Shown one piece after another: positions 1 through 38,971 of a stretch of 38,971 nt of DNA (positions within the stretch are counted from its first letter, which is position 1; each line of letters opens with the position of its first letter). The stretch is from a virus: positions 1 to 38,971 of IMG/VR virus record IMGVR_UViG_3300045391_003815. One strand, written 5' to 3'. The translations under genes were made by a program, and so were the position numbers. Below the pieces are notes generated by a model, which was not told the origin of the DNA, did not search any database, and was given only the letters and a program-made list of their open reading frames with translations.

Positions 1-30
1 GTCCTCATCCTGTAGGCCAGTGCTATCCGA
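1..30. repeat. Terminal 30-nt direct repeat, copy 1 (circular-assembly overlap)
   Basis: gtcctcatcctgtaggccagtgctatccga is identical to 38942..38971; a minus-strand reading frame crosses the junction without a stop. Confidence 0.95.
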
Positions 31-90
31 ATAGTCTACGTTGTTGGAGTCGCGACGGGCCTGGGCTATGAGAAGCTCTATACGCCTCAT
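31..90 (-). CDS. N-terminal 20 codons (MRRIELLIAQARRDSNNVDY) of the wrap-around structural gene that continues at 38971..38102
   Basis: ATG at 90-88 overlaps the TGA of ORF 87..356 as ATGA. The frame stays open through 31 and, since 30 equals 38971, on into ORF 38102..38908. GAGGA lies upstream. Confidence 0.6.
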
Positions 91-356
91 CCCATCCTCT
101 TCCTCATCATCGCAGCAGCCATAGCCAGCTTAGCAGCCTTGCCGTCATCTTCGCCCTCAGCAGCCTCGTCGTCACCGCCATCCTCTGCGTCCTCATTGTC
201 AGGCATTGCATCGCCCTGCGCAGGGTTAGAGGCTTTAGCTCCCATGTTGTCAGCTAGCCAGGAGTTAGCGTCCACGCCTTCATCTCTAAGGTATTCCTTG
301 AGACTAAACAGCATCTCCTGAGCTTTATCCTGTACATCCGTGTCAATTTTCTTCAT
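87..356 (-). CDS. Hypothetical acidic protein (89 aa)
   Basis: ORF coupled by 4-nt overlaps on both sides; acidic run DNEDAEDGGDDEAAEGEDD followed by a basic tail. Confidence 0.6.
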   Translation of the reverse strand: MKKIDTDVQDKAQEMLFSLKEYLRDEGVDANSWLADNMGAKASNPAQGDAMPDNEDAEDGGDDEAAEGEDDGKAAKLAMAAAMMRKRMG

Positions 357-769
357 CGAATCACTCCTCGAATATTTTGCATAATACGGGAAAACGCCTG
401 GCGCTCTCCCTCTCCTGTAGCCTGGATGGCCCTGGCCTTATTCTGGTACTCAGTGTTGATCGCATCGTACATGAGTTTTCGCTCCAGCGCTTTTCTGTCC
501 GCTGCGTTCTTCATTAACGAGCCAAATAGTGAGGTACCTGCGACGATGCCACCGGCAGCGACATCGCCTGAGATTCCACCGGGAGTGCCAGCCTCTGAGC
601 CTGCTCCAAGCCCAACAGCAGCGCCAGAACCAGCGTTAGGATCAACATCCTCATTGGTATCCTCCACAGCAGTCGTCACTCGAGGTGGCGGTACTAGTCC
701 CTGCAGCTGCTTGATCTGATCTTTCAGCTCGTCCAGCTTTGTGTTGTAGGGGTTATAGCTCGGGATCAC
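353..769 (-). CDS. Hypothetical protein (138 aa), Gly/Ala-rich centre
   Basis: ORF in the late-strand gene train; 4-nt overlaps with both neighbours. Confidence 0.6.
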   Translation of the reverse strand: MIPSYNPYNTKLDELKDQIKQLQGLVPPPRVTTAVEDTNEDVDPNAGSGAAVGLGAGSEAGTPGGISGDVAAGGIVAGTSLFGSLMKNAADRKALERKLMYDAINTEYQNKARAIQATGEGERQAFSRIMQNIRGVIR

Positions 770-981
770 GCGATGCTCCGATACTGGTTGATAATGTCCT
801 CAATCGTGCTCTGCTGCCCAGCGCCCATGTTCTGGATGCCTTGCATCTGCGTGTTATACCCTTGCTTGAGCCCCTCATATTCAAGCTCGCGCTGCTGCTG
901 TTTGCGCTGCTGAGCTTGGCCTAGCAGGTCACCAAACATCTTGGCGCCAGCCATAATTGCAAATGGAAGAGCGGCTACCAT
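766..981 (-). CDS. Hypothetical small protein (71 aa), hydrophobic N-terminus, Gln-rich
   Basis: ORF in the gene train; VAALPFAIMAGA N-terminus. Confidence 0.5.
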   Translation of the reverse strand: MVAALPFAIMAGAKMFGDLLGQAQQRKQQQRELEYEGLKQGYNTQMQGIQNMGAGQQSTIEDIINQYRSIA

Positions 982-990
982 AGGGCCTCC

Positions 991-1509
991 TTAAGCGTAA
1001 GAATTCTTGAACTCGCCGTAGTAGCTAGTACCGTCATAGTACAGCTCTACGATATCTATCGCGTCGTCGCTCTGCGACAGTAAGGGAGATTGACCGTTCT
1101 CCCATTTGATCGTGGGCCAGAAAATGTCTCTGGGCGTGGCAGCCTGCGTGATGATGATTTTGTATTTACCGCCACGCGTCGGGTTACTAAAGCTCAGCGT
1201 AACATCACCAGAGGCAGCGCCCAGGTCTAGCGGAACGATGGCTCCGTTGGCCCAGTCGATAGCCTGGGACGTTCCAGAAGGCGTTAGGCCTGTCTGTTGG
1301 TAGAAGCCAATGTTCTTTGCCAGCTTGTCCAGAGTAACAGAGTAGTCCGTGTAGGAGTCCGTCACCATCTTGGCGCCGTCTCCACTACCAGTGTGCTGGT
1401 GCTGAGAGATCTTCTGCCAGGTGGTGTTGCGCATGGTGCTTCCCCAGTTGCGCGTACCATTGGTAGGGATTGTCAGCGTAAGGCCGCTTGTCACCTGAAC
1501 GTAAGGCAT
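991..1509 (-). CDS. Virion structural protein, probable fibre or receptor-binding accessory (172 aa)
   Basis: Fibre-type motifs (NGTRNWGSTMRNTTWQKISQHQHTGSGDG; KWENGQSPLL...YYDGTSYYG); 1-nt overlap with the upstream ORF. Confidence 0.6.
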   Translation of the reverse strand: MPYVQVTSGLTLTIPTNGTRNWGSTMRNTTWQKISQHQHTGSGDGAKMVTDSYTDYSVTLDKLAKNIGFYQQTGLTPSGTSQAIDWANGAIVPLDLGAASGDVTLSFSNPTRGGKYKIIITQAATPRDIFWPTIKWENGQSPLLSQSDDAIDIVELYYDGTSYYGEFKNSYA

Positions 1510-2132
1510 CAGCCCCCCTTAGAGCAGAAGTTGACCACGCTCGTTATCTGGCCAGCAGATAGCACATGGACAACCCTGCAAAACTTGTAGGGCGGATCAG
1601 TGTCGGACAGGATAACGTTCCCGCCGCCAGTGAACGCCGAAGACTTGTTGGGGATATCCACCCAGTTGGTTAGGTCCGCTACCGCTCCCGGATCGTTACA
1701 GCCCTGGAGCTTCACCGTCCCACTGAGAGTAGCAGGAGTCAGGGTGTGCGTGCCGCCGCCAGCTGCCGCCGTGATGTCCACCGCCGTACCCGCTACTGCG
1801 TTAGCCTGGGTTGTGGCCAGCTTGATCGTGTCATCGTCCACCTTGATAACGTAGTAGTTTCCAGCGCTAAGCCCTGCAGGAAGAACGCCAGACGTGGAGG
1901 CCGCGACTTTGAGGCCGGTGAGGAATCCGTGGCCGGTAATCCCGATAGTGTCATCTGCCGGTGTCACGTCACCGTCGACAAAGGTCTTCGCGACCGGAGT
2001 CGTATTTAGAATGGCGACGATGACTGAGAAGCACTTCACATATTCTAGGTCTAACGCATCGCCATCATCATCGGCTGCAATAGACAGACTATCTAGGGTC
2101 TTGTTGTCTCTAAGAAAAGCTTTCTGGCCCAT
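1509..2132 (-). CDS. Virion structural protein (207 aa), function unknown
   Basis: Ala/Gly/Thr/Val-rich beta-type composition; lies within the fibre gene block. Confidence 0.6.
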   Translation of the reverse strand: MGQKAFLRDNKTLDSLSIAADDDGDALDLEYVKCFSVIVAILNTTPVAKTFVDGDVTPADDTIGITGHGFLTGLKVAASTSGVLPAGLSAGNYYVIKVDDDTIKLATTQANAVAGTAVDITAAAGGGTHTLTPATLSGTVKLQGCNDPGAVADLTNWVDIPNKSSAFTGGGNVILSDTDPPYKFCRVVHVLSAGQITSVVNFCSKGG

Positions 2133-2142
2133 AACTATCCTT

Positions 2143-3021
2143 TCACAGCTCGAATGCTAGGAGCTTTGCGTAGTTTACTCCAGCCGCCGCAACGCCCGAG
2201 CCGCCTTTAATCTGTACCTTATAGGTGTACGTGCCCGCCGAGGGAACATCCACCATCTGCCAGGCGCTACACGGTACGAACATGTCAATATCGCTAGCAA
2301 CGCTAGAGCTAAGCAGCCCAATGTCAGTGCTAGCTCTAATAAACTTGAAACTGAGCGATATCGAGCCGGAAACACTATTGGACTGGTAGACGTTGCACAC
2401 ATTGGCGCTACCATCGGGGATGAGCCCTAGCCACACAGGCCGCCCTGTCGTGGTGATAGACACGCTCAGGTTGGTCACATCAGTGTAGGTAGTGTTGGTC
2501 GTGCTGAAGTTGCTCGAGCTCGAACTCAGCTGTTGCCCTAGAGCCGCTCGCTTTGCCTGCGTCACGGAGCCATCGGCTAGCTTCGCAGTAGTAACGTTGG
2601 CATCCAGGATCTTGACCGTAGTCACTGCATCGCTTGCCAGCTTTGCAGCAGAGATACCGCCGTCTTTTACACGGAGGCCGCTCGAATCCTCGATGGTAAC
2701 GTTGTCCAGCGTCGGATTGCCAATGATCACCCAGTTTGTTGAGGAACCATTGTCAGTCTTTCGGTAGACCGTTCCTGTACTGGTATTGTGATAGAAGCTT
2801 CCCTTGGTAGCGCTAGTGGCCGAAGAGGAAGGGTCCACAGTACCAGTCAGGAACTGGATCTTACCATTGACGTCAAAATTGTCTTTCAGCGCCTTAACTG
2901 TGGTGCTGTTGCTAAATATGGTGGCCGCAGGCATTGCTACCTGCGGTACCACCATACCCACAACTAGGAGCGCCGTGAGGAACGCGTTTTTCACTGGGCA
3001 CCTCGCTCTAACAGAATCCAA
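2143..3021 (-). CDS. Tail-fibre-like protein (292 aa)
   Basis: Repeated AKLA motif (GGISAAKLASDAVTTVKILDANVTTAKLADGSVTQAK) in a Ser/Thr/Asn-rich body. Start uncertain because of a 31-nt overlap with the upstream ORF. Confidence 0.6.
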   Translation of the reverse strand: MDSVRARCPVKNAFLTALLVVGMVVPQVAMPAATIFSNSTTVKALKDNFDVNGKIQFLTGTVDPSSSATSATKGSFYHNTSTGTVYRKTDNGSSTNWVIIGNPTLDNVTIEDSSGLRVKDGGISAAKLASDAVTTVKILDANVTTAKLADGSVTQAKRAALGQQLSSSSSNFSTTNTTYTDVTNLSVSITTTGRPVWLGLIPDGSANVCNVYQSNSVSGSISLSFKFIRASTDIGLLSSSVASDIDMFVPCSAWQMVDVPSAGTYTYKVQIKGGSGVAAAGVNYAKLLAFEL

Positions 3022-3374
3022 GCAGGGCCAGTGATCATCGGCGGGTACGCCTTGCCGATTAATTCTTTGAGAAGCGCTACCTCTTCTACCGACACATCCA
3101 GCTCTTCCTGTCGGCTAGCTGCGTTATGAATGCGGCAGGCCAGGTTGAACCGCTGCAACTTCTTCTCTCCGGGTAACGTGTCTTCGCCTTTACTCGCTAG
3201 CAGCGGGTTGATACAGGCAGCAGACAACTCAAGGGGTTTGCGAATAACCTTACCCTCTTCATCCAACTGTTCGTCGACAAGAGGCTTATTATTAAACCCC
3301 ATCAGGTGTTCGTGAAACTTGATCTTCATCTTGGCTCTCCTTATGGGCAGTATCTTCGCTGTTTCAGCCGCCAT
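2991..3374 (-). CDS. Hypothetical protein (127 aa)
   Basis: ORF in the gene train between the two fibre-like genes. Confidence 0.55.
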   Translation of the reverse strand: MAAETAKILPIRRAKMKIKFHEHLMGFNNKPLVDEQLDEEGKVIRKPLELSAACINPLLASKGEDTLPGEKKLQRFNLACRIHNAASRQEELDVSVEEVALLKELIGKAYPPMITGPAWILLERGAQ

Positions 3375-3387
3375 GGGTCAATCCTCT

Positions 3388-5544
3388 TTAGGAGAACGCT
3401 CCGGGGGCAGTACCGCCCTTCCAGCCACTGTTATAGATGTAGAACTTATTATTGGTCGTGTCGTAAATCATGGGTACCGTGCCAGCCTGCGTCGTAGGTG
3501 TGCCAGTGGGCGTCCCTGCGCAGCTGGGTATGTACAAGAATCCGTCCGTGGCGCTGGTAGATAGCTGGGAGCCTTCTCCACCGATAACCACGTTTCCAGC
3601 GCCAGTGATCACGATGCGGCGATTGGAGTTGGTGCGAATGTTGATGATCTTGTTGCCGAGCATCGACAGGTCAAAGCTGGTAAAGGTGCTGTTGACCGTG
3701 ATGCCGCAGTTGTTGCCGCCTGCGTTGCTGGCGGCAAAGAGGTTGAAGTCATCAACCGTACTCAGCTTGATACGGCACTCTGCGCTCGCATTGGTGCTGT
3801 CGTTGCGTACCTGCAAGATAGTGGAGGCGCTTTGATCGTTGCGGACTATCACGCCGCCCGTGCCTTGGAACGTAACCTGGCAAGTGGTAGTGGCGATCCG
3901 CAGGGCATTGGTGCTGCCAAGAGCACTGCTGTTCGAGATGACGAAGGAATCGCTGTCAGAGTTGTCCAGCCCCAAGCACCAGTCAGTAACGCTAGATACA
4001 GCGAGGCCAATAAAGCTGTCGAAGGCATTTGAGCCAGCTACGGACAGATAAACAGCAGCTCCGGAACCAGAGGTATTGGAGGAGTGATCCAGCTCAAAAT
4101 ACCCAGTCGTTCCAGACGTACCGTAGGCTACTAGAAGGCCGCGTCCATTGACCTTATGGAACTGGCCGCCGCTGGTCTCGCCTAAAGTCCATTTGCCGTT
4201 GGAGTCTATGCTGCCGCGTACCGTCGAGTTGACCGTCCACTGGAATGAGCCTGACGCGCTGTAGTTCCTGAACGTGAAAACGGTGTCTGTGGAGGCGAGA
4301 AACCCGGTAGCCGCTACCGTGGTACTGCTATCCTTGTATACGACCTGCGCCTGGCAGTTAGTACCCAGCGCGCCGTTTGAATCCTGTAACGTGAAGGTGG
4401 GGTTACCAGCCTTCACTATCTCAAGGTTGCCGCTTAGATGCGACGCGTTAGCTGAAGTAAAATTGAATACCCAACTACCAGTGAAGGTAGAGTTGTCCGC
4501 CGCCCAGGCGTTATTGGTGCCAGCAGTCGGAGCCGCAGCATAATAGTGCAGCATCCTGGTGATGGTGTTGGACGCTCCCTTGCTTGCAGGCTGTGCATAG
4601 AAAGAAGCGGCAATAGGCGTCGTAAACGATGCATTAGCAGTCTGTACCTTGCCAGAGACGGCGGCGTACAGCGTCGTGACGCTAGAGGGGGCTAGAGTGT
4701 CTACCAGGAGCCCGTAGGACGTGGCAGAGGAAAGGTTACCGGACGCGCCGTTGCCCACCTGAGCCATAGCGCTCGTGCCGCCCAGGAGTAGCTCAGAGAG
4801 CCCAATACCCATGGTGATGACACCAGCGCCGCTAACCAGCAGGCGTTGAACGGTATTAGTCCTAATCGAAACAGGGTTAGATCCGAGCTGATTTAGCTCA
4901 AGGCCGCCAGTGAAGCCAGCGTTTGACGTTAGCTGCGCTACCGAGCCCGCGCCACTAGAATTAGCCAGAAGGTTGAAATCATCAGCGTCAGAGCTAAGTT
5001 TCAATACAGCAGCGGAGCTAGCGCCATTATTGTCATTTCTGACTTGTAGCGTTGTAACTCCAGCCCTGTCTTTTCTGAATGAGAGTAGACCAGTGCTTGG
5101 GCTATAAGTGAGACCCGTGTCGCCTGTGATCTCAGAGCTAGAAGACCAGTAAGCAATCTGCCCAGCTGCAGGGGTGCCAGAGATTTGAGCGGAGCTTCCG
5201 CCGCCATCGCCGCTTAGAAAAAAGCCGGACGCTATGAGCGCCGGCGTTCCCCCTGAAGCAGAGTAGGTGTCACAATCGAAGTACACCTCATCATAAACAC
5301 TGCAACTGATAGTGACGCCGTCAGTGGCGTCCGTGATTGTCTCTAGAAGCGTCCAATTGGCCTGGTGCCTGATGCGACCATAGACCTTTACTACATTGCT
5401 GCCATCTACGTTCTCGACCGCAACACGTATAGCATTGTGGCCGCGCACGTCATACGGCTCTGTAGCAGACGCACCAATAGCTCCGGTACCCGTGAACTGT
5501 TGGTACGCCTCGAATTTATTCTTTGCGGCGCGGAACTGGTCCAT
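3388..5544 (-). CDS. Large fibre/spike-like structural protein (718 aa) with an internally duplicated module
   Basis: Ser/Thr/Gly/Asn-rich. A module of about 81 aa occurs twice (aa 165-246 and aa 576-656). C-terminal motif GTVPMIYDTTNNKFYIYNSGWKG resembles fibre-tip hairpin motifs. Confidence 0.7.
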   Translation of the reverse strand: MDQFRAAKNKFEAYQQFTGTGAIGASATEPYDVRGHNAIRVAVENVDGSNVVKVYGRIRHQANWTLLETITDATDGVTISCSVYDEVYFDCDTYSASGGTPALIASGFFLSGDGGGSSAQISGTPAAGQIAYWSSSSEITGDTGLTYSPSTGLLSFRKDRAGVTTLQVRNDNNGASSAAVLKLSSDADDFNLLANSSGAGSVAQLTSNAGFTGGLELNQLGSNPVSIRTNTVQRLLVSGAGVITMGIGLSELLLGGTSAMAQVGNGASGNLSSATSYGLLVDTLAPSSVTTLYAAVSGKVQTANASFTTPIAASFYAQPASKGASNTITRMLHYYAAAPTAGTNNAWAADNSTFTGSWVFNFTSANASHLSGNLEIVKAGNPTFTLQDSNGALGTNCQAQVVYKDSSTTVAATGFLASTDTVFTFRNYSASGSFQWTVNSTVRGSIDSNGKWTLGETSGGQFHKVNGRGLLVAYGTSGTTGYFELDHSSNTSGSGAAVYLSVAGSNAFDSFIGLAVSSVTDWCLGLDNSDSDSFVISNSSALGSTNALRIATTTCQVTFQGTGGVIVRNDQSASTILQVRNDSTNASAECRIKLSTVDDFNLFAASNAGGNNCGITVNSTFTSFDLSMLGNKIINIRTNSNRRIVITGAGNVVIGGEGSQLSTSATDGFLYIPSCAGTPTGTPTTQAGTVPMIYDTTNNKFYIYNSGWKGGTAPGAFS

Positions 5545-5591
5545 GAGGCCCCCAGTGACGGGGACAGACGGTTATCTATCCCCGCTCAGGT

Positions 5592-5939
5592 TTAACCGTT
5601 CTGCTCGTCAGCGTCATCAGACAGCACGATTTGAAGGTGGAATTTACCATCCTTCGCCGTGGTGCCATCAGTGCCATCCCAGAGCATTACCCGGACTACA
5701 GAAGCCGCAGTGTCAGAATGCAGCGTACCGATAAGGTCGCCGGCATCGGCGATCGGGGTAACCTGGGCGTTGAGCAGTCTCGCACCAGCCTGGTTAGGGG
5801 TGATGGAGTAGTCGCCAGTGCCGTTATCGACCAAGCTGGCGCTCTTAGAGCCAGAGGTGATAGCGGCAGTGCCGGTACCATCCACAACCAAGTGGATTAC
5901 TCTGACCTTACGTTGATTGGACTTAATTTCTCTTAGCAT
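5592..5939 (-). CDS. Small beta-rich protein downstream of the capsid gene (115 aa); possible capsid decoration
   Basis: ORF with GAAGGA upstream of the ATG; the functional call rests on position only. Confidence 0.55.
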   Translation of the reverse strand: MLREIKSNQRKVRVIHLVVDGTGTAAITSGSKSASLVDNGTGDYSITPNQAGARLLNAQVTPIADAGDLIGTLHSDTAASVVRVMLWDGTDGTTAKDGKFHLQIVLSDDADEQNG

Positions 5940-5976
5940 GAGGTGAGTCCTTCTTCTCTCCGTGGAGAATAGGTAG

Positions 5977-6007
5977 GTGGGTAGCCCTGTACTAGCAGCT
6001 ACCCACC
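5977..6007 (-). terminator. Hairpin after the major capsid gene (attenuator or RNA-stability element)
   Basis: 10-bp stem ggtgggtagc / gctacccacc with an 11-nt loop in the 79-nt gap after the capsid stop; only a weak U-tract follows on the minus strand. Confidence 0.4.
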
Positions 6008-6018
6008 ACCAAGGTTTA

Positions 6019-7215
6019 TCAGGTCGCGAGACCCGTCAAAACACCATGGAACGAGGGCGGGATGTACGCCTGGAGGTATCCACCATAGCGCGCATCGTAG
6101 GCGTCCTCGGTGCTAGACCGCAGGAACACCGTGCCGTCATCATCAAACCAGCCGAAGCCGGGGCGGTGATGAACTTCGATGTAGTTGTCGTTCAGGAAGT
6201 ACATGCGATCCGCGTCGCAGAACCGATCCGCGAACACACCCACAGGTCCAGCACTGGACATGAACTCAATCCCTCGGAAAGAGACCTTGCCCTTCAGCTC
6301 AGACGCACGGGGATCGATGATGTACTGCTTTTGATCCTCGAGCTGGTTTAAGAGCTTACGCAGCTGGGTATAAGACGTGATGATCAGGTTCGGCACCTTG
6401 CCGCACTGCTTCTCAACACCGAGCATGCACTCGTTCATCAGGTCAGGGCTGATGCCCGCGCTGGCCGCAGCCTTCTGGAAGGCTTGCCACCGGCGACCGA
6501 TGTTCACCGAGTATTTCGTGCTCGAGGTCGCATCCAAGACGCCTTTCAACCCTTCCGGGTCGTTGTTCTTGGAATTCTGCATGTAAATGCTGTGCGTTCC
6601 CGCACCGATCATCGTGAGGTCGTCTGAGCCGCTGATGCGGGCCAGGGTGACTACTCCCGTAGAAGCATTGACCGCAGTGATCTCCCACACAGACGACAGC
6701 GAGTTAACGTTGACGAAATCCTTCTCTTCGAAGTTCGCCTCATTGAACTTGTAGCTGCCCGTGGTGAGGATCGTGACTACCGGAGCCGTCGCCGTTCCGC
6801 TGGTGCTACCAGAGAACTGGCCGAGGATGCCAGTGCCATCGTTGAAGAGGATGCGAGACATATTGCGCATCCAAGACTCTACGGTCTTCTGCACAACGTG
6901 CTTGGTCAGGCGAACGAACGCGCCTTCATCGTCCTCAGCCGCCTTAGTGGCCTCACGGTCTACTTTACAGACCGCATAGACTTTCTTGGCGCTGATGACC
7001 GCATCTTCATAGTTCGCTTCATTGGCAGTGGGAAGCGAGCCGGAACCCACGCCGCCACCGAACGAGGTCGGGACAGCAACGTCCATGCGTTTGCCGGTAA
7101 ACTTATAAGATTTCTTGACGCGACCAAGCAGGACAGTTGCCGAGTTATACGTGTTGTCACTCAGCTTGCCGTACTTGATCTTAAATAGATTTGAGGCATC
7201 TGTTAAATCGTACAT
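6019..7215 (-). CDS. Major capsid protein (398 aa)
   Basis: Lies directly after the scaffold-like gene; GGAGG RBS 8 nt upstream of the ATG; size and composition typical of HK97-fold capsid proteins. Confidence 0.8.
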   Translation of the reverse strand: MYDLTDASNLFKIKYGKLSDNTYNSATVLLGRVKKSYKFTGKRMDVAVPTSFGGGVGSGSLPTANEANYEDAVISAKKVYAVCKVDREATKAAEDDEGAFVRLTKHVVQKTVESWMRNMSRILFNDGTGILGQFSGSTSGTATAPVVTILTTGSYKFNEANFEEKDFVNVNSLSSVWEITAVNASTGVVTLARISGSDDLTMIGAGTHSIYMQNSKNNDPEGLKGVLDATSSTKYSVNIGRRWQAFQKAAASAGISPDLMNECMLGVEKQCGKVPNLIITSYTQLRKLLNQLEDQKQYIIDPRASELKGKVSFRGIEFMSSAGPVGVFADRFCDADRMYFLNDNYIEVHHRPGFGWFDDDGTVFLRSSTEDAYDARYGGYLQAYIPPSFHGVLTGLAT

Positions 7216-7330
7216 AGCCTAAACCTCCAATTAAGAGTGTTAATCCAAATGGTTACAGGTTATAGACTAGCAGTTTAGCCAGATGTGCGGCTCTGGAGTC
7301 AGGCTCCAGTTTGGCTACGCGGTGGCTCCG

Positions 7331-8563
7331 CTATTCTAGGTCGTCCCAACTCATGGGCTCTTGTCTCGGGTTAGATGGCCGTTTAGCCGTCACTGACGGA
7401 TCAGCCTTTTTAACCTTTTGAGACAAATTCTTAGCGGCTTTGCTCTTCAACCCTAACGCTTCTCTGGCAACCTGTACTAGGTCGTCCTTAGTGAAGTCAG
7501 GGAACTTGAGCTTGGCCTCACGCATCAATTGTACAACCTTTTCTGGATTTTCCAAGTCCCCCAGCTCTTGCAATGCTTCCTGGGCGGTGGATTCAGCCTG
7601 GTTGGAGCCAAAATACTCCCCGATCTGCTCCGGGGTGATAGCGTCCTTATTGAACTTACCGCTAGCTACCATCTTGTCATAGGTCTCTACCAGCTGGGCG
7701 TCAGTCATGCCCGTAGCCTGGATCACCTGGTCAAAACGGGTCTGCATGGCCTTGGCTTCTGAGGCCTTCCTATCGTTCTGGGCCTTGCGCTTATCCCGCT
7801 CGTTGTAGATCTCGAGCTGGTCCTGCATATCCTCAGTCTTATGGCTGTCATCAATCTCGACACCCATCTGCTTGCGGATCTGCTGCTTCATCTCCATCCA
7901 GACCTTAGCCGGATCAGCGCCTACCAGCTCCGCCATGAATGTGACTAGGCCCTTGGGGTTTTTGTCCTTAACAGCCAGGTTATAGGCTGTGGAGATAGCC
8001 TCATTGATATCGCTGACCGATTGCTCAAACTGCTTTTCCCGGCCAGCCAGGTCGTTCAGCTTCTTGCCGTAGTGAACCTTCCCATTGTAGTCGTTCAGCA
8101 GCTCCTGCAGCTCTACTTCCCCGACTTTGGTCTTAAACTTGGTACCAGCAGGGATCTCAGCTGTCTTTCCATCTCCAAGGTCCACTTTATATCGTTGCTT
8201 CGATTTAAACTTATCATCGCCCTCTTTCTTGTCCTTCTGCTTGCCTGCCGCAGCCTCATCATCTTCTCCACCTTCCTCAGCACCCTCTTTAGTCTTGTCA
8301 GCAGGTTTTTTCTCTTTTGCCTTGGCAGTATCCCCACTGTCCTCTCCGTCGCCTGCCTCATCACCTGCCTTAGCTTTATCTGTCTTAGTCTTTGGCTTTG
8401 GTCCATCTGCGCCCTTTCTGGACTTCGGAGCAAACTCCATCACCTGTTCTAGCTCGTCAAAGGTGGTAGCCTCTGCTCCTCCTTTGACTATGGCTTCGCT
8501 GCTGGAACTACCAGCAGACGTATCCGTATTGGTATTGATTGATTCGGCGGCTCCTGTGGTCAT
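7331..8563 (-). CDS. Scaffolding protein (410 aa)
   Basis: Highly charged Lys/Glu/Asp/Ala-rich helical protein lying between the portal and capsid genes. Confidence 0.7.
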   Translation of the reverse strand: MTTGAAESINTNTDTSAGSSSSEAIVKGGAEATTFDELEQVMEFAPKSRKGADGPKPKTKTDKAKAGDEAGDGEDSGDTAKAKEKKPADKTKEGAEEGGEDDEAAAGKQKDKKEGDDKFKSKQRYKVDLGDGKTAEIPAGTKFKTKVGEVELQELLNDYNGKVHYGKKLNDLAGREKQFEQSVSDINEAISTAYNLAVKDKNPKGLVTFMAELVGADPAKVWMEMKQQIRKQMGVEIDDSHKTEDMQDQLEIYNERDKRKAQNDRKASEAKAMQTRFDQVIQATGMTDAQLVETYDKMVASGKFNKDAITPEQIGEYFGSNQAESTAQEALQELGDLENPEKVVQLMREAKLKFPDFTKDDLVQVAREALGLKSKAAKNLSQKVKKADPSVTAKRPSNPRQEPMSWDDLE

Positions 8564-8575
8564 GTCAGTCTCCTA

Positions 8576-10795
8576 TTACTGTGGTGTTCCTGCGACGCCA
8601 CTGGCGAGCGGCGGCGCGTTCTGTCCGACTAATCGTGTGGGTCGGACAACTTCTCCCTGTTCTGCCTGCTGGCCAGCTACTGCTGAATCCTGCGCTTCTG
8701 GCGCTATGGGATCGCTCGCGGTGGGTACATCTCCACCAGCAGAGGCAGGCTCACCTTCAGCGTTGGCATTAGGTACAGGCATATCTATAGCGTAGAACAT
8801 TGGATAGTTAGGCAGCGTAGCGAGTTGCTGTAGGAAGGCAGGATTGGTTTTCGCCTTCTCCCACATGAGCATCTCGTGCGCCATGATGTGATCCTTGAAC
8901 GCCTGCTGCACTTCATTAGGCAGCGTCTTGTACATGTACTCCTGGGGCACACGGCTGTGGATCTTCCAGTGCTGGATATGGTTCTCGTACTCCTGTGGCT
9001 CGACAACGGGGCGGCTAGCCATCATGTCGTCGTTTTCCATCTCAGCGGCTCTGACCGCTACGGTAGCGGCGTCAGTAAAGCGCTTGCTCTGGCCTAGCTC
9101 CATCATGTCGATCACCTGCTCAGCCGGGATCGCATTCGGGTAGTTCTTTTGTAGGTAAACAAGGGTCTGGATGCGAGCAGTCTTGCTGCGGGGCAGCGCG
9201 CTGGCATTAGAGGCTCTGACATCGTAGTCCTTCTGGAAGTCAGAGATATCTAGCGCCACCGACATCCAGCGGTCGTATTTGCCCAGGATACCAATAGTGC
9301 GGCTGTCGCTGGGCTCGTACTTAGACCCGGCAATCATCTGGCTCTTGAGGGCTACACGGCGATTAAACTCGTTGAAGACCACATAGTCTGGCGAGTCACG
9401 CTTATTCTCTTGTTCCTCTAAAAACTGCAGCGCGATGCCAGCGTCAATACCAGGAGGAGGATTGCCCCGCGATACACCGAAGACACCACCAACCTGCTCC
9501 GCATCACCCTTAAGCTCTTTTCTAAAATTGAAGAGTTCTGCTGGTGTGGGGTTAGCCTGTGCGAGATTCGGGGCAACAGGCCCTCTGAATTGGACGACGG
9601 TGACATCATTTCCTAGTTCTTCTAGATCAGCGCTACCAGCTGGCAGCATCCATTTCGGATGGGAGACCAGATACTGGTTTCTAAGGATCATATTAGTGAC
9701 GTTGTTGTAGGCGCCAAGGGGCCCTTTGATATGATCGATGAAAGAGGTGGCATGCGTCTCCATGGGTAGCTTGATATCTACCAGTCGCTCACAAGGCAGC
9801 TCTTTCTTTAGCCCAGTCTTCTCAAAGTAGTCCTGATTGTCACAAATAACGTCCTGGGTGAAGGCCAGGTAGCGGCCCTTGTCCATCCCAAGGCATTGTC
9901 TATAGAACATCTCGACAACGCAGACCTCATTCTTGCTAGCGCGCATTTCCTGGGTCTCGTAGTCATAAATCTGTGTCTGCTTAGAGGGCTGGATCAATTT
10001 CACGTCGCATTTGCCCTGATACTTGAGCCGGGCCTCCTCAACGTGCATCCAGTTCATCCGGTAGCAGTAGTCTATCTTCTTCCAGAGCGGTTTACGCTGC
10101 AGCAAGACGTTCAGTGTGACTTCTGGCTCGTACTCGATGTCGCCAACCATCACAGGCTTCTCAATCCAGCGCGGATTGCCATTGTCATCCTGCAGCTGGT
10201 CGCCATTCTCATCCAGCAGAGGGATTTTCTCGCCATGCTTTCTGTTCCTGGAGTCTGGATGCTCCGGGCCCATATCAGGGTTCCAAATCTGGAAGAGATA
10301 CGACTCGCCCATGATTTTGGCCCAGTTTACTAGGTCTGGGACCTGGTCTGACTCGTACTTGTTGATGTACCAGAGGTGCTCGACGAACATATCCATCATC
10401 TGAGCAGAAATAGTGTCGGAATAGTCAGTATTGGTGGCATTGAAAGTCACGCCAGGCTTGTATTCTAAGAGCCGGCTGATTCTTTGCTGCACCAGGTCGA
10501 AAAGGTGGTTAACTACGATCTTGCTGACCTGTTTGTACTTGCTGCGACCCGTCTGACGGTCTACATCCCGTTTTTCCTGGGTGTAGTATTGGACGCCCTT
10601 GTACAAGAGCATGTTCTTTCGAATCTTGGCAAAGCGGTTGCGGCTCATGGAGAGCAGGTAGTTGAAGTCGGCGTTCAGCCAGGCTAGGACTTCCTTCTGC
10701 TTATCAGCGTGGTCAACGTCCAGCATCCATAGTGGCTTGTCATTCTCGGTGCTAGAGCCTTGGACTTCGAGATCGTCAAAATTGAACGCGTCCAT
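8576..10795 (-). CDS. Portal protein (739 aa)
   Basis: Large ORF downstream of the terminase gene and upstream of scaffold and capsid; GGGAG RBS; disordered acidic C-terminal tail. Confidence 0.8.
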   Translation of the reverse strand: MDAFNFDDLEVQGSSTENDKPLWMLDVDHADKQKEVLAWLNADFNYLLSMSRNRFAKIRKNMLLYKGVQYYTQEKRDVDRQTGRSKYKQVSKIVVNHLFDLVQQRISRLLEYKPGVTFNATNTDYSDTISAQMMDMFVEHLWYINKYESDQVPDLVNWAKIMGESYLFQIWNPDMGPEHPDSRNRKHGEKIPLLDENGDQLQDDNGNPRWIEKPVMVGDIEYEPEVTLNVLLQRKPLWKKIDYCYRMNWMHVEEARLKYQGKCDVKLIQPSKQTQIYDYETQEMRASKNEVCVVEMFYRQCLGMDKGRYLAFTQDVICDNQDYFEKTGLKKELPCERLVDIKLPMETHATSFIDHIKGPLGAYNNVTNMILRNQYLVSHPKWMLPAGSADLEELGNDVTVVQFRGPVAPNLAQANPTPAELFNFRKELKGDAEQVGGVFGVSRGNPPPGIDAGIALQFLEEQENKRDSPDYVVFNEFNRRVALKSQMIAGSKYEPSDSRTIGILGKYDRWMSVALDISDFQKDYDVRASNASALPRSKTARIQTLVYLQKNYPNAIPAEQVIDMMELGQSKRFTDAATVAVRAAEMENDDMMASRPVVEPQEYENHIQHWKIHSRVPQEYMYKTLPNEVQQAFKDHIMAHEMLMWEKAKTNPAFLQQLATLPNYPMFYAIDMPVPNANAEGEPASAGGDVPTASDPIAPEAQDSAVAGQQAEQGEVVRPTRLVGQNAPPLASGVAGTPQ

Positions 10796-10805
10796 TCAGT
10801 CTCCC

Positions 10806-11057
10806 TTATGCGATATTGTCTAGGTCGCCCATCATGTCAGTTTCTAATGCCTGCCTGAGCCGCTGGTTCACCTGCTTAAACTCCTGGACACCCTCTTCGC
10901 TGGTATCAGGGTTAAAAATGGTGAATTTATGCGTGGATTTTTCCATAGCGGTCAGTTTAATCCACAGCTTAGCATTCGAGACGCAGAGTATCACAGTTGT
11001 CACGCCCAAGCACAGAAGCAGGATGCCAAACGTCAATAGTACATACATCATATTCAT
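10806..11057 (-). CDS. Small membrane protein (83 aa) between terminase and portal
   Basis: N-terminal TM helix MYVLLTFGILLLCLGVTTVILCV; start overlaps the TerL stop by 4 nt. Confidence 0.55.
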   Translation of the reverse strand: MNMMYVLLTFGILLLCLGVTTVILCVSNAKLWIKLTAMEKSTHKFTIFNPDTSEEGVQEFKQVNQRLRQALETDMMGDLDNIA

Positions 11058-12439
11058 ATCTCCCTATAGTCACCCATGTTGGGGCAGCTGGGGCTACCCA
11101 ATTCGTCCATCATTCTCACACTGCGGAAGTTCTCATCGTCCTCTTCGCGGTACTCCCTGGTCTCCTCGAGCTGATAGTTCTGCGAGCCCAGTATGTACCT
11201 GAAGTCATCAATCAAATGGTCGTTCTTCTTGGGGATATTCCCGTTTTTATCCTTGAAATAGTTGTCTAGCTCCCAGAAGAACTTAACGCAGCGGTCAGAC
11301 ACCACCAGCTTCTGCTGGAGCATGATGTCTTTCATCAGGGTTAACCCCTCGCTCTTGTCATGGAGGTGCTTGTGGCTAGGCTCTAACCCCTCTTCAAAGT
11401 GGTCGTAGAACTCCTTTGCAAACCAGCTGGCCTGCTCGTCATACCCTTGGCGCCACTTGCGATCCCACAGCTCTTCTCGCTTATCCAGGGCACGCTGACC
11501 TATCTTCTTCACGGTCATCTGCGCCTGGTCAGTCTCATAGATCTCATCTAGCACATAGATCATCTTGGTAAAGGGATCTATGGCCACAAACAGTACAGCG
11601 AAGCAGCTGGAGGAAGCAGGATCTGCCCACCACACGAACATCAGCTTCTTCATCTTCTTCTTTAGGCTGGACATTATCTCTTCATGTGGCTTGACGAAGT
11701 CTTTAGAGAACATCGGGAAGATCTTCTGGCTGCCACCTGGCACAAACTTAGCTGCGTACTCACGCTCCCACGTGTCACCCTCGCCACGGAGGTAAAGGCG
11801 TCTCTTCTCATCCCAGAGCCAGTTGCGATCGACTGCAGGGTTCTGCCAGGTAGGCGCCTGGTAGAAGAGTTTGCCGGGCGTATTCCTATGCTCCTCTGCG
11901 GTTGCAGTGAATTCGCACTCGCGATCTGGTGGCGTACCCAGGAACAGCTCAGGGGCGTTAAAGACCGATAGGTTGGGTCGCATAATATTGCGAAACCTGG
12001 GGTCGTGGTCCTTGTACTCCTCATAGACTAGGATGCCAGGGCGGGTACCGCGATGTGCCTCAAAGTTATCGCTGCCATCTAGCTTGAGATAGCTACCGTT
12101 GATCAGCCGGATACGAGTCTCTGACTGATTCACGTCAGCAACCCAGTGCCTAGGGCCAAAGTTCAGGAGTCGAGGGTCTTCCCAGACGATCTTCTTACCC
12201 TGCTTTAGCTGTGGTGCTACATAGAAGCAGCCGATTCCAGGGAACGTCATCGCCCAGCGCCAGAGGCAGTAAATACCAAACTCAGTCTTACCCCACTTAC
12301 GGCCACACTGGACAAAGATGCTACGGATATCGTCAGAAAAGAGCGCGCTGCCGACATCTATCTGGCCAGGATGTGGCTTAAAGCGAGCGTGAAGCTCCTT
12401 CAGCACTGTGGCGTAGATGGCGGCAGCGTCTCTATTCAT
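11054..12439 (-). CDS. terL: Terminase large subunit (461 aa)
   Basis: Walker A-like CGRKWGKTEF, Walker B-like GILVYEEY, and nuclease-domain motif NDHLIDDFRYILG near the C-terminus. Confidence 0.92.
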   Translation of the reverse strand: MNRDAAAIYATVLKELHARFKPHPGQIDVGSALFSDDIRSIFVQCGRKWGKTEFGIYCLWRWAMTFPGIGCFYVAPQLKQGKKIVWEDPRLLNFGPRHWVADVNQSETRIRLINGSYLKLDGSDNFEAHRGTRPGILVYEEYKDHDPRFRNIMRPNLSVFNAPELFLGTPPDRECEFTATAEEHRNTPGKLFYQAPTWQNPAVDRNWLWDEKRRLYLRGEGDTWEREYAAKFVPGGSQKIFPMFSKDFVKPHEEIMSSLKKKMKKLMFVWWADPASSSCFAVLFVAIDPFTKMIYVLDEIYETDQAQMTVKKIGQRALDKREELWDRKWRQGYDEQASWFAKEFYDHFEEGLEPSHKHLHDKSEGLTLMKDIMLQQKLVVSDRCVKFFWELDNYFKDKNGNIPKKNDHLIDDFRYILGSQNYQLEETREYREEDDENFRSVRMMDELGSPSCPNMGDYREI

Positions 12440-12780
12440 TATCCGACGTGATTGGTCTCAGGGATTTGAGGTTTGTTCATGGCAATCTGGTAGCCCATAC
12501 GGATCACTTCATGCAGTGCATCGCGCTGCGACTCTACTATGAGAACGAGGCGGCGACTTATCTCAAGCTCTTTTTGCTGGATATCGATTTGCTTCTTAAG
12601 GAGGTCAATTGTCTGGGCTTGCTGCCTCCTGGTCCTCTCCAGGTCGTTGAGATTCGCCTCCATTTTCTCCACTACGCTCCAGGGCACTGAGGGCCTCCCG
12701 TCCGGCAGGTATGCCCCCTGAGGGTAGCACGTCTGGAAAGGGGTCTCCGCTTGTCGGCTGCTGCTCGCGTCGTCCTGCAC
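12439..12780 (-). CDS. Small coiled-coil protein coupled to terL (113 aa, or 74 aa from the internal ATG at 12663)
   Basis: Its TAA overlaps the terL ATG (TAATG). The helical heptad-like sequence is LERTRRQQAQTIDLLKKQIDIQQKELE. The 5' part overlaps the TerS-like ORF out of frame. Confidence 0.45.
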   Translation of the reverse strand: MQDDASSSRQAETPFQTCYPQGAYLPDGRPSVPWSVVEKMEANLNDLERTRRQQAQTIDLLKKQIDIQQKELEISRRLVLIVESQRDALHEVIRMGYQIAMNKPQIPETNHVG

Positions 12781-13312
12781 TGATTAGCTCCTTTACGGTC
12801 TTAGGCTCCCTGCGGAAGTAGTCACTTTCGATGACGTTCTTCATCTCCTGCAGGGAAAGGTTTGATAATCCTAGTATCTCTGTGGGCTTCTCTGCTGAGA
12901 GCCTGAATAACTTATCAACTTTTGTGATGATATCGGTAACACGCTGCGCATCCTCAAGGTCTAGTACCGAATTCTTGAGCGCCTCGAGGGAGTCCGCAAT
13001 GAGCGGTAAGCTGGCCCTATAGATTCGGTGCAGCTCACGTTTATTGGTATCAGCCAGCTCTTGGACAAGCTCTTCCTCACGCTTCTGGCGCTGGTGCTTC
13101 CACGTCTTTTCCTCAGGCATGTCCTGCCTGTCGGCGCGCTGCCTATACCCATGAACCCAGTGATGTATCGTCGAGGCCGATAACCCTGTCTCGTCTGCAA
13201 TTTTGCTGATCGAGTAATACTCAAAGTAGAGCGCCTTAGCTTTGGCCTTTAGGTGTGCTGGGACTCGTCTCGTGTGAATCTTTCCCTTCTTCTCTGTCGG
13301 CGAGTCTGACAA
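12605..13312 (-). CDS. Terminase small subunit-like HTH protein (235 aa)
   Basis: N-terminal HTH (YFEYYSISKIADETGLSASTIHHWVHG); sits immediately upstream of terL; low-complexity C-terminal tail. Confidence 0.6.
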   Translation of the reverse strand: MSDSPTEKKGKIHTRRVPAHLKAKAKALYFEYYSISKIADETGLSASTIHHWVHGYRQRADRQDMPEEKTWKHQRQKREEELVQELADTNKRELHRIYRASLPLIADSLEALKNSVLDLEDAQRVTDIITKVDKLFRLSAEKPTEILGLSNLSLQEMKNVIESDYFRREPKTVKELISAGRREQQPTSGDPFPDVLPSGGIPAGREALSALERSGENGGESQRPGEDQEAASPDN

Positions 13313-13565
13313 AGTGAACCTCCAGTTGTTTCTTATCTAGCTTCATTCCCTGGGCTGTCATCACCTCAGCAATGACATCGAAGTTCTCTTTAGTCTGCAG
13401 AGTCCGAGCGACTTCCTCAGTCTTATGTGCAGGACAGACAGTGAGGGGCGTCTCCAAGATCATTGGAAACGCGCCCCCCTGAAAAGGCTTTACCACGATG
13501 ACTGCCCGGTGGGTTACCCCGCCCAGGCAGTTCTTGGTCTTACATAGTGCCTTGCTAGTAGCCAC
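13236..13565 (-). CDS. Hypothetical protein (109 aa), start uncertain
   Basis: ORF with a GTG start and no clear RBS; 77-nt overlap with the TerS-like ORF. Confidence 0.45.
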   Translation of the reverse strand: MATSKALCKTKNCLGGVTHRAVIVVKPFQGGAFPMILETPLTVCPAHKTEEVARTLQTKENFDVIAEVMTAQGMKLDKKQLEVHFVRLADREEGKDSHETSPSTPKGQS

Positions 13566-13567
13566 TT

Positions 13568-13909
13568 TTATTCGGTCACTTCTACGAGCTGGCCAGCCAC
13601 TACCTTCTTAACACTGACCTTCACGGTAGATGTGGCTTTGCCACACTGGCTCGTGGTTTCGACAGTGTAGACCGTGGTCTTCTTGGGACAGGCCAAGGTC
13701 TGGGCTGTATGTGGACTCTCCAGGCCCGTCGTGGGCGTCCAAGAATAGGTCTGGCCGGCGAGCATTGGCGTACCAATCTGCACGCAGCGCTTGCTATCCT
13801 CGGGCTGCGGCGTAGGCGTGGGAGGCTTGGGCCCCACATCGCTTCCACAGCGAACTACCGTAAAGCAGGCAATCACCACAAAGGCAGTAAGAAAAAAGAA
13901 TGTTCGCAT
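13568..13909 (-). CDS. Exported Ig-like/PKD-like single-domain protein (113 aa)
   Basis: Signal peptide with a possible lipobox (FVVIAC). Motif C-x-x-IG...YSWTPTTGL...TTVYTVETTSQCG...VKVSV is typical of secreted beta-sandwich repeats. GGAG RBS 7 nt upstream. Confidence 0.65.
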   Translation of the reverse strand: MRTFFFLTAFVVIACFTVVRCGSDVGPKPPTPTPQPEDSKRCVQIGTPMLAGQTYSWTPTTGLESPHTAQTLACPKKTTVYTVETTSQCGKATSTVKVSVKKVVAGQLVEVTE

Positions 13910-13919
13910 TGGGTTCTCC

Positions 13920-14828
13920 TTAGTTCACAATGATCATTTGGTCTGGGCCTGCATCAGCTTTAGGCTGCGGGGCACATTCCGCTTTATAGTCGATAAAGGC
14001 CGCTTCAGTGATGACATTGCCACCAGTGAATTTGTCGCCGAGTAAGTAGTAGCCCCAGCCAGCGTCACCCCACGACGTTCCCCAGGAGTTCTTGATGATC
14101 GCGTAGTCGCCAGCCTTGTGGCCGTGCTTCTCACCGCGTAACCAGCCGAACATCGCGTAGCAGTGATTCGTCGCGCCACCGCCGTTGTGCTCTACCCAGC
14201 CGCCATTTCCCAGCGCCGAGGCAGCGCCACAGACTTCGAGCGGACCATGCTCCATCAGAGCGCGCTTGATATCAGCCCAGCTCAGGTTGATAGTGCCGGT
14301 CTTCTCCGCTTTCTCGTGGTAGGGTCCGGTGTACTTGCATCTTTGCGTGACGCCTTTGTACGGATACTCAGACTCGTACACAGCGCCCAGCTTATGGAAC
14401 ACATCCACAGAGATATAGCCACCATTGCACGATCCGAAGCCAGAGCAATCGATGACAAACTGAGGAGACACGTTGATCTTGCTGTTGTCTCTCAGCGCTA
14501 CGACACCTTCCATGGCAGACTTAGCGCCTTGAGCCCAGCAGTCACCGCATTGTTGCTCAAACACTTTGCCAGCCAGGTTGCGGTAGTCGAGTTCCTCGGG
14601 CGGCTCCTCACCAGCGTGGGCGCCCAGGTCAGACGGGAAGAAGTAGGTCGTCTGGCCAGTCTCAGACTTCAGGGGCTTATAGCCAGTGTGGTACTTCTTG
14701 CCATTGATTTCGACGATATCGTACCCGAGCTTCTCATCTCGGTAGACTCTGCTCTCAGCGCGGCACAAGCCGGACTGCAGCAGCAGTAAGAAAAGCAAAC
14801 TACGCAGTATCATTTGATGTCCTTTCAT
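13920..14828 (-). CDS. Secreted papain-family (C1) cysteine protease (302 aa)
   Basis: Signal peptide ILRSLLFLLLLQSGLCRA. Catalytic motifs QQCGDCWAQG (Cys), NHCYAMFGW (His) and IIKNSWGTSWGDAGWGY (Asn/Trp). Confidence 0.85.
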   Translation of the reverse strand: MKGHQMILRSLLFLLLLQSGLCRAESRVYRDEKLGYDIVEINGKKYHTGYKPLKSETGQTTYFFPSDLGAHAGEEPPEELDYRNLAGKVFEQQCGDCWAQGAKSAMEGVVALRDNSKINVSPQFVIDCSGFGSCNGGYISVDVFHKLGAVYESEYPYKGVTQRCKYTGPYHEKAEKTGTINLSWADIKRALMEHGPLEVCGAASALGNGGWVEHNGGGATNHCYAMFGWLRGEKHGHKAGDYAIIKNSWGTSWGDAGWGYYLLGDKFTGGNVITEAAFIDYKAECAPQPKADAGPDQMIIVN

Positions 14829-15217
14829 TAAAATTCCGTTGGAAGAATTGGGGTTGGTTCCTCACCCTGCTCCTTGTCTTTGATCGCATTCTTGATGTCA
14901 GCCAGGCTGTCTTCAAGGGTGACCAAAGCTTTAGTAGGGACCACGGTGCTATCGTTGCACAGCCTCTTGGCTTTCTTGATAGCGCCCACACATACCTTAA
15001 CGAGGTATACGAGACGCGACTCCTGCGGCCTGATATTCCACTGTACTACTGCGGACTCGAGGTTAGATCCATCAGGACCTATGGTATTACAGCACTCGCA
15101 CTGGATGCCGTAGCAGTCAGCCATGTCTACGACGCCAGTCTCCTGCTCTCCGCAGAAGGGGCAGGGCAACAGTGTGAGTCCGCGAGGAATTTCATAGACG
15201 CGTTTGACTGGGCTCAC
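14828..15217 (-). CDS. Lar-family (restriction-alleviation-like) zinc-ribbon protein with C-terminal extension (129 aa)
   Basis: LLPCPFCGEQ...IQCECCNTIGP...ESAVVQWNIRP matches the Lar zinc-ribbon pattern; 4-nt overlap upstream and 1-nt overlap downstream. Confidence 0.7.
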   Translation of the reverse strand: MSPVKRVYEIPRGLTLLPCPFCGEQETGVVDMADCYGIQCECCNTIGPDGSNLESAVVQWNIRPQESRLVYLVKVCVGAIKKAKRLCNDSTVVPTKALVTLEDSLADIKNAIKDKEQGEEPTPILPTEF

Positions 15218-15579
15218 TCTAGTTCCTCCAGGAACGCCCTAACGATACCCAGGAACACGTGGTCCTTGAGGCGTTCTTTGCTATTTAGCTGTTCATAAGG
15301 GACCAGACACGGGTGGGTCTTTGCTAGTAGATCCTTAGGGCCCACTGTCCAGCCGTCTTGTATCTTGCTGGCCATCCAGACTTCATGCAGCTGCTCAGCT
15401 GTGATGTCGGGTTTAGCCAGCACCAAGGATACACCAACGATGGCACTATTCTTAACCTCGAAGGGCGCCGAGTCCCACTCAGGCTGCATATCGACAGTAC
15501 CCCAGGCCCTAGCCCACTCGCGATTAGCGGCGTGGCACAGCCTGGCGATAGCTTCGATCAATTCGGGAGAGATCTTCAC
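15214..15579 (-). CDS. RyR-domain protein (121 aa)
   Basis: HEVWMASKIQDGWTVGPKDLLAKTHPCLVPYEQLNSKERLKD matches the bacterial/phage RyR-domain signature. Confidence 0.75.
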   Translation of the reverse strand: MKISPELIEAIARLCHAANREWARAWGTVDMQPEWDSAPFEVKNSAIVGVSLVLAKPDITAEQLHEVWMASKIQDGWTVGPKDLLAKTHPCLVPYEQLNSKERLKDHVFLGIVRAFLEELE

Positions 15580-16292
15580 TCACACACCGTCTGCAACGCA
15601 GTCTTGATTCCTTCTTGGATCGTAGCCTGCTCAGTTTGACTCCACTGTCCCACGGTCTTCGCCACGATATCACCATGGCAGTTCAGCACGTAAGTAGACG
15701 GGTAGCTAGTGGTGCCCAGCTTCTTGACCAGTTGCCGCTGGCTGTCTTTCAACACCGGATGATTCGGATGGTGCTTAGCAATCCAGTTAGAGTAGTCGCT
15801 GTCGTTACGGTCGATACCAACATCCAACACGACGACACGGGAGTTATCCTTGTAGCTGTCAGCGAGCGCTGCCACAGCAGGAGCATTCATGTTGCAGTAG
15901 GGGCAGGTATTGAAATACGCCTCCACTACCACAACTCCATTCTTGATGCTGTCGGTAGAAAAGACAGTGCCAGGCTGCTCAGCATTCATCTGCGGCAGCG
16001 AGACCGGCAGGATGCCAGAGAAGCGGTCAGGGATAATGACGCAGGAGCAGACCTGATCCAGTTTGCGGCACTGAGACGACTCAACACCCTTGGCATTTTT
16101 ACTGTGTCCCATCGACATGTAGTCCTTAGGACACATCGTTCCTTCAAACCATTCCGGGTCACCAAACTTCACCTTGCAGCTGCAGTCTTCAGTGACCGTA
16201 GGCTCAGTGCTAGAGGCACCAGCATCCGTACAGCCCGCACACATCAATAGGGCTAGAACTCCGAAACAGATCGCATAAATCAATCGAATCAT
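15576..16292 (-). CDS. Exported thioredoxin-fold (TlpA/redoxin-like) protein, probable lipoprotein (238 aa)
   Basis: Signal peptide ending LLMCAGC; Cys-rich linker; CPYC active site in VVVVEAYFNTCPYCNMNAP; AAGGAG RBS. Confidence 0.75.
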   Translation of the reverse strand: MIRLIYAICFGVLALLMCAGCTDAGASSTEPTVTEDCSCKVKFGDPEWFEGTMCPKDYMSMGHSKNAKGVESSQCRKLDQVCSCVIIPDRFSGILPVSLPQMNAEQPGTVFSTDSIKNGVVVVEAYFNTCPYCNMNAPAVAALADSYKDNSRVVVLDVGIDRNDSDYSNWIAKHHPNHPVLKDSQRQLVKKLGTTSYPSTYVLNCHGDIVAKTVGQWSQTEQATIQEGIKTALQTVCE

Positions 16293-16327
16293 AAAAATTT
16301 CTCCTTTGAGCCGAACAGTAGAGCGTC

Positions 16328-16705
16328 TCAGGCAGTATTGTCATTAGGAAACTGAATAGTGCAGCGGCCCCAGAGTATATCCAGGGCAGCCTCCAGGCTA
16401 GGCCGGTAGGTGAATCGTAGCCACTCTGAGTCGTCTAAGTGCACGGCATGGCGATCCAGGTAGGCACCCCCAGTCTCAGTTCTCTGGACGTGTCCTTCGG
16501 ATCGGCAGGCGTCAGTGAAGGTCTGAACGTTGGTTTGGTGTGCCTTACCCCAGCGGGCTAGGCGCATACGAACACATTCACTGGCGATATCCTCGGCATC
16601 CTCGCAAGAGTAGCCTAGCTTCCGGGCACGTTGGAACATGGAACGTCTGAAGATCTCGAAATCGTAGGGCCGGTCAAAACCTTCGCCTTGGTGGCTTGAT
16701 GGCAT
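16328..16705 (-). CDS. Hypothetical protein with sigma-70 region-2-like segment (125 aa)
   Basis: FEIFRRSMFQRARKLGYSCEDAEDIASECVRMRL resembles ECF sigma region 2; no region-4 HTH recognised. Confidence 0.4.
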   Translation of the reverse strand: MPSSHQGEGFDRPYDFEIFRRSMFQRARKLGYSCEDAEDIASECVRMRLARWGKAHQTNVQTFTDACRSEGHVQRTETGGAYLDRHAVHLDDSEWLRFTYRPSLEAALDILWGRCTIQFPNDNTA

Positions 16706-16798
16706 TGTATAGGTCTACCAGTAACTCAGCGCATTTCCATAGGCCAAGTGGCGCTAATAGGAAGACACACACGTCGATGAGGGCAGAGTCGCAGAGCA

Positions 16799-16918
16799 TT
16801 AGGTGATGTCCTTGCACCAGCCGCACAGCCAGCCTAAAAGGCCGCGTAGGGTGAGGTTAGACATAGGGCGTTTGTGACGGCAGCGGGCACAGTAGCCCCA
16901 GATTTCTTTCGTCTCCAT
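16799..16918 (-). CDS. Small 4-Cys zinc-ribbon-like ORF (39 aa), below the ORF-track cutoff
   Basis: Encodes METKEIWGYCARCRHKRPMSNLTLRGLLGWLCGWCKDIT. GGGAGG sits 5 nt upstream of the ATG and overlaps the TAA of the upstream gene. Contains CxxC...CxxC. Confidence 0.45.
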   Translation of the reverse strand: METKEIWGYCARCRHKRPMSNLTLRGLLGWLCGWCKDIT

Positions 16919-16920
16919 TG

Positions 16921-17154
16921 TTACCTCCCAATTTTTTCCGGTAGTACCGTGATGCCCAATATGCTTGGCTCAGCCAAGTCAGCTGGGCTAAAGGTCATGT
17001 AGGACCGATTCAACTGGACGATGTCCATCATCAGGTAGTTGAAGGTCTTGCGCTTGAGCCGAATCTCGACGACTGGGTCTAGCTCGCCATATTCCTTGGC
17101 TAGTTCCCTGCTTAGGTTAGCCAAGGCGCTGATGATTTTGTCGCTTTCACGCAT
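16921..17154 (-). CDS. Hypothetical protein (77 aa)
   Basis: ORF on the coding strand after a 229-nt gap. Confidence 0.55.
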   Translation of the reverse strand: MRESDKIISALANLSRELAKEYGELDPVVEIRLKRKTFNYLMMDIVQLNRSYMTFSPADLAEPSILGITVLPEKIGR

Positions 17155-17309
17155 ACTCTTTAAAAACCCCTACCGGTTACGCTCCGGCCTCTCAGCCTGA
17201 TCGGCTGTGTCCTAGTAGACTAGACGAAGGGATATACAACCACCGGCAGTTTCGAAAGCTGCTATGCAATCCGAGGACTACCTCGGCAGTGGAAGATCCG
17301 AAATTTGGC

Positions 17310-17345
17310 GACCGTGCCCCTCTGCTATCGGTTATCGGCACGGTC
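17310..17345 (-). terminator. Candidate weak terminator or processing hairpin
   Basis: 9-bp stem gaccgtgcc / ggcacggtc with an 18-nt loop, 39 nt after the stop of the 232-aa gene; the following AAAUUU tract is weak. Confidence 0.3.
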
Positions 17346-17383
17346 TCGCAACTTAACGGTTAACTTCGTTAAGCCGTAGCAGC

Positions 17384-18082
17384 CTACTTACAAATCAAAT
17401 CGTACAGCTTGGGCGCGATCTTAGGTGCTACCCAGCGATCCATGGCAAACTCAGTCACCATGCCAATGGGGCTGCAGATAAAGAACGTGCCAGCTCCATA
17501 GGTAGCGACATCACAGGTGATAACCGTAACCCAGTAGGTCACCACGGGCGCCAGGCCCCGGTAGTTGGGGTCATGGATGAAGTGCAGCTCAAACTCGATC
17601 TCACCCTCATCACAGGGACTGAACACGACTGGGATGGCATAGTTGATTGTCTTGATGTCAGACAGCCTCAGGGCATAGCAGATCTCATGGCCCAGAGCTG
17701 CTTCGATCTTGTCATAGACACCAGCCAGCCACTGCGACAGCGGCTTAAAGTCACCGATGTTCCGGCCTCCCTGCATATAGGCCTGGAACTCAGGGCGATG
17801 CTGATCCCACTCTTTCGAGAGCTGCTGTGCCAGAGCCTTCTCACCCTTCCGCCGCAGGTTCATGTAGGCAATCTTCATCATGCCGTGCAGAGACTGGTCA
17901 GTCATATCCGCAAGCTTGGCACGGGAGTACATCTTGTTCCCTAGCTTCTCAGCACGACGATTACCTTCCTCCTGCTCCTTGGCAGTGAACTGGCCATTGC
18001 CGTGGATCTCCTGGTACAGCTGCTCTTTAGTGGCAGCAAAGCTGGTAACAGACACTAGGAATAGGGCCAGGACTAACTTCAT
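17384..18082 (-). CDS. Secreted protein of unknown function (232 aa)
   Basis: Signal peptide MKLVLALFLVSVTSFAA; GGAG RBS 7 nt upstream. Confidence 0.7.
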   Translation of the reverse strand: MKLVLALFLVSVTSFAATKEQLYQEIHGNGQFTAKEQEEGNRRAEKLGNKMYSRAKLADMTDQSLHGMMKIAYMNLRRKGEKALAQQLSKEWDQHRPEFQAYMQGGRNIGDFKPLSQWLAGVYDKIEAALGHEICYALRLSDIKTINYAIPVVFSPCDEGEIEFELHFIHDPNYRGLAPVVTYWVTVITCDVATYGAGTFFICSPIGMVTEFAMDRWVAPKIAPKLYDLICK

Positions 18083-18177
18083 TATTTTCTCCTTAGGATA
18101 ACGCTTCAGCGCACACTACAGACATCAAGGCTACAGCGAGGCCGAATAGCATCAAGAACATAACTTCAACCATCGGT

Positions 18178-18321
18178 TTAGCAACCCTCTTCGTCTTCAA
18201 AGATCTCATCTATCGCATCCTCCAGGCCACATAGTGATTCATCAGAGAGCACAAACACCCAGAAGCCCAGGAGCAGCACGAACACGCCACCGAAGATAAT
18301 CCACTGCGTCACCTGGCTCAT
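18178..18321 (-). CDS. Small membrane protein (47 aa), below the ORF-track cutoff
   Basis: Encodes MSQVTQWIIFGGVFVLLLGFWVFVLSDESLCGLEDAIDEIFEDEEGC. Its ATG overlaps the TGA of the HTH gene as ATGA. One TM helix is followed by an acidic tail. Confidence 0.45.
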   Translation of the reverse strand: MSQVTQWIIFGGVFVLLLGFWVFVLSDESLCGLEDAIDEIFEDEEGC

Positions 18322-18569
18322 AGCTCACCCACAGCGCCAGGGATGGCTTCAGTCTCTAGGATGAACACTAGCCGGGCTAGCACACTCTGCCGCAGCTTCT
18401 TCTGGCGACCAGAGAAGAGGCGTTGCAGTGTGGTCCTATGCATGCCTGTCTGCTCAGCTACCCACCACATCTTGAGGCCAGACTGACGCATCATGGCAAC
18501 AAGCTGGCTAGTGGGGGCGGCGACGAGGCGGTCCTGTTCTGGCACTACTGGCAGGGCAGCTCCAATCAT
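18318..18569 (-). CDS. HTH transcriptional regulator (83 aa)
   Basis: HTH-like MWWVAEQTGMHRTTLQRLFSGRQ; 4-nt overlap with the upstream ORF. Confidence 0.65.
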   Translation of the reverse strand: MIGAALPVVPEQDRLVAAPTSQLVAMMRQSGLKMWWVAEQTGMHRTTLQRLFSGRQKKLRQSVLARLVFILETEAIPGAVGEL

Positions 18570-18826
18570 TGCACTTCCTCCTTAGTCACCACAGCGGCGA
18601 GGGGGCCGTTACAAGCCATGAAGATGCGCTTACTCACCCGCATAGCTAGGTCTTTGACTACCCCTGGCGTGGGCATGGACTGCCACATGGTGGCCAGAGT
18701 GTGGGTCATGATGCAGAAGGCCACAGTGTTGCTGTAGCCCTCCTGCCTGAACCAGTGCATCAGCTCCTTGGCACCAGTGACAGTGGTCATGGCCATTTGG
18801 TCTAGAACGTCGTTTTGATCTTCCAT
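18566..18826 (-). CDS. Hypothetical protein (86 aa)
   Basis: ORF immediately downstream of a nested inverted-repeat region. Confidence 0.55.
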   Translation of the reverse strand: MEDQNDVLDQMAMTTVTGAKELMHWFRQEGYSNTVAFCIMTHTLATMWQSMPTPGVVKDLAMRVSKRIFMACNGPLAAVVTKEEVQ

Positions 18827-18835
18827 AGTGTTAGT

Positions 18836-18920
18836 ACAGCCAGTAGAGGCTTCACCTGATAATCAGCTGGCAATTTCTTTACAATTTCCGTCTTACTAAC
18901 TATCAATCTCTACTGGCTGT
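18836..18920. promoter_or_regulatory. Nested inverted repeats (operator-like) upstream of the 86-aa/HTH gene pair
   Basis: 13-bp perfect inverted repeat acagccagtagag (18836-18848) / ctctactggctgt (18908-18920), enclosing the palindrome cacctgat-a-atcagctg (18853-18869). Confidence 0.55.
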
Positions 18921-18981
18921 GTGATGTTTGTACCAGCACTGTAGAAAATAGCAACCAGAAAAAACGAGGGATGTTGAATAT

Positions 18982-19545
18982 TTATTTGCTGCGGCGTGAC
19001 TTAGACCTGGCTTTGTTGCCGCCAGGCAGCAGGTCGCAGAGGGGATTGATCCCGCTCGGGAACTTTTCGGCCTGTTCGCTGGCTGGAGCTACGTTTTGAT
19101 CCCGCTCGGGAACACTGGGTAGCCTACAGGGACAGGGCGCAGGGGGGCGGGACAGCCAACCGCCACAGTCGTAGCAGCGACCAAGCTTATCGTGGTCAGC
19201 GGCAAGCGGGCAGCACACAACGCCAGGCACACGTGGAGACTGGCAGTAGGGGCAGCAGGAAGTGGGGGCGGTATTGAGGCTAGGCAGGGATTCAGCAGCG
19301 GCGGCAGGGGACACTGCGGCTAGGACTTCTAGTAGCTGGGTGACGGTGAGGGTGTCTAGGCGGGTGCGGATCTCTAGCTCAAGGCGCTCAGACAGCATAT
19401 CGGCTACGACCGTGGCTATGGCGTCGTTGACGCGGCGTGTCGAAATGCCCAGGGCGGCAAAGTAGGTATTTAGAGACTCGACTGCGTGCGATGTCCTGGA
19501 GGGGGGCATGAGGCCTATATAGCCCCTGTATAAACATACCGCCAC
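18982..19545 (-). CDS. First gene of the leftward unit, Cys-rich (187 aa; GTG start at 19545, alternative ATG at 19509)
   Basis: Cys clusters SCCPYCQSP...VCCPL...CYDCGG...CPC; start codon uncertain. Confidence 0.55.
   Translation of the reverse strand: MAVCLYRGYIGLMPPSRTSHAVESLNTYFAALGISTRRVNDAIATVVADMLSERLELEIRTRLDTLTVTQLLEVLAAVSPAAAAESLPSLNTAPTSCCPYCQSPRVPGVVCCPLAADHDKLGRCYDCGGWLSRPPAPCPCRLPSVPERDQNVAPASEQAEKFPSGINPLCDLLPGGNKARSKSRRSK
19046..19113. repeat. Two copies of an 18-nt perfect direct repeat, ttgatcccgctcgggaac, 50 bp apart
   Basis: Copies at 19046-19063 and 19096-19113. The unit is an imperfect palindrome and is read in two different codon phases of the host ORF (FPSGIN versus VPERDQ). 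Confidence 0.9.
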
Positions 19546-19676
19546 TATACGCAGGCTGCAGATCGCCTCACGTGTGGGCTCTATAGGCTTGCAATACGGC
19601 TAGGGGGCTCTGGGGGCAGCGTGGCGTGGCGTATAAGGGGTATTATGGACGCTAGTGTGGGGGCTATAGGCGGGAC

Positions 19677-19719
19677 TAGGCAGGCAGGCCTGTATAGGCA
19701 GGCTAGGCAAGGCTAGGCA
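19677..19719. repeat. Four TAGGCA(G/A)G repeats just upstream of the AT-rich promoter core
   Basis: TAGGCA at 19677, 19695, 19704 and 19714. Confidence 0.8.
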
Positions 19720-19731
19720 GCGTCGTATAAT
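19704..19731 (+). promoter_or_regulatory. Candidate rightward early promoter
   Basis: TAGGCA (19704-19709), 16-nt spacer, TATAAT (19726-19731); the -35 is weak. Confidence 0.4.
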
Positions 19732-19754
19732 AGTTGCCATATATGTATTGTCAT
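19727..19754 (-). promoter_or_regulatory. Candidate leftward early promoter, sharing the AT-rich core with the rightward one
   Basis: On the minus strand: ATGACA (19754-19749), 16-nt spacer, TATTAT (19732-19727). Confidence 0.4.
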
Positions 19755-19974
19755 TCAGGCCGACGGTCTGGAGCTATACTGTGTATTTCTGCAACACTGC
19801 CCCGCCACACCAAGCCACGCCCCTATACCCTGCCTATATCCCGCCACACGTCTATAGCCTGTACAGTATTCCAGCCCCGCCCTGCCACGCCCCAGCCTTA
19901 ACGCCGTGTGGCACACGCCCTGCAATCTATATAGATCGCTAGGCGCTAGTGCCTAGCACACAATGGAGTTAACA

Positions 19975-20244
19975 ATGAGTATAAACATTCCAAGGCCACG
20001 CTATAGACGTACCCAAGAACAGGCTGCAGCCGTGTTCAAAGAGATCCATATGCATCTGCAGGACTGCTGCCTCGGTTGCGGCCACGATCCCAAAGCTGCG
20101 ACCGGCGGCCTGCAGCAACACCTAGATGCTGCTAGGCACACTGCGACTGCAATTCGCTATACCAAGCCTAACTCACGCTGCAGCTTTACAGTTGCATGCC
20201 CGCAGTGCGGCCTAGATAAGCTGTTCAGCGTGCTAGTCCCTTAA
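19975..20244 (+). CDS. Small zinc-ribbon-like early protein (about 89 aa from the second ATG)
   Basis: GGAG (19965-19968) lies 6 nt upstream of the ATG at 19975. The track start at 19963 lies inside the RBS. Contains CCLGCG...CPQCG. Confidence 0.6.
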   Translation: MSINIPRPRYRRTQEQAAAVFKEIHMHLQDCCLGCGHDPKAATGGLQQHLDAARHTATAIRYTKPNSRCSFTVACPQCGLDKLFSVLVP

Positions 20245-20272
20245 ATACCCTCAGCCCCTGCCACACCTCACA

Positions 20273-20311
20273 CGCCCTAGCGTCTATAAGGATGCTAGGG
20301 CGTTTTTCTTT
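20273..20311 (+). terminator. Rho-independent terminator
   Basis: 9-bp stem cgccctagc / gctagggcg, 12-nt loop, then tttttcttt. Confidence 0.75.
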
Positions 20312-20412
20312 ACTAGCCTGTTCTATACCGCCGTGCACAAATATTATCGTATCTAAGCTAGCGAAACGCTTTGTATTCTGCCTGTTCACTGTAACGCGCT
20401 CTATAATTCCTA

Positions 20413-20440
20413 TTGCAACGCAGTGCAGCGCTGATATAAT
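20413..20440 (+). promoter_or_regulatory. Sigma-70-type promoter with extended -10
   Basis: TTGCAA (20413-20418), 16-nt spacer, TGaTATAAT (20432-20440). Confidence 0.65.
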
Positions 20441-20520
20441 CAGCACTAGGTACCCCACGGTGTGGTGCTTAGCGTGGTGCTAGGCACTATACCGGGGGGC
20501 ACAAAACAATGGAGTTAACA

Positions 20521-21159
20521 ATGAGTAAAGTTAAAGCTAAGGCCAAAGCGGCCAAACGTCCCAAGACCGTAACCCTAACCCAGGACGCGTTAGACGCGTT
20601 GATCGCTAAGGCTAGCGGTATTCAGCAGGTACCGGCCACGGCGCCTGTAGTCGAAGCGCCTAAGCCTGTAGTTGAGGCTAAGCCCGAAGCCACGGTTAAT
20701 ACCGTGCCTACGCAGGTACCGTATACTGACAAGGGCGCCCTAGCCGCACACCTTGCTAAGGCGCGCGCTGCTAAGGCAACTAAGGATCAACAGATCAAGC
20801 GCTATAAAGAGCTAGGCATTATCCCTGAGGATGCAGTGCTTAGCATGCAAGGTCTCAAGATCCTGAATGAGATAATGCAGCTAGCGGATCGCAACGGCAG
20901 CCCTGTTCTCGGCGTAGACCAACTCAAGCGCCTCAAGGGCTTAGTTGTAACAATAGGCAGCCTAGAGCAACGCCTTGAGGTGTGTGAGAAAGCCCTTAGC
21001 CTAGTGTTGCCACTGACGGTCTCTAGACCGCGTCAGATCGTGAAAGAGATAGAGCGTCCTGCTAAGCCACAGCGGGCGGCGCGTGTGGAAGAGCCCGAGA
21101 TTGAGACCGAGCCTAGCGATAATGCTAGCACGTCTTTCTGGGGATCTCTGTTCAAGTAA
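20521..21159 (+). CDS. Early protein, Lys/Ala-rich N-terminal half (about 212 aa from the second ATG)
   Basis: Has the same acaatGGAGttaacaATGagta initiation cassette as the gene at 19975. Confidence 0.65.
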   Translation: MSKVKAKAKAAKRPKTVTLTQDALDALIAKASGIQQVPATAPVVEAPKPVVEAKPEATVNTVPTQVPYTDKGALAAHLAKARAAKATKDQQIKRYKELGIIPEDAVLSMQGLKILNEIMQLADRNGSPVLGVDQLKRLKGLVVTIGSLEQRLEVCEKALSLVLPLTVSRPRQIVKEIERPAKPQRAARVEEPEIETEPSDNASTSFWGSLFK

Positions 21160-21253
21160 CACTCACACTGGAATGTACAGGCACTAGCCCGCGACTAGCT
21201 TGCTAGCCGGGCTAGGCATACGGCGTATGCCAAAAGCCTGTTAACTCCAGGCT

Positions 21254-21318
21254 AGAGCCCTAAACAACGCACTGCGGTACCGAATACCCCTAGGCGTTGT
21301 TTAGGGCTCTTTTGTTTT
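21254..21318 (+). terminator. Strong rho-independent terminator
   Basis: Perfect 17-bp stem agagccctaaacaacgc / gcgttgtttagggctct, 23-nt loop, then tttgtttt; two smaller hairpins precede it at 21184-21231. Confidence 0.75.
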
Positions 21319-21325
21319 ATGGGGT

Positions 21326-21548
21326 ACCCTAACCCATGCCCCCGCCCCCGCCGACGCCCTATATCCAATCCTGGACGCTATACCGCCCCGTTCTAACCCG
21401 CCCCACGGCCTATATCGCCCTATACCGCGTCCCGTCCCCCCGTCCCTGCAGCTGCCACGTCCGACTAGCCGCGTCCCCGTTGCCTTAGCGGGCTAGCCCT
21501 GATCGTTTGATCAAAGTGTTGACGGACGCCCCGCCCCGCCCTATACCC
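21326..21548 (+). repeat. C-rich, G-poor tract with repeated CCCGCCCC and C(C/G)CTATA(T/C)C units
   Basis: CTATA units at 21357-21366, 21377-21384, 21409-21416, 21418-21426 and 21539-21548, all in the same orientation. Confidence 0.8.
21519..21547 (+). promoter_or_regulatory. Candidate promoter for the downstream early genes
   Basis: TTGACG (21519-21524), 17-nt spacer, TATACC (21542-21547); preceded by palindrome tttgatcaaa carrying two GATC sites; the -10 is weak. Confidence 0.4.
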
Positions 21549-21736
21549 GACTAGCGCGCTGTTTATATCAGCGCGGGTACCATGCCGATAAGGGGGCCCT
21601 TCGGACGTCCGGGGGGCCCCTGATACGTGCCCGTAGATCGGGGCTAGGGCTGTTGCGGGTATTCCCACACTCTACGTCCCGTTTAGTTGAGGGGCCCGCT
21701 AGTTCAGGTGAACAGGCTCTAGTCCCGATCTAGGGA

Positions 21737-22083
21737 TACGTGGCTTTATAGCAGGGTATTAGGCGCGTAGCTGCATAGAGGGTCTAGGTACGTGGCCCCC
21801 TATTGTGTGGCTGTTGTGGCCACTGCCTAGTGCCCTGCTATATACGCACGTGTCTAGAGCGCTGCTATAGGCTTGCTTGTTTCCCACTGTGTAGCTCCCC
21901 TACACAGACTGATGGCCCATAGCAGCGCTATAGGTATGTACGTTGTGTACGTGGCCTATAGATCCCCACGGCAGAGTACGTGTACGTAGCTCATCCGGCG
22001 ATTAAACAACACTGGGTGCTGGTTCGGGTTGGTGTACGTGTGCTCTGTACGTGGGCTGTTCTTTGACAATGGAGGTGTACGTG
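21737..22083 (+). repeat. Iteron-like array of (G)TACGT(G/T/A) motifs, all in one orientation
   Basis: Copies at 21737, 21788, 21938, 21947, 21976, 21982, 22034, 22047 and 22077, of which six are exact GTACGTG. CACGTG also occurs at 21847 and TACGTG at 21624. Confidence 0.85.
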
Positions 22084-22437
22084 AAGACTCAACGAAAGGG
22101 TTTGCACATGGTCTGCATAGGGGACATGGCCGTTGCTGAGCTACACGGCAGCCAGATCTGTACGTTTAATCGTAGAGAAAGGCTGCTGATGATAGGGCAC
22201 TTTGGCTGGCCCACAGCTAGTACCGCTAAGGCGATCAACGCTTTTTTCGAGCGGTACGAGATCAGGGGCAGAGCCTATAAGCGTGGTGAAAACGTGTACG
22301 TGGATATAGAGGGTTGCTGCAAGGAATTCACTCTGGCAGCTAGCCCTGCAATCCTGGATCTGGATGAGTATCAGATCCCTGAGTGCACAGTGTACTGGCC
22401 TACGAAAAAGGACGGCTTGGAGGTGGGCAATGGCTGA
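22069..22437 (+). CDS. Hypothetical early protein (about 122 aa; start at ATG 22069 or GTG 22081)
   Basis: GGAGG (22071-22075) lies 5 nt upstream of the GTG at 22081; contains IGHFGWPTASTAKAINAF. Confidence 0.55.
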   Translation: MEVYVKTQRKGLHMVCIGDMAVAELHGSQICTFNRRERLLMIGHFGWPTASTAKAINAFFERYEIRGRAYKRGENVYVDIEGCCKEFTLAASPAILDLDEYQIPECTVYWPTKKDGLEVGNG

Positions 22438-22699
22438 CTACCAAGCTGTACTAGCTGACGTAGAGTCAGGGACTAGCGTTAAAGAGGCTGTGCTCAAGCA
22501 CGGCGGTAGCGTGGGCTCGTACTACGCCTGGAAGTCTAAGCAAAAGGCTGGCAAGCCTAAGACTAGGAAACCCAAGGTAACTACCCTGGAACTACCCGGT
22601 CTTGGCCTGTCTGGCCCTAGCCTGGAGATCCGTGGTGAGCCTGAGTCTCTAGCTAGCTTCCTAGTGTTCCTAGGCAAGAAGCTAGGGGGTGGGCAATGA
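22430..22699 (+). CDS. IS66 Orf1 (TnpA)-like HTH protein (89 aa)
   Basis: GGAGG lies 6 nt upstream of the ATG at 22430, and the ATG overlaps the upstream stop. N-terminal HTH is GTSVKEAVLKHGGSVGSYYAWKSK. C-terminal TLELPGLGLSGPSLEIRGEPESLASFLVFL resembles the IS66 Orf1 C-terminal pattern. Confidence 0.5.
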   Translation: MADYQAVLADVESGTSVKEAVLKHGGSVGSYYAWKSKQKAGKPKTRKPKVTTLELPGLGLSGPSLEIRGEPESLASFLVFLGKKLGGGQ

Positions 22700-22920
22700 A
22701 CGATAGGCCACGGTATAGCCGTACTCTCAAGTCATCATCCTACTCAATCTGGTACAACAACACTGCCGTAGGTATCACCATCAACGCGGTAGGCGATGCC
22801 TTAACCGTCAGCTGGCATGAGTGTTTCGAAGACGGTACCCACAGCCCTGATACGCCTTGGTCTGAGCTAAACGATGACCAAAAGCTAACAGTGCTTAAGA
22901 CAGTCTGGAGACACGCATGA
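22696..22920 (+). CDS. Hypothetical protein (74 aa)
   Basis: 4-nt overlaps with both neighbours; shares the initiation string ggtgggcaATG with the previous gene. Confidence 0.55.
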   Translation: MNDRPRYSRTLKSSSYSIWYNNTAVGITINAVGDALTVSWHECFEDGTHSPDTPWSELNDDQKLTVLKTVWRHA

Positions 22921-23258
22921 CACGACTGATCCGCATCTTCCAGGATGCTGACCTACGCTGCAGTGACCTAGGTCTAACTGAGCTAGCTGAAAAGGCTAAG
23001 ATCAAGACTGACGAATTGCAGCCAGGCGAGATCCTGATCTTCGTCAACGTCAAGGCTACCATGGTGAAAGTGCTAGCTAACTCTGGCTATGGGCTTGTCT
23101 ACGCTGGCTATCGCAGTCAGCACGGCAGGCTGGAGCGCAGAGCGCTGAAGCACATTCCCGCTGCTTTCGGTGGTGGAGTGATCAACTATGACAAGGCACT
23201 AGCTGCAACCCTAGAAGAACTTCTTCCTGACAAGAAACGCCGATCAGACAAACCCTAG
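22917..23258 (+). CDS. IS66 Orf2 (TnpB)-like protein (113 aa)
   Basis: Size and the pattern DLRCSDLGLTELA...LQPGEILIFVNVKATMVKVLANSGYGLVYAGYR resemble IS66 Orf2 (DMR..gLa...P.sGhlFvF.nrr.d.lKvL.wd..G). Confidence 0.45.
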   Translation: MTRLIRIFQDADLRCSDLGLTELAEKAKIKTDELQPGEILIFVNVKATMVKVLANSGYGLVYAGYRSQHGRLERRALKHIPAAFGGGVINYDKALAATLEELLPDKKRRSDKP

Positions 23259-23348
23259 ATTCAGACAAGGCGGCGTTCCTTCTTGTCCAGCCTGGCCCCG
23301 TTTTCTCCTCTGGGGCCGGGCTGTTCTACCTCCATATTAACTGAAAGG

Positions 23349-23645
23349 ATGTACGTGGTGAAAATTCAAATTGAGGTTTCTGAGAAGAACGAAGGCACTG
23401 AATCTCCCTGGTGGATGATTGTTGAACCGCTCAGAGGCAGTAGCAGGAAGGCTGAAAGCGTAGCTCACTGCATCACAGGCCCGTTCTTTAGCAGGGAAGC
23501 TGCTGAGAGGGAGCTGCAGTCTAGAAGCTATGATTATCACAAGGACGCCATCGTTTGGTGTGCCTCTGGATATCACTCAGGTCAATACAAGCTAGCCTTA
23601 CGTTCTGAAAAAGCAGCACAAGAATTGAATCGCTTCGGTCAGTGA
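23349..23645 (+). CDS. Hypothetical protein (98 aa from the ATG at 23349)
   Basis: The track start at 23283 is a TTG inside a hairpin region; the ATG at 23349 is preceded by gaaagg; contains SPWWMIVEP...GPFFSREAAE. Confidence 0.55.
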   Translation: MYVVKIQIEVSEKNEGTESPWWMIVEPLRGSSRKAESVAHCITGPFFSREAAERELQSRSYDYHKDAIVWCASGYHSGQYKLALRSEKAAQELNRFGQ

Positions 23646-23888
23646 CTCACCGTGATGATGCTCTTTGGCAGGCTTGCTGCTGACAGAGCTATCCCCCTAC
23701 CCCCTTACTACTATTCCCTGGGTTACTGCCCTGTGTGGCCAGCTTATTTGCGTTTGCTGTGCCGTTCTCTGCAGCCAATCAAGCGATAGCCAGTAAGCTA
23801 CTTGCCTCCATACCCCTGTGAGTCGCTGGAGGGTCTCTGCTGCACGTCATGCTCCCCGTATAGGATGCCACTGACCACGCTGCGTCTA

Positions 23889-23918
23889 TTGACGCTCTGT
23901 TACAGTGCACTTTATAGC
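23889..23918 (+). promoter_or_regulatory. Candidate orphan promoter inside the 566-nt ORF-poor gap
   Basis: TTGACG (23889-23894), 18-nt spacer, TATAGC (23913-23918); the -10 is weak. Confidence 0.35.
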
Positions 23919-23924
23919 CCCACT

Positions 23925-24125
23925 GTGAGCATGCGTGACTGCTCTTATCCAGGGCTGTTTGTGTTCAGAAAGAACGCTACTATCTTTGCAGAAGATGTGT
24001 TGTGAGATCAATAGAAATCTTTTACACTGCCTTTTGATCCCGTCCAAAAACAGAAGAACAACTTTAGAATATATTCACCCCCTGGTACCACTGCCCTAGT
24101 GCTCTACCAGGGGATTTTTCTTTTT
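23925..24125 (+). ncRNA. Candidate non-coding transcript of about 200 nt, ending at a strong intrinsic terminator
   Basis: No RBS-preceded ORF lies between the candidate promoter and the terminator. The only ATG ORF is 24 codons with no SD, and the 67-aa track ORF uses a TTG with no RBS. Confidence 0.3.
24079..24125 (+). terminator. Rho-independent terminator
   Basis: 9-bp stem cccctggta / taccagggg, 17-nt loop, then atttttcttttt. Confidence 0.8.
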
Positions 24126-24141
24126 GTCGCCGCACTGTGTG

Positions 24142-24169
24142 TTGACCTCTGCTGTGTCGCCTATACAAT
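24142..24169 (+). promoter_or_regulatory. Sigma-70-type promoter for the replication/recombination genes
   Basis: TTGACC (24142-24147), 16-nt spacer, TACAAT (24164-24169). Confidence 0.6.
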
Positions 24170-24211
24170 CAGCCCAATCATTAACCAAAACCACTATACA
24201 AAGGACACACA

Positions 24212-25144
24212 ATGTCATTCACAGTACGCAAGGCTGTACGGAAAAATCTGCCACTGAAGATTGGGATCTCTGGCCTCTCTGGCTCTGGCAAGACCTACTC
24301 CGCCCTGCTCCTGGCCAAAGGCCTGGCAGGTACCGGAAAGGTAGCCGTACTAGACACCGAGAATAGACGCAGCGAATACTATGCTGACGTTACTGACTTC
24401 GACATCGTGCCGTTCGCCGAGCCCTATAGCCCTGACCGCTACGTCCAGGCCATCAAGCAGCTCGAGAAGGAATACGCTGTCATTATCATCGACTCAGCCA
24501 GTCATGAGTGGGATGGCATTGGTGGCTGCCTGGATATGAGTAAGGCTAAGGGTGGTAAGTTCCAGGACTGGGGTATCATTAGCCCGCTCCACAAGAAATT
24601 CACTGATGCCTTGCTAGGCTCCCCTGCCCACATCATTGCTACTGTGCGCCAAAAGAAGGAATTCAGCATGGGCGAGGGCAACAACGGTAGGACCAAGGTG
24701 GAGGCTGTAGGCACGAAGCTGGTACAGCGTGACAACTTCGAGTACGAGTTTGCCGTGCTGTTCGAAGTGCAGATGAACCACAAGGCCCTAGCCAGCAAGG
24801 ACAACACTAGACTGTTCACCACTGAGGTGCCGTTCACTCTTGATGAACAGACAGGGATTAGGCTGCGTGAGTGGAACGAGAAGGGCCAGGTGGCGCCTAA
24901 GACCCAGGAGATCCCTGGCACTAACACTGCAGTGACCACCATCAGCGAGGCACAAGCTAAGAAGCTTTGGGCTGTAGCCAAGGAGCACAAGTGGTCTACC
25001 GATGAGGTGAAGTGGCTATTGTCAAAGTACAAGGTCACACAGTCTTCTGAGATCCGCTGGGATGAGTTTGATGGCGTCCTGGCCTGGCTCGAGATGGGCT
25101 ACCAGAAGGCCTTTGCTCAGTCACAACAGAGAGCCAACAGTTAG
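24212..25144 (+). CDS. Sak4-like / AAA_24-type RecA-fold ATPase (310 aa)
   Basis: Walker A ISGLSGSGKTYSALLLA, then VLDTENRRSEYY, and Walker B-like VIIIDSASHEWDG. Confidence 0.8.
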   Translation: MSFTVRKAVRKNLPLKIGISGLSGSGKTYSALLLAKGLAGTGKVAVLDTENRRSEYYADVTDFDIVPFAEPYSPDRYVQAIKQLEKEYAVIIIDSASHEWDGIGGCLDMSKAKGGKFQDWGIISPLHKKFTDALLGSPAHIIATVRQKKEFSMGEGNNGRTKVEAVGTKLVQRDNFEYEFAVLFEVQMNHKALASKDNTRLFTTEVPFTLDEQTGIRLREWNEKGQVAPKTQEIPGTNTAVTTISEAQAKKLWAVAKEHKWSTDEVKWLLSKYKVTQSSEIRWDEFDGVLAWLEMGYQKAFAQSQQRANS

Positions 25145-25254
25145 GACGAAAGTCCTATAGGGGCGCTGAGGAACCCCAAATCCCCAGTGTGGTTACTCCA
25201 TTGGCCACACATCCCATGATCCTCCCTCAGCGCCCCGAAAATTTTAGGAGCACT

Positions 25255-25830
25255 ATGACACCGACACAGAAAGTAGTTGCAGACGCTATAGCCGCCATCG
25301 TGAGGCAGAACGATCAGCTGATCAAAATCCTGAGTGAACTCGCCCTGCCCTCACGCCCTGGCCCCAGTGAGTGTGTTATCGACGAGCCTGCGAACGCTAC
25401 CAGCGCCGAGCCTATTGAGAATGGTCCCACTGCGCTGGTGCCTATCGTCGATAAGCAGCCAGAGCAATCAGCCCGGCCTAAGCGCAAGAAGTCTGATGGT
25501 CGTGGTATCCCTGTTTGGGATTCCTACAACTCAGCCTATGAGGAGCGTTACCAGATTTACCCAGTAAGGAATGCGATGACTAACCGCATCTGCTCCCAGT
25601 TGGCTGATAGACTAGGGGAAGACGCGAGGCACGTTATTCGATTCTATGTGAAGCACAACGACTTCTTCTACGTGAAGAACGCACACGCTATCCAGTACGC
25701 CTTGAAGGATGCAGAGAAGCTGCACATGGAATGGTCACGTGGCCGTGCCGTCACTACTGCCGATGCCAGACTGGAAGAGCGCAAGGGCCACAATGCTAAC
25801 GTAGTCCAGCAGGTGCTAGAGAATGCCTAG
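25255..25830 (+). CDS. Hypothetical replication-module protein (191 aa from the ATG at 25255)
   Basis: AGGAG lies 4 nt upstream of the ATG at 25255; the track start at 25189 is a GTG without an RBS; conserved-looking C-terminal domain VWDSYNSAYEERYQIYPVRN... Confidence 0.55.
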   Translation: MTPTQKVVADAIAAIVRQNDQLIKILSELALPSRPGPSECVIDEPANATSAEPIENGPTALVPIVDKQPEQSARPKRKKSDGRGIPVWDSYNSAYEERYQIYPVRNAMTNRICSQLADRLGEDARHVIRFYVKHNDFFYVKNAHAIQYALKDAEKLHMEWSRGRAVTTADARLEERKGHNANVVQQVLENA

Positions 25831-26032
25831 CTGTATCGGTTGTGGTGCCAAGGAGACGAGCTACGATCCATGCACTTGTCCGCCGCCTTGCGATAGGTGT
25901 GACGAACTGGCTGAACGCTTAGCTCTAGCAGACAAGATTCTAGATCTACTCACTGCCTACAATGTAGGAATGAGTTTTCTATCTGAGGAACGAGTAGCAC
26001 CGCTATGGGAGGCCTACCATGGAAAGAGCTGA
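25823..26032 (+). CDS. Small Cys-rich protein (69 aa)
   Basis: CIGCG...CTCPPPCDRC; overlaps both neighbours. Confidence 0.5.
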   Translation: MPSCIGCGAKETSYDPCTCPPPCDRCDELAERLALADKILDLLTAYNVGMSFLSEERVAPLWEAYHGKS

Positions 26033-26585
26033 CTTTTTGAAACGCCTCGCCGTGCTGGCTGATCTCTGTAGCAAGGATTTGTCGCCTGACCTCATCAGGC
26101 TATATGATCACCTTCTTGCTAAGGACTACAGCTATGACCAGCTCTGCGTTGCCATAGAGCAGATCATCCTAGACCGTAAGGATCGTGATCCGTTCCCTAG
26201 CCCCAGGACTGTACTGGATAAGCTACGCCCTCCTGTTGACGACGATGCACTAGCCATCGAGGCTGCAAGCAGAGTGATAGGAGCTATATCCAAGTTTGGT
26301 TACTGTAACCCTTCTGAGGCCTGCGAGTATATCGGGGAACTTGGTTGGGCTATTGTTGACCGAGAAGGGGGCTGGGTGGCGTTATGCGAAAAAGTAGAAA
26401 GTAGACAGCTACCGGCGCTGCGCGCGCAGTGGCGGGATCTGGCTAAGAGTATACTTTTACGTGCAAGGGATGCGGACAACACGCCACCCGGTCTCCCAGC
26501 TGGTACCCCCAAGCCTAGCCTACCCACTGGGGTACAGCGCATAGGGGCTGGCATCGCCAGGAGCCTGCCGCCAGGGGACCTGTGA
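26019..26585 (+). CDS. Possible replicative-helicase loader (G39P-like) protein (188 aa)
   Basis: N-terminal pattern FLKRLAVLADLC...LIRLYDHLLAKDYSYDQLCVAIEQII...DPFPSPRTVLDKL resembles phage helicase-loader N-domains; the call is tentative. Confidence 0.4.
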   Translation: MERADFLKRLAVLADLCSKDLSPDLIRLYDHLLAKDYSYDQLCVAIEQIILDRKDRDPFPSPRTVLDKLRPPVDDDALAIEAASRVIGAISKFGYCNPSEACEYIGELGWAIVDREGGWVALCEKVESRQLPALRAQWRDLAKSILLRARDADNTPPGLPAGTPKPSLPTGVQRIGAGIARSLPPGDL

Positions 26586-26818
26586 AGATCTACGCTAAGT
26601 TTATTTCTGCCGATGGGCTAACGAAGGTGGAGCGCATACCTGGAATAACGCAGTTCTACTTCAGGGCTGGAACGTTCCCGCTAGACCATTACCGTATGTG
26701 CATTGACGCCACTGAAGAACCGCCGAGGCCCGCCATCGTTAAGCGGCGCTATGAGCTATGTGGCGTCAGGAACTATAGCGATACCCAGGTAGCTACCTAC
26801 AGAGAAGTCTATGGCTGA
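26582..26818 (+). CDS. Hypothetical small protein (78 aa)
   Basis: The GTG start overlaps the upstream TGA (GTGA). Confidence 0.5.
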   Translation: MKIYAKFISADGLTKVERIPGITQFYFRAGTFPLDHYRMCIDATEEPPRPAIVKRRYELCGVRNYSDTQVATYREVYG

Positions 26819-27068
26819 TCCCAATCTCATCCAGGTCGCCTACCGGGACATAGTGGAGTCACATGAGGCCGGGATGCCCACGCCGCCACGCTGCTGGGTC
26901 CATAGCTCTGCGGAGTTCTCTGCCTGTAGGTTGCAGCGCATGCTGGCCGAGAAGGGGATTGGGTTGGTGGTGGAGGTGGATGATAGCTTCCCTGCTAATT
27001 GCCTGTGGTTTGTTCCGTTAGAGGCTGTGAAGGAAATGATTGAAAAGGAGGAATGGGGTGAAGCTTGA
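26811..27068 (+). CDS. Hypothetical small protein (85 aa)
   Basis: The ATG overlaps the upstream ORF end by 8 nt. Confidence 0.55.
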   Translation: MADPNLIQVAYRDIVESHEAGMPTPPRCWVHSSAEFSACRLQRMLAEKGIGLVVEVDDSFPANCLWFVPLEAVKEMIEKEEWGEA

Positions 27069-27282
27069 GACTAGGACTTGTGACTGCGGCTGTGGATCTA
27101 CTTACCGCTGCCTGCCTACCTCTACTGCCCGCTATGCTGGCCAGGACCATGAGCGCAGGGCGTTAGACAATGGCATGGCTATCTATCGCCGCCGTATCGC
27201 TGGGGCTCGAGGCCGCCCTAGCAAGAAGGCTATAGCAGCGCGCCAGGAAGTCATAGAGGACGAATTCGGCTACGTGGAGTAG
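27058..27282 (+). CDS. Hypothetical small basic Cys-containing protein (74 aa from the GTG at 27058)
   Basis: AAGGAGG (27045-27051) lies 6 nt upstream of the GTG at 27058; contains CDCGCG...YRC. Confidence 0.5.
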   Translation: MKLETRTCDCGCGSTYRCLPTSTARYAGQDHERRALDNGMAIYRRRIAGARGRPSKKAIAARQEVIEDEFGYVE

Positions 27283-27318
27283 TTGCTGATAGCAGCAGCA
27301 CTGCGTTAGTTTAGCCCC

Positions 27319-27624
27319 ATGAAAGTTTCTAGAAAACCTGTCGTTGATGTGAAGAGAATCTACCAAGCCCTAGGCCGCCGTCTCAAGACGTATCGCATAG
27401 CCAATGGGTTGTCCCAGCGCGACATCGGCGAACTCCTGAATATGAGCCGAGCTAGTGCAGGGCTAATAGAGCAAGGCCGCCAGAGGATCTCTCTGCACGA
27501 CGCTATCATCATTGCCACCCTGCTGGACTTCCGCCTGGATACTCTGCAGCCAGAGACTGGGATTGCTGATGTGAGGGAGTGGGTTAGTAAGAAGCTACAC
27601 GGCTCTAGGTCAAAGCGTGCTTGA
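27319..27624 (+). CDS. XRE-family HTH regulator (101 aa)
   Basis: LKTYRIANGLSQRDIGELLNMSRASAGLIEQGRQRISL. Confidence 0.75.
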   Translation: MKVSRKPVVDVKRIYQALGRRLKTYRIANGLSQRDIGELLNMSRASAGLIEQGRQRISLHDAIIIATLLDFRLDTLQPETGIADVREWVSKKLHGSRSKRA

Positions 27625-27925
27625 AGGACGCCTTAGCTACAGCGAGCTTTTCCCTGAGAGTCATCTTCGGTCCCTGGTTGAGCCGCATCTTCTCGTCATA
27701 GCCCTCGAACGTCCCGAACTTGCGAAGGTGATCAAAGATATCTGCGAGGAGGCGATACAGCATGCTGTAGTCAGCCTCAGACATTCGGCTCTTATGGAGC
27801 TGAGACTTTATCATTACCTGGACGCTGGGCTTCTTGCCTTCTAGCTCCGCGAACTGGGCTACTACTTTCACCTTCTTGCCGGTTCTGATGGTGGGATACC
27901 AGAATGTCTCTTGCCACACTCTCAT
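27605..27925 (-). CDS. Hypothetical protein (106 aa), last gene of the minus-strand unit
   Basis: 4-nt overlap with the VRR-NUC gene; its 3' end overlaps the convergent XRE gene by 20 nt. Confidence 0.6.
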   Translation of the reverse strand: MRVWQETFWYPTIRTGKKVKVVAQFAELEGKKPSVQVMIKSQLHKSRMSEADYSMLYRLLADIFDHLRKFGTFEGYDEKMRLNQGPKMTLREKLAVAKASFKHALT

Positions 27926-28242
27926 GCTCTTGCCTCTATCTGACTAAGCTCCCTAACCGCGTCATCCACTGACCTGAATACAAACGCCTTGCCGCCATGC
28001 TTCTCCCAGCCTGCCAGCCAGTTATGCTGCTCTGGGCTCACCTTGCCCTCTGGCGTCTTCACCTCTATAGCCAATGGCCAGCCACGCCATATGCCTATCA
28101 GGTCTGCAACTCCACGGCCCCTACCCATGCCAAGCTTGCGCCTGCCCTTGATGCCGATCTGGTCAATGATATTGATGTGACCACCGTTCAGTACGATCCA
28201 GTGAACGATGTTACGCTTGATGTCCTTCTCCAACATTCTCAA
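27922..28242 (-). CDS. VRR-NUC domain nuclease (106 aa)
   Basis: GVADLIGIWRGWPLAIEVKTPEGKVSPEQHNWLAGWEKHGGKAFVFRS (D...E-x-K nuclease core). Confidence 0.85.
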   Translation of the reverse strand: MRMLEKDIKRNIVHWIVLNGGHINIIDQIGIKGRRKLGMGRGRGVADLIGIWRGWPLAIEVKTPEGKVSPEQHNWLAGWEKHGGKAFVFRSVDDAVRELSQIEARA

Positions 28243-28660
28243 AAGAATAGACAGGACGGAGCACAGCTACAAGGTCCTTACGGTGCGTGATGGGTCTGAT
28301 GCGGACGTAGGCATTCTGCTTGATGGCGTCAGCTAGTGTGAGCGTCTCTCCATCTCCTCCACCAGCTTCAACCATGTGGCTATTATCAAGCATAAGGGCA
28401 ACGTGGCTGATGTGGTCAGTAGAACTACCGAAGAAGGCAAGAGAGCCAAGCTCAGTGACGCCGCGTCTCGCAAAAGGCTGGAAGTAGTTGTATAGCCCCT
28501 GAGCAGTTTGTCTTGCGGGAGGCGCTGCGCCAACAGACTTGAGGATCTCTTGCACAAGTCCATTGCAGTCGAAGCCAGCAAGCGGATCATCGCCACCCCA
28601 GACGTAGGGCTTTCCAAGGAGGGAGAGCGCTACTTGATACATCAGATCGAATCTGTTCAA
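28211..28660 (-). CDS. NlpC/P60-family endopeptidase, endolysin (149 aa)
   Basis: LLGKPYVWGGDDPLAGFDCNGLV (catalytic Cys) and ISHVALMLDNSHMVEAGGG (His). Confidence 0.85.
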   Translation of the reverse strand: MNRFDLMYQVALSLLGKPYVWGGDDPLAGFDCNGLVQEILKSVGAAPPARQTAQGLYNYFQPFARRGVTELGSLAFFGSSTDHISHVALMLDNSHMVEAGGGDGETLTLADAIKQNAYVRIRPITHRKDLVAVLRPVYSFENVGEGHQA

Positions 28661-28998
28661 TGCTGCACCTTCTCAATTATCTTTTGGATGTTGTCTGTCG
28701 CCTGCTTGAATTTTTTTTTGAACTCGTACGTACAGGTGCCAGGCTTAGAACAGAGCTTCTCAATTGCTGCCTTGTTGTCTCCGTAAGACTGCTGAGTAAC
28801 ACATAGTTGGCCAACACGCTCTTGGTCCCACTGCGCCTTCGGGACATCCCTTTCGAGCTGCTGCTGAGTGTGAGCACAATAGGCACCATCCGTTCCTGCA
28901 TCGGCACAGACCTCCATGTCCTTGATTTCAACTTGGCTGCACGCGGAAGTGAATAAGGTCGCGGTAAGCATTCCTAAAATCTTCAATCGCCTTGTCAT
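28657..28998 (-). CDS. Lipoprotein, o-spanin-like (113 aa)
   Basis: Signal peptide plus lipobox-like LFTSAC. Its start is embedded 71 nt out of frame in the 3' end of the upstream membrane-protein gene. It is Cys-rich and longer than typical o-spanins. Confidence 0.5.
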   Translation of the reverse strand: MTRRLKILGMLTATLFTSACSQVEIKDMEVCADAGTDGAYCAHTQQQLERDVPKAQWDQERVGQLCVTQQSYGDNKAAIEKLCSKPGTCTYEFKKKFKQATDNIQKIIEKVQH

Positions 28999-29281
28999 GC
29001 TGCTCCTTAGTGGCGTTCGGGTCCTGCTGTATCTTGGCTAAGGCGTCGCTTGCTACCTTAGCTGCGGCTACTTCCTTTTGACACTGTGCGTCAATTTCAC
29101 GATATTTAGCCCAGGTCACAATGGCGTTCGCCAAAAGCCCAGTCAGCCATTTGACTACCAGCCCTATGAGCCAGCCCACCACCGGCATGGTGGTGAGCTT
29201 GGCAAGCTGGGGTATGAGCATAGGCAGTATGCCCATTAACAACTGGGCCAGTACCGCCTGTATCAGCTCAGCGAGATCCAT
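28928..29281 (-). CDS. Membrane protein with charged helical C-terminus (117 aa); i-spanin-like or holin-like
   Basis: Hydrophobic N-terminal 60 aa followed by REIDAQCQKEVAAAKVASDALAKIQQD. Confidence 0.5.
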   Translation of the reverse strand: MDLAELIQAVLAQLLMGILPMLIPQLAKLTTMPVVGWLIGLVVKWLTGLLANAIVTWAKYREIDAQCQKEVAAAKVASDALAKIQQDPNATKEQHDKAIEDFRNAYRDLIHFRVQPS

Positions 29282-29282
29282 A

Positions 29283-29660
29283 CTATTCCTTGAAGTGCTT
29301 GATGACTTCGTTCACGAATACCTGCACCGCAGCAATCACGGTACCGTTGATCACCGCCGCAAGCAGCGAGGTACCGGAGGCCAGCGCCGTCACTACCGGC
29401 GAGATGACAGCAAGGCCGTAGATAGCGAGCAGCTTCCACTTGCCCAGGAGGTCTCCCCAGTGAGAGCTGAACACGACCGTCAGCGTTTGCGTCACGAGCA
29501 CTGCAATGGCTAAGGCACTTGCGCCACTGACACCACCGATAAGCTTTAGGATCTGCGCCAGGACATCAGCGTCTGTGGGCGCAGGCACGATCTCAGCCAG
29601 GGCATGGAAGCCAAACATAGCTGCGAACAAGAACATCAAAGTATATAAGGGGCGTTTCAT
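29283..29660 (-). CDS. Multi-pass membrane protein, holin candidate (125 aa)
   Basis: Signal-like N-terminus plus about three hydrophobic helices; lies in the lysis cluster. Confidence 0.5.
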   Translation of the reverse strand: MKRPLYTLMFLFAAMFGFHALAEIVPAPTDADVLAQILKLIGGVSGASALAIAVLVTQTLTVVFSSHWGDLLGKWKLLAIYGLAVISPVVTALASGTSLLAAVINGTVIAAVQVFVNEVIKHFKE

Positions 29661-29917
29661 CAGGGACTCCTTTTGTTGGTTGTGATGTACTCCAGCTTGC
29701 CTTCTATGTTGGATAGTCGCTGGTTCATCTCAAGCATTGTGTTCCTAACCTCTCTCATGAAGTCGCCTTGCCTGTCCACCCTTGCTGCGATGGCTTCTTG
29801 CTTGGAGGCTATAGTCGTCATCCATGTCGCACCGCCACCAATCACCGTGATAGCGAGGCTGAGCGGGATCAGTGTCCCCTCAGAGATTTGTTTAAGAACG
29901 CCTTTCTCTTTGGTCAT
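29660..29917 (-). CDS. Single-pass membrane protein with coiled-coil tail (85 aa)
   Basis: TM helix LIPLSLAITVIGGGATWMTTIA followed by a helical tail; 4-nt overlap with the upstream gene. Confidence 0.5.
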   Translation of the reverse strand: MTKEKGVLKQISEGTLIPLSLAITVIGGGATWMTTIASKQEAIAARVDRQGDFMREVRNTMLEMNQRLSNIEGKLEYITTNKRSP

Positions 29918-32874
29918 TTGCCCTTCAGTCGGGACATAATCTCAGGCACAGTCGGGGGCTGGTGCATTAGCTGCTCCTCAGGATCGACCGCGTCTAGCTG
30001 ATTAGGTTCCTGGTCAGGTCCTACTAGGGGCGCTTGTTCTCTGCCACCAAGTAGGACTTTGGTTGTATCCACCTGGCCATACTTGTTGAGGTTACTCAGC
30101 TGCCTGGCTTTCTCAATGTTAGAAAGGGATTTGCTGCGCTGTATCTCTTGCCTCACTAGGACAGCTGACTGCGGGTCCAGTGTCACGTTCGGCTTGGGAG
30201 AGTTAGCTCCATAGTACACAGCCTTAGCAAACTGATTGGCCAGATCGTTCTTCACGAAGTCAGGCAGGTCTAGCTCTTCGATCTTGTCGATAGTGACTAC
30301 ACCCTTGATGTCAGCAACCAGGTTGAGTACCTGCCGTGCCATCCTGGGGCCGTAGTTATCGGCGAGCGCACCGCCTACGACGCCAAGCATAATGCGTCTA
30401 GCCTCAGGGTTGCCAGTAGAGGAGGCAGCGCCGATGGTGCCCCAGAGGTTTACGTTGCGGCTACCAATCTTGTAGGTGCCATTGAACTGCAGCATGGTGC
30501 GCAGATCATCTAGGGACTGCACGAAATCCTTGTCGCTCATCTGGCCTAACACACCTAGCTGTGCCTTGAGTGCCTCTTTGCCATTCATCATGGTCTTGAG
30601 CTTGTTATCGATATTGAGCGTGTTCCAATTCTTGAACATGTCTGCAGCGTGCTGGGCGTCGTTCACTTCCTTCTCGGCTTGCTGGAGCTTCAACCACTTG
30701 TCGCTGTTCTGCATCTCTGCCTGCATCCTGTCCGCCGTTTTGTATGGGTCTTTAACGTCATCCAATCTGGTCTGGACGTCTCTCACCCTCTGCGCCTCTG
30801 GCAGCCCTTGCTTTATCTCATCCATCGCCCTGGGGCTTCTCGAGATAGCGAGTGCTTGCTGGGCGTCGTCAGTGATACCGGTGAAGTCCTTGCCTGTGCG
30901 CTGGCCCAGCTCATGGAGCACATCTCGGTGGAGGAAGTTATGATCGTCCCCCACGTTGCGGAGGAAGCTTACGATATCTCCAGGCTGCTTGATATGTTGG
31001 CTGACTCGCCCCAATGCCTGGGCAGAGTCTCTGGCCATGCCGATTGCCTCGCTCCACCCTGGAACCACCGCCAAGCGTTGATCGAGGTTAGCCCGCAGCG
31101 CCATCAGTGTCGCATCAGGTTTGGAGGCGATACCAGTGATAGAGCCTATCGCTTGAATATCGTCGTCAAGCTGGTCCACCATGCCACGTAGCTTGGAGGC
31201 AGAGACGTTCGGGCCCATCTTCTGTATCTGGGCCATGTAGTCGTCGATACGCGCCTGGGCCGCTCTGGCCTGTTGGCCGAGTGCTGTGTCATTGCCTTTG
31301 ATGTTGTACGACGAGCGGATCGCTTTGAGCTGGTCCATGATGCCAGGCAGCTCTTGCTGTGTACCATCCTCTAGCTCAACGACTGTCTTGCCTAGCGGGA
31401 TCTTCTCTTTGGACTGCGCTAGTACCCCTAACGCTATCTGTTTGCTTTGTCGTGCCTGGTTGCGGACTTGCTCCACGGAGTCTGACACTTCCTCGAAGTG
31501 ACGCTGCGGTAAGGAGCGCTTGAAGGAATCCAGGCCAGCCTTCTCTTCGCCAAAGGCCAGAGCCAGTTCCTTCTTTGCCTGCTCTAGTTCGTTCCTGATT
31601 GCCTTGTGCTCGAGATAGTGGTTCTGCTCCAGAAGGGTTTGAAGCTGGTCTACAGCCTCTTGAGCCTTATCACGGGTGGTTACCTTGTTCTGGAAGTCTG
31701 TCTTGATCTTGTCTACTGCGCCGTTAACCTCGTCAGCTAGCTTGGCTACCGTGGGGTTCTCGTTTCGAAGGCGCTCGATATTGGCCAGGTAGTAGTCAAT
31801 GGACTGCTCGTCGGGACCTAGGAAAGTGTGAATCCCTAGCTTACCTGCCTTGCCCAGTACCTTCATCGCAGGAGGTACAGCAGCAACACCAGCACCAAAC
31901 TTGAACGCTCCAGTAGCCGCTGCTATAGGGTTCTCCTGCTGGTCTGGATCTTCAAAGCCTGTGCGCGATAGCGCCTCGTTGCGGATAGCCTGCGCCTCGC
32001 CTACGTCAGCAGCTGCCTTGGCTCCGCCCCCTATCACCTTGCCCGTTTCCCTGAGCATGGTTTTCCAGATATTGGGATTCTCTTCGAAATACTTTGTGAC
32101 TGCTGCCGCCGTCTTCTCAGTGAGTTCAGGGGCATAGCGCTCCAGGGCGCCCGCTGCTCCTTTGCGTAGCATGCCACTAGGCTGGAAGAACGCACCAGCA
32201 ACCTGGGATGCAATATCCACGTCGCGGAAGTTGTCCTTCATCTTCTCGCGGCCTCTCACGTCCTGACTATAGTTCTGCTTCAGTCGATCGAGAGCATCAG
32301 AGAAGCTGCCGTTGCCAGTGAGTGGCTCGAGCGCTGTCTTGACGGCGGCGTTGTACCCAGACACCACTGGCTCTGACACGCCAAAGCTTGCGGTCTCAAG
32401 AGCGCTGCGCCCTGCTGTCTCTGTCAGATCGTCTGCGTTATACTTCTTGCTGTACGCATTGCCCAGGTCGCGCTCTTGGTCATAGTTCTTCCCAAGGCGT
32501 CTAACCATCTTCCCCATGTTCTCGCCGAGTGGAGAAGAGTCCTTGATGGTCTCAGCTGCTGCTTTGACTCCTGATACCACTGGCTCGCTTAGCCCCAGCG
32601 TCTGCTGCCGTACTAGGGATCGAATCATCCCTTCGTAGCGATTCCCGCCCTCTACTGCTGGACTGTCGTCGGTAGCAGCGTGAGCTTTGAGCTGGTCCCT
32701 CACTGCAGCTAACTGGTCAACGGGTAGCTTAGCCAGTTCACTGCGTAGGTCAGATGCCTTCTCGACTGGTTGATCTTCATCACCCTCTGCCGGCTGGCGC
32801 TTTGTGCGTAACGACGCAGCAATACTCTTCAGCTCGTCTAGTGACTTGTCTTGTAGTTCAGCCTTAGTCGGCAT
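29914..32874 (-). CDS. Large alpha-helical internal virion/ejection-type protein (986 aa)
   Basis: Last and largest gene of the structural block, directly before the lysis genes. Charged, helical composition. An internal repeat of about 42 aa spans aa 93-134 and 164-205. Confidence 0.55.
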   Translation of the reverse strand: MPTKAELQDKSLDELKSIAASLRTKRQPAEGDEDQPVEKASDLRSELAKLPVDQLAAVRDQLKAHAATDDSPAVEGGNRYEGMIRSLVRQQTLGLSEPVVSGVKAAAETIKDSSPLGENMGKMVRRLGKNYDQERDLGNAYSKKYNADDLTETAGRSALETASFGVSEPVVSGYNAAVKTALEPLTGNGSFSDALDRLKQNYSQDVRGREKMKDNFRDVDIASQVAGAFFQPSGMLRKGAAGALERYAPELTEKTAAAVTKYFEENPNIWKTMLRETGKVIGGGAKAAADVGEAQAIRNEALSRTGFEDPDQQENPIAAATGAFKFGAGVAAVPPAMKVLGKAGKLGIHTFLGPDEQSIDYYLANIERLRNENPTVAKLADEVNGAVDKIKTDFQNKVTTRDKAQEAVDQLQTLLEQNHYLEHKAIRNELEQAKKELALAFGEEKAGLDSFKRSLPQRHFEEVSDSVEQVRNQARQSKQIALGVLAQSKEKIPLGKTVVELEDGTQQELPGIMDQLKAIRSSYNIKGNDTALGQQARAAQARIDDYMAQIQKMGPNVSASKLRGMVDQLDDDIQAIGSITGIASKPDATLMALRANLDQRLAVVPGWSEAIGMARDSAQALGRVSQHIKQPGDIVSFLRNVGDDHNFLHRDVLHELGQRTGKDFTGITDDAQQALAISRSPRAMDEIKQGLPEAQRVRDVQTRLDDVKDPYKTADRMQAEMQNSDKWLKLQQAEKEVNDAQHAADMFKNWNTLNIDNKLKTMMNGKEALKAQLGVLGQMSDKDFVQSLDDLRTMLQFNGTYKIGSRNVNLWGTIGAASSTGNPEARRIMLGVVGGALADNYGPRMARQVLNLVADIKGVVTIDKIEELDLPDFVKNDLANQFAKAVYYGANSPKPNVTLDPQSAVLVRQEIQRSKSLSNIEKARQLSNLNKYGQVDTTKVLLGGREQAPLVGPDQEPNQLDAVDPEEQLMHQPPTVPEIMSRLKGK

Positions 32875-32875
32875 C

Positions 32876-33988
32876 TCATTCCCCTATGTTGAGGATTTCG
32901 TTTATTAGATCATCCTTCTCTTGCTGGCTCTCTGCATCGGTAGTGTAGCTCTCATCCAGGTTATCAGGAAGGATGCTCTGGATATCTTTCGGCGACATCT
33001 GCAGTCGGGCAGACCCAAGCGTGATCCATCGCTGACGGGCCTTGGTCTTAGCTGCGGTGTTAACCTTCTCCATGATGTCCAGGGTTCTCTTCAGCTCTTC
33101 GATATCTTTGGCTGTGGCCTTGTTGCTAAAGCCCTTATCCGCCCACCGCGCCAGCTTGTCCCAGTACGCCTGGCTACCAGCAACCGCTTTGAAGTCCTGG
33201 TCTGACGGGCGGCCTTGGTTGTAGATAGCTGCTAGTTTCAACTGCACCTTGGTCGCATCACTGGCGTTACCGCTGGCTATTAAGCCCTTAGCCTCTTTAA
33301 TACTCTTCAGAGCTTCCTGAGACTTCACGACATCAGGATCTTTCATGTATCCATTCTGAAGGTCTTTGGCGTTGGTCACGTCGAAGCGCTGCCCAATGAT
33401 ACTCTCAGTAGCGTTGTTGTGGCGCTTGGTCTCTTCGAATCTTTGCCGTTGTAGCTCGTCTTGCTGCTGCTGCCTAGTGAGCTTCTGCCCCGCTGCCATA
33501 GCCGCAACCTTCACCTTGGCCTTGTTCACGTCTAGAGCCTCGCGCTTGAAGTCCTGCGCTGCCTGCTCCTTCTCCTGATCCAGCCGCTCCTTGCGCAGTT
33601 CCTGTAGCGCACCAACGCCGGCCTGGGCTCCTGCAGCTCCTCCCATATTGCCACCAGCCACAGCGCCAATAAGCGCAGGAGCTGCAGCAATAACGGCTTG
33701 CCACATTAAGTCCTTATTCAAAGTATCGCCGTACTTAGGCTTCTCAGGCTCGGGTAGCGGAATGTCTTCCGGCTCGATAGCGTCGGGCTCAGGCGCTGAA
33801 GCGGGTGCAGCATCAGCTGCTGCTACAGTGCGCTCTTCCTCTGCTGGCTCCTCGACTACAGGAGCAACGCCACCCTTTGCCACCTTAGTGGCACGGTCAA
33901 GCCAGGAGGTATCAACCTTCTTGCGCTTGGGGTCCTGGTTTACCGCAGCTGCCCACTGCTCGAAACTGGGGCCTTGAAACTCTGCCAT
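32876..33988 (-). CDS. Internal virion-type protein (370 aa)
   Basis: Ala/Glu/Lys-rich with a Gly/Ala hydrophobic segment AVIAAAPALIGAVAGGNMGGAAGAQAG. Confidence 0.5.
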   Translation of the reverse strand: MAEFQGPSFEQWAAAVNQDPKRKKVDTSWLDRATKVAKGGVAPVVEEPAEEERTVAAADAAPASAPEPDAIEPEDIPLPEPEKPKYGDTLNKDLMWQAVIAAAPALIGAVAGGNMGGAAGAQAGVGALQELRKERLDQEKEQAAQDFKREALDVNKAKVKVAAMAAGQKLTRQQQQDELQRQRFEETKRHNNATESIIGQRFDVTNAKDLQNGYMKDPDVVKSQEALKSIKEAKGLIASGNASDATKVQLKLAAIYNQGRPSDQDFKAVAGSQAYWDKLARWADKGFSNKATAKDIEELKRTLDIMEKVNTAAKTKARQRWITLGSARLQMSPKDIQSILPDNLDESYTTDAESQQEKDDLINEILNIGE

Positions 33989-33998
33989 AAGGGTCTCC

Positions 33999-34793
33999 TT
34001 ATTTCTTCTGGCCTGACTGTGCCGCCTGTGCCTTCATGGCATCGGCTTGGGCCTGACCTACTACTTGCTGCATCACGCCACTGCGGTCTGCTGCTCCAAG
34101 GCCAGCGTAGCCAAACTCAGTGGTGAGCTGACCGATCTTTTCTTTGTTCGCTTGCTCTTGGTTGTACTGCTGTTTCTGCAGGCTGAGGGTATCGCTCTTG
34201 CCCACATCTCCGCTCATCGCATCCAGAGCCGCTCGGCGCTGTTGGATCTGGTTTAGCATCAGCTGCTGCTGAGCATCGGATTTAGAGGCGATAGCAGCCT
34301 TAGCCACCTGGGTATTCTGTCCAGCTGCAATACCGCTGTTGAGGCCCGCTTGATTCTGCCCTGCCTTGGCTGCCCGCAATGCCGTAGACATCGTGGAGTT
34401 CACACCCTTGTCGATGCCGTTCTGCATCGTAGCCATCTCCTCAGGAGTATATCCCTGGAGATTGGCTCTGCGCGCAGCGATGATGCTAGCCATGTCGGCA
34501 CTGGGCGCAGTGTCTATACGACCAAGCGCCCCGCTACCGAAGATCTGCTCTCCACGCTTCTGCCCCGCTGCCAGGTCCTGGTCGCGGTAATACTTCTGCT
34601 GTGCGATCTTCGCGTTCATGTCCCGGTCCATGTTGGGAGGAGGCGGGGCAGTGAGACCGACGCGACCAGCAGTGACGTCACCCATGGTGCCACGTCCCAG
34701 CTCGCCGCCAGTGTCAGGAGCCATGCTCATGCCCCCCACTGGGCGGCCAAGCATGTTTCTTTTCTGGTCTATTAAATTAGCGGTTGTTGCCAT
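33999..34793 (-). CDS. Gln/Ala/Gly-rich internal virion-type protein (264 aa)
   Basis: ORF in the gene train with low-complexity helical composition. Confidence 0.5.
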   Translation of the reverse strand: MATTANLIDQKRNMLGRPVGGMSMAPDTGGELGRGTMGDVTAGRVGLTAPPPPNMDRDMNAKIAQQKYYRDQDLAAGQKRGEQIFGSGALGRIDTAPSADMASIIAARRANLQGYTPEEMATMQNGIDKGVNSTMSTALRAAKAGQNQAGLNSGIAAGQNTQVAKAAIASKSDAQQQLMLNQIQQRRAALDAMSGDVGKSDTLSLQKQQYNQEQANKEKIGQLTTEFGYAGLGAADRSGVMQQVVGQAQADAMKAQAAQSGQKK

Positions 34794-35310
34794 GTTCTAA
34801 CTCCATCTCCCAGGTTATCAGCTCTGGACCTTCATGGATAACGACGCGCTTGCCATAGGTAGCCTTGAGCAGCTGCTCAGGAGGATTGGCAACCCGCGTC
34901 TGGAAAAATATCTTCCTCGTGTCATGACCCACTGCGTCAACGTACATTTTTATGGAACCGGCGCCACGCCGATCCGCATACATAGCCCTAACCAGCATCA
35001 GCCCTGGGTAGGGTATCTCGTAGATCATGAAGCCAACTATATCTTTACCACGTCGCGTTAAAGTTATCTTGTGGCCCTCGAATAGATGCCAGAACAGCCT
35101 GGCTTCAATCGTGGGTACCTCCAGCCCATCGACAATGGTCTTGCCGTTAGGGTCAGACTGGTGGACTTCAACCATGAACCGATAAAACACAGGCAGGAAG
35201 TCTTCGAGGTCTTTCTGCTCGAAGTCTTCCAGCCTTACTTCAGGAAGATCACTGTAGCGGTAACTGCGCTCGCCACTGTGTTCTTCAGGTACACGTAATT
35301 GCTCGTCCAT
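34777..35310 (-). CDS. Hypothetical protein with weak GNAT-like segment (177 aa)
   Basis: LMLVRAMYADRRGAGSIKMYVDAV loosely resembles GNAT motif A; 76-nt overlap with the upstream ORF. Confidence 0.4.
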   Translation of the reverse strand: MDEQLRVPEEHSGERSYRYSDLPEVRLEDFEQKDLEDFLPVFYRFMVEVHQSDPNGKTIVDGLEVPTIEARLFWHLFEGHKITLTRRGKDIVGFMIYEIPYPGLMLVRAMYADRRGAGSIKMYVDAVGHDTRKIFFQTRVANPPEQLLKATYGKRVVIHEGPELITWEMELEHGNNR

Positions 35311-35591
35311 TCTGTATCTCCATCGACGATGCCAGTCCCTGTGGATCTCACAATAATCCGTCTAGTGGGGATGCTACCGTCTCGAAATCCGTTTCTAATC
35401 GCTAGCTCGCTGCTAGCTGGGATAGTGCCTGACCATTCAAAGGACTCAAAGTTATTGATGAGGTCAAGCTTGCTAAGCCCGTTGCGCAGCTCTCGTACTA
35501 GCGAGGCAAGCTCTTTACCGAGATACCGTGCCACCACGTCTAGGCTTGCACTGGCTGTCTCTTTGAACTCGGTGAAGTTTGCGAATTTCAT
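35235..35591 (-). CDS. Hypothetical virion protein (118 aa)
   Basis: 4-nt overlap with the upstream nozzle-like gene. Confidence 0.55.
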   Translation of the reverse strand: MKFANFTEFKETASASLDVVARYLGKELASLVRELRNGLSKLDLINNFESFEWSGTIPASSELAIRNGFRDGSIPTRRIIVRSTGTGIVDGDTEWTSNYVYLKNTVASAVTATVIFLK

Positions 35592-38098
35592 TTCTTAAGC
35601 TCCGGCCTGAAGGGAGCTGCTATCTCTACTTCCCACGCTGTGAGGTGGCAGTTGGTCTGGTGCTCTGAGTTACTAAACTTCAACCTCTGGGAGTAGAAGC
35701 GACCTCCACTGAGCTTGTTGGTGAAGAACGGCTCTACTGGGTTGCCATAGGGCGCAGTGCCATAGTCACCAGAGCCATAACCATCACTGCTACTCTCTAC
35801 ATCAAAGTCTGCCCAGCTTGTGTCAGGAACAAAGTTGCTCTCGGTTACGACGTTGAGAGTGGGATTGTTGTTCGGAGTCTCACCCACCTGGTAGCCACGT
35901 ACCCTCAGGAATTCCTTCAGGACTCCCGCCTCGCCTAAGGTCTCCCAGTTACCTGCATACTCCCAGTCGATTGGCTCGTTGTTATCCTCATATGCCCAGG
36001 CATCAATCAGTGTATGTCGTCGATAAAGGATGTGGTGCACAGCTCCAGCGAAGTCACTGTAGCGGCGTTCCTGGAAGTAGAACTCATCCCCAAAGATGGC
36101 AGCGCCACCACTGAAATCCATGTTGTCCCACTTAAGCCAAGCGCCAGAGTCAAAGCCAGCAGCATAGTCCCATACGTACAGGAGTGAGTTGTCATTGGTG
36201 TAGACGTTACCGCCTGACTCACTCTCAGCAGGAAAGAAGATAATGTACTTCTTGGCAGAGCGATCATTCACAGCAATCGCTCTACGGAATGCTAGCTTCT
36301 CTTCATCACTCAGCAGGCCCTGGTCGCAGATAGGCTCTATCCTGCTGCCACCGTCCTCGTTTTCTCCCAGTGGCTTAGGAAGGGCACCGGCCATCATGTG
36401 GTAAGGCCCACGGTCACTCATCCAGCAGAGATGACCTTCCACGTCCTTCATGCTGTTGTGAGCCACCACCCCAATGGAGCCAGCGAGCCAGTCAAACCTA
36501 AGCTTATTGTCTGCTATGGTGCCAGACATAATGCACATGGATTGGCCCTTGCCGATGGCGAAAACTTCATTGCAGGGTGCCATGCCTGAGATGATATCAC
36601 CCGCGATAGTCTCGAGGTTCTCACTGTTCTGGTCACTGGGGAAATACTCTGGACCGTCCACATCCGACCAAGCGATATCGTTCGGCATGTTATCGCCACC
36701 ACCGCCTACCATCTGGTTCTGGAAGGCTGAGATGTACTTCATCTTAGGTGGTGCAGAGCGGTCAGTGACAGGCTCTATGAGCTGCACTGATAAGCTAGCG
36801 TCAGCAGCGTTATCCACATAGGTCTGCGTGGACGCAAAGGAGTTGTTTGGGATCTGGACTAGCTCGTAGTAGACGCTGCCCAGAGTGAGGTTGCGGAAAA
36901 GCTGGATGCGGAGATTATTGGAGATGACATCGTTGTCAGCCACAGTCACAGCATCCCCTGCCACAGTGATCGACGTGGTGCTGATCGCAGTCACCTCACG
37001 CTCAACATAGGCCGCGCTCACGCTGTCGTAGAAGTAGGCAGTGTCGCCTACCTTCATGGTATGGACGCCACCAGAGCCATTGTCCACGGTTATAGTATTA
37101 ACGGCGACCTGGGCGCCGTTAACGATTGCGCAGTTGGTGTTAAAGCCTGTACCAGCCTGGATGTTAGGAACGGTCAGGTTGACCTTTTTAGAGCCCACTG
37201 CCGTGCCTACCGCCGTACTGTGTAGGTTTCCTTCCACGGTATTGCCAGCTGCGTCCACTTGTACATATCTGCCCTGCCAAATATAGGTCCCGTTGGGGTT
37301 ACCGGCAGTCAGAGTAACGCCCACGATCAGCGAACTTAGGTCAGGTAGCCCGGCGCGGTAGAGGGTTTGTCCATCATACTTGTGGACGTAGTCCTTACCG
37401 CCAGCCGAAATGTAGAGAACGTTCTGCAGCACCACAGCAGCAGTGATCTCGAAGTCATCGTTGTTCCTCGAGGCGTAGTAGTTAGAAAACGGGTTGGTGA
37501 CGGTGGTGTTGATTGCAGACCAGTAAGCCGCATCGCTCGAGGCATCGGCAGCAGTCAGATCAAAGTCTCTGACGATCTTGAGGAACGCAGCCGGGACAGT
37601 GTTGTCTCCAGTGACCACGGCTGTGAAGTCGCTAATGGCATTGATAGCAGTGGCTAGGCTAGAGAGAGTGACAGGGCTAGCTTCGTCGAAGCCAAGGCCC
37701 AGATCCATATCCAGGACGTTCGTGTCGCCCACGAGAATCTGGCAGCGATAGACTTCAGTGTCGGTGTCATAAAAGAGATTGAAGATAGCCGTCGTCTCTG
37801 TGCCACCATAGGACACGGTGAGCGTCGAGAATAGGAGCTTCGATGCGCCCTGGCCAATCCCGACAACCTCTGGCTCCGCCGTACCTGCCGAGTTCCTACG
37901 ATCATAAGCAAACAGCCCATAGCCTACGGAATTCGCGGCGTGGGCCTGGTAGCCAGGTCGCTTTACGATCTCGCCAGATTTCGCGTATTGGGCATTCAGT
38001 ATCTCGGTAGCAAACACAGGCAGACGATTGAGATCCGTTGCCTTTAGGTCCAGACCGAAGTGGTTCTTGTACCTCTTTATATGCTTGTAAGCCGCCAT
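35588..38098 (-). CDS. Large tail protein, nozzle / tail-tubular-B-like by size and position (836 aa)
   Basis: Beta-rich 836-aa ORF following an adaptor-sized gene, matching the gp11-gp12 order of T7-like podoviruses; no motif-level confirmation. Confidence 0.5.
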   Translation of the reverse strand: MAAYKHIKRYKNHFGLDLKATDLNRLPVFATEILNAQYAKSGEIVKRPGYQAHAANSVGYGLFAYDRRNSAGTAEPEVVGIGQGASKLLFSTLTVSYGGTETTAIFNLFYDTDTEVYRCQILVGDTNVLDMDLGLGFDEASPVTLSSLATAINAISDFTAVVTGDNTVPAAFLKIVRDFDLTAADASSDAAYWSAINTTVTNPFSNYYASRNNDDFEITAAVVLQNVLYISAGGKDYVHKYDGQTLYRAGLPDLSSLIVGVTLTAGNPNGTYIWQGRYVQVDAAGNTVEGNLHSTAVGTAVGSKKVNLTVPNIQAGTGFNTNCAIVNGAQVAVNTITVDNGSGGVHTMKVGDTAYFYDSVSAAYVEREVTAISTTSITVAGDAVTVADNDVISNNLRIQLFRNLTLGSVYYELVQIPNNSFASTQTYVDNAADASLSVQLIEPVTDRSAPPKMKYISAFQNQMVGGGGDNMPNDIAWSDVDGPEYFPSDQNSENLETIAGDIISGMAPCNEVFAIGKGQSMCIMSGTIADNKLRFDWLAGSIGVVAHNSMKDVEGHLCWMSDRGPYHMMAGALPKPLGENEDGGSRIEPICDQGLLSDEEKLAFRRAIAVNDRSAKKYIIFFPAESESGGNVYTNDNSLLYVWDYAAGFDSGAWLKWDNMDFSGGAAIFGDEFYFQERRYSDFAGAVHHILYRRHTLIDAWAYEDNNEPIDWEYAGNWETLGEAGVLKEFLRVRGYQVGETPNNNPTLNVVTESNFVPDTSWADFDVESSSDGYGSGDYGTAPYGNPVEPFFTNKLSGGRFYSQRLKFSNSEHQTNCHLTAWEVEIAAPFRPELKK

Positions 38099-38101
38099 GC
38101 A

Positions 38102-38971
38102 TTAACACAGGTAATCGTCGTTAATAATAGGGATGCCTCTGGATACTCTATTGGGCTTCTTATAGGCCTCAGTGATCTGAGCCTCCATCCCGTCTAGTTC
38201 TTCTTTGCCCTCTTTACTGTCGTAAGAGCTGTCCCGTTTTAGGGCTCTCCAGGTCATATAGGCCAGGAGGTAGCGCTCACACTGCTGCGGCAGAGAGGGG
38301 TGGGAGCTGTGATATTCACCAGCAACAACATAGTCGCCCACAGCGATGGTCTCACCACTCGCGAAAGTAAAGTCAGAGTCCACAGTCACAACGCCAGTCG
38401 TCTGGTCTATATCGGTGATCGGGATACCCTTCATCTTCACCGTGCCGTATTTATCGACGACAGTGAGGAAGCCCACCAGTACAGCGTACTCGGCGTCGTC
38501 CCCGGATAGCTCCGTAGAGTCCAGGGTGAGAGCAGTGATGCTGCTAGCACCTAGCGTAACAGCACTGACTTTGCCTCGCCGCTTGTCTATTCGGGGCAGA
38601 ATCTTTTTGTATGTGACCCTGAAGACACCATTATTGTTGGTGGGAATCGGGTTAGCCAGGATTTGACCAGACTGCAGCACATAGCTGTCAGGATCACCAG
38701 TCAGGCCCTGGCCGCGTTCCCGTAGCTCTATTGACTCTAGGTCCCTGTACTCGTCTTCCTGCCCGTTGCAAGAAAACTCGACGTTTTCAATGTAGGCACC
38801 TAGGTGCAGCAGAGCTGGGAGATCGTAGGCCTCTTGATTAGCTACGGCGTTAATCAGCTCAGTCTGTTGGAAGAGCGGGGCGTTAACCGCTGCAATGATA
38901 GACTGCAAGCGCTCTTGGGCATTGCTTGCCCATTCGCAGAAGTCCTCATCCTGTAGGCCAGTGCTATCCGA
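38102..38971 (-). CDS. Body of the wrap-around structural gene (about 309 aa in total with 31..90); adaptor / tail-tubular-A-like by position
   Basis: The track ORF 38102..38908 starts at a TTG. The frame is open upstream to 38971 and continues at 31..90 to an ATG coupled (ATGA) to the preceding gene. Confidence 0.6.
   Translation of the reverse strand, partial: SDSTGLQDEDFCEWASNAQERLQSIIAAVNAPLFQQTELINAVANQEAYDLPALLHLGAYIENVEFSCNGQEDEYRDLESIELRERGQGLTGDPDSYVLQSGQILANPIPTNNNGVFRVTYKKILPRIDKRRGKVSAVTLGASSITALTLDSTELSGDDAEYAVLVGFLTVVDKYGTVKMKGIPITDIDQTTGVVTVDSDFTFASGETIAVGDYVVAGEYHSSHPSLPQQCERYLLAYMTWRALKRDSSYDSKEGKEELDGMEAQITEAYKKPNRVSRGIPIINDDYLC
38942..38971. repeat. Terminal 30-nt direct repeat, copy 2
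   Basis: Identical to 1..30. Confidence 0.95.

What the first reader, a model, noticed from the sequence alone, without database searches (positions are those of the whole stretch)
13568..16292. Tightly coupled module of exported and unusual accessory proteins upstream of the packaging genes
Five consecutive genes are joined by 4-nt or 1-nt overlaps or gaps of 10 nt or less. They encode a signal/lipobox thioredoxin-fold CPYC protein, a RyR-domain protein and a Lar-like zinc-ribbon protein. These are followed by a signal-peptide papain-family C1 protease with a full Cys/His/Asn signature and an exported Ig-like domain protein. A secreted C1 protease paired with an exported thiol-disulfide oxidoreductase and a Cys-rich partner is not a standard phage module. 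It may be an envelope-remodelling, host-interaction or superinfection-exclusion system. No function can be assigned from the sequence.
Basis: partly seen in the sequence, partly recalled or inferred. Interest (0 to 1): 0.65.

Follow-up and report, generated by a model that had tools for sequence, protein, structure and literature searches.

The report
Phage exported papain-like protease with split anchor
An uncultured phage, probably of predatory Bdellovibrio-like bacteria, encodes an exported cathepsin-like protease next to a membrane-anchored protein that seems to carry the rest of the protease's last domain. Relatives keep this pair beside their cell-lysis genes, so it may be an undescribed helper for phage escape.

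Summary
Five minus-strand genes at 13568-16292 overlap by 4, 4 and 1 nt or lie 10 nt apart. HMMs confirm Redoxin (CPYC), RyR, Lar-like and Peptidase_C1 with Gln/Cys/His/Asn.

The five genes are not one conserved unit. Only the closest relative keeps all five.

The conserved core is the C1A protease plus the downstream small protein:
- In 12 of 17 related phage loci the two are adjacent genes or a single polypeptide.
- The small protein is an Ig_7/PKD-like domain lacking its first strand. That strand sits at the C-terminus of every unfused protease.
- I infer a split domain that tethers the protease to a membrane.

Exported thioredoxin-fold genes of two unrelated types (CPYC, WCGPC) recur near the protease in six phage contigs. 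The CPYC type is otherwise found almost only in Bdellovibrionota chromosomes, which suggests the host.

RyR and Lar-like are cytoplasmic passengers.

In 9 of 17 loci the protease lies beside holin, spanin or endolysin genes. This window has a separate, complete lysis cassette at 28.2-29.9 kb.

Best reading, at moderate confidence: a membrane-tethered envelope protease acting as an accessory lysis or egress factor, with a redox helper. No homologue exists in 50,697 GenBank phage records.

The parts
13920..14828 (-). Exported papain-family (C1A) cysteine protease, 302 aa, with an N-terminal signal peptide (about aa 1-24) and no I29 prodomain.
   Evidence: - Peptidase_C1 at 3.9e-28.
- Catalytic Q92 (14553-14555), C97 (14538-14540), H222 (14163-14165) and N247 (14088-14090) are invariant in 35 homologues.
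- AF2 model pLDDT 89.9; Foldseek top hits are procathepsin K, X and L and Der f 1.
13923..13976 (-). C-terminal tail of the protease, CAPQPKADAGPDQMIIVN (aa 285-302). It is the predicted first beta-strand of the split Ig_7/PKD-like domain.
   Evidence: - All 26 unfused representatives end 7-11 aa after the AxAG motif.
- In the AF2 model of the natural fusion P0018 the equivalent KIIIK is a short beta-strand at the start of the all-beta C-terminal region.
- In the window protein modelled alone the tail has low confidence, pLDDT about 46-51.
13568..13909 (-). Membrane-anchored partner, 113 aa: hydrophobic N-terminus ending VVRC(21)GS, a Pro-rich linker, then an Ig_7/PKD-like beta-sandwich that lacks its first strand.
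   Evidence: - It is the next gene, or is fused to C1, in 12 of 17 loci.
- The partners in L029 (LIAGC) and L003 (IVSC) have canonical lipoboxes.
- Its profile hits giant Ig_7/K319L-PKD repeat proteins.
- Strong RBS AAGGAG upstream.
15576..16292 (-). Exported thioredoxin-fold (Redoxin/TlpA-like) protein, 238 aa: a signal or lipoprotein-like N-terminus (LLMCAGC), a Cys-rich extension of about 80 aa, and CPYC at aa 130-133 (15894-15905).
   Evidence: - Redoxin at 7e-13.
- CPYC, HPNHPV and YPS are invariant in 18 homologues.
- The family was found in 40 loci of GTDB species genomes, most labelled Bdellovibrionota lineages.
- It recurs near C1 in L027 and L029 and on the L002 contig.
15214..15579 (-). 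RyR-domain protein, 121 aa, with no signal peptide. A cytoplasmic accessory gene, not part of the conserved core.
   Evidence: - RyR at 4.7e-13 and phrog_5154 at 8.8e-34, function unknown.
- A homologue sits next to C1 only in L027.
14828..15217 (-). Lar-like zinc-ribbon protein, 129 aa (Cys at 19, 22, 35, 40, 42, 43), with no signal peptide. A cytoplasmic accessory gene, not part of the conserved core.
   Evidence: - Lar_restr_allev at 9.5e-8 and phrog_599 at 3e-8.
- A homologue sits next to C1 only in L027.
- Cys positions.
28211..29917 (-). Context, not part of the finding: a separate canonical lysis cassette.
- TM protein, 29660-29917.
- Multi-TM holin-like protein, 29283-29660.
- i-spanin-like protein, 28928-29281.
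- Overlapping o-spanin-like lipoprotein (LFTSAC), 28657-28998.
- NlpC/P60 endolysin candidate, 28211-28660.
   Evidence: - NLPC_P60 at 1.5e-13.
- Hydropathy and sequences.
- Homologues of these genes directly flank C1 in L011, L018, L019, L004, L010 and L029.

Best explanation
**The core.** The region holds one conserved two-gene system, a recurrent helper and two passengers.
- The core is an exported papain-family (C1A) cysteine protease (13920-14828) and the membrane-anchored protein encoded 10 nt downstream (13568-13909).
- The partner carries an Ig_7/PKD-like beta-sandwich that lacks its first strand. That strand is the conserved C-terminal tail of the protease.
- I infer that the two products reassemble after export, so that the protease is tethered to a membrane through a Pro-rich linker.
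- Relatives reach the same end state in three other ways: the domain is fused to the protease, the protease carries its own lipobox, or a different small lipoprotein gene follows the protease.

**The helper.** The CPYC thioredoxin-fold protein (15576-16292) is of a type otherwise found in Bdellovibrionota chromosomes. I infer that it sets the redox state of the nine-Cys protease in the oxidising periplasm. It could keep the catalytic thiol reduced or manage the structural disulfides.

**The passengers.** The RyR and Lar-like proteins are cytoplasmic and share only the transcript.

**Biological role (inferred).** The pair is an accessory lysis or egress factor that cuts envelope or surface proteins which the holin-endolysin-spanin set does not deal with.

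**Shown.** Families, catalytic residues, fusion and fission pattern, gene neighbourhoods.

**Inferred.** Complementation in trans, redox dependence, substrate, timing, host.
For: **Enzyme identity**
- Peptidase_C1 above threshold, with Q/C/H/N invariant.
- Confident papain fold.

**Core pair**
- The Ig-like gene or domain is adjacent to C1 in window, L027, L001, L002, L003 and L029, and fused to C1 in L008, L011, L012, L016, L017 and L018.

**Split domain**
- Twenty-six unfused representatives all keep the tail PQPxAxAGxDxxIxx, ending 7-11 aa after AxAG.
- All 6 stand-alone partners lack exactly that segment.
- The one stand-alone Ig gene beside an already fused protease (L012) keeps it.
- In the AF2 model of fusion P0018 the segment is a short beta-strand just upstream of the strand equivalent to the partner's CVQIG.

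**Tethering**
- In all 16 loci whose protease gene is complete (all but the fragment L019), the protease has its own lipobox or is followed directly by a gene for a lipoprotein or lipoprotein-like membrane anchor.

**Lysis link**
- Homologues of this window's holin-like and spanin-like genes lie immediately upstream of C1 in L011, L018 and L019 and downstream in L004.
- Peptidoglycan hydrolase genes lie within about 2 kb of C1: CHAP in L004, M15 in L011, L016 and L009, NlpC/P60 in L010 and L029.
- Together with L008 (holin- and spanin-like genes upstream, DUF5675 downstream) this makes 9 of 17 loci.

**Redox helper**
- CPYC-type Trx occurs near C1 in window, L027 and L029, and 10 kb from it on the L002 contig, there beside the spanin pair.
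- An unrelated WCGPC-type exported Trx lies 37 nt upstream of C1 in L014, and 112 nt beyond the extra Ig gene that follows C1 in L012.

**Host**
- The CPYC family was found in 40 loci, most labelled Bdellovibrionota lineages, in chromosomal context.
- A Bdellovibrionota chromosome encodes a signal peptide-C1-Ig fusion.
Against: - In this window the protease lies 13 kb from the lysis cassette, which already looks complete with holin, overlapping spanin-like pair and NlpC/P60.
- It is co-transcribed with a Lar-like gene, a type usually needed early.
- In L014 it sits among replication genes.
- No strong promoter or terminator defines its timing.
- Complementation in trans rests on sequence patterns and a model of a fused homologue.
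- In the window's clade the partner has Arg at position -1 of the putative lipobox (VVRCG). It may be a signal-anchored protein rather than a lipoprotein.
- Trx-fold genes are absent from the flanks of most C1 loci, and I have no denominator for Trx in C1-free phages of the same hosts.
- The host assignment rests on one host-like gene and one distant chromosomal homologue.
- No activity, substrate or expression data exist.
Confidence: 0.45

Rival explanations
1. Receptor-destroying or superinfection-exclusion protease. The tethered protease trims surface or envelope proteins of the infected cell, such as the phage receptor. This would block secondary infection and stop progeny from sticking to debris.
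For: - The protease is exported and membrane-tethered, with an adhesin-type Ig_7/PKD-like domain.
- In this window it sits in the leftward operon that starts at the divergent promoter region near 19.7 kb, together with a Lar-like host-takeover gene.
- It is not needed for canonical lysis here, because a full cassette exists elsewhere.
Against: - In 9 of 17 relatives the gene is embedded in or beside the lysis cassette, not among early genes.
- As far as I know, no exclusion system works through a C1 protease.
- No receptor or timing information is available.
Confidence: 0.17
2. Auxiliary 'predation' genes. A phage of a predatory Bdellovibrio-like host carries a secreted protease and the host-type oxidoreductase that folds it. 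Together they would boost digestion of prey protein and so the supply of amino acids for phage replication.
For: - The CPYC Trx family is otherwise confined almost entirely to Bdellovibrionota chromosomes.
- A Bdellovibrionota chromosome encodes a C1-Ig fusion with the same architecture.
- In 7 host loci the Trx gene lies about 0.9 kb from an exported C39-like cysteine peptidase.
Against: - The phage protease clade has no close cellular relative. The best matches are 24-30% identical, so this is an old phage family rather than a recent host pick-up.
- Tethering to the producer's membrane and placement next to lysis genes fit poorly with a freely secreted digestive enzyme.
- The host assignment is itself indirect.
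Confidence: 0.13
3. No functional system beyond the protease-partner pair. The Trx, RyR and Lar-like genes are independent accessory genes that happen to be packed together, as is usual in phage operons.
For: - RyR and Lar-like accompany C1 only in the closest relative.
- Most C1 loci have no Trx gene within the fetched flanks.
- Overlapping start and stop codons are common throughout this genome.
Against: - Two unrelated exported Trx families have each been placed next to C1 in different genome architectures.
- Trx-like and C1 genes are otherwise almost absent from known phages: 1 and 0 of 50,697 records.
Confidence: 0.2
4. Virion maturation (prohead) or polyprotein-processing protease, used inside the cell during assembly because the gene lies just upstream of the packaging genes.
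For: Only its position upstream of the terminase, portal and capsid genes.
Against: - A cleavable signal peptide, a conserved disulfide-type Cys pattern and a membrane-anchored partner all place it outside the cytoplasm.
- In other phages the gene lies far from the head genes.
- The scans gave no match to a prohead-protease family.
Confidence: 0.02

Closest known systems
Papain-family C1A peptidases (cathepsins K, L and X; mite allergen Der f 1)
   Same: - Pfam PF00112 match.
- Gln/Cys/His/Asn catalytic set.
- CGxCW and NSWG motifs, and a disulfide-type Cys pattern.
- Predicted two-lobe fold, TM about 0.8 on the target.
   Different: - No I29 prodomain. A conserved N-terminal region of about 50 aa with an invariant TG(Y/F) motif takes its place.
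- One-residue deletion between the oxyanion Gln and the CGxC motif.
- C-terminal strand or domain of Ig_7/PKD type.
- Encoded by phages and only 24-30% identical to any cellular protein found.
Baculovirus V-CATH cathepsin with chitinase (host liquefaction for virus release). From my own knowledge.
   Same: A virus-encoded C1A protease with a secretion signal that acts on host structures to free progeny, together with a second envelope-degrading enzyme.
   Different: - It belongs to an insect virus, has a classic I29 proenzyme and is retained in the ER with chitinase.
- No relationship beyond the family level was tested here.
Mycobacteriophage LysB and other accessory lysis proteins (spanins, disruptin). 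From my own knowledge.
   Same: - An extra enzyme encoded in or beside the holin-endolysin cassette that deals with a non-peptidoglycan envelope layer.
- The two-gene arrangement of a periplasmic protein plus a lipoprotein resembles the topology of Rz/Rz1.
   Different: - LysB is an esterase.
- Spanins are non-enzymatic fusion proteins with a TM anchor and coiled coil.
- This phage already has a spanin-like pair.
- The component here is a protease, and in this window it is not in the cassette.
TlpA/ResA/CcmG-type periplasmic thiol:disulfide oxidoreductases, and redox control of the P1 Lyz SAR endolysin. From my own knowledge.
   Same: - An exported Redoxin fold with CxxC and a cis-Pro-type YPS loop.
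- A precedent that a catalytic Cys of a lysis enzyme can be redox-gated in the periplasm.
   Different: - The CPYC motif is glutaredoxin-like.
- The family is specific to Bdellovibrionota and their presumed phages.
- It would act in trans on a protease rather than by intramolecular isomerisation.
- No redox data exist.
Ig_7 (CHU_C-associated) / K319L-like PKD repeats of giant surface adhesins, and donor-strand complementation in chaperone-usher pili. The pilus comparison is from my own knowledge.
   Same: - The partner's profile matches thousands of proteins; the four top hits scanned carry tandem Ig_7/PKD-like repeats.
- An Ig-like fold completed by a strand from another polypeptide has precedent in pilus subunits.
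   Different: - Here a single domain is split between an enzyme and a membrane anchor.
- There is no direct Pfam hit for the window protein.
- Complementation is inferred, not shown.
NlpI-Prc of E. coli (an outer-membrane lipoprotein adaptor for a periplasmic protease). From my own knowledge.
   Same: A soluble exported protease positioned and targeted by a separate lipoprotein.
   Different: - The folds are unrelated: a TPR adaptor and an S41 protease.
- It is a cellular housekeeping system.
- No homology was tested or expected.

Membership tests
Peptidase C1 (papain family, Pfam PF00112 / MEROPS C1A) | Profile match above the curated threshold | tested here: met
   99.5 bits against a cut-off of 20.7, E 3.9e-28, aa 77-262. 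A PDB profile search gives Der f 1 at 2.5e-22.
Peptidase C1 (papain family, Pfam PF00112 / MEROPS C1A) | Catalytic Cys25/His159 with Asn175 and oxyanion Gln19 (papain numbering) | tested here: met
   Q92, C97, H222 and N247 are invariant in 35 sequences and align to the Der f 1 motifs CGSCWA, HAV and NSW.
Peptidase C1 (papain family, Pfam PF00112 / MEROPS C1A) | Papain-like two-lobe fold | tested here: met
   AF2 pLDDT 89.9. Foldseek gives probability 1.00 to cathepsins K, L and S and Der f 1, with target-normalised TM about 0.8.
Peptidase C1 (papain family, Pfam PF00112 / MEROPS C1A) | I29 inhibitor prodomain, typical of cathepsin-L-like C1A zymogens | tested here: not met
   No PF08246 in the window protein or in any phage-type homologue, whereas the eukaryotic hits have it. 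Not every C1 member has this domain, so family membership stands.
Peptidase C1 (papain family, Pfam PF00112 / MEROPS C1A) | Proteolytic activity sensitive to E-64 | not testable with these tools
   Needs biochemistry.
Thioredoxin-fold Redoxin/TlpA-like periplasmic oxidoreductase | Profile match above threshold, a CxxC active site and a cis-Pro loop | tested here: met
   Redoxin 49 bits against 26.6 and AhpC-TSA 44 bits against 26. CPYC and YPS are invariant in 18 homologues.
Thioredoxin-fold Redoxin/TlpA-like periplasmic oxidoreductase | Export to the periplasm | tested here: inconclusive
   There is an N-terminal hydrophobic segment at aa 1-24, and CAGC is conserved in the closest homologue. 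No SignalP or LipoP was available, and the lipobox is imperfect.
RyR domain (PF02026) | Profile match above threshold | tested here: met
   49.6 bits against 27.4. Matches phrog_5154, function unknown.
Lar restriction-alleviation protein (PF14354) | Profile match and zinc-ribbon cysteines | tested here: met
   32.6 bits against 28.6, which is marginal. Cys at 19, 22, 40 and 43. Restriction alleviation itself is not testable here.
Ig_7 / K319L-like PKD beta-sandwich domain | Direct profile match of the 113-aa protein | tested here: not met
   No Pfam hit, even at E 10. Fused homologues give only sub-threshold hits: K319L-like_PKD 25.5 bits against 27, and PKD_6 at 0.0047.
Ig_7 / K319L-like PKD beta-sandwich domain | Transitive homology and an all-beta fold | tested here: met
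   Its profile hits 5816 representatives. The top hits have 10-40 repeats; the four scanned score Ig_7 at up to 2e-29 and K319L-like_PKD at up to 6e-18. The equivalent region of P0018 is modelled as eight beta-strands with pLDDT 84-94.
Phage lysis cassette component | Encoded within or next to holin, endolysin or spanin genes | tested here: inconclusive
   Not met in this window, where the cassette is 13 kb away. Met in 9 of 17 related loci.
Two-component spanin (Rz/Rz1 type) | An inner-membrane-anchored coiled-coil subunit plus a small outer-membrane lipoprotein, often with overlapping genes | tested here: not met
   The protease has a cleavable-type signal and an enzyme fold, not a TM anchor and coiled coil. 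A separate pair with those features exists at 28657-29281.
Prohead (capsid maturation) protease | A cytoplasmic protein of a prohead-protease family, encoded between portal and capsid genes | tested here: not met
   It has a signal peptide, belongs to the C1 family and lies upstream of the terminase.

The most novel reading that the evidence does not exclude
Phages of predatory Bdellovibrio-like bacteria carry a previously undescribed type of lysis or egress accessory. It is a cathepsin-like protease exported ahead of lysis and fastened to a membrane anchor by completing a split Ig-like domain in trans. A dedicated periplasmic thioredoxin-fold protein switches it on or keeps it active. It would cut envelope proteins, possibly including those of the prey-derived compartment in which the host grows, so that progeny can escape.
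Probability: 0.22. Interest if true: 0.78.

Novelty: new variant of a known kind. Interest (0 to 1): 0.62.

Why it matters
- Papain-family C1A proteases are essentially unknown in phages. None of 50,697 GenBank phage records has a detectable homologue, yet about 80 cluster representatives exist, many of them on phage-sized metagenomic contigs.
- If the pair is a lysis or egress factor, it adds a proteolytic step to the holin-endolysin-spanin scheme.
- It would also be an example of an enzyme tethered by a domain split between two genes.
- The recurrent thioredoxin-fold neighbour offers a testable case of redox control of a phage envelope enzyme acting in trans.
- The host-type oxidoreductase also provides a handle on a large, uncultured group of phages that probably infect Bdellovibrionota. 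Very few phages are known for that phylum.

Tried and rejected
**Searches that found nothing useful**
- DNA (blastn) and protein searches of the region against GenBank phages gave no DNA match, 0 C1 hits and 1 weak Trx hit.
- TerL and capsid protein searches gave only 22-29% identity, so they say nothing about the host.
- Searches for prophage copies or close cellular homologues of the protease in 185,579 species genomes gave at best 23-30% identity over more than a fragment of the protein. One of these is a Bdellovibrionota chromosomal C1-Ig fusion (L088, 24% identical over the full-length alignment).
- Literature searches for phage C1 or cathepsin-like proteases, bdellophages, and the sample and run accessions found nothing relevant.

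**Attempts that failed**
I modelled the natural fusion P0018 instead.
- Foldseek on that model was dominated by the protease domain and said nothing about the Ig domain.

**Hypotheses rejected or weakened**
- 'The protease pair replaces the spanin': rejected, because the window has its own overlapping spanin-like pair.
- 'In the second protease subgroup the partner lipoprotein carries a copy of the protease's C-terminal domain': supported in only 1 of 4 loci (L004, z 7.2), so I do not claim it.
- Prohead protease: rejected on localisation signals.

**Other**
- The promoter and terminator scan gave no more sites than shuffled sequence and did not settle timing.

Full report
**What is in the window**

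The window is a complete contig. Its two ends share an exact 30-nt direct repeat, the usual sign of a circular assembly. GC is about 54% throughout and there are no tRNAs.

- Genes on the minus strand run from about 19.5 kb down to 0.35 kb and continue across the junction from 38.9 to 27.6 kb. A plus-strand block at 20-27.6 kb carries replication-type genes such as AAA_24.
- The capsid and adaptor proteins are distantly SU10-like. The terminase small and large subunits lie at 12605-13312 and 11054-12439.
- Nothing in 50,697 GenBank phage records resembles the region at the DNA level. The terminase and capsid proteins reach only 22-29% identity to cultured phages.

**Check of the observation**

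The five minus-strand ORFs, their coordinates and their junctions (overlaps of 4, 4 and 1 nt, then a 10-nt gap) are as described.

Pfam supports four assignments:
- Redoxin/AhpC-TSA, with CPYC at aa 130-133.
- RyR.
- Lar_restr_allev, marginally.
- Peptidase_C1, strongly.

The protease checks out in detail:
- Q92, C97, H222 and N247 are invariant across 35 homologues and align with the catalytic motifs of Der f 1.
- An AlphaFold2 model (pLDDT 89.9) matches cathepsins and their proenzymes.

The 113-aa protein has no direct Pfam hit. A profile built from it matches 5816 representatives. The best hits are giant proteins with 10-40 tandem repeats, and the four I scanned are labelled Ig_7 (CHU_C-associated) and K319L-like PKD by Pfam. 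'Ig-like' is therefore right.

Hydrophobic N-termini are present in the Trx protein, the protease and the small protein. They are absent from the RyR and Lar-like proteins.

Tight spacing is normal for this genome and is not evidence of a module.

**The five genes are not one evolutionary unit**

- The closest relative (L027, 8.5 kb; protease 82% identical) keeps Trx-RyR-Lar-(72 aa)-C1-Ig-p109-TerS.
- Beyond it, RyR and Lar-like homologues disappear from the neighbourhood.
- About 80 cluster representatives of this protease clade exist, many on contigs of 30-52 kb.
- Their genome types differ: SPP1-type portal, baseplate-wedge or Mu Gp48 myovirus genes, and SU10-like genes here.

**The conserved core is the protease plus the Ig-like protein**

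Across 17 distinct loci the Ig-like sequence falls into three groups:
- It is the next gene in window, L027, L001, L002, L003 and L029.
- It is fused to the C-terminus of the protease in L008, L011, L012, L016, L017 and L018. In all of these but L012 the protease also has an N-terminal lipobox, and P0010 (L011) also has an N-terminal Ig copy.
- It is replaced by a different C-terminal domain in a second subgroup (L004, L009, L010, L014).

L019 is a fragment that stops inside the protease gene.

**The split domain**

- Of 82 representatives, 26 unfused proteases all end 7-11 residues after a conserved PQPxAxAG motif.
- All six stand-alone partners lack exactly that segment. They begin their domain at the equivalent of CVQIGTP, after a hydrophobic N-terminus and a Pro-rich linker.
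- The one stand-alone Ig lipoprotein that sits beside an already fused protease (L012) keeps the segment, as CNPKPVANAGEDKILI.
- In the AlphaFold2 model of the natural fusion P0018 (pLDDT 82.8, C-terminal domain 84-94), the segment KIIIK is modelled as a short beta-strand. It lies just upstream of the strand that matches the partner's CVQIG.
- KIIIK corresponds to QMIIV in the window protease. When the window protease is modelled alone, this tail has low confidence.

I infer that the tail completes the partner's sandwich in trans.

**Membrane attachment is universal**

- The partners in L029 (LIAGC), L003 (IVSC) and L012 (VASC) have canonical lipoboxes.
- The window clade has xRCG, which is non-canonical and might be an uncleaved anchor.
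- Fused proteases in L008, L011, L016, L017 and L018 carry their own lipobox.
- Second-subgroup proteases are each followed by a lipoprotein gene of 60-80 aa, overlapping the protease stop codon in three of the four loci.
- So in all 16 loci whose protease gene is complete, the protease is either a lipoprotein itself or is followed by a membrane-anchor gene.

**Link to lysis**

This window has a canonical cassette far from the finding:
- TM protein, 29660-29917.
- Multi-TM holin-like protein, 29283-29660.
- i-spanin-like protein, 28928-29281.
- Overlapping o-spanin-like lipoprotein with LFTSAC, 28657-28998.
- NlpC/P60, 28211-28660.

Homologues of these genes flank the protease elsewhere:
- In L011, L018 and L019 they lie immediately upstream of the protease.
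- In L004 they lie downstream.
- In L008 the holin-like protein has a homologue upstream of the protease, followed by a small unrelated lipoprotein gene.

Peptidoglycan hydrolase genes lie within about 2 kb of the protease in several loci:
- L004: CHAP.
- L011, L016 and L009: M15.
- L010 and L029: NlpC/P60.
- L008 has a DUF5675 gene in the same position.

In total, 9 of 17 loci have the protease beside lysis genes. The window's own clade (window, L027, L001, L002) instead has it just upstream of the terminase. L014 has it among replication genes.

**The thioredoxin-fold neighbour**

The CPYC family has invariant CPYC, HPNHPV and YPS motifs. It occurs in these positions:
- Near the protease in window and L027.
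- 1.4 kb from it in L029.
- On the same contig as L002, there beside the spanin pair.

By matching contig lengths, it also seems to share a 5.7-kb contig with protease P0017.

A second, unrelated exported Trx with WCGPC lies 37 nt upstream of the protease in L014. In L012 it lies 112 nt beyond the extra Ig gene that follows the protease.

Two different Trx families placed next to the same protease argue for a functional link. However, most loci lack a Trx within the fetched flanks, and I have no proper denominator.

The mechanism is inference. A protease with nine Cys, including the catalytic one, that works in an oxidising compartment may need its thiol kept reduced or its disulfides managed.

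**Host**

- Motif-based scanning of 185,579 species genomes found the CPYC family in 40 loci. Most are labelled Bdellovibrionota lineages (Bdellovibrionaceae, Pseudobdellovibrionaceae, Oligoflexales); the rest carry broad or probably mis-binned labels. They are 38-55% identical to the window protein.
- These loci are in ordinary chromosomal context: acyl-CoA dehydrogenase, TPR protein, adenine deaminase.
- No other window gene has a homologue in those loci.
- A 524-kb Bdellovibrionota contig encodes a 444-aa protein of signal peptide, C1 and Ig. It is collinear with the phage fusions (24% identity) and passes the Pfam C1 threshold.
- I therefore propose Bdellovibrionota as the host phylum, at moderate confidence.

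**Interpretation**

The molecular picture is well supported: an exported C1A protease held at a membrane by a cognate anchor, sometimes with a periplasmic oxidoreductase.

The biological role is inferred. I favour an accessory lysis or egress function because of the repeated placement in lysis cassettes.

Rival readings are:
- a receptor-destroying or exclusion protease;
- a predation-boosting auxiliary gene;
- for the Trx, RyR and Lar-like genes, mere co-location.

A prohead-protease role is excluded by the export signals.

**Comparison with known systems**

- The enzyme is a member of the C1 family, but without the I29 prodomain.
- Functionally it resembles accessory lysis enzymes such as LysB, the baculovirus V-CATH/chitinase pair, and lipoprotein-adapted periplasmic proteases such as NlpI-Prc. 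It belongs to none of these.
- It is not a spanin.
- I found no description of such a phage system in the searchable literature.

Noticed in passing
window 1-30 and 38942-38971: The two ends of the window share an exact 30-nt direct repeat. The contig is therefore a circularly assembled, probably complete genome of about 38.9 kb.
   Followed up: partly
window 28211-29917 (minus strand): A complete Gram-negative-type lysis cassette: a TM protein, a multi-TM holin-like protein, an i-spanin-like protein whose gene overlaps an o-spanin-like lipoprotein gene by 71 nt, and an NlpC/P60 endolysin candidate. A VRR-NUC nuclease gene follows at 27922-28242.
   Followed up: partly
window 15576-16292 and 13568-13909: The gene calls stored in the public collection start the Trx protein at aa 41 (198 aa) and the small protein at M49 (65 aa). 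Both calls remove the signal sequences. Full-length homologues and good ribosome-binding sites support the longer forms.
   Followed up: yes
window 17384-18082 (minus strand): A further exported protein of 232 aa (signal MKLVLALFLVSVTSFAATK) lies upstream of the module. It has no Pfam or PHROG hit and no homologue in the closest relative, L027.
   Followed up: no
window 10806-11057 (minus strand): An 83-aa protein with a strongly hydrophobic N-terminus is encoded between the large terminase and portal genes. This is an unusual place for a membrane protein.
   Followed up: no
L034, L035, L037, L039, L041, L044, L050 (Bdellovibrionales-type MAG loci): In seven host chromosomes an exported Peptidase_C39_2 (papain-fold) gene lies close to the CPYC Trx gene: 0.8-0.9 kb downstream on the opposite strand in six, and 2 kb downstream on the same strand in L050. 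This is a second pairing of this oxidoreductase with a secreted cysteine peptidase. It could simply be shared synteny among related genomes.
   Followed up: partly
L004 5051-7289; L009, L010 and L014 just downstream of the protease: - A second protease subgroup (about 45 of 82 representatives) has a different C-terminal domain of about 55 aa.
- In all four such loci it is followed directly by a lipoprotein gene of 60-80 aa.
- Only the L004 partner resembles the protease's C-terminal domain (z 7.2).
- In L004 a trypsin-like serine protease gene overlaps the start of the C1 gene by 4 nt.
   Followed up: partly
L029 8001-8648 (P0151 N-terminus), L012 9132-9410, L003 8776-8997: - A small exported Cys-rich module (C.ARN..G..[FY]RA.D..EN...CE..FRCYP) occurs in three contexts.
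- It is fused to the N-terminus of the CPYC Trx in L029.
- It is a separate gene overlapping the WCGPC Trx gene in L012.
- It is free-standing near the protease in L003.
- The window Trx has a different Cys-rich extension of about 80 aa, shared only with L027.
   Followed up: no
P0033 and P0079 (protease homologues), N-terminal regions: Some protease homologues carry an N-terminal insert rich in CxC and CxxC motifs (CNCPPDCHCHEPGGTCPGEECSEDCEC), which looks like a metal-binding or knottin-like module.
   Followed up: no
window 19700-19760: Back-to-back sigma-70-like promoter matches (10 of 12 positions each) sit in the gap between the leftward and rightward gene blocks. They may be the early divergent promoters. 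The scan as a whole found no more sites than in shuffled sequence.
   Followed up: no

Follow-up and report, generated by a model that had tools for sequence, protein, structure and literature searches.

What is the function of a short word that is repeated many times, always on the same strand, in a long non-coding region that precedes an early operon of a phage? We addressed this question for GTACGTG and its close variants at 21737-22083 in a window of 38,971 nucleotides, the whole stretch of DNA that was analyzed (IMG/VR record IMGVR_UViG_3300045391_003815). The window is a complete circular assembly (bases 1-30 recur at 38942-38971) of a phage that belongs to an uncultivated podovirus clade, a lineage with almost no annotated genes. 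Its late and structural genes are on the - strand and its early block is on the + strand, as seen from the following landmarks.

6019-7215, - strand: major head protein
11054-12439, - strand: large terminase (TerL)
12605-13312, - strand: small terminase (TerS)
19963-27624, + strand: early block
35588-38098, - strand: tail or lysis-type protein
38102-38908, - strand: SU10-adaptor-like protein

The early block is unusual in having four long non-coding stretches, located at 19546-19962, 20245-20508, 21160-22068 and 23646-24211. Long non-coding regions are rare in small phage genomes, and approximately 900 bp of this phage is given over to the one that holds the word array. The first-pass annotation had described the array as lying upstream of the replication/recombination genes in a genome with no polymerase. 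Indeed, no polymerase, primase or helicase was recognized among the scanned proteins, and no tRNAs were found. However, the recombination genes begin 2.1 kb further downstream, beyond another non-coding region (23646-24211, with the AAA_24 recombination gene just downstream of it), and the genes directly after the array code for a small beta-rich, an HTH_Tnp_1-like and an IS66-TnpB-like protein.

An oriented word is clustered ahead of an early operon

Nine copies of TACGT start on the + strand within 21737-22083 (at 21737, 21789, 21939, 21948, 21977, 21983, 22035, 22048 and 22078), and this interval contains six exact copies of GTACGTG, all on the + strand, exactly as the first-pass annotation had counted them. 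The exact + strand copies in and after the interval start at 21788, 21947, 21976, 22034, 22047, 22077, 22296 and 23351, and the only others in the window are at 2227 (+ strand) and 35896 (- strand). The upstream TACGTG at 21624 and CACGTG at 21847, as well as the additional copy at 22296, are also present as had been claimed. Two details needed correction. The copy that had been placed over a start codon at 23349-23358 does overlap a probable GTG start at 23355, with the word itself at 23351-23357, and the 'several' extended copies are just two, since only those at 21788 and 21947 read GTACGTGGCC; the copy at 22047 reads GTACGTGGGC. A logo built from 36 copies in three lineages gives GTGTACGTGG, that is G-T-G-TACGT-G-G, and the oriented word can be written (G)UGUACGUG(G), a unit of 8-10 nt. 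Start-to-start spacings are irregular (6, 13, 30, 43-48 and 88 nt), and the array extends over approximately 700 bp, coding sequence included.

The clustering is not explained by base composition. Over the whole window GTACGTG has 10 matches, compared to 3.0 +/- 1.9 in shuffled sequences, and TGTACGT is the tightest-clustered 7-mer of the genome on either strand with seven copies within 300 bp. Among 300 dinucleotide-shuffled genomes, the tightest 7-mer cluster contained three copies in 251 cases, four in 44, five in 4 and six in 1, while seven were reached in none. The earlier assertion that the clustering is not due to chance is thus borne out. The most strand-biased 7-mers of the early region are likewise forms of this word (GTACGTG at 8:0, TGTACGT at 9:0 and TACGTGG at 7:0), whereas TACGTG away from the cluster shows no strand bias in the genome (5 vs 5).

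The array is kept in a small clade of relatives

Relatives of this phage are few. A nucleotide search of 21100-23700 against 50,697 phage records gave no match, IMG/VR searches with two neighboring proteins gave no relatives, neither IMG/VR nor the JGI metagenome contigs contain the exact start-site 24-mer, and an AAA_24 alignment scan of 185,579 species genomes gave no relative above 45 % identity. Protein searches led to metagenome assemblies of the sewage type that contain a small clade (L001-L006 and L007); these are the only relatives found besides a distant member, L074. Over the 118-aa product of the first gene after the array (GTG 22081), L001-L007 are 57-64 % identical to the window, and the L074 proteins are 30-36 % identical.

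All of L001-L007 have the same non-coding region ahead of the same operon. GTACGTG occurs there in 7-15 copies with none on the - strand (15:0 in L001, 7-14:0 in L002-L007), the array being larger in relatives (12-15 copies, again with none on the - strand). Copy number and position differ between lineages, with tandem 6-nt GTACGTGTACGTG duplications gained or lost, and L007 is without one copy that is present in all the others. The flanking sequence is also constrained. Specifically, the 100 nt located 5' of the start codon show 74-84 % identity between lineages as compared to 51-53 % at third codon positions, and identity between the window and L001 reaches 100 % over the last ~60 nt ahead of the start codon. 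Non-coding identity above that of third codon positions indicates that the element is under selection. Moreover, since the array has been kept and expanded in relatives where about half of the synonymous sites have changed, we conclude on these comparative sequence grounds that the word cluster is not a chance one and that it is functional.

The first-pass annotation had proposed to look for the motif in relatives, and the outcome differs with distance: the GTACGTG array is kept in L001-L007 and is absent in L074. The order of the operon genes is kept in L001-L007, and in L074 as well apart from a 74-aa gene that is missing. L074 thus has the operon and a folded leader while TACGTG is wholly absent. 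We considered CTGGCAG as the equivalent word of L074 and rejected it, as it is dispersed over coding sequence and is probably a codon effect. A broader IMG/VR scan for three TGTACGTG no more than 30 nt from each other returned 61 loci, nearly all of them tandem or coding repeats. Palindromic sites make up the array at a few of these loci (L027/L040, for example), and at an unrelated GC-rich locus, L062, the word is antisense to the genes. In the literature, a search for the word gave nothing beyond noise from eukaryotic hypoxia elements and primers.

Anatomy of the non-coding region and its operon

The features of the region, from the upstream terminator to the gene that follows the operon, are as follows.

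21254-21320, + strand: intrinsic terminator of the upstream gene 20521-21159 (inverted repeat I3, 26-nt arms and a T-run)
21320-21500, + strand: C-rich, G-poor tract (C 48 %, G 20 %) with the words CGTCCC and CCTATA(T/C)C, from composition and k-mer counts
21502-21546, + strand: GATC/TTTGATCAAA palindrome, then a candidate weak sigma-70 promoter, TTGACG-17-TATACC, read from the sequence
21555-21621, + strand: two small hairpins, CGCGCTG/CAGCGCG and GGGGGCCCTTCGG/CCGGGGGGCCCCT, minimum-free-energy helices at the predicted leader 5' end
21624-21742, + strand: long hairpin I4, with TACGTG at both borders (21624 and 21737)
21734-21855, + strand: long hairpin I1 (helix 2 of the alignment), with GTACGTG 21788 in its apical loop
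21844-21943, + strand: long hairpin I2 (helix 5)
21930-21959, + strand: small hairpin of two word copies (21938 and 21947), following I2
21965-22055, + strand: hairpin P-C (helix 7), -44.8 kcal/mol, with word copies in both arms
22053-22083, + strand: GGGCTGTTCTTTGACAATGGAGG-TGTAC-GTG, with a U-rich tail, a Shine-Dalgarno sequence and a word copy containing the GTG start
22081-22437, + strand: first operon gene, 118 aa, beta-rich product
22430-22699, + strand: HTH_Tnp_1-like protein
between the HTH_Tnp_1-like and IS66 TnpB-like genes, + strand: 74-aa protein
22917-23258, + strand: IS66 TnpB-like protein (weak match)
23293-23357, + strand: second copy of the module (repeat families D1, D2 and D5), with hairpin GGCCCC..GGGGCC, GGGCTGTTCT and AAGGA-TGTAC-GTG
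23355-23645, + strand: 96-aa gene with a probable GTG start 5 nt after AAGGA

Within the terminator block, which is conserved in L001 and L002, a terminator-like site was called at 21288-21306. The C-rich tract that follows has no structure of its own (fold z-score ~0), and by its sequence it looks like a Rho-utilization (rut) site. The promoter candidate itself is at 21518-21546, with GATC at 21502 and 21510, and it is the only promoter candidate within the region. Note that the promoter scan missed it because its -10 element is without the final T (-7 T). Its counterpart in L001/L002, TTGATC-N4-GATCAA followed by TTGAC(C/G)-17/18-TAAAAC, stands inside an otherwise diverged stretch. Transcription of the leader may instead need read-through of the 21254-21310 terminator or an activator.

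Beyond the promoter candidate the region is filled with hairpins. The CGCGCTG/CAGCGCG hairpin is conserved in L001/L002. The stem of I4 has 21 Watson-Crick pairs, 5 G·U and 1 A·C, and among the long hairpins I4, I1 and I2 adjacent ones have an ACGT junction in common. Hairpin P-C carries word copies at 21976 and 21982 in one arm and at 22034 and 22047 in the other, and its upper part together with GGCTGTTCTT was flagged as terminator-like in both the window and L001. Between the window, L001 and L002 the segment 22053-22083 that follows does not differ at all (100 % identity), and L007 comes close to this. The leader region has no conserved ORF, and a search of the window with Rfam 15 gave no match at gathering score. 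Two other assignments were rejected: a mir-10 hit on the hairpin 21621-21746 scored 26 bits against a gathering score of 47.5 and is a chance hairpin match, and a boxA-like TGTTCTTTGACAA (22057-22069) has two mismatches and four equally good matches in the genome, which does not exceed chance expectation.

For the gene that follows the array, the most likely start is GTG 22081, in the context GGAGG-TGTAC-GTG, and not ATG 22069; we prefer this GTG because the genes of the relatives are called from it. A second start site, at 23345-23357, has the same SD-TGTAC-GTG layout as that at 22071-22083. Word copies also occur inside the first gene, in frame, at 22296 (in all lineages) and as GTACGTT at 22160. 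The codons at 22296 (AAC GTG TAC GTG GAT) are identical in three lineages, as compared to approximately 60 % of conserved residues that keep their codon otherwise. L001 has an additional in-gene copy (7408) in a different reading frame, which indicates that the word is not imposed by the protein sequence. The product of the first gene, modeled with a pLDDT of 77, has no PDB fold match, and PDB sequence searches with two replication-region proteins were empty. The literature on IS66 TnpB offered no lead to a function, and no RNA-binding protein was recognized.

Conserved hairpins and their strand

We compared the fold of the leader to that of shuffled sequences, which gave z = -7.7 for the window and -8 to -9.6 for L001/L002. 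The - strand fold is also significant (z = -9.8 with RNA parameters and -4.9 with DNA parameters), as is the + strand fold with DNA parameters (z = -6.5). The inverted repeats are thus real on both strands. The gap in folding energy between the strands (-268 vs -213 kcal/mol) was dropped as proof of RNA in view of the - strand z of -9.8: the shuffled - strand is weaker too, its composition folding less well anyway.

A consensus-structure alignment of five sequences, representing only three independent lineages, has 134 pairs of which 93.9 % are paired. Compensating changes occur at 11 pairs, compared to 4.3 +/- 1.6 in column shuffles (a count of 11 was reached in 0 of 500) and to 2-5 in slid controls, though with three independent lineages the covariation evidence is thin. 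Helices 5 and 7 carry most of the two-sided changes and pairing support. Helix 5 has 36 pairs that are 95 % paired in five sequences, with compensating changes at 6 of them, and helix 7 has 24 pairs that are 99 % paired in three lineages. Sliding the arms by +/-2 still leaves 54 % paired.

Because the inverted repeats are significant on the - strand as well, the case for RNA rests on the asymmetry of G·U pairs. Hand-aligned stem imperfections on the + strand are G·U in 20 cases and A·C in 3, and the predicted folds of the three lineages contain 23, 28 and 12 G·U pairs on the + strand as compared to 4, 5 and 4 on the - strand, an asymmetry that derives partly from the word's own T...G flanks. 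One-sided substitutions between lineages exchange GC with GU and AU with GU. Furthermore, the word has the same orientation in the two arms of the hairpins, where it is wobble-paired, and the perfect complement CACGTA is never used, which indicates that the word itself is kept and not pairing alone. Most word copies are paired in lower stems, and only that at 21788 is in an apical loop.

Taken together, conservation, the G·U bias and the presence of the same word on both arms point to the single-stranded + strand as the selected form. The operon has + as its sense strand, so that the most economical interpretation is an mRNA leader, with a displaced + strand of single-stranded DNA as the alternative. 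Two simple switch mechanisms were rejected. One, in which an upstream word copy would sequester the start site, fails in that the predicted partner differs in every lineage. For the other, a terminator/antiterminator switch, no structure competing with hairpin P-C was found.

A structured leader RNA as the tentatively preferred reading

The observed features are the words, their orientation and conservation, strand-specific conserved hairpins and a start-site layout common to two genes. The reading of them that we prefer, and hold tentatively, is that the region acts as a structured 5' leader RNA, with the word as a recognition or pairing module for post-transcriptional control. A role at the RNA level is argued for by SD-TGTAC-GTG at two genes, the sense polarity of the word and its position in stems next to the ribosome-binding site. 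According to this model, a non-coding 5' leader of ~0.5-0.75 kb would be transcribed on the + strand ahead of the early or middle operon 22081-23258 and would fold into three or four long hairpins whose lower stems are made of the oriented word. In RNA the word would pair with its own copies through an ACGU core flanked by U·G wobbles, and the same word would provide the spacer and the GUG start codon of two genes. It could be read on the RNA by a protein or by its other copies, and would thereby couple leader folding or processing to the translation or stability of early messages. Stems of 24-36 bp would be expected RNase III substrates.

If the word is read on RNA, then the leader would be a compact one in which a single self-pairing word both builds the structure and marks the start codons that are controlled. 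We know of no description of such a one-word design, joining structure and start codon, in phage early regulation. A bolder version of the leader model, which we regard as rather unlikely, is that of a new class of large structured phage RNA, with stems made of a self-pairing oriented word, that acts in trans after processing. Such an RNA might be a multivalent decoy for a host RNA-binding protein, a ribonuclease or a defense sensor, or it might pair with the identical word at the start sites of the two early genes. In the latter case one self-complementary word of 8-10 nt would be both regulator and target. Whichever reading holds, the element is a testable handle on early gene control, with a short word, a strict polarity and natural copy-number variants.

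Alternative readings

The strongest alternative to a leader RNA is that the word is read on duplex DNA. Here the copies would form a direct-repeat array for an early regulator, for example the HTH_Tnp_1-like protein (22430-22699), which would bind head-to-tail and thereby repress, block or remodel the transcription of both the operon and the gene at 23355, with the hairpins being a separate feature. Small phage regulators that use direct-repeat arrays are known (P2 Cox, 186 Apl and lambda Xis), the 8-10-nt logo has the size typical of a protein site, and an HTH protein is encoded within the operon itself. The turnover and multiplication of copies between lineages at constant orientation also fits, and so does the loss of the word in L074, where proteins of 30-36 % identity would be consistent with co-evolution of site and binder. 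This reading would also be of value in its own right, since it would define the operator of an early regulator in an uncultivated podovirus group. What it does not account for is the geometry of the array. Specifically, spacings of 6, 13, 30, 43-48 and 88 nt are irregular and out of helical phase, the copies are spread over ~700 bp that includes coding sequence with no promoter overlap, and sense orientation would have to be a coincidence. The same register over two GTG starts and the placement of the word on both arms of conserved hairpins, despite the wobble cost, are left unexplained as well. Thus the suggestion of the first-pass annotation that the array is a binding field for an early regulator survives as plausible, while orientation, G·U hairpins and start-codon register make sense-strand RNA the more probable nucleic acid that is read. 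Overall we consider a duplex-DNA array to be possible, though on the unlikely side.

A second alternative, also rather unlikely in our judgment, is that the hairpins alone are functional, as RNase III sites or message stabilizers, and that the word is a functionless stem block, multiplied through slippage (GTACGT-GTACGT) and through duplication of a module of hairpin and start site. Both routes have left traces that fit: the tandem 6-nt duplications GTACGTGTACGTG vary in number by lineage, and a block of GGGCTGTTCT...SD-TGTAC-GTG is present twice (repeat families D2 and D5). In addition, words of alternating purine and pyrimidine can pair in several registers, as seen by the 54 % that stay paired upon sliding by +/-2. 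However, a mere stem block is not expected in the apical loop (21788) or in coding sequence in two frames (22296, and 7408 in L001), nor would it explain the lack of synonymous change in the in-gene copy across three lineages. Within the stems, the opposite arm never uses the perfect complement, and in L001 helix 2 a word copy pairs with a non-word partner.

The first-pass annotation had also proposed a replication origin. On this reading the repeats would be iterons for an initiator that went unrecognized or, in a variant, the + strand hairpins would be a signal for single-strand initiation or priming on displaced DNA. Direct repeats and a cluster of GATC (21502, 21510) do lie in a long early non-coding stretch, host machinery would need to be recruited given that no polymerase or initiator was recognized in the scanned proteins, and the strand-specific hairpins fold with DNA parameters too (z = -6.5). 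An AT-rich unwinding element is missing, as within 21160-22080 no 50-nt window falls below 40 % GC and the region is 55-58 % GC. The eight lowest-GC 50-nt windows of the early region are instead at 19958-20547, 23334-24225 and 25932. The AT-richest of them (23334-24225) lie by the AAA_24 recombination gene, so that 23646-24211, upstream of that gene, is a compositionally better candidate. The repeats do not resemble iterons either, in that iterons are helically phased units of ~17-22 bp (rarely 8 bp) next to an AT-rich unwinding element, whereas the unit here is short (8-10 nt) and irregularly spaced. Moreover, Rep, DnaA, O-protein, helicase and primase gave no match among the neighbors of the array in Pfam, PHROGs and NCBIfam (several of these neighbors are without assigned function), so that no initiator gene was recognized adjacent to it. 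Finally, an origin leaves the start-codon copies unexplained, and the word is absent from L074 although the gene module is kept. The origin proposal is thus unsupported, and we regard an origin at the array as unlikely.

Very unlikely is an orientation-dependent host signal, either Chi-like (versus RecBCD/AddAB) or a terminase pac array, which would fit a strictly oriented 7-8-mer (known Chi sites have this format) whose clustering would raise the probability of recognition, but which conflicts with unbiased TACGTG outside the cluster (5 vs 5), explains neither the hairpin nor the start-codon context and, as a pac site, would be 9 kb from the terminase genes (TerS 12605-13312 and TerL 11054-12439).

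Comparison with known systems

The leader RNA reading finds its parallels among phage early transcripts. As in the lambda N leader and at R0.3-R1.1 of T7, long sense-strand hairpins are located between a promoter (here a candidate) and the first early gene, just before the ribosome-binding site, and as with the RNase III sites of these phages the stems are at least 20 bp and belong to the early region. RNase III cleaves both the lambda N leader and the early transcripts of T7, whereas here such processing is predicted only. A further difference is that the hairpins of this phage consist of one reiterated oriented word that is also present in two start sites, and that no nut, boxA or boxB element was recognized here. 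Three hallmarks of a structured leader were found, namely compensated structure, strand-specific G·U pairs and constraint above that of synonymous sites that reaches the Shine-Dalgarno sequence and the start codon. For a fourth, placement between a transcription start and the start codon with no conserved ORF, orientation on the sense strand is certain and the promoter is a weak candidate.

RNAs with reiterated motifs provide a second comparison. CsrB/RsmZ with GGA, TRAP targets with (G/U)AG and the T4 gene 32 leader have many copies of a short motif per RNA, with one over the Shine-Dalgarno sequence or start codon, as is the case here. In contrast to these systems, the phage word is mostly in stems and not in loops or single-stranded segments, and GGA is not consistent. 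A sponge of the CsrB/RsmZ type has its motif in loops or single-stranded segments, and here only the copy at 21788 is in a loop. The immI region of P1/P7 (c4 antisense with ant/icd) is similar in that short sequences of a structured RNA, which is cut out of the same transcript, are complementary to the ribosome-binding region of a downstream gene. It differs in that the 'antisense' and 'target' of this phage would be the same self-pairing word, with 6-9 bp that include wobbles.

Among DNA elements, lambda ori and P4 ori/crr (8-bp type I repeats) share with the array short same-strand copies in the early region that are partly inside a gene. The phage array differs in being without an AT-rich region, regular spacing or a recognized initiator gene, and in having sense-strand-specific hairpins. 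The P2 Cox boxes and the 186 Apl and lambda Xis sites are likewise oriented 7-13-bp head-to-tail sites near an early control region, but they are spaced by approximately one helical turn and overlap promoters or att, whereas the phage array is irregular and covers 700 bp. The element is thus real, conserved and unusual, and it stands outside any named family. By analogy, its closest counterpart in operation would appear to be a phage early leader that is structured and processed, joined to an operator with a reiterated motif.

Start-site modules and other elements of the early region

ACAATGGAGTTAACAATGAGTA constitutes a single translation-initiation block that opens two different early genes (window 19960-19981 and 20506-20527), with MELTMS read from the first ATG in both, and ACAATGGAGG is used by a third gene (22066-22075). 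The remaining elements are as follows, with L001 being a metagenome relative that has the same early operon.

22053-22064 and 23318-23329: GGGCTGTTCT, at both sites 3' of a hairpin and 15-30 nt before an SD-TGTAC-GTG start (SD, Shine-Dalgarno)
21320-21500 and 19790-19930 (L001 5100-5260 and 6330-6470): C-rich, G-poor tract
19581, 19664, 19852, 21865, 21928 and 21956: examples of CTATAG(G/C) and CTAGGC words
21502-21515 and 24006-24039 (L001 about 6515-6545): TTGATC/GATCAA palindromes adjoining promoter-like TTGAC hexamers
23646-24211 (L001 8513-9120): second long non-coding region, conserved and pyrimidine-rich, directly 5' of the AAA_24/Sak4-like gene

The hairpin, GGGCTGTTCT and SD-TGTAC-GTG start together seem to form a regulatory module that has been duplicated. 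Two early units also have C-rich tracts within or ahead of their leaders. These tracts are without structure (C 48 %, G 20 %) and contain repeats of CGTCCC, a word with a genome-wide strand bias of 13:1, and likewise of CCTATA(T/C)C; they resemble Rho-utilisation sites. The palindrome CTATAG(G/C) and the CTAGGC words are enriched in the early region's non-coding DNA at 19550-22000, where they often lie 2-4 nt 3' of a GTACGTGG copy, and 7 of the 20 CTATAG copies in the genome fall within 19.5-22 kb.

An early regulator probably uses the TTGATC/GATCAA palindromes as its operator. Their form is TTTGATCAAA at window 21506 and TTGATC-N4-GATCAA in L001 and the second such relative, L002, while GATCAA-N21-TTGATC stands upstream of a good promoter (TTGACC-16-TACAAT, 24142-24169) located inside the second non-coding region. 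Within the early region, GC content reaches its lowest window values in this non-coding stretch, which, judged on composition, would be a better candidate place to seek an origin.

Neighbouring genes and genome ends

An HTH_Tnp_1-like gene (22430-22699) and a weak IS66 TnpB (Orf2)-like gene (22917-23258) stay paired in the operon, a pairing that is kept clade-wide, including in a distant relative (L074 731-1376). No transposase is present. L001 has further genes at 614-2312, of Lar-like, RyR-domain and weak Acb2/Tad1-like type. Additional genes in the window are:

13920-14828 and 15576-16292, - strand block: papain-family peptidase (Peptidase_C1, E = 4e-28) and redoxin/AhpC-like protein

Positions 1-30 are identical to 38942-38971, an exact 30-bp terminal overlap, and the window is a circularly closed genome assembly of 38,941 bp.

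Arrays with the same core in unrelated viruses

In two unrelated IMG/VR viral contigs, L027 and L040, the palindromic site CACGTACA-N4-6-TGTACGTG recurs in arrays at intervals of about 20-30 nt. Each has the look of a classical array, of dimer operators or of iterons, built on the same core.

Follow-up and report, generated by a model that had tools for sequence, protein, structure and literature searches.

In the current study, computational analysis of a soil phage genome revealed, within its early operon, two small genes that resemble the helper genes of IS66 insertion sequences. Profile comparisons identify one product, the TnpB-like protein P0003, as remotely homologous to IS66 TnpB/Orf2; its partner, P0001, is a transposase-type HTH protein on the evidence of its HTH domain. 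Other phage-like contigs also carry the two genes as a conserved pair. The helper-like proteins probably act on DNA in their own right, and we assign a probability of roughly 45% to the reading that they constitute a two-protein DNA-binding/adaptor module in phage recombination/replication, acting through a mechanism that we infer below. The genome is rated 100% complete and carries direct terminal repeats; its whole stretch of 38,971 nucleotides is referred to here as the window. The features relevant to this analysis are as follows:

22069..22437, plus strand: opening gene of the operon, 122 aa, start codon ATG at 22069, weak matches only
22415..22432, plus strand: ribosome-site/start cassette GG-R-GGTGGGCAATG before P0001, one copy of direct repeat D11
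22430-23258, plus strand: gene trio P0001-P0002-P0003, translationally coupled early genes
22430..22699, plus strand: P0001, 89 aa; a predicted transposase-type HTH spanning residues 7-53, a basic linker and, at the C-terminus, a short strand-plus-helix motif, LEIRGEPESLASFLVFL
22696..22920, plus strand: P0002, 74 aa, an ORFan that sits between P0001 and P0003
22917..23258, plus strand: P0003, 113 aa, remotely homologous to IS66 TnpB/Orf2
23349..23645, plus strand: 98-aa gene downstream of the trio, with a positive coding score
24212..25144, plus strand: Sak4-like AAA_24 ATPase (single-strand annealing/recombination protein), matched by PF13479, phrog_1366 and phrog_124

A preliminary description of this DNA had reported three genes of 89, 74 and 113 aa joined by 4-nt overlaps, and the open reading frames together with the two ATGA junctions (P0001/P0002 and P0002/P0003, 4 nt each) were indeed found, the start of P0001 in turn overlapping the stop of the preceding gene by 8 nt. 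Shine-Dalgarno sequences (GGAGG/GGGGG/GGAG) are positioned 6-7 nt before each of the three starts, and the cassette preceding P0001 (22415-22432) has a near-copy before P0002 (22681-22698; direct repeat D11, 18 nt, 89% identical). The genes display phage-like codon use in addition to coupled starts. Both P0002 junctions are spanned by identical low-depth contig pieces from four soil-metagenome runs (representing four studies, all of 2020 and possibly of one campaign), indicating that the arrangement is not an assembly artefact of the record. The sequencing runs listed include no RNA dataset. A nucleotide search with the 20-26 kb region against 50,697 GenBank phages returned zero matches. Around the trio, the first gene of the operon matched phrog_554 (E 8.9e-4) and Kyano_Gp96 (E 0.07), both weakly, while family searches with the 98-aa gene (23349..23645) yielded no match; the latter is the last gene before approximately 560 nt that are sparse in ORFs. 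The closest gene with a known function is that of the Sak4-like ATPase (PF13479, E 2.2e-16; phrog_1366, E 4.9e-79; phrog_124 (Sak4-like), E 8.3e-10), which is located approximately 950 nt downstream of the pair. GTACGTG words are dense in the leader and overlie the start of each gene flanking the trio.

Concerning P0003, the proposed likeness of the 113-aa product to IS66 TnpB/Orf2 was borne out at the level of a remote relative by HMM searches, profile-profile comparison and ESM Atlas neighbours. Both P0001 and P0003 scored below the curated cut-offs in the IS66 profile searches that had been suggested as a check, but the sub-threshold match of P0003 is specific and is supported by hhalign. 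P0003 matched PF05717 with an E-value of 0.002 (18.5 bits, under the curated cut-off of 26.6) and NF033819 with an E-value of 1.5e-4 (21.6 bits, under the cut-off of 50). When the entire genome was scanned in six frames with PF05717, a single place was identified, 22941-23135 (E 7.6e-5), and hhalign comparison of the P0003 family with five E. coli IS66 TnpBs gave a probability of 93.4% (E 2.6e-7) over 64 columns, with the C-terminal helices outside the alignment, as against 82.6% over 86 columns for the single ISEc8 TnpB. The lone PF05717 position in the genome, combined with this profile-profile support, argues that the likeness exceeds chance. Conversely, an HMM of the P0003 family placed all five E. 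coli TnpB ORFs top among the ORFs of their own loci, and all 30 of the 30 ESM Atlas clusters nearest to P0003 are TnpB_IS66. PF05717 is matched by 69 of 149 family members (best E 8.8e-7) and no other Pfam family recurs, while phrog_623, the PHROG of true IS66 TnpB, is matched weakly by two of the eight members tested (P0008, E 1.2e-5; P0170, E 0.02). P0003 itself gave no PHROG match at E<=1, and BLASTP of P0003 against ISEc8 TnpB produced no match.

In its size P0003 falls in the range of IS66 TnpB (about 100-120 aa), and it displays the D-M-R / G-L / G-x3-F / K-h-L motifs of that family, D12-L-R14, G19-L20, G37...F42 and K51-V-L aligning with D18-M-R, G/L26, G41...F46 and K55-x-L57 in the E. 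coli TnpBs. The GxLxIF...KVL core that had been noted earlier is present, although its spacing was one residue off, the actual sequence being G-E-I-L-I-F within the motif G37-x3-I-F-x8-K-V-L. Inspection of P0003 by eye identified no beta-clamp motif.

The AF2 model of P0003 (pLDDT 91.8) consists of beta1-alpha1-beta2-beta3-beta4-alpha2-alpha3 followed by a basic tail. Structure prediction, which had been proposed as a further step, delivered a model of high pLDDT but no solved relative that points to an activity: Foldseek of the model against PDB and BFVD gave no match at E<=0.001, the best Z in a wide all-against-all structural search (VIA) was only 4.5, and a profile search of PDB sequences found nothing below E 0.5, with no IS66 TnpB structure there to compare. 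SH2 domains (Spt6 tandem SH2, Abl, Crk, Syk and others) account for approximately 20 of the 50 best rows of the all-against-all search. Residues 4-88 of P0003 align with these domains in the same order of strand, helix, three-stranded sheet and helix; in contrast, the Z scores (3.0-4.5) are below the level that the tool regards as meaningful, the rmsd is 3.2-4.2 A and there is no sequence signal. The SH2 likeness is a structural lead only.

P0001 matched HTH_Tnp_1 (E 6.7e-5, 23.5 bits versus a cut-off of 24.1), an HTH class that is common to many transposase families, and its coding log-likelihood is positive. The Orf1-type HTH that had been ascribed to the 89-aa product can be retained as a generic transposase-type HTH, but the IS66 TnpA-specific assignment can not, as hhalign of P0001 against ISEc8 TnpA gave a probability of 22% over 34 HTH columns only. 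Similarly, the C-terminal motif LELPG...LEIRGEPESLASFLVFL is present as described, but the 'LEIRGEPE...' likeness to TnpA failed the profile test, in which a profile of six C-terminal motifs gave zero signal against the E. coli TnpA ORFs. A structural neighbour named 'IS66 TnpA' in the Atlas (TM 0.60) has a model pLDDT of 0.47 and is a lead only.

The P0003 family comprises 385 clusters at 50% identity, its members being proteins of about 105-160 aa, and every member with a listed source is derived from a metagenome. N44 is invariant and G19, L20, F42 and F84 are conserved at >=95%, while the clade to which this phage belongs has another residue in place of the family's one well-conserved His (83%); since the conserved residues are mostly structural and this His is not retained, a scaffold fits better than an enzyme. 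Searches by tblastn with P0003, P0170 and P0166 against 50,697 GenBank phages returned zero matches, a search of viral contigs for related loci with P0003, P0177, P0173 and alignment A4 found none, and scanning 185,579 species genomes twice by motif likewise gave none, an absence that holds for those motif variants only. The family was thus located solely in phage-like metagenome contigs and not in the genomes or GenBank phages searched. Two candidates were set aside in the course of this analysis: P0007, a repeat protein of 2460 aa with 17 matched stretches, has a spurious profile match via its 'IPLAFDSGDFNYD' unit, and P0012 (205 aa), in which an HTH and a TnpB-like region share one ORF, is not regarded as a genuine fusion, since unrelated residues stand where the HTH partner normally has its C-terminal motif, as would result from a frameshift.

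A survey for pairs devoid of TnpC, as had been advocated, located the pair in all five related phage-like metagenome loci that were read (contigs L002-L006, two of them short). In L002, L003, L004 and L006 the TnpB-like gene begins at, or overlaps with, the end of an HTH gene of like kind, and in L005 a cut upstream ORF bears the C-terminal motif of the HTH partners. A profile built from the four HTH partners of the other loci identified P0001 as its sole significant match among the 229 ORFs of the window (E 5.6e-4). Regarding the genes that surround the pair, the pair of L006 immediately follows Gp157 and Erf, that of L003 has an exonuclease upstream, in L002 the gene that overlaps on the downstream side encodes an ATPase (phrog_1297), and in L004 the pair lies between two XRE-type regulators. 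The pair occupies phage early modules beside recombination genes (Erf, exonuclease, Sak4-like), a linkage that is drawn from three or four contexts.

In the window the HTH and TnpB-like genes belong to one coupled string that is split by the 74-aa ORF P0002, which is missing from the equivalent position in the five related loci, such that only this phage separates the partners. No homologue of P0002 was found among 5.8 billion clusters and no match was obtained against Pfam, PHROG, NCBIfam or PADLOC; its coding log-likelihood, at +0.23/+0.27 per codon, is positive although smaller than those of its neighbours. P0002 probably represents a later, lineage-specific insertion outside the conserved module.

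The absence of TnpC and of IS ends, as claimed from the sequence at the outset, was upheld by each of the checks applied. Six-frame comparison of the complete genome with the TnpC profile (PF03050) gave nothing at E<=10, a tblastn search of the window and of L002-L006 with ISEc8 TnpC retrieved noise only, and no IS66 DDE transposase, rve transposase or tyrosine integrase was found. In the search for IS ends or a target duplication, the sole bracketing inverted repeat (21719/23253, 17-nt arms) exhibits 76% complementarity, which is the chance level. The notion that the pair is a functionless, decaying remnant of an inserted IS66 that lost tnpC takes its appeal from the HTH-then-TnpB-like gene order, which mimics tnpA-tnpB, but it is scarcely credible in view of the 385 diverged clusters that keep core residues and intact frames, the phage-like codon use and coupled starts, the recurrence of the transposase-less pair in five other contigs and the lack of IS ends; moreover, the relationship of P0003 to genuine IS66 TnpB is remote, with nothing found by BLASTP and scores below the cut-offs. 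Very improbable, too, is that the family is unrelated to IS66 and that its TnpB likeness reflects chance or convergence between small beta-alpha proteins. Such a view could draw on the fact that all direct scores are below curated cut-offs, that the hhalign match spans 64 columns in the deeper comparison and 86 with the single sequence, and that the PDB holds no IS66 TnpB structure for comparison; however, four independent lines of evidence, namely HMM hits, profile-profile comparison, the nearest language-model neighbours and the synteny in which an HTH gene is ATGA-coupled upstream, converge on IS66 TnpB alone.

Two further explanations accept a function for the pair and place it elsewhere. 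It may be a transcription regulator of the early operon, in which an HTH repressor or activator is combined with a TnpB-like co-factor or modulator, acting for example on the GTACGTG words and having no link to recombination. The observations that favour the adaptor module are equally compatible with a simple role as a transcription factor. The HTH domain of P0001 and the XRE-type regulators on either side of the L004 pair would agree with such a role, as would the occurrence of TGTACGTG 7 times versus 0.85 expected, with six copies within 21946-23357, of which those at 22076 and 23350 coincide with the starts of the genes flanking the trio. We nevertheless regard a regulatory role as somewhat unlikely, given that HTH_Tnp_1-type domains typify transposase and terminase-type DNA handling proteins rather than phage repressors, and that elsewhere the pair is directly coupled to genes for Erf or an exonuclease. 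A module for host takeover or counter-defence, binding a host protein or nucleic acid and sharing no more than a binding fold with the IS66 helpers, is quite unlikely. Its location in an early operon among small uncharacterised ORFs, the TnpB-like fold without an enzymatic signature and the abundance of SH2 adaptor domains among the weak structural matches would suit this role, but the SH2 matches are weak, none exceeding a Z of 4.5, and the coupling to a DNA-binding HTH protein and the recombination neighbours point to phage DNA. In addition, PADLOC reported nothing beyond a generic HTH-level match for P0001 (DrmC, E 5.4e-5) and zero for P0002, P0003 and three other family members.

Under the preferred reading of a DNA-binding/adaptor module, P0001 and P0003 would form a complex in which the HTH subunit recognises specific phage DNA, while its short C-terminal strand-plus-helix motif may dock on the TnpB-like subunit. 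The latter would serve as an adaptor that passes the bound DNA to other machinery: in IS66 this would be the DDE transposase, and in phages it may be the neighbouring Sak4, Erf, exonuclease, an ATPase or parts of the host replisome. A more ambitious version of this proposal, which is unlikely as it stands, holds that the pair is a self-contained DNA-targeting module that marks sites and recruits strand-exchange/replication machinery (Erf, Sak4, exonuclease, host replisome) in lytic phages, the same module being used by IS66 to bring its ends to the DDE transposase. If true, the phage would make visible what IS66 TnpA/TnpB do, in a simpler context free of a transposase, and the TnpB fold might be an SH2-like adaptor domain of bacteria and phages.

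IS66 is a large insertion-sequence family, and the function of its two helpers has been a puzzle for decades. The roles of the extra ORFs of IS66 are unknown (PMC3281130), and beta-clamp-binding motifs are present in some IS66 TnpBs (PMC3971601); our literature search on IS66 TnpB function or on transposase-less pairs in phages retrieved no paper. The present analysis describes a diverged branch of the helper pair in uncultured phage-like DNA, kept through at least 385 clusters without a transposase, and its retention in this state implies an activity that is independent of transposition. Phages of this kind offer a clean system in which to study helper activity, with two small genes, no transposase and adjacent recombination genes. 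Furthermore, a sizeable family of phage 'hypothetical proteins', missed by current phage annotation libraries, gains a name.

Compared with canonical IS66 (tnpA-tnpB-tnpC), for which ISEc8-type copies of E. coli O157:H7 Sakai (loci L008 and L014-L017) served as reference, the phage pair shares the arrangement of a small HTH gene followed by an ATGA-coupled gene of ~115 aa, and TnpB and P0003 share the core D-[LM]-R...G-L...G-x3-[IV]-F...K-h-L. It differs in being without tnpC, inverted repeats and a target duplication, and in a similarity that is detectable by profiles only. The PHROG annotated as 'transposase', phrog_623, is matched by ISEc8 TnpB with an E-value of 1.5e-72, but its members, unlike the pair described here, are insertion-sequence parts riding in prophages and not phage genes. 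In the ISBst12 group of the IS66 family (ISfinder), tnpC is kept and tnpA/tnpB are absent, which shows that the transposase of IS66 need not occur together with the two helper genes; the phage represents the mirror image of this arrangement, lacking tnpC and keeping the helper-like pair.

The window spans an entire virus record (38,971 bp, completeness rating 100%) that carries direct terminal repeats, and belongs to a tailed phage that is distant from all cultured ones. Minus-strand genes matched PHROG profiles for a large terminase, a major head protein, a tail fibre and a virion protein; the early/replication side forms a plus-strand block from approximately 20.5 to 27.6 kb. None of 50,697 GenBank phages matched the 20-26 kb region at the nucleotide level, and no polymerase, primase or helicase was recognisable among the scanned genes of the window. 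The three open reading frames that the preliminary description had placed at 22430-23258 are all present in this block:

22430-22699, plus strand, 89-aa helix-turn-helix (HTH) protein (P0001)
22696-22920, plus strand, 74-aa ORFan (P0002)
22917-23258, plus strand, 113-aa TnpB-like protein (P0003)

Successive genes of the trio are joined by ATGA overlaps, and the start of P0001 runs into the stop of the gene before it (22069-22437). Each of the three possesses a Shine-Dalgarno sequence and a positive in-frame coding score, the lowest being that of P0002, both junctions of which are bridged by contig pieces identical to the window from four soil-metagenome runs. Identical low-depth pieces occur across 21500-24300 in these four runs of 2020, which derive from four studies, indicating that soil is the habitat of the phage; the sequencing runs listed included no RNA run. 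Just past the P0003 stop, ahead of the next gene, a hairpin (GGCCCC/GGGGCC, loop of 12 nt; 23294-23317) may act as an attenuator or processing site inside the operon. The genome contains the word TGTACGTG seven times, where 0.85 would be expected; one copy is at 2226, and the other six share an orientation and lie within 21946-23357, those at 22076 and 23350 being over or beside the start codons of the genes on either side of the trio. This word may be bound by the HTH protein or serve as an RNA-level signal.

P0003 was earlier described as resembling IS66 TnpB/Orf2, a likeness which holds as remote homology but not as membership of the curated families, since its scores fall below the cut-offs of both PF05717 TnpB_IS66 (E 0.002, 18.5 bits against 26.6) and NCBIfam IS66_TnpB (E 1.5e-4, 21.6 bits against 50). 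PF05717 matched only the P0003 site when all six frames of the genome were scanned. A word-indexed database held only two close relatives (90% and 83% identity); an exhaustive profile search of 1.84 billion cluster representatives yielded 385 proteins at E<=1e-3, 62 of them at E<=1e-10. From an alignment of 149 of these 385 proteins, 69 matched PF05717 when scanned individually against Pfam (best E 8.8e-7), and no second Pfam family recurred among the 149. Profile-profile comparison of this alignment with a single true IS66 TnpB (ISEc8 of Escherichia coli O157:H7 Sakai) gave 82.6% probability (E 9.7e-6, 86 columns), rising to 93.4% (E 2.6e-7) with five Sakai IS66 TnpBs aligned together, and these five ranked top under the family HMM among all ORFs of their loci. 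When ESM Atlas clusters were ranked by language-model features, the 30 nearest were all TnpB_IS66 (top score 0.91, 205 shared features), and one family member matched phrog_623, the PHROG of true IS66 TnpB (E 1.2e-5). The family and IS66 TnpB have in common the core D-[LM]-R, G-L, G-x3-[IV]-F and K-h-L. On the basis of these profile matches, profile-profile scores, Atlas neighbours and shared core, P0003 is very probably a remote homologue of IS66 TnpB (probability about 0.9).

The AlphaFold model of P0003, built from a deep alignment and confident (pLDDT 91.8, pTM 0.82), orders a strand, a helix, three strands, two helices and a basic tail. Foldseek searches of solved and viral structures with this model gave nothing at E<=0.001, and the family profile had no match among PDB sequences. 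In an all-against-all VIA search (model mb4e33b5fc795; best Z 4.5), approximately 20 of the 50 best rows were SH2 domains, among them those of Spt6, Abl, Crk, Syk and Grb2, aligned over residues 4-88 at low Z values of 3.0-4.5; an SH2-like arrangement of the IS66 TnpB fold is possible, as a topological lead rather than evidence. Conservation across the family is highest at N44 (100%) and at L20, F42, F84 and G19 (at least 95%), with D12, R14, K51 and R71 as the conserved polar positions; where 83% of members have a His, the clade of this phage has Asp. Since the conserved positions are mostly structural and this clade replaces the His, P0003 seems closer to a binding scaffold than to an enzyme.

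Pairing was surveyed in five related loci from JGI/ENA metagenomes (L002-L006). In L002, L003, L004 and L006 the TnpB-like gene starts at, or within, the end of a small HTH gene; L005 is short, and its truncated upstream ORF closes with the same C-terminal motif as the other partners. These partners share a helix-turn-helix ('SG-x-S-x-x-E/A ... G ... Y-Y/R-x-K/R-K'), a basic linker and a strand-plus-helix C-terminal motif ('h-h-h-x-G-x-P-E-h-h-x-x-h-h'). A profile of the four partners from other loci picked out the P0001 ORF as the sole significant match among 229 window ORFs (E 5.6e-4), which indicates that the pairing is conserved. As to the proposed IS66 TnpA character of P0001, its HTH scores just under the HTH_Tnp_1 cut-off (23.5 bits against 24.1, E 6.7e-5), and a link specific to IS66 TnpA is not supported: hhalign to IS66 TnpA gave 22% probability over the HTH portion only, the partners' C-terminal motif profile gave no signal on E. 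coli TnpAs, and an Atlas structural neighbour named IS66 TnpA has a poor model underneath.

P0002 had no relative in 5.8 billion protein clusters, against the 90% and 83% relatives of the adjacent P0003, and matched no family at all; none of the five related loci has it at the corresponding position. It is read here as a putative lineage-specific insertion between the HTH and TnpB-like genes. An 18-nt ribosome-site/start cassette (GG-R-GGTGGGCAATG; repeat D11) is duplicated ahead of P0001 (22415-22432) and P0002 (22681-22698), and may be a trace of how P0002 came between the partners.

The surroundings of the pair are as follows:

L006: pair directly 3' of Gp157 and an Erf annealase
L003: pair preceded by an exonuclease and a 160-aa protein
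L002: ATPase (phrog_1297) overlapping the pair downstream; HNH endonuclease gene 1.2 kb upstream
L004: XRE regulators flanking the pair
Window: Sak4-like AAA_24 ATPase approximately 950 nt downstream of the pair

L006, a 33-kb metagenome contig, also carries 17 tandem copies of the 12-nt unit GGGATCGAGTCG (6993-7199), approximately 650 nt downstream of the pair and overlapping an 80-aa ORF built from D-R-V-W repeats; an iteron-like origin and a repeat protein are both conceivable.

No member of the P0003 family turned up among GenBank phages, in the part of IMG/VR that was searched, or in two motif scans that covered a single genome for each prokaryote species, and no PHROG family is dedicated to P0003 or to the eight members tested. 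All database members whose source is listed are metagenomic, several on contigs of 37-44 kb. One sub-branch (P0156-P0161 and P0164; L004 1385-1858) bears a conserved N-terminal extension of approximately 45 aa (PSWIT-x-EK-x-W ... YQPLVT) in which no domain was detected, and the L004 partner of the extended member has two HTH repeats. In P0012 (205 aa) an HTH shares a single ORF with a TnpB-like domain, yet unrelated residues replace the partner's usual C-terminal motif and a frameshifted gene call is likelier than a true fusion. P0007, a 2460-aa giant repeat protein, was rejected as a false positive, 17 stretches matching the family profile via a short 'IPLAFDSGDFNYD'-type unit.

The preliminary description had also claimed that TnpC and IS ends are lacking, and this was confirmed: no IS66 DDE transposase (PF03050 at E<=10; tblastn) and no inverted repeats bracketing the trio were found in the window, nor was an rve-type transposase or a tyrosine integrase. 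A decayed IS as the origin of the pair is very unlikely, because the P0003 family is so broad and conserved. The main rival is that the pair is a plain regulator. In published work the function of IS66 TnpA/TnpB has been given as 'unknown, probably regulatory' (PMC3281130), and some IS66 TnpBs are described as bearing beta-clamp motifs (PMC3971601). Beyond these two papers our literature search found nothing on IS66 TnpA/TnpB function, and no paper on transposase-less pairs in phages. The pair had no defence-system match beyond generic HTH-level hits. The remote TnpB homology, the coupled HTH partner, the lack of a transposase and the recombination-module neighbours together are best fitted by a two-protein DNA-binding/adaptor module, a mechanism that we infer, in which the HTH and TnpB-like proteins would work on phage DNA in recombination or replication. 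In its arrangement the pair mirrors tnpA-tnpB of ISEc8, where the two genes are likewise joined by ATGA.
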